A stretch of DNA of 17,352 bases from Okeania sp. (GCF_035285525.1 NZ_JAYKGW010000243.1:1-17352); one strand, 5' to 3'. Numbered from the stretch's first letter, positions 1-17,352 are shown. Numbers and translations: made by a program. The notes: generated from the letters alone by a model not told the origin.

Positions 1-56
1 TTTCTGTCTAGTTATTAATTACAAGACTTATCCAAAGACTATAGATATAGCGTTCC

Positions 57-78
57 AAACTATAACGTTATAGTTTTT
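57..78. terminator. 20-nt perfect palindrome AAACTATAACGTTATAGTTT downstream of tyrA
   Basis: Perfect palindrome at 57-76 followed by TT on the plus strand. It is AT-rich and weak, and could serve either strand. Confidence 0.25.
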
Positions 79-136
79 CAACTCTATATATAGCAACTTT
101 GCCTCAGTCTTGAATTATTAATTATTAATTATTCCC

Positions 137-982
137 CTACTCCTGTAAAAATAGTTTTCTACTTTGCTCCGTAGAACTCAATTTTTCTTCAATAATCTGC
201 CAATTTTCTTGTTCAATATCCTCAATAAACCTATTAATTTCCTCTCGAAAAGAATAGAGCGATCGCAACACCTCCAGACGATTATATTGGGCCATCATTC
301 GTCCTAACTCCGGATTACCACCTCCCACTCGGCTAGTATCACGGAAACCAGAACTAGCCAACTCTTGTGCTAACTTAACAACAGTAGGATGAGTTTCACT
401 CATACAGGCAGAAATCAAACTAGCACTGGCCATCACAGGCAAATGAGAAATCCAGGCAACAGCTCGATCATGTTCATAAGGGTTACAAAAGTAAACTTGA
501 CTCTGAAGCAAGCTAACTATTGCCTCAACTTTCTCCACAGACTCCAAAGGAGTATTTTCAGTAGGAGTCAATACATAAGGTCTATCCCTAAATAAACCCA
601 ACTGAGCCACCTCAATCCCACTTTCTGCCTTCCCCGCCATAGGATGTCCACCCACAAAATTCGGCCAAATTTGGGAAACACCCTCCACAATAGGTTTCTT
701 CACAGAACCCACATCAGTTAAAATTGCAGAGGGAGAAATAAAAGGAATAAGTTGTTCCAGAGTAGGAATAATAATAGATATGGGAGTACAGATAAATATT
801 AAATCAGCAATAGAGAGTAAAGATAATTCCAAACTAGCTTCATCAACAGCTCCCAGAGCGATCGCCTTTTGACAGGTTTGGTTTCGACGAGAAACTCCAA
901 AAACCTGATAACCTAAAGCTCTCAAATCCAATCCAATCGAGCCACCAATTAAACCTAATCCAACAATACCTATATTCACCAT
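137..982 (-). CDS. tyrA: Arogenate/prephenate dehydrogenase (TyrA family)
   Basis: 281-aa ORF. N-terminal Rossmann motif IGIVGLGLIGGS and the TyrA signature FVGGHPMAG are present, as is ...HDRAVAWISHLP. Size matches the monofunctional cyanobacterial arogenate dehydrogenase. Confidence 0.9.
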   Translation of the reverse strand: MVNIGIVGLGLIGGSIGLDLRALGYQVFGVSRRNQTCQKAIALGAVDEASLELSLLSIADLIFICTPISIIIPTLEQLIPFISPSAILTDVGSVKKPIVEGVSQIWPNFVGGHPMAGKAESGIEVAQLGLFRDRPYVLTPTENTPLESVEKVEAIVSLLQSQVYFCNPYEHDRAVAWISHLPVMASASLISACMSETHPTVVKLAQELASSGFRDTSRVGGGNPELGRMMAQYNRLEVLRSLYSFREEINRFIEDIEQENWQIIEEKLSSTEQSRKLFLQE

Positions 983-1018
983 AATAATGTAATGGGTCCG
1001 ATACCAAAGTCCGCCCTA

Positions 1019-2578
1019 ATGATAATCGAAGAACTCCAAAAAAAATATGCTGCTGGTGAAAGAAATTTTACAGACCTCAATCTTTTTGAGGCCAACCTCA
1101 CTGGTATTAATCTCAGTGGCGCAAATCTTAGCGGAGTAAACCTTAGTGTTGCTAACCTAAGTGGTGCGAATTTAACAAATTCTAATCTTAGTAAAGCTAA
1201 ACTTAATATTGCTAAACTTAACGGAGCACATTTGAGTGGCACAAACTTAAATGGTGCTGATTTGAATGTAGCAAACCTAGTTTTAGTCAATTTGAAAAAA
1301 GCTCGATTAATTGGCGCTAAATTGATTAGAGCAGAATTAATTAGAGCAGAATTAAGTGAGGCAAATCTTGCTTTAGCAGATTTAAGTGGAGCAAGTTTAG
1401 TTGAAGCTACACTCCGAAAAGCCAATCTAAGTAATGCTAATTTAAAGGGAGCTAACTTGCGTTTTGCTTCTCTTACAGGATCTAATTTAATAGAAGCTAA
1501 CTTACAAGGAGCAGATCTGAGTGGTGCAGATTTGAGTGGAGTAAACCTCAGTGGTTCTGAGTTAAGACAAACTAATTTGAATGGTGCTAATTTGAATGGT
1601 TCTGATTTAAGTGGAGCTAACTTACGTTGGGCTGACTTAAGTGGTGCTCAACTGAAGTACGCTAATCTTAGTGATGCGAAACTAAGTGGTGCTAACTTAA
1701 GTAGAGGAGATTTGTTCCAAGCTAACCTTTTAAATACCAGTTTAGTTCATGCTAATTTATCGAGTACCTGTTTAATTGAAGTAGATTGGATTGGAGTAGA
1801 TTTAACCGGAGCAACTTTAACCGGAGCCAAAATCTTTGGAGCTTCTCGCTTGGGAATTAAAGCAGAGGCAGTAATCTGTAAGTGGCTTGATCTTAGTGCA
1901 AGTGGAGATAAAAGTCAAGTTTATTCTCTTAACTCAGAAACAATCAAAAATTTCTTTCACGAAAGCGTTCCTCAAGTAAATATTATTGTTGATACTTCTT
2001 TAGATAGTTTTAGTCATTATGCTCTAGCTACAACATATTATCAAATTAGTAAGTATTTACCAGAATTATCTCAACCCCCTTCCATAGAAATTAATTCTTG
2101 TAGAACAATCATTTCGTTTTCAATGGATAGTGATGAAAAGCTATTTTCTACTGCCTATATCGCTATTTTACCTTTTCTTGATGCTGCTAAAACTCAAGAG
2201 AATATTGTTAAAATTATGAAAATAGCTAATTCTCAAGACTTAAATTTTTTAACTCCTGTCATAGCTCAAATAATTCGGCAGTTCAGCACAGTATTAAATA
2301 CATCAATTAAACAAGTTAATCAAATTAATAAAAACCAAGTATTTCTGAAATCTTGTAACGGAATTAAGTTTTTCCAGACACCAACAAAAATAAGTATAAC
2401 TAATTCTAGTGGTCAAAAATTTAATATCTATTATCATCCTAAGTTTGGTAAACGAATAGTAAATAAAGACACTAAAAATAGTGAGGAAGAAACTATAATT
2501 AAAGTGCTTCAAACAGAACCATATTCTATTAGTACAATTTTTGACTTCATTAATGGCTTTTATCAACCACAAATTTAA
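1019..2578 (+). CDS. Pentapeptide-repeat protein, paralog 1, with uncharacterised C-terminal domain
   Basis: ORF 992-2578. The ATG at 1019 (MIIEELQKKYAAGERNF) matches the N-termini of the two paralogs better than the ATG at 992. About 51 consecutive A(D/N)LxX pentapeptides have L/F at every fifth residue without a register break (ORF aa ~26-280). A non-repeat domain alignable to paralogs 2 and 3 follows. Confidence 0.85.
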   Translation: MIIEELQKKYAAGERNFTDLNLFEANLTGINLSGANLSGVNLSVANLSGANLTNSNLSKAKLNIAKLNGAHLSGTNLNGADLNVANLVLVNLKKARLIGAKLIRAELIRAELSEANLALADLSGASLVEATLRKANLSNANLKGANLRFASLTGSNLIEANLQGADLSGADLSGVNLSGSELRQTNLNGANLNGSDLSGANLRWADLSGAQLKYANLSDAKLSGANLSRGDLFQANLLNTSLVHANLSSTCLIEVDWIGVDLTGATLTGAKIFGASRLGIKAEAVICKWLDLSASGDKSQVYSLNSETIKNFFHESVPQVNIIVDTSLDSFSHYALATTYYQISKYLPELSQPPSIEINSCRTIISFSMDSDEKLFSTAYIAILPFLDAAKTQENIVKIMKIANSQDLNFLTPVIAQIIRQFSTVLNTSIKQVNQINKNQVFLKSCNGIKFFQTPTKISITNSSGQKFNIYYHPKFGKRIVNKDTKNSEEETIIKVLQTEPYSISTIFDFINGFYQPQI

Positions 2579-2612
2579 TTTTTAGGGAGTAGGAAGTAGC
2601 TAGTATTGATAA

Positions 2613-2916
2613 TTAGGGTCTGCTGAAAAAGTCTGATGGTTAAGGTAGGGAGTAGGGAGTAGGGAGTAGGGAGTAAACCCACCCCTAACCTCTCCCAGGA
2701 GAGGAATTTAGGAGGAGTAGGAGTTATAGAGGAGTAGGGACTATGCAACGTCCGTACAGAATAATTGTCTCTTAATTATTCTGTTCTAGTTAGCATCAGA
2801 AGGCTAACTTTTTTAACCTTTCTGACCTAAAAGCTGATACTTTTTCTAGACAAACTAGACAAACAAGTTGCTGCTTTATCTGTCAATGTTTTCAGATTTC
2901 CATACGCCAGCTCTAA
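2613..2916. mobile_element. MITE-like element, family A, copy 1 (contains heptamer array)
   Basis: Left end TTAGGGTCTGCTGAAAAAGTCTGATGGT recurs at 16194 and, reverse-complemented, at 12287-12314. Right end CAGATTTCCATACGCCAGCTCTAA matches the right end of the next copy. No ORF. Confidence 0.6.
2646..2675. repeat. Heptamer tandem repeat TAGGGAG x4 (STRR-like)
   Basis: Four perfect units counted directly. A degenerate version, TAGGGAG TAGGAAG TAGCTAG, lies at 2583-2603. Confidence 0.9.
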
Positions 2917-3212
2917 TTAGGGTCTGCTGATTTATCGGGAACCGTAAAAGTCTTTTAGTAGCGGGGAGGAGCCAGAATCCAGCAATCCAGCAATCCAGCA
3001 ATCCAGAATCCTTATGGGAATGGGAATCATCAAAGAAGTAGCCAGAAGAATCTTCCCTTCATTTTCTAACCTTTTCTTGCTCAAAATCTGAGAATGTATG
3101 ATTTTTCGGGAACCGTAGCATTACCACCTAAAAGCTGGTACTTTGATTACTACCTAAAAAGGGTAAAATCTTTACCTGTCAAGACTTTGAGATTTCCATA
3201 CGCAAGCCCTAA
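2917..3212. mobile_element. MITE-like element, family A, copy 2 (abuts copy 1; contains octamer array)
   Basis: Starts TTAGGGTCTGCTGATTTATCGGGAACCGTAAAAGTCTTTTAG. The internal block GTAGCCAGAAGAATCTTCCCTTCATTTTCTAACCTTTTCTTGC aligns with 9021-9062. Ends GAGATTTCCATACGCAAGCCCTAA. Confidence 0.6.
2976..3011. repeat. Octamer tandem repeat AATCCAGC x4.5
   Basis: Counted directly inside MITE copy 2. Confidence 0.9.
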
Positions 3213-3220
3213 CTATTCCC

Positions 3221-3276
3221 TCCATACCTCCATACCTCCATACCTCCATACCTCCATACCTCCATACCTCCATACC
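3221..3276. repeat. Octamer tandem repeat TCCATACC x7
   Basis: Seven perfect units, bracketed by CTATTCCC on both sides (3213-3220 and 3276-3283). The array creates the spurious ORF 3094-3300. Confidence 0.95.
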
Positions 3277-3278
3277 TA

Positions 3279-3298
3279 TTCCCAGTTAAGTGTTCCCT
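3279..3298. repeat. Dispersed 20-mer TTCCCAGTTAAGTGTTCCCT, copy 1
   Basis: Perfect 20/20 match to 12261-12280. Ends 15 nt upstream of the paralog 2 ATG. Confidence 0.85.
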
Positions 3299-3313
3299 GA
3301 AAAAACTGAAAGT

Positions 3314-4867
3314 ATGAACCCAGAAGAAATACTTAAAAAATACGCAAAAGGAGAAAAAAACTTTACAGGTATTATTCTATGTGAAGTCAATCTTAGTAAA
3401 GTTAATCTCAATCAAATTAATTTAAGTCAAGCAGTATTAAATTTAACTAATCTCAGTGAAGCTAACCTAAATGGAGCCAACCTAAATGGAGCTAAACTAA
3501 ACATATCTAGACTTACGAAAACTGATCTGAGCGACGCTAAACTTAACGGTGCAAATCTCAACCTTACTAATCTAATTGAAGCTAATTTAAGTAACGCTGA
3601 ATTGATAGAAGCCAAACTAATTCGAGCAGAGTTAATTCGGGCAAATATGAGTAATGCTAATCTCAAAGGTGCTAATTTAGCAGAGGCAGATTTAAGAGAA
3701 GCTATGTTAAAACAAGCTAACTTAGAATTAGTAGACTTACATTCTGCTCATCTAAGAGGTTCTTGCTTACTAAATTCTAACTTAGAAAGAGCTAATTTAT
3801 ATAGAGCAAATCTTGGTAAAGCTGACTTGAGAGGAGCCAACTTTAGTAATGCTGAACTTAGACAAGCTAATCTTTCTCTTTCTAATTTGAGTAAAGCTAA
3901 TTTTAAAGGAGCTAATTTAACGGAAGCTGATTTAACAGGAGCTAATTTAACAGGAGCAAATCTTGATTCAGCTATACTTAATAGTGTCAATTTACATGGA
4001 GCAAATTTATATAATTCTAATTTATCTAATGCCGTTTTAATTAAAGCTGATTTAACTAAAAGTAATTTAATTCATGTTAGTTGTGAAGGAGCAGATTTAA
4101 CATCAGCTATTCTCACAGGTAGTAAACTTTATGGAGTATCAAGATTTAGAATAAATGCAGAAAATATTACTTGTAATTGGGTTGATATGAGTGAAAATGG
4201 TGATGGTAGTAAAATAATAAATTTGACTCCGGAAGAATCTCGACTTTTTTTTGATGCGAGTCAACCAATTGTTAAAGTTACTATTGGTTCACCTTTAAAT
4301 CCTGATGCTCATTTAGCCTTAGCTGCCATCTACCGTCAAATTTATAAACAGTATAATCTCTTAGGATTACCTCCTAATATCGAAGTTAATTATAAACAAA
4401 CTAAATTATCACTTCAAGTAGATAAAGATGAACAGTTATTTCCTACTGCTTATTTGATGATTTATCCCTTCAAAGTATCTACATTAACTCAAAATTATTT
4501 TTTAGAACTAATCAAACAAATTACCCAATTCTACTCTAGAACTTTAAATGTTAGAACATCAAATCGTTTTGCCAAGATTAGAATAAACCTTTATAAAATG
4601 AAAAGAATAATTGATGAACTAAATGCTAATAATACTCAACCTTCTCAAATACTAAACTTAAAATTTTTCAGTTCTCTGATAAGAATTAATATAGTTAACT
4701 CAATGGGAGAAGATTTTTGCCTGACAAATAGTCTAGATTATACCCAAGTAATTTCTAACTATTTAATCGAAAAAGGCATAAATGAAGAACACTTAGTTAA
4801 CTCTTTTGTAGATACTCAACAATTTTATAAAAGCCTAGTATCATTTGTTAAAAATTTTTCTGAATAA
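3314..4867 (+). CDS. Pentapeptide-repeat protein, paralog 2, with the same C-terminal domain
   Basis: The ORF track starts at a GTG at 3290 inside a dispersed repeat. The ATG at 3314 (MNPEEILKKYAKGEKNF) matches the paralog N-termini. About 50 uninterrupted pentapeptides are followed by the conserved junction GVSRFRINAENITCNWVDMSENGDGS and the C-terminal domain. Confidence 0.85.
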   Translation: MNPEEILKKYAKGEKNFTGIILCEVNLSKVNLNQINLSQAVLNLTNLSEANLNGANLNGAKLNISRLTKTDLSDAKLNGANLNLTNLIEANLSNAELIEAKLIRAELIRANMSNANLKGANLAEADLREAMLKQANLELVDLHSAHLRGSCLLNSNLERANLYRANLGKADLRGANFSNAELRQANLSLSNLSKANFKGANLTEADLTGANLTGANLDSAILNSVNLHGANLYNSNLSNAVLIKADLTKSNLIHVSCEGADLTSAILTGSKLYGVSRFRINAENITCNWVDMSENGDGSKIINLTPEESRLFFDASQPIVKVTIGSPLNPDAHLALAAIYRQIYKQYNLLGLPPNIEVNYKQTKLSLQVDKDEQLFPTAYLMIYPFKVSTLTQNYFLELIKQITQFYSRTLNVRTSNRFAKIRINLYKMKRIIDELNANNTQPSQILNLKFFSSLIRINIVNSMGEDFCLTNSLDYTQVISNYLIEKGINEEHLVNSFVDTQQFYKSLVSFVKNFSE

Positions 4868-4870
4868 CTG

Positions 4871-4898
4871 GAGAATTAAGAATTGAGAATTAAGAATT
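4871..4898. repeat. Heptamer tandem repeat RAGAATT x4
   Basis: GAGAATT AAGAATT GAGAATT AAGAATT, 3 nt downstream of the paralog 2 stop codon. Confidence 0.85.
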
Positions 4899-4975
4899 GG
4901 AGAGTGTACTAAAAGTATGATGAGAAAAGATTGACAGCACTTAAACTTCTGGATATAAAGTTTCTCACCTTTAGA

Positions 4976-5120
4976 TAGAGCTTGCTGATTAAATGTCAAA
5001 GTTTTTACAGATAATTCTTTTAGCCTTTTTAGGTGTTGAAAAAGTACCTAACTATTAACTGTTAACTAATTTTTCGGGAACCGTAAAAGCTGATAACTAA
5101 TAACTGATAGCTGATCAATG
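4976..5120. mobile_element. MITE-like element, family A, partial or rearranged copy
   Basis: TAGAGCTTGCTGATTAAATGTC...TTAGCCTTTTTAGGTGTTGAAAAAGTACCT is the reverse complement of the right arm seen at 9108-9174. It is followed by the TTTTCGGGAACCGTAAAAG core and heptamer repeats. The right boundary is uncertain. Confidence 0.45.
5090..5117. repeat. Degenerate heptamer repeat CTGATAA-like x4
   Basis: CTGATAA CTAATAA CTGATAG CTGATCA. A second short array, CTAACTA TTAACTG TTAACTA, lies at 5048-5068. Confidence 0.7.
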
Positions 5121-5189
5121 AAATTACCTTACTTCGGAAATTGGTGTACATCTAGCGTATATCTAGTAAACTTGACTACTTAATAACAA

Positions 5190-6704
5190 ATGTCAACAGA
5201 AATATTAAAAAGATACCAATTAGTTAAAAAATATACACAAGGAACAAGAAATTTTGCAGGCATTAATTTGACAGAAGTCAACCTGAGTCGGATGAACTTA
5301 AGCAAAACTAATCTTATTCATGCTACTTTATTTGTCTGTAATCTCAGTGGCGCTAATCTCAGTGAATCTAACCTAACTAGAGCTAATCTCAATATAGCCC
5401 GCCTAAGTGGTGCTAATCTGAAAAAAGCTATATTAAATAAAGCAACTCTCAATGTGGCCAATCTAGTCCAAGCTAATTTAACAGAAGCTCAATTAGTAGA
5501 AGCTACCCTAATTAGAGGAGAATTAGTCAGAACGGAACTTAGTTTAGCTAATCTTAGTGGAGCTAATCTCAGTAATGCTGATATGAGAGAAGCAAATATT
5601 ACAGAAGCTAACTTAATTCAAACTAATTTAAGTAATGTAAATCTGAGATTTGCTCAAGGAAAAAGAAGTAATTTAGAAAAAGCTGACCTTCATAATGCGG
5701 ATTTGACAAAAGCCGATCTAGAAGGAGCGAATTTTACTGATGCTGAATTAAGACAAACTCATTTCAGTATGGCTAATCTTAAGAATGCCACATTTCATGG
5801 GGCTAATCTCAGGTGGGCTAATCTTAATGGAGCTGACTTAACTGATGCAGACCTTAGTAATGTTAAATTAAGTGGAGCTAATCTTCGGGGAGCTAATTTG
5901 ACCAATACAAAATTAACTAATGCTAGTCTAGTTCATGCTGATTTAACTGAAGCTAATTTAGTCCGAACTGATTTAGTAGGAGTAGATTTATCAGGAGCTA
6001 TTTTAACTGGAGCAAAACTTTATGAAGTTCCTAGATTAAATATTAAAGCTGAAAATATTGTTTGTGAATGGATTGATATTAGTCCTAATGGAGATCGTAG
6101 TCAAGTTTATCACTTTAAATCACCAGCAGAATCTCAGAGATTTTTTCACCAAAAACCCCCCATAGTTCAAATAATTGTTGATTCAAATTTAGACCAAAAA
6201 GTTAATGTAGCTCTGGCTACAACTTACTATCATCTGGCTCAGGATTATGATTTTATGAAACGTCCTCCTAGTATTGAAGTTCAGTACCAAAAAACTATTT
6301 TGAGTTTTATAGTAGACAATGATCAACTTTTATTTATACTCGCATTTATAGCAATCAATCCTTTTGCTGATGGGAAAAATGCTCAAGTTAATATCATAAA
6401 AATTCTCGAAAATTCCCCTTTACAAAAAATCAATACCAAAATATCAGAATTAGAAATTGATATGCAGCAAGTCATTTCCAAAAATCAGAAAATAAAAAAA
6501 ATTGTTGAATCTTTTTCACACAAAATTACTTTTTTTGCAGCCCCTACTCAGTTAATTTTAAATAATTCTAGCGGTAAGAGTTTAGTAGTAAGTAGCAATC
6601 CTAAGTTTGGAAAAAAAATCTCTAAAAATATAGAACAAAAATTCTCTTTACCCTCTGAAAATCAAATAGCTAATTTTATTGATAGCTTTTATCACTTTGG
6701 TTAA
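5190..6704 (+). CDS. Pentapeptide-repeat protein, paralog 3, with the same C-terminal domain
   Basis: 504-aa ORF with the same architecture. The junction reads EVPRLNIKAENIVCEWIDISPNGDRS. The C-terminus (NPKFGKKI, FIDSFYH) is closest to paralog 1 (HPKFGKRI, FINGFYQ). The stop lies 5 nt before the next gene. Confidence 0.85.
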   Translation: MSTEILKRYQLVKKYTQGTRNFAGINLTEVNLSRMNLSKTNLIHATLFVCNLSGANLSESNLTRANLNIARLSGANLKKAILNKATLNVANLVQANLTEAQLVEATLIRGELVRTELSLANLSGANLSNADMREANITEANLIQTNLSNVNLRFAQGKRSNLEKADLHNADLTKADLEGANFTDAELRQTHFSMANLKNATFHGANLRWANLNGADLTDADLSNVKLSGANLRGANLTNTKLTNASLVHADLTEANLVRTDLVGVDLSGAILTGAKLYEVPRLNIKAENIVCEWIDISPNGDRSQVYHFKSPAESQRFFHQKPPIVQIIVDSNLDQKVNVALATTYYHLAQDYDFMKRPPSIEVQYQKTILSFIVDNDQLLFILAFIAINPFADGKNAQVNIIKILENSPLQKINTKISELEIDMQQVISKNQKIKKIVESFSHKITFFAAPTQLILNNSSGKSLVVSSNPKFGKKISKNIEQKFSLPSENQIANFIDSFYHFG

Positions 6705-6709
6705 AATCT

Positions 6710-8221
6710 GTGATTGAAGTAGAAGTCCATCAATCCCTACTAAATTTTTTACAATCGCAAAATCAACCTTACTGGCCTCATAATTTAACAATGGCACGGT
6801 TAGTGGCAAGAGCTTTGCGACTGGGACGTAGTGCTTTAATTCAAACAGCTTCTCCACCAGGTAGCCATAATCAAGAATATCAATTGAGTTATCTACTACC
6901 AATCTTAATGTGGCCTCAAAAAACCATATTAGTTACTCCTCAACCAGTACAAGAACATTTACTTACTGTGGAAATTCCCAGGTTGCTAGCCAACCAATCT
7001 CAGATTAGTCCATTACTTTCTCAAAAAGCAATCCAAACTTATCCTCTACAAGACCCTAATTTTGATGGACTATTACTGATAACTCCTGAAGCTTGGTTAG
7101 CTAAACAATGGCAGGATCAAGATTTTTCTCAAGGTATTCCCACAATTATTGACTGGGCAGACAATCTCGAAACTTGGGCACAAAATTATTTAACTGCTAG
7201 CTTTTTACCTACTGGCTGGAATCAACTAATGGAAGTTTATCCGGAGCAAGCTGACTTGATTCGTGAAACTAGGATAAATTTAACGCGATCGCTTTTCCAA
7301 CATCCAGCTAATCCCTACAACTGCTATTTAATTGAACAAGATGAGGAACAAATTTTACAAAATCTCGTCTATAATAGTTTATCTTTACCTCTAGAGAAAT
7401 ATGATTTTTGGTTTCAGTGGCAAAGCAGTGGACAATTAAAGTGGGCAGAAATTCATCGTCAGAGAGGCTCATTTTCTTTGTACTGTACTCCTTATGATTT
7501 ATCTGAAGCTCTCAAAAATATTTGGACTAAACAACCAGTCGTAATTATTGGAGGAGCATTAGATTTAAAAAGGAAAGCTGATAGTTATAGACAGATGGTG
7601 GGACTAGGAGAGATAACTTGTGTTAAATTTTCTCCTGATCGTCGCCATGAGATGATTCAATTATATTTGCCTAATGGTTTACCTCTGCCAAATACACCTC
7701 AATTTCAAACAGTATTAACTACAGAAATTAGAAGTTTATTGCATATTAGTTCTAATGGTATTAATGGATTAATAGTAATTATTATCGGAGATGTACCACT
7801 GAAAACTCAAGTGGGTGCTGCTTTGGCTTCTGAATTTGGTTCGAGAGTTCAGGTAGAAACAGTTTCTGCTGAAGAAAATACTATTTTAATTACTGGTTGG
7901 GAATTTTGGCAAGAACATCAAAGAGAACTCCCAGCACCTAAATTATTAATAATTACTACATTACCTCTTCCATCTTTAGAACATCCGTTAGTATCTGGAC
8001 GAGTAAATTATTATAAGCAAAGGGGTTTAGATTGGTTTAGACTATACCTGTTACCAAAAGCATTACAAGAGTTGCAACGTGCTATTGCCTCTGCGCGAGA
8101 GTCTCAAGGTGTGGTTGCTGTGTTAGATAATCGTGTGATTTATCGTAGTTATGGTAAACAAATTTTAGCAGCTCTTAGCCCCTTTGCCAAAATTAATTCC
8201 TTAGATACTATTTGGTTATAA
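6710..8221 (+). CDS. DinG/Rad3-like helicase-family protein with degenerate ATPase motifs
   Basis: 503-aa ORF with a GTG start 5 nt after the paralog 3 stop. It is collinear with DinG-type motifs: ALIQTASPPGSHNQEYQLSYLLP where the P-loop is expected, LLLITPEAWL, IIDWADNLE where IIDEAHNLE is expected, LPLPSLEHPL, QRAIASARESQGVVAVLDNRV and YG..IL..L at the C-terminus. There is no GK[ST] anywhere in the protein. Confidence 0.7.
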   Translation: MIEVEVHQSLLNFLQSQNQPYWPHNLTMARLVARALRLGRSALIQTASPPGSHNQEYQLSYLLPILMWPQKTILVTPQPVQEHLLTVEIPRLLANQSQISPLLSQKAIQTYPLQDPNFDGLLLITPEAWLAKQWQDQDFSQGIPTIIDWADNLETWAQNYLTASFLPTGWNQLMEVYPEQADLIRETRINLTRSLFQHPANPYNCYLIEQDEEQILQNLVYNSLSLPLEKYDFWFQWQSSGQLKWAEIHRQRGSFSLYCTPYDLSEALKNIWTKQPVVIIGGALDLKRKADSYRQMVGLGEITCVKFSPDRRHEMIQLYLPNGLPLPNTPQFQTVLTTEIRSLLHISSNGINGLIVIIIGDVPLKTQVGAALASEFGSRVQVETVSAEENTILITGWEFWQEHQRELPAPKLLIITTLPLPSLEHPLVSGRVNYYKQRGLDWFRLYLLPKALQELQRAIASARESQGVVAVLDNRVIYRSYGKQILAALSPFAKINSLDTIWL

Positions 8222-8272
8222 AAGAGGGAACAGGGAACAGAGAGACAAAGAAGCCCGGAGACGGGGAGACAA

Positions 8273-8296
8273 AGAAACCGGGTTTCTGGGTTGGCT
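8273..8296. repeat. 24-nt repeat containing the palindrome GAAACCGGGTTTC, copy 1
   Basis: AGAAACCGGGTTTCTGGGTTGGCT. Recurs at 8454-8477 (23/24) and, as AGAAACCAGGTTTCTGGGT, at 13708-13726. Confidence 0.8.
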
Positions 8297-8389
8297 GAGA
8301 TAGACTTACAGGAGCAGGATGCAGGGTTCCCGAAAAATGTCACTAAATTTAAGGGTAAAAAAATCACTCTTGTCATCCTTTTATTAAAC

Positions 8390-8448
8390 AGGACTTACCC
8401 ATCTAGTAACGTACCGATAGCCTATATTTAGTCCTTTGCGTAATTCCT
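8390..8448. mobile_element. Small inverted-repeat element, family B, short copy
   Basis: AGGACTTACCC ... TGCGTAATTCCT. Same termini as 13644-13743. Confidence 0.45.
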
Positions 8449-8453
8449 ATTCA

Positions 8454-8477
8454 AGAAACCGGGTTTCTGGGTGGGCT
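8454..8477. repeat. 24-nt repeat containing the palindrome GAAACCGGGTTTC, copy 2
   Basis: AGAAACCGGGTTTCTGGGTGGGCT, 181 nt downstream of copy 1 and 5 nt after the family B element end. Confidence 0.8.
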
Positions 8478-8625
8478 ATAGTTTTTGAATTATTACAATC
8501 TATTTCTTTCTACCTTATTTTACTTGATATTTTTTTTAATATAAACTTTACAAACTGACTTTATATTTACTGATCGTTATTGTTATTATCTATATATAAA
8601 TTGTCAAATAAAGGTTTATAAATTT

Positions 8626-8838
8626 ATGGGTGAAGCAAAGCGTCGAAAAGAAGCATTGGGAGAAGAATACGGTAAAGAAACACGGTTTATTTCTTGGCTA
8701 CCAATCACTAAAAGTCAAAGTGAACAATTTATGAAGTTGACTACAACTGGTGCATGGACTGGTATTGTATTTCTTATTCTGGCATGGTCAACAGTTAGAT
8801 TTATCGGTCCTGCTTTTGGATGGTGGCAAGTTGAATAA
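8626..8838 (+). CDS. Small conserved cyanobacterial membrane protein (DUF2839-like)
   Basis: 70-aa ORF starting MGEAKRRKEALGEEYG, with one hydrophobic helix (GAWTGIVFLILAWSTVRFIGPAFGWW). The family name is recalled from memory and not verified. Confidence 0.65.
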   Translation: MGEAKRRKEALGEEYGKETRFISWLPITKSQSEQFMKLTTTGAWTGIVFLILAWSTVRFIGPAFGWWQVE

Positions 8839-8929
8839 CTTTTTGTGAAACATTTAGCTATAAGCTATTAGTTATTAACTCCAGAAATGTTTTTCAGGAG
8901 GAATTAGTCTGGAAGAACTAATATATAAA

Positions 8930-9174
8930 TAGGGCTTGTTGAATAAGTCTTTTAGTTAAGAATAGGAGTCAGAATCCAAAATCGGTAAATCCAGAAATCA
9001 GGGGAACTATAGAGGAGGTAGTCAGAATAATTCTCCCTTGAATTTCTGCCCTTTTCTTGCCAAAAATGCACTCTTTTTTGACCATAAATATCTGAAAAAT
9101 AGGTACTTTTTTCAGACATAAAAAGGCTAAAAATTTATATATCAATTTTTTTATATTTAATCAGCAAACCCTAA
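8930..9174. mobile_element. MITE-like element, family A, full copy
   Basis: TAGGGCTTGTTGAATAAGTCTTTTAG ... TTATATTTAATCAGCAAACCCTAA form terminal inverted repeats. The internal sequence is collinear with 2917-3212. Confidence 0.65.
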
Positions 9175-9259
9175 ATAAAAATATCGTCAGTTAACCTTAG
9201 TAAGTTATTACATTTAAAATCTTAATGCTTACCTTTTTGTTTACTAAAATTAGAAAAAA

Positions 9260-9298
9260 CTATAGCCAAAATCAACATAGACTTTGGCTATAGTTTTT
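9260..9298. terminator. Hairpin with flanking A-run and T-run (terminator-like, possibly bidirectional)
   Basis: The 11-bp perfect stem CTATAGCCAAA/TTTGGCTATAG (9260-9270 and 9283-9293) has a 12-nt loop. It is preceded by AAAAAA (9254-9259) and followed by TTTTT (9294-9298). No annotated gene ends nearby. Confidence 0.4.
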
Positions 9299-9365
9299 GA
9301 TATTTTTCAAATAAAAAATTAAGATTAACATTTTAAGATAAATTCCTAAAATTCAAGTTATTAGC

Positions 9366-9624
9366 TAGAGTTTGGGTATGGAAGTTCTTTTTGCGGAGGT
9401 AGGGAGTAGGAAGTATTGAAGAGTAAGGATAAGCAGGAGGTTACATAGGAAATATTTGGAAAAATAGTTGCTTCATTTTTCTGCCATAGTTAACGTAAAA
9501 TGCTAGGTTTTTGATTTTTCGGGAACCGTACCTTATCTGCCTAAAAATTTGAACTTTTTCCGACCAGAAAAAGGGACTTACCTTTATCTATAAAATAATT
9601 TTATATTTAATCAGCAAGCCCTAG
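9366..9624. mobile_element. MITE-like element, family A, full copy
   Basis: Starts TAGAGTTTGGGTATGGAAGT, the reverse complement of the ...TTCCATACGCAAGCCCTAA type end. It contains GGTAGGGAGTAGGAAGTA and TTTTCGGGAACCGTA, and ends TTATATTTAATCAGCAAGCCCTAG. Confidence 0.6.
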
Positions 9625-10009
9625 TTAAGTATAGATAACTTGTGACTTATATTGATGATTCATTATTTATATAACATTGTATTTTGAATTTATCAAACAA
9701 TGCCACAGCAAAGCTTAATATTTTTATGCCTGAAAATACAAGGATTTGACTGAATGTTTTACTTGATACTTTACTCAATAAGCCGACCGGAAAAAGGTAC
9801 TTACCTTTTATCTATAAAATAATTTTAGATTTAATCAGCAAACTCTAGTTAAGTCTAGATAACTTCTGACTTATAGTGATGATTAATTATTTATATAACT
9901 TCACATTTTGAATTTCTCAAACAATGATTTCAGAAGCAAAGCTTAATAGTTTTATGCCTGAAACTACAGATATTTGACTGAATGTTGTACTTGATACTTT
10001 ACTCAATAA
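9560..10009. repeat. Tandem direct duplication, 2 units of about 223 bp
   Basis: Unit 1 (9560-9781) and unit 2 (9783-10009) align end to end with scattered substitutions and small indels. Each unit holds the last ~65 bp of a family A MITE plus ~160 bp of otherwise unique AT-rich sequence ending TTGACTGAATGTTNTACTTGATACTTTACTCAATAA. Confidence 0.9.
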
Positions 10010-10170
10010 TCCTATCAGTTAACCTAAAATACCTAGTGTTGAAGGCTAGTTGAGGGATATGCGCGAAAAAATAACAGGGTATATACTATATTCAAAAGTT
10101 AGACACCAAGATTTCCAAAAAACTTAACAAAGTGTAAAATTTCTGAGGTGTATTGAATAGGAGGATAATC

Positions 10171-10530
10171 GTGTTTCAGAGACTTGCAGAACAACATCGT
10201 CAATTTGTCAAGGACTTAGTAATGAATTTACAAGCTCTAGCGATTGTGCTAGAGAATAGAGGATACTTAGCCTCTTGTTACACTTGTGGAGGTCAAATGA
10301 ATAGTGCCTCATTTATGGTTAGTCTGGGAGAAAATCATCTGATTCGTTTTCTGGTATCAGATTATGGGATAACATGGACAGAGATGCGAGATGACCGTGA
10401 ATTAATGAAATTAGAAGGAGCTGAAGCAATTAGTCAATTACAAGAATTAGCTAATTTAGTGAAAAATCAGATTCAGTCTTGTCCTCATAAAATTAGGGAG
10501 GAGGATCTTAGTCTAAATAATGTAACATAG
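10171..10530 (+). CDS. Conserved cyanobacterial hypothetical protein (DUF1815-like)
   Basis: The ORF track starts at a TTG at 10153. An in-frame GTG at 10171 lies 5 nt after a perfect AGGAGG (10160-10165), giving MFQRLAEQHRQFVKDLVMNLQALAIVLENRGYLASCYTCGG... The family name is from memory. Confidence 0.6.
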   Translation: MFQRLAEQHRQFVKDLVMNLQALAIVLENRGYLASCYTCGGQMNSASFMVSLGENHLIRFLVSDYGITWTEMRDDRELMKLEGAEAISQLQELANLVKNQIQSCPHKIREEDLSLNNVT

Positions 10531-10628
10531 GTTCTATTAATGAATAATGAATAATTACCTCTGGTTAAAACTATGAGGAAATTGAATATGAGGAAATATT
10601 TCAGCACTTCTTTTCTTCTTAAAAGGAA

Positions 10629-10862
10629 AGGCTTTATACCTTTATTTGATGGGAAGATAAAGTGACTGGGGCAAAATTATAGAATAGCCTATTTTTAAAT
10701 TTACTCTGCCAAAATATTGATTCAATTTCTTTTACATAATTTATTTCTTTCTAACTTAAACAAAACTTGCCAAGCTAACATAGTAATCCTAAATAGGTTG
10801 AGACCAATCGAAAACTAGAAAGAAACTCTAAAAGTCTTACCAAAAAATGAGGTATAAAGCCT
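10629..10862. repeat. Segment of about 234 bp bounded by inverted repeats
   Basis: AGGCTTTATACCTTTATTT (10629 onward) pairs with the reverse complement of AAATGAGGTATAAAGCCT (ending 10862). The 12-bp core is perfect, with about 17 of 18-19 matching when extended. No ORF inside. Confidence 0.4.
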
Positions 10863-11221
10863 ACCCTGGTTCGGGGATGAAAAAATATTTAACTCAGTAT
10901 TTCCAGCTTCCGAGTTTAGTCGGAGTTTCACTCTCTACTGATAACTGAAATGACCCATTGCCCCAAAGCAGTGATATTTTCATATACAAATAAAATAGGA
11001 TTGCTATATATCAAGCTGGAAAGCCAAAATGTCAAGTTATGTGTAGTTTTACTTAAGAAAATTAATATAACTTTTAACTTAAACAATTAATCAGATTTAA
11101 CCAGATGTTAGTCTATAGATATGGAATAGATAAGTTAAAAGTATAAGATTAGCTGGACACAAATTACTACTAAGTAAAGTATCTAAATGTCTGGCAAAAT
11201 TAAGAAAGTTAAGAGTAAATT

Positions 11222-12100
11222 ATGAGTCTTCTAGAATCTCAATGGCAGCATTTTTTTGTAGATACCAATAATATTCGCCTACATTGTGTTACTCAAGGTG
11301 AGGGAGAATTAGTTATACTCCTGCATGGTTTCCCTGAATTTTGGTATTCTTGGCGGTATCAAATGCCAGCTTTAGCACGTCATTTTCGGGTTGTAGTCCC
11401 AGACTTACGAGGTTACAATGATTCTGAAAAACCAGATAATGGTTATGACCTAGATACTTTAGCAGCAGACATTCGAGGGTTAATCGAACGCTTGGGTTAT
11501 GTTAAAGCACATATAGTTGGCCATGATTTGGGAGGGGCGATCGCCTGGCATCTAGCCCAAAAATTTCCTCAATGTTTGAACCGTCTAGCAATTTTGAATG
11601 CAGCTCATCCCCAAAAACTAATTCAAGAAGTGGCCGTAAATTTAGATCAACTACGCAGAAGTTGGTATATATTAGCCTTTCAAGTACCTGGAGTTCCAGA
11701 ATGGCTAATTCAGCAAAACTTAAAAGAATTTATCAAAGAAATCTTTCAAGGACAAGCCATTCGCAAAAGTGCCTTTACTGCGGAAATTACTCAAATTTAT
11801 CAAGCAGCTTTAGAGAAACCAGGAGCTTTAGTAGCTGCAATTAATCATTATCGTCAATTTCTGTGGCCTCAAAACTGGCTCAGAAATTTCAATCCTAAAC
11901 CACAACAAGTTACAGCACCAACTTTAATATTATGGGGTAAAGAAGATTATTTTTTAAGCCAAAAACTTACAGAAGGTTTAGACAAATTAATAGCAGCTCC
12001 TTTCTGGTTAAAAGTTATTCCTGACTGTGGTCATTGGATCCAACAAGAAGTACCCTATACAGTAAATAGGGAACTATTGGATTTTTTTGGGAAAAATTAA
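11222..12100 (+). CDS. Alpha/beta-fold hydrolase, epoxide-hydrolase-like
   Basis: HGFPEFWYSWRYQMPALA is nearly identical to the soluble epoxide hydrolase HGFPESWYSWRYQIPALA block. The nucleophile motif GHDLGG, acid residue in WGKEDYF, catalytic His in DCGHWIQQE and cap motif INHYRQF are all present. Confidence 0.9.
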   Translation: MSLLESQWQHFFVDTNNIRLHCVTQGEGELVILLHGFPEFWYSWRYQMPALARHFRVVVPDLRGYNDSEKPDNGYDLDTLAADIRGLIERLGYVKAHIVGHDLGGAIAWHLAQKFPQCLNRLAILNAAHPQKLIQEVAVNLDQLRRSWYILAFQVPGVPEWLIQQNLKEFIKEIFQGQAIRKSAFTAEITQIYQAALEKPGALVAAINHYRQFLWPQNWLRNFNPKPQQVTAPTLILWGKEDYFLSQKLTEGLDKLIAAPFWLKVIPDCGHWIQQEVPYTVNRELLDFFGKN

Positions 12101-12101
12101 T

Positions 12102-12314
12102 TTGGATTTGCTGAATAAATATAAAATTATTGAAAACTCAAAGTTTGAGCTTTTTTAAGTGCTAAAAAAGTACCTAGTTTTTGATTTTTGTCGTTTCAAA
12201 ATGGTAGAGTTTTGTTACTTACAATTAGAAAATTTGTCCGTAGCAGATATTCTAATACTGTTCCCAGTTAAGTGTTCCCTACCTTCACCATCAGACTTTT
12301 TCAGCAAACCCTAA
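12102..12314. mobile_element. MITE-like element, family A, full copy starting 1 nt after the hydrolase stop codon
   Basis: TTGGATTTGCTGAATAAAT ... CAGACTTTTTCAGCAAACCCTAA form terminal inverted repeats. It contains the 20-mer TTCCCAGTTAAGTGTTCCCT. Confidence 0.6.
12261..12280. repeat. Dispersed 20-mer TTCCCAGTTAAGTGTTCCCT, copy 2
   Basis: Perfect match to 3279-3298, here inside the family A MITE at 12102-12314. Confidence 0.85.
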
Positions 12315-12330
12315 TTTTATTTTTAGTAAG

Positions 12331-12400
12331 TAAGGTTTACTGATTAAATATAAGAGTATTCATAGATCGAGATTTTCGTCTTTTTAGGGTCTGAAAAAGT
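12331..12400. repeat. Fragments of family A termini
   Basis: TAAGGTTTACTGATTAAATATAAG and TTAGGGTCTGAAAAAGTGG both resemble family A left ends. No matching right ends were found. Confidence 0.35.
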
Positions 12401-12486
12401 GGAAGTTTGTAGAGGGTTGGGAGACCAAACCCCTACGGTTGGAAACCTAAAACGGAACTATGACCCAACTAAAATATAGCTAAAAT

Positions 12487-13557
12487 TTACTCTTCTTCTG
12501 GAAGTTCATCATCATCTGTTTCATCAACCTGTGCCACAGAATTAGCAGAAACCACAGCACCTTGACTTAACTGATCTCGAACTTGCTTTTCAATTTTGTT
12601 GGCAAAATCAATATTTTCTTCCATATAAGTAATAGCTTTTTCTCGACCTTGAGCAAAATTACTTCCTTCATAACTATACCAAGCACCTCTACGCTTAATT
12701 ACATCTGTCTCTTCTGCTAAGTCAAGAACACAACCAAAACTAGAAATTCCCTTACCAAAAATAATATCAAATTCAGAAACACGAAATGGAGGAGCCACCT
12801 TATTTTTCGCTACTTTTACTTTAACATGAATACCATATTCCTCTGAAGATTTTTTCAGAGTTTGTGTACGACGAATATCAAGTCTGACCGAAGCATAGAA
12901 TTTCAGCGCATTACCACCAGTCGTAGTTTCTGGATTACCATAAACCACACCTATTTTCTGACGAAGTTGGTTGAGGAAAATTACCGTACAACCAGATTTA
13001 CCAATATTACCTGTAATTTTTCGTAATGCTTGACTCATCAAACGAGCTTGGAGACCCATGTGAGAATCTCCCATATCTCCCTCGATTTCAGCTCTAGGTA
13101 CTAATGCTGCTACCGAGTCAACAACCACAATATCGACAGCCACAGAACGAACCAAGTGATCCACTACTTCCAAGGCCATTTCACCAGTATCAGGTTGAGA
13201 GACCAATAAATTTTCTATATCTACTCCTAATGCAGCAGCATAAGTGGGATCTAAAGCGTGTTCTGCATCCACAAAAGCTGCTATACCTCCAGTTTTCTGA
13301 GTTTCAGCGATCGCGTGTAATGCCAAAGTGGTTTTTCCCGAACTTTCTGGGCCATAAATTTCAATAATTCGGCCCTTGGGTAAGCCACCTCCCAAGGCCA
13401 AGTCCAAAGTCAATGCCCCACTAGGAATTGTTTCTACCTTCATTCGGGTAGAATCTCCCAAACGGACAATTGACCCTTTACCAAAACTTTTTTCTATGGT
13501 TTTGAGGACTGAATCTAAAGCTTTTTGCTTTTCTTTATTATCTGTAGCTGAAGGCAT
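12487..13557 (-). CDS. recA: Recombinase RecA
   Basis: 356-aa ORF with Walker [10 protein letters not shown], the [10 protein letters not shown] block, VVVDSVAAL and [37 protein letters not shown], plus an acidic C-terminal tail. Confidence 0.98.
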
Positions 13558-13596
13558 TTGTTTTTTCCCAACTTTAATGGTTTTATATAAACTCTA

Positions 13597-13610
13597 TCTA
13601 CATTTGTACT
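13597..13610 (-). promoter_or_regulatory. Weak LexA-box-like site upstream of recA
   Basis: The minus strand reads AGTACAAATGTAGA against the cyanobacterial LexA consensus RGTACNNNDGTWCB. The left half is perfect and the last two positions of the right half mismatch. The site lies 40-53 nt upstream of the recA ATG, just upstream of a TATATAAA -10-like box (13583-13590). Confidence 0.25.
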
Positions 13611-13643
13611 TCATATATTTGGAATCTGCTGAACTCAACTAAT

Positions 13644-13743
13644 AGGACTTACGCAAATAAATCCGGTTTCTACAATAAACCCTGGTTTTGAATAATAAAC
13701 GTTCAGGAGAAACCAGGTTTCTGGGTTCGCCTGCGTAATTCCT
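13644..13743. mobile_element. Small inverted-repeat element, family B, 100-bp copy in the recA/degT-like divergent spacer
   Basis: The 12-nt termini AGGACTTACGCA and TGCGTAATTCCT match 11/12 as inverted repeats. The interior has several CCGGTTT/AAACCAGG hairpin-forming segments. Confidence 0.5.
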
Positions 13744-13913
13744 GACTAATTATCCCTAAAAATTCTTTATGTTATTCTACAATTAGAGGGATGTAAAGTA
13801 AATGTATAAATTAATACTCATTACAGGGAATAGGGTATAGAATCGAGCCAAGATATCCTAGTTAGCTAATCTACATTTAATAAATTTCAGCCATTAATAA
13901 TTATCTGAACAAA

Positions 13914-15044
13914 ATGTTAAAAAATATTCCATTTGTTGACTTGAAACTCCAACATCAACCACTCAAAGCTGAACTAGAAAATTCGATTCAGGAAGTATTA
14001 GAAAGAGGAGATTTTATACTTGGTCAAGCAGTAGAAAAACTTGAGTCTTCATTCCCTACAGTTTGCGGGGTAAAAAATGGGGTTGGAGTTGGTTGTGGCA
14101 CAGATGCTATAGCTCTTGGACTTCAAGCTTGTGGTATTGGCGCCGGAGATGAAGTAATTTTACCAGCTAATACATTTGTTGCTACTTTAATAGGTGTACT
14201 TCAAGCTGGTGCTACCCCTGTGCTAGTAGACTGTAATGTTGAAACTGCCCTAATTGATTTAGAAGCTGCTCAAAAAGCTGTTACATCTAAAACCAAAGTA
14301 ATATTGCCAGTACATCTTTATGGTCAAATGGTATCTCCTAGTGAACTAAAAGACTTTGCTGAAGCTAATAACTTAATTATATTTGAAGATGCAGCTCAGG
14401 CTCATTTAGCCGAAAGAGAAGGATATTGTGCTGGGAGTATTGGAACTGCTGCTGCATTTAGTTTCTATCCCAGTAAAAATTTAGGTAGTTTTGGTGATGG
14501 AGGAATGGTAGTTACTAGAGACTCAGAGATAGCCAAAAAAATACGAACCCTCCGTAATTATGGCGCACCTCGTAAATATGTCCATGAGATTCCTGGTACT
14601 AACAGTAGATTAGATAGTATACAGGCAGCCATACTAAATGTCAAGCTTCCTTACCTAAAAGATTGGAATAGCGATCGCAACCAAGCAGCTCAAAAATACG
14701 ATATCCTTCTCAGTCCCATGAAAGAGAAAGGTATTATCCCTATCAAAAATTTGAGTGGTACTGGGCATATTTATCATTTATATGTGATTCGAGTCACTGA
14801 CAAATCTCCAATTAACCGAGACACCTTGAAGGAGAAATTAGGGATGGCAGGAATTTCTACTGGTATTCATTATCCGATACCTTGTCATCTGCAACCAGCT
14901 TATCAAAATTTAGGTTATAAGCAGGGTGATTTTCCTAATAGTGAAAGTCTGAGTCAAGAGATTTTATCTTTACCTATTTATCCTGTAATTACTGAAGAAC
15001 AAATTCATCAGGTTGCCGAAACAATTAGTCAAATTATTATGTAA
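13914..15044 (+). CDS. DegT/DnrJ/EryC1/StrS-family PLP-dependent sugar aminotransferase
   Basis: 376-aa ORF starting IPFVDLKLQH. It has the GDEVILPANTFVAT block and the PLP-lysine motif FSFYPSKNLGSFGDGG, then NYG, GTNSRLDSIQAAIL and GIHYPIPCHLQPAY. Confidence 0.9.
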   Translation: MLKNIPFVDLKLQHQPLKAELENSIQEVLERGDFILGQAVEKLESSFPTVCGVKNGVGVGCGTDAIALGLQACGIGAGDEVILPANTFVATLIGVLQAGATPVLVDCNVETALIDLEAAQKAVTSKTKVILPVHLYGQMVSPSELKDFAEANNLIIFEDAAQAHLAEREGYCAGSIGTAAAFSFYPSKNLGSFGDGGMVVTRDSEIAKKIRTLRNYGAPRKYVHEIPGTNSRLDSIQAAILNVKLPYLKDWNSDRNQAAQKYDILLSPMKEKGIIPIKNLSGTGHIYHLYVIRVTDKSPINRDTLKEKLGMAGISTGIHYPIPCHLQPAYQNLGYKQGDFPNSESLSQEILSLPIYPVITEEQIHQVAETISQIIM

Positions 15045-15296
15045 GTAAAAAGCGATTAGCTATTAGCTAAAAATGCTTAGTAAATCATATTAGCTAGTCT
15101 CCTGGGAAGGAGCTGGGCTAATAGCTATTGCTTTTAGTTTATAATAAAAGCTTTTTCATTCTCAAATGAAAAATTACTACAAAAACCAGTTTTTAGGTCT
15201 ATATTTCTTTAAATATTTTCGTTAAGCTTGAAATTTTTATTGCTGTTTTCGTAGCATTTTTCTTTCTTAACTTCTTACTTCTTACTTAAAAAAAAT

Positions 15297-16193
15297 ATGC
15301 AAACTCGTCAAAAAATTCCTATTGCTATTGAGGAAAACTTACTAACAATAGCCATTACTGCCTTAATATTTTTGATGTATATTCCATTAATAATCTATTG
15401 GTATGATGGCTGGATTAATAAAAGTATCAGTATAGAACATGAATATTTTAGTCATGGAGCAATAGGCTTACCATTTGCTGGCTATATTGTTTGGAATAAT
15501 CGACAAAAATGGCAAAACTTACCTAATACTTCTCATCCTGTAGGAGGAGTATTATTAGGAATTGCAGGAGTTTGGTATCTCAGCGATATTCCGGACTTGA
15601 TCGACCTATCTTTTCCCCTAATGTTAACAGGAATTTGCCTTTGGTTCAAAGGAATACCAGGTTTCAAATTAATGGGTATGGCATTACTATTGATTTGGTT
15701 AGCAAGTCCTAATAATATTCCCTACTTAATTGAACCTTATATCCTACCTTTACAGAAATTTATTGCTGCAATTATCGGGTTTATTTTGAATCAATTTAAT
15801 ATGAATATTGATGTAAATGGAATATATTTAGATTTAGATTTAGAAAGAAGAGTTATTGAAATCGCACCCCATTGTGCAGGGTTGAAAATGTTGTTTACCA
15901 GTCTATATGTTTCCCTAGTTTTACTTAATTGGACTGGTGCTATAGCTAGTCGCGGTAAAACTATTTGCCTGCTCTTTAGTGCCGTGCTAATTAATGTTAG
16001 TGGCAATATTATCAGAAACGCTTTACTAACAATTTTTTATGGTACAGGTCAGGATGAAGCTTTTCATTGGTTCCATGAATCATGGGGTGGTGATATGTAT
16101 TCTATCTGTATGTTAAGTTTATTATTTCCGATTATGAATTTGATAGATGATTATTTCACAAATTCAGTCGATTTTCCAAATCAACCTGAATAA
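15297..16193 (+). CDS. crtA: Cyanoexosortase A (exosortase/EpsH-family polytopic membrane transpeptidase)
   Basis: 298-aa multi-pass membrane ORF carrying the exosortase catalytic signature: Cys in IEIAPHCAGLKML, Arg in GNIIRNALL, and His in FHWFHESWGG. It is followed by the characteristic associated gene. The subfamily A assignment is from memory of the locus layout. Confidence 0.75.
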   Translation: MQTRQKIPIAIEENLLTIAITALIFLMYIPLIIYWYDGWINKSISIEHEYFSHGAIGLPFAGYIVWNNRQKWQNLPNTSHPVGGVLLGIAGVWYLSDIPDLIDLSFPLMLTGICLWFKGIPGFKLMGMALLLIWLASPNNIPYLIEPYILPLQKFIAAIIGFILNQFNMNIDVNGIYLDLDLERRVIEIAPHCAGLKMLFTSLYVSLVLLNWTGAIASRGKTICLLFSAVLINVSGNIIRNALLTIFYGTGQDEAFHWFHESWGGDMYSICMLSLLFPIMNLIDDYFTNSVDFPNQPE

Positions 16194-16405
16194 TTAGGGC
16201 TGGCTGAAAAAGTCTGTTGGTGAGCTTAGGCAATGGGGAATAGGCAATAGTTGCAGCTATTAATTTTTATAAATTTTTCCAAGTTTTGTGAGAAAAAATC
16301 CAGAATTTTCAAGATTAATTTAATAGTTTTTTGACACTTTTTGTTACCATGAAAAGCCTTTAATCTTTGTCTTTTAATGCTTTTAGATTTAATCAGTAAG
16401 CAATG
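16194..16405. mobile_element. MITE-like element, family A, copy inserted between the exosortase gene and its partner gene
   Basis: Starts at the base after the TAA stop: TTAGGGCTGGCTGAAAAAGTCTGTTGGTGAG. Ends TTTTAGATTTAATCAGTAAGCAATG, a degenerate right terminus. Confidence 0.55.
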
Positions 16406-16447
16406 TAATTTCTGCTTAAATAGTTATGGATAAAGGAAGACAGAAAT

Positions 16448-17236
16448 ATGGGAGAGGAATTTGGAAAATCAACTTTTAATAACCGGACTTGGTATAAAAT
16501 TCAAGAGAATTGTGTTATGGTTAATAGCTTAAAAAGATTGCACAGATATAAACTTTCACAAGTAGTATTAGTATTGTTTCTGCTAATTATTTTAGTAGTG
16601 GGAACTGTACCTGGTTACATAACCGGAAAATGGTCTTGGAAAAATACAGCAAAAATTACTAATCTCAAAGACTTAAAACAAATCAAAGAAGAGGGATTAA
16701 CTATTTCTGATTTGCCAACAATATCTCATGAACAATTGTTAATTGCTGACCATAAGTGGTTGGAGCAAAAAGTTAAAAATAATGAGCAATCTATAGTCTT
16801 ATTACTATTAACTCCAAACGGACCAAAAGACAAGCCCGAAGTAGAATGGATGGATATAAATGGGTTCTATCGTTGGAAAACAGATTCCGAAAAAAGAGTT
16901 AAATTTACTGTAGAAATACCAAAAGATGGCAATGGAATTACAAACCGAAAAAAGCAATCTTCTAATGTAGAGGCTAAATTTTTTCGAGCCTGGACAAATA
17001 AACAAACTTTTGCAGTAATGCAGTGGTATGCTTGGCCTGGAGGAGGAAGTCCAGAAACTGGTGATTGGTTTTGGCAGGATAGATTAGCTATGATATCTAA
17101 AAAGCGTGTGTCTTGGGTAGCAGTTAATATATTATTACCTGTTGAACCTCTAGGAAATATTGATCCTTATCTACCACAAATCAAATCTATCGCGCAAAAA
17201 ACTCAAGCATCATTATGGATAATTAATAATGAATAG
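16448..17236 (+). CDS. Cyanoexosortase A system-associated protein
   Basis: 262-aa ORF directly downstream of the exosortase gene with a single N-terminal TM segment (VVLVLFLLIILVVGTVPGY). The ATG at 16448 has AAGGAAG 8 nt upstream. An alternative ATG at 16517 (MVNSLKRLHRYK) would give a shorter N-terminus. Confidence 0.65.
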   Translation: MGEEFGKSTFNNRTWYKIQENCVMVNSLKRLHRYKLSQVVLVLFLLIILVVGTVPGYITGKWSWKNTAKITNLKDLKQIKEEGLTISDLPTISHEQLLIADHKWLEQKVKNNEQSIVLLLLTPNGPKDKPEVEWMDINGFYRWKTDSEKRVKFTVEIPKDGNGITNRKKQSSNVEAKFFRAWTNKQTFAVMQWYAWPGGGSPETGDWFWQDRLAMISKKRVSWVAVNILLPVEPLGNIDPYLPQIKSIAQKTQASLWIINNE

Positions 17237-17285
17237 TTGATAATAGATAATTTATGGAAATATTTGTCCGAAAAAAGTTGTAGGG

Positions 17286-17345
17286 GCGGGTTTATTAAAA
17301 AGTCTAAAAAAATCTCACTGGTATTGCTAAACCCGCACTTTTATT
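17286..17345 (+). terminator. Long-loop hairpin downstream of the exosortase-associated gene
   Basis: GCGGGTTTA (17286-17294) pairs with TAAACCCGC (17328-17336) and is followed by ACTTTTATT. The 33-nt loop makes it atypical for an intrinsic terminator, so it may instead be a dispersed repeat. Confidence 0.3.
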
Positions 17346-17352
17346 ATGAATA

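Follow-up and report, generated by a model that had tools for sequence, protein, structure and literature searches.

What do three tandem genes for long pentapeptide-repeat proteins contribute to a cyanobacterial chromosome, and why does the last of them run directly into a gene for a DinG-like protein devoid of ATPase motifs? The question is raised by a 17,352-nucleotide stretch of Okeania sp. DNA (the whole stretch analysed, hereafter the window), and it touches a general problem of cyanobacterial biology, as these organisms are very rich in pentapeptide-repeat proteins and function is known for almost none of them (PMC8145042). A preliminary description of the same DNA proposed a dedicated module, possibly defensive, in which DNA-mimic-like rods would act together with a dead helicase scaffold on a nucleic-acid enzyme, with the caveat that the genes might represent a conserved housekeeping neighbourhood. 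It is the caveat that matches the evidence: conservation of an inherited neighbourhood is what the comparisons show, and not a new system of defined activity, nor a mobile or defence module.

Organization of the locus

Copy 1 of the repeat gene (positions 1019 to 2578, plus strand) encodes a 519-aa protein (NCBI MEB3343529) consisting of an N-terminal cap, approximately 52 pentapeptides (to ~1825) and a C-terminal domain (CTD; 1826 to 2575). The same architecture is found in copy 2 (3314 to 4867, plus strand; 517 aa) and copy 3 (5190 to 6704, plus strand; 504 aa, with the repeat domain at 5190 to 5996 and the CTD at 5997 to 6701), confirming the original reading of three same-strand genes of one design. 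Head-to-head with copy 1 lies tyrA, encoding prephenate/arogenate dehydrogenase (137 to 982, minus strand; Pfam PDH_N and PDH_C; 417 bits to NCBIfam NF005650, cutoff 290), and the divergent intergenic region between the two start codons, read directly, is 36 nt (983 to 1018). The 735-nt spacer between copies 1 and 2 (2579 to 3313) carries intergenic repeats of the dispersed kind as well as, from 3211 to 3285, a tandem of (CCTCCATA)n, and the 322-nt spacer between copies 2 and 3 (4868 to 5189) a dispersed repeat at 4970 to 5063. A hairpin at 2788 to 2809 in the longer spacer is terminator-like by consensus match alone, and shuffled sequence gives more such matches.

The stop codon of copy 3 (TAA, 6702 to 6704) is followed by a 5-nt junction, AATCT (6705 to 6709, plus strand), and by the GTG start of the DinG-like gene at 6710 (6710 to 8221, plus strand; 503 aa), exactly as had been described. 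Orthologs back the GTG start, since all that were aligned open with M or V and continue with IEVEVH or something close to it. Further downstream are a DUF2839 gene (8626 to 8838, plus strand; 70 aa), which by synteny comes next after the DinG-like gene in most loci, as its usual 3' neighbour, and a DUF1815 gene (10153 to 10530, plus strand; Pfam PF08844, E 2.4e-54), placed in the conserved backbone by synteny. The backbone reads tyrA (reverse), zero to three repeat-plus-CTD genes, the DinG-like gene, DUF2839, DUF1815, an alpha/beta hydrolase gene and recA (reverse).

A long repeat domain joined to an orphan C-terminal domain

In each of the three copies Pfam Pentapeptide (PF00805) covers ~270 aa at the N terminus (E 1e-64 to 1e-71) in 7 to 9 matched stretches, and at least eight tandem A(D/N)LXX-type pentapeptides are present. 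Within the first 275 aa, 51 to 52 of the 55 in-phase positions are hydrophobic, so ~52 pentapeptides follow one another in a single unbroken register. The solved structures nearest to this domain are HetL (PDB 3DU1, E 1e-25) and designs based on HetL, and homology to such solved repeat proteins predicts a beta-helix that is right-handed and quadrilateral, which at four pentapeptides per coil would have ~13 HetL-like coils in each copy. PDB matches to Qnr and MfpA reach just 1e-12 to 1e-7 (1e-12 to 1e-6 with AlbG taken in), and by bulk charge, taken as a proxy, all three repeat domains come out close to neutrality (net charge -1, 0 and +3; pI 6.1 to 9.0). The repeats are HetL-like rather than Qnr/MfpA-like, and the earlier appeal to DNA mimicry is not favoured.

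The C-terminal ~240 aa of the three copies gave zero Pfam matches, and the domain is without a relative in Pfam, the PDB or BFVD (viral structures). The copy 3 CTD was modelled (pLDDT 86.9, pTM 0.83) as an alpha/beta domain, the core of which holds a beta-alpha-beta-beta-alpha element. The CTD family is small, with 80 representatives at 50% identity in an exhaustive profile search; full-length members are ~490-545 aa long with the CTD beginning at residue ~230-275, and the others are shorter or fragments. All members seen so far are confined to filamentous cyanobacteria, among which Nostoc punctiforme appears to have a single-copy ortholog.

As the preliminary description held, the paralogs can be aligned end to end (identity 42-48% overall, 31-41% in the CTD), and sizeable indels are confined to one helical, variable part of the CTD. 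Synonymous divergence between paralogs is near saturation (dS 0.9-1.6; nucleotide identity 56-59%). The LIRAELIRA block, thought to be common to all three and encoded differently in each, is identical in copies 1 and 2 only, where the codons do differ; copy 3 reads LIRGELVRT. In a simple neighbour-joining tree, computed without support values, sequences group by position across genera and not by genome, forming three copy-by-position clades that span Okeania/Dapis and Microcoleus/Oscillatoria/Tychonema; the copy-1 clade includes the sole Trichodesmium copy, and the single Coleofasciculaceae and Lyngbya copies group beside that clade. Ortholog dN/dS is 0.15-0.20 for copy 1, 0.19-0.24 for copy 2 and 0.22-0.24 for copy 3, the values for comparison being 0.17-0.19 (DinG-like gene) and 0.15 (tyrA). 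Every copy is under purifying selection (0.15-0.24), and, to judge from the sequence comparisons, the triplication is ancient and its copies position-orthologous across Okeania, Dapis, Microcoleus and Oscillatoria, which bears out the view of an old, maintained triplication.

A DinG-like protein without ATPase motifs

The AlphaFold2 model of the DinG-like protein (pLDDT 87.5) is predicted to contain two RecA-like domains in DinG/XPD topology, and whole-chain Foldseek matches are to DinG, CasDinG and XPD (E 4e-19 to 1e-12, TMq 0.5-0.72). By sequence the C-terminal half alone is matched, by Helicase_C_2, YoaA and PADLOC typeIV_DinG, and NCBIfam helicase models score 35-87 bits against cutoffs of 548-794, with YoaA at 87 bits (cutoff 680) and DinG models at 46-48 bits (cutoffs 598-789) all falling short. 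The motif degeneracy noted in the window protein extends throughout the family: GK[ST] is missing from the P-loop position in 55 of 55 orthologs, the window protein and 54 others, motif II is D[GW][VA]D and not DEAH (DWAD in the window protein), and one ortholog of the 55 has a chance GKT, not at the P-loop position, together with a DExx-type match. The 4-Cys Fe-S cluster is also missing in the 55 orthologs, where partial conservation of Cys is limited to three columns (residues 205, 259 and 304 of the Okeania protein), and a motif VI-like QRAxxxxRxxQGxxAxxDxR block is kept. Homologs form more than 2,000 clusters, a collection with one genome per species yielded at least 575 matching stretches that were confirmed, and the family is ~53-60% identical between distant cyanobacterial lineages. 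Conserved pseudo-helicase is the description that suits the protein best, and that a dead helicase should be so strongly conserved implies that it has a non-catalytic role of importance.

Gene neighbourhood across cyanobacteria

Neighbourhoods were compared in a CTD-centred sample of 78 loci (informative n=60 for tyrA and n=67 for the DinG-like gene) and in a DinG-centred sample of 89 loci, samples that are Microcoleus-heavy and phylogenetically non-independent. In the CTD-centred sample, 58 of 60 informative loci have tyrA lying divergently beside the repeat-plus-CTD gene, and a rough estimate based on regex matching puts the two start codons <50 nt apart in ~60 of 97 loci, a distance so short that either promoter would have to overlap the opposite gene. 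The divergent members P0207 and P0208 are likewise head-to-head with tyrA, and a DinG-like gene was not found near them. The DinG-like gene, which had been put forward as the partner, is adjacent in 30 of 67 informative loci and absent from 35, which are mostly of Nostocales type (four were identified by exact protein match, all four Nostocales). A DUF1517 gene follows the family at -34 to +43 nt in those 35 loci, and in 12 of them, in a Nostocales-type arrangement, a DAHP synthase gene lies ~1.7 kb downstream. Viewed from the DinG-like gene, a repeat-plus-CTD gene lies <400 nt upstream in 52 of the 89 loci and more distantly in 13, tyrA directly abuts the DinG-like gene, with no repeat gene, in 6, and 8 loci have neither.

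Where copy 3 and the DinG-like gene do adjoin, the tight coupling reported for the window recurs: the gap measures -4 or +5 nt in 10 Okeania/Dapis-clade loci and 22 nt in 26 Microcoleus/Tychonema loci, such that coupling at <=22 nt is kept in 36 loci across two Oscillatoriales families, and it ranges from -4 to +41 nt in 39 loci of Okeania/Dapis, Microcoleus/Tychonema and Limnoraphis type. This coupling exceeds what plain synteny would lead one to expect and could reflect a physical partnership, an observation that counts against reading the locus as a core neighbourhood.

Origin and possible function of the array

The reading preferred here, in which we place about as much belief as doubt, is that the window holds a vertically inherited stretch of core chromosome with an uncharacterised two-domain family, ancestrally head-to-head with tyrA and triplicated in an Oscillatoriales-type lineage. 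The ancestral and near-universal place of the family would be beside tyrA; triplication in that lineage would have produced an array occupying the gap from tyrA to the DinG-like gene, leaving copy 3 putatively operonic, and probably translationally coupled, with the latter. The products may be non-enzymatic binding proteins, the rigid beta-helix offering a protein-docking surface by analogy with HetL on HetR, and the CTD serving as a module for oligomerisation or for binding a partner or ligand. As for the three diverged copies, they may have subfunctionalised or may form hetero-oligomers, and the co-expression proposed for copy 3 and the pseudo-helicase would be specific to the order and not an obligate two-part machine.

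The originally proposed module, in which DNA-mimic rods and a dead DinG-like scaffold together bind or regulate a nucleic-acid enzyme, gains from the close junction with copy 3 in those 39 loci, from a complete DinG/XPD fold and motif VI-like arginine block that persist despite the lost ATPase motifs and would fit a binding scaffold, and from recA, which by synteny lies in the same conserved block. However, each partner occurs without the other: the widespread DinG-like gene is found without an adjoining repeat gene in Oculatella, Elainella and others, the family dispenses with the DinG-like gene in the mostly Nostocales-type loci described above, and in Trichodesmium and one Microcoleus genome copy 3 is a 60-codon stub, or the array is gone, with the DinG-like gene intact. 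As the near-constant partner is tyrA, and the near-neutral repeat domains score far under the Qnr and MfpA cutoffs, the module is unlikely. That near-constancy could itself be functional, with the repeat-plus-CTD proteins tied to TyrA or aromatic metabolism, for example by a CTD that senses Tyr, Phe or arogenate or binds TyrA, and with a shared bidirectional promoter region. The always divergent and often very close tyrA, the sole neighbour of such constancy, and the downstream DAHP synthase genes are consistent with this idea, as is the beta-alpha-beta-beta-alpha core of the CTD, for which ACT and aspartate-kinase regulatory domains are among the weak Foldseek matches; but those matches are non-significant (best E 0.014, TM ~0.2, probability 0.1-0.5), a CTD profile search up to E 1 gave zero ACT matches, and tyrA is single-copy while the repeat genes number from 0 to 3. 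Moreover, two divergent genes with so short a spacer between them resist rearrangement in any case, and the conserved adjacency may therefore be neutral; a metabolic tie is on the whole rather improbable.

Least credible, and in our estimation very nearly negligible, is a role in anti-phage or anti-plasmid defence, perhaps akin to CRISPR type IV-A with its helicase CasDinG. PADLOC typeIV_DinG does match residues 213-498 of the DinG-like protein (E 2.7e-42), and CasDinG structures are among its top fold matches, but ATPase motifs are missing in all orthologs save the one with chance matches, the repeat proteins gave zero matches to PADLOC models, no CRISPR-type spaced repeat array was seen on scanning the window, and the ORFs covered (7 scanned directly, the rest read by synteny) are housekeeping or DUF genes, with no cas genes among them. 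Searches with tblastn returned zero matches for the DinG-like protein and the CTD in 72,556 plasmids and for the CTD in 50,697 phages, and the housekeeping gene order stays fixed throughout many genera. A defence island or mobile element is countered by this fixed order, the position-wise paralog tree and the absence of phage and plasmid homologs in those searches, and identity with a CasDinG/type IV-A CRISPR-Cas system by the lack of cas genes, array and ATPase motifs; the defensive role raised in the preliminary description is disfavoured.

A more speculative possibility, and one that is probably wrong, is that copy 3 and the ATPase-dead DinG-like protein form a stoichiometric complex, with the beta-helix rod lying on or in the nucleic-acid channel of the pseudo-helicase, and that in the other copies and in the unlinked Nostocales ortholog the same CTD engages TyrA, DUF1517 or other partners. 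Such a complex, if real, would regulate the DNA metabolism of cyanobacteria non-catalytically, in a manner not described before, and would be encoded in the neighbourhood of recA. A literature search found no paper on the repeat-plus-CTD family or the DinG-like family. Regardless of function, a coherent subfamily can now be defined, combining a long, predicted HetL-like beta-helix with a confidently modelled orphan CTD; its history is clear, from a single tyrA-adjacent copy to early triplication in an Oscillatoriales lineage, and its tightly coupled partner downstream is one of two, either the DinG-like gene or DUF1517.

Comparison with known systems

The top whole-protein fold match of the DinG-like protein is S. 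aureus DinG (8ZEF; E 4e-19, TMq 0.72), with E. coli DinG, CasDinG and XPD coming next, yet compared with DinG, YoaA and XPD, which are superfamily 2 Fe-S helicases, the window protein has ~500 aa and is without Walker A, DEAH and the 4-Cys Fe-S cluster. The joining of a repeat beta-helix to a non-repeat domain is also seen in SopA and PipB2 (PMC8145042), but both of these are effectors that are secreted, and their domains have known roles in catalysis or localisation, unlike the orphan CTD of the window proteins. The topoisomerase-protecting DNA mimics Qnr, MfpA and AlbG share the fold class predicted for the window repeats, and identity with them was rejected at 58-86 bits against cutoffs of 240-500 (Qnr 80-86 against 240; MfpA 65-75 against 360). 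MfpA-type function depends on an electronegative, DNA-like surface (PMC8145042), whereas the window repeat domains are near neutral by bulk charge; solved Qnr and MfpA chains are shorter (~185-220 residues), and MfpA dimerises via C-terminal helices (PMC8145042) where the window proteins have a 240-aa domain.

The closest solved relative remains HetL (All3740 of Nostoc PCC 7120), which is matched from the N-terminal cap through ~230 residues, and the HetL NCBIfam model is the best or second-best match of all three copies. Identity as HetL equivalogs was nonetheless rejected, as scores of 161, 203 and 238 bits lie below the NF047416 cutoff of 260 and the extra CTD is present. HetL is a single domain (a 257-residue chain of 10 coils in 3DU1), as opposed to ~13 predicted coils and a ~240-aa CTD, and its genomic context differs from that of the window family, which neighbours tyrA and is also present in cyanobacteria that do not form heterocysts. 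HetL works through protein-protein binding, its partner being HetR (PMC7476756).

Three tandem pentapeptide-repeat genes and a DinG-like gene

The window is a complete Okeania sp. contig of 17,352 nt, with protein accessions at NCBI from MEB3343529 on, and ORF calling placed four reading frames exactly where the preliminary description had them: three tandem forward-strand genes, copy 1 (1019-2578, 519 aa), copy 2 (3314-4867, 517 aa) and copy 3 (5190-6704, 504 aa), followed by a DinG-like gene (6710-8221, 503 aa). In all three repeat proteins the Pfam Pentapeptide family is confined to the N-terminal ~270 residues (E 1e-64 to 1e-71), and the last ~240 residues, the C-terminal domain (CTD), are without any Pfam match. 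Over residues 1-275 of each copy, 51-52 of 55 in-phase positions are hydrophobic, indicating ~52 pentapeptides in a single unbroken register or, at four repeats per coil (PMC8145042), ~13 coils. The paralogs align end to end with 42-48% identity overall and 31-41% within the CTD, indels being limited to one variable helical stretch of the CTD, and dS among them is 0.9-1.6. Copy 3 terminates with TAA at 6702-6704, and the GTG at 6710 is confirmed as the start of the DinG-like gene because every aligned ortholog opens with M/V and then IEVEVH or something close to it. Neither the Rfam nor the tRNA scan of the window returned anything. Promoter- and terminator-like matches were no commoner in it than in shuffled sequence, and are thus uninformative on transcription units.

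Several repeats lie in the intergenic regions of the window. A perfect tandem of the 8-nt unit CCTCCATA (~8 copies, 3211-3285), positioned ~30 nt upstream of the copy 2 start, could vary in length between strains. A ~200-nt element occurs twice in tandem (9583-9784 and 9807-10012; 90-91% identical, spacing 224-228 nt) in 1.3 kb of non-coding, low-GC sequence ahead of the DUF1815 gene, and each element contains a similar small antisense ORF starting MSKVSS. Dispersed families of 40-80-nt repeats in both orientations (2609-2669, 4970-5063, 8925-9067, 9095-9180, 12097-12418 and 16190-16250, with 2611-2651 and 12276-12316 being 95% complementary) occupy the spacers between repeat-gene copies and other intergenic regions, and resemble MITE- or REP-type elements. 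Finally, a 25-nt element with a short palindrome (AAGAAACCGGGTTTCTGGGT; 8272-8296, 8453-8477 and 13707-13731), which recurs both downstream of the DinG-like gene and ahead of recA, is a possible hairpin or terminator-like repeat.

Domain relationships of the repeat-plus-CTD proteins

The closest solved relatives of the repeat domain are HetL (3DU1, E 1e-25) and HetL-designed constructs, with the 3DU1 alignment running from the N-terminal cap onward, whereas Qnr, MfpA and AlbG yield only weaker matches of 1e-12 to 1e-6. The NCBIfam HetL model is likewise the best or second-best match of the copies, yet they fall under its cutoff, and they lie far under the cutoffs of the Qnr and MfpA models. 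Membership of the NCBIfam Alr5209 family was rejected, the cutoff being passed only because the 113-position model matches 4-5 separate stretches, and this match is treated as generic repeat similarity.

Word-indexed protein searches with the CTD, as a single sequence or as a profile, yielded next to nothing and did not recover even the window's own paralogs, and an exhaustive profile search and locus scans were therefore used instead. The exhaustive search of 1.84 billion representative proteins returned only 80 CTD matches; full-length matches are ~490-545 aa, with the CTD beginning at about residue 230-275, and the others are shorter or fragments. Stand-alone proteins of ~120 aa that match the CTD end were discounted as they look like fragments; the one examined comes from a 944-nt contig, and its frame is still open where that contig ends. 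An alignment of 26 sequences revealed the conserved motifs CxWxDxSxxGDxS, FFxxxPxV, PPxI...RTxLTF, LFxxAYxAxLPF, FFQAPTQxxLxNSxxQxLxxYxxPxFGKR and LPxxxxxxxFxxGF. The AlphaFold2 model of the CTD is confident (pLDDT 86.9, pTM 0.83), and consists of a beta-alpha-beta-beta-alpha core, a long helical hairpin, a beta-hairpin and a terminal helix. A Foldseek search of the PDB with this model found nothing significant (best E 0.014, TM ~0.2), fold searches of the PDB and BFVD gave nothing at E <1e-3 (TM ~0.28 or less), the CTD sequence profile matched no PDB sequence, and comparison with Pfam at E up to 1 returned scattered single-member noise only. The CTD is thus an unannotated domain without a recognisable structural relative in the PDB or BFVD.

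A family-wide degenerate DinG-like protein

Known-family sequence matches to the DinG-like protein (Helicase_C_2, YoaA and PADLOC typeIV_DinG, the last on residues 213-498, E 2.7e-42) cover the C-terminal half only, and E. coli DinG was barely reached in a profile search of PDB sequences. The model of the protein is confident (pLDDT 87.5), and as a whole matches S. aureus DinG, E. coli DinG, CasDinG and XPD (E 4e-19 to 1e-12, TMq 0.5-0.72). Across 55 orthologs, strand beta-1 is followed by IQTGxPxxxxxRYRLSYL with GK[ST] absent, motif II reads D[GW][VA]D (DWAD in the window protein), the 4-Cys cluster is absent, and a motif VI-like block, QRAxxxxRxxQGxxAxxDxR, is retained; the degeneracy is thus family-wide. 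The family is both large and strongly conserved: clustering at 90% identity leaves more than 2,000 clusters, a one-genome-per-species collection holds at least 575 confirmed matching stretches, and the window protein is ~53-63% identical to the listed homologs outside the close Okeania/Trichodesmium group.

Genomic neighbourhood

Scanning with a 6-sequence CTD alignment gave a CTD-centred sample of 78 metagenome loci, in which 58 of 60 informative cases have tyrA as the divergent neighbour upstream. A rough regex estimate puts the start codons of tyrA and of the first repeat gene <50 nt apart in ~60 of 97 loci; in the window, where tyrA is on the reverse strand (137..982), the spacer to copy 1 is 36 nt, using the NCBI-annotated start. 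The DinG-like gene is directly downstream in 30 of 67 CTD-centred loci, 1.7-2.2 kb off in 2 and absent in 35, all but 3 of the last group (32/35) having a single repeat-plus-CTD gene. In these 35 loci a DUF1517 gene lies at -34 to +43 nt after the repeat-plus-CTD gene, followed by a Gly/Ser-rich ORF of ~300 aa (loci L109-L166, for example L166 8731-9414, L126 and L114). Twelve of them possess, ~1.7 kb downstream on the opposite strand, a gene for a DAHP synthase with a ferredoxin-like regulatory domain, and there the repeat-plus-CTD gene stands between two genes of aromatic amino-acid biosynthesis (tyrA and DAHP synthase). Exact-sequence look-up assigned four loci without the DinG-like gene to Nostocales (Nostoc desertorum, Mojavia, Scytonematopsis and Cyanomargarita), and the cluster of the Nostoc desertorum protein also contains a Nostoc punctiforme protein; the latter species seems to have one single-copy ortholog. 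Two divergent family members of 410 and 437 aa are head-to-head with tyrA, with the DinG-like gene not nearby. Two loci with short, divergent family members have a large CHAT-TPR gene beyond tyrA (L089, 101-4655; L090, 1844-4297), and L089 has a NACHT-type gene as well. These two gene types are of conflict-system-type families and have no relation to the context of the window.

Sampling from the DinG-like gene recovered a common gene order, in which 0-3 repeat-plus-CTD genes stand between reverse-strand tyrA and the DinG-like gene, and DUF2839, DUF1815, an alpha/beta hydrolase gene and, again on the reverse strand, recA come after it. This block recurs, whole or in part, in Okeania, Dapis, Trichodesmium, Microcoleus, Tychonema, Oscillatoria, Lyngbya, Limnoraphis, Coleofasciculaceae and several Leptolyngbya-type genomes. 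In this sample of 88 loci plus the window, which is Microcoleus-dominated and phylogenetically non-independent, a repeat-plus-CTD gene ends <400 nt upstream of the DinG-like gene in 52 cases and is 491-4,382 nt away in 13. tyrA abuts the DinG-like gene with no complete repeat gene between in 6 loci, among them Oculatella, Elainella, an Oculatellaceae genome and Trichodesmium MAG_R04; neither repeat gene nor tyrA is found within at least 2.5 kb upstream in 8, and 10 are uninformative. Measured from the last repeat gene to the start of the DinG-like gene, the gap is -4 or +5 nt for 10 loci of the Okeania/Dapis clade. It is 22 nt for 26 loci of Microcoleus/Tychonema, 35-41 nt for 3 loci, and 86-391 nt for 13 further ones, mostly single-copy.

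The full cyanobacterial block, running from tyrA via three repeat-plus-CTD genes and the DinG-like gene to recA, also occurs on a contig labelled 'Actinomycetota bacterium MAG69' (L017, JBLNEP010000128.1), which is probably mis-binned. Beyond recA, the window (13914-17236) contains an ORF of the DegT/DnrJ/EryC1 aminotransferase type, a second one in the place of an exosortase (EpsH family) gene, and a third of 262 aa. The aminotransferase and exosortase names are taken from the matching genes of the Dapis locus; the arrangement, which is syntenic in Dapis and Trichodesmium, resembles a cyanoexosortase-type locus.

Triplication and loss of copies

In a neighbour-joining tree built from 51 proteins, the copies separate into three clades by array position, each holding Okeania/Dapis as well as Microcoleus/Oscillatoria/Tychonema members, and the triplication is thus older than these genera, in agreement with an old triplication as first proposed. 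Most single-copy lineages fall beside the copy 1 clade or more basally, and one single copy (locus L045) falls inside the copy 3 clade. Compared with Dapis and with a more distant metagenome ortholog, the copies have dN/dS values of 0.15-0.24, which indicates purifying selection on each and is similar to the values of the DinG-like gene (0.17-0.19) and tyrA (0.15). Copy number is labile, several Trichodesmium genomes having copy 1 alone. Remnants include the final 60 codons of copy 3, which abut the DinG-like gene, in Trichodesmium MAG_R02 (L011, 9511-9693), the opening 87 codons of copy 1, lying between tyrA and the DinG-like gene, in Trichodesmium MAG_R04 (L012, 2942-3187), and an N-terminal copy 3 fragment in one Microcoleus genome (L018, 8818-9095). 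The DinG-like gene is intact in every locus with lost or decayed copies, some of which may be MAG assembly artefacts.

Discussion

The reading of the locus that is best supported is a neighbourhood of the core genome, passed on vertically. In it, the two-domain repeat-plus-CTD family, so far found in filamentous cyanobacteria only, is ancestrally anchored to tyrA; its gene was triplicated in one order, where the last copy would have become operonic with a neighbouring conserved pseudo-helicase gene. HetL works through binding HetR (PMC7476756), and by analogy we infer that the repeat-plus-CTD proteins may be non-enzymatic binding scaffolds, with the CTD a candidate oligomerisation or partner-binding module.

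The preliminary description had instead proposed a module pairing a DNA mimic with a dead helicase. Because the coupling of copy 3 to the DinG-like gene is conserved, this proposal is kept for copy 3 in Oscillatoriales, where it seems doubtful, and it cannot be the general logic of the family. MfpA-type mimicry depends on an electronegative, DNA-like surface (PMC8145042), and the net charges of the three repeat domains (-1, 0 and +3) argue, weakly, against it. A link of the repeat-plus-CTD proteins to TyrA or aromatic amino-acid metabolism suits the position of tyrA as the one constant neighbour but is without structural support, and we consider it quite improbable. A defence role is very unlikely indeed, the CRISPR type IV reading was rejected with it, and the locus is not read as mobile: PADLOC gave no match for the repeat proteins, the ORFs scanned or read by synteny include no cas genes, the window shows no CRISPR-type array, tblastn found no match to the DinG-like protein or CTD among 72,556 plasmids or to the CTD among 50,697 phages, and the window has unremarkable base composition and housekeeping genes as flanks.

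Literature searches on DinG, pentapeptide repeats, DUF2839, DUF1815, DUF1517 and arogenate dehydrogenase found nothing on the genes of the locus, nor was any literature found on the repeat and CTD combination, on its tyrA anchoring and triplication, or on an ATPase-dead DinG-like family. Pentapeptide-repeat and DinG-family proteins are both already known kinds; what is new is the combination of the repeat domain with a CTD that has no recognisable relative, the strict anchoring to tyrA and ancient triplication of the resulting family, and the recognition of the neighbouring "helicase" as a conserved and, judging from its motifs, ATPase-dead family that is widespread in cyanobacteria.
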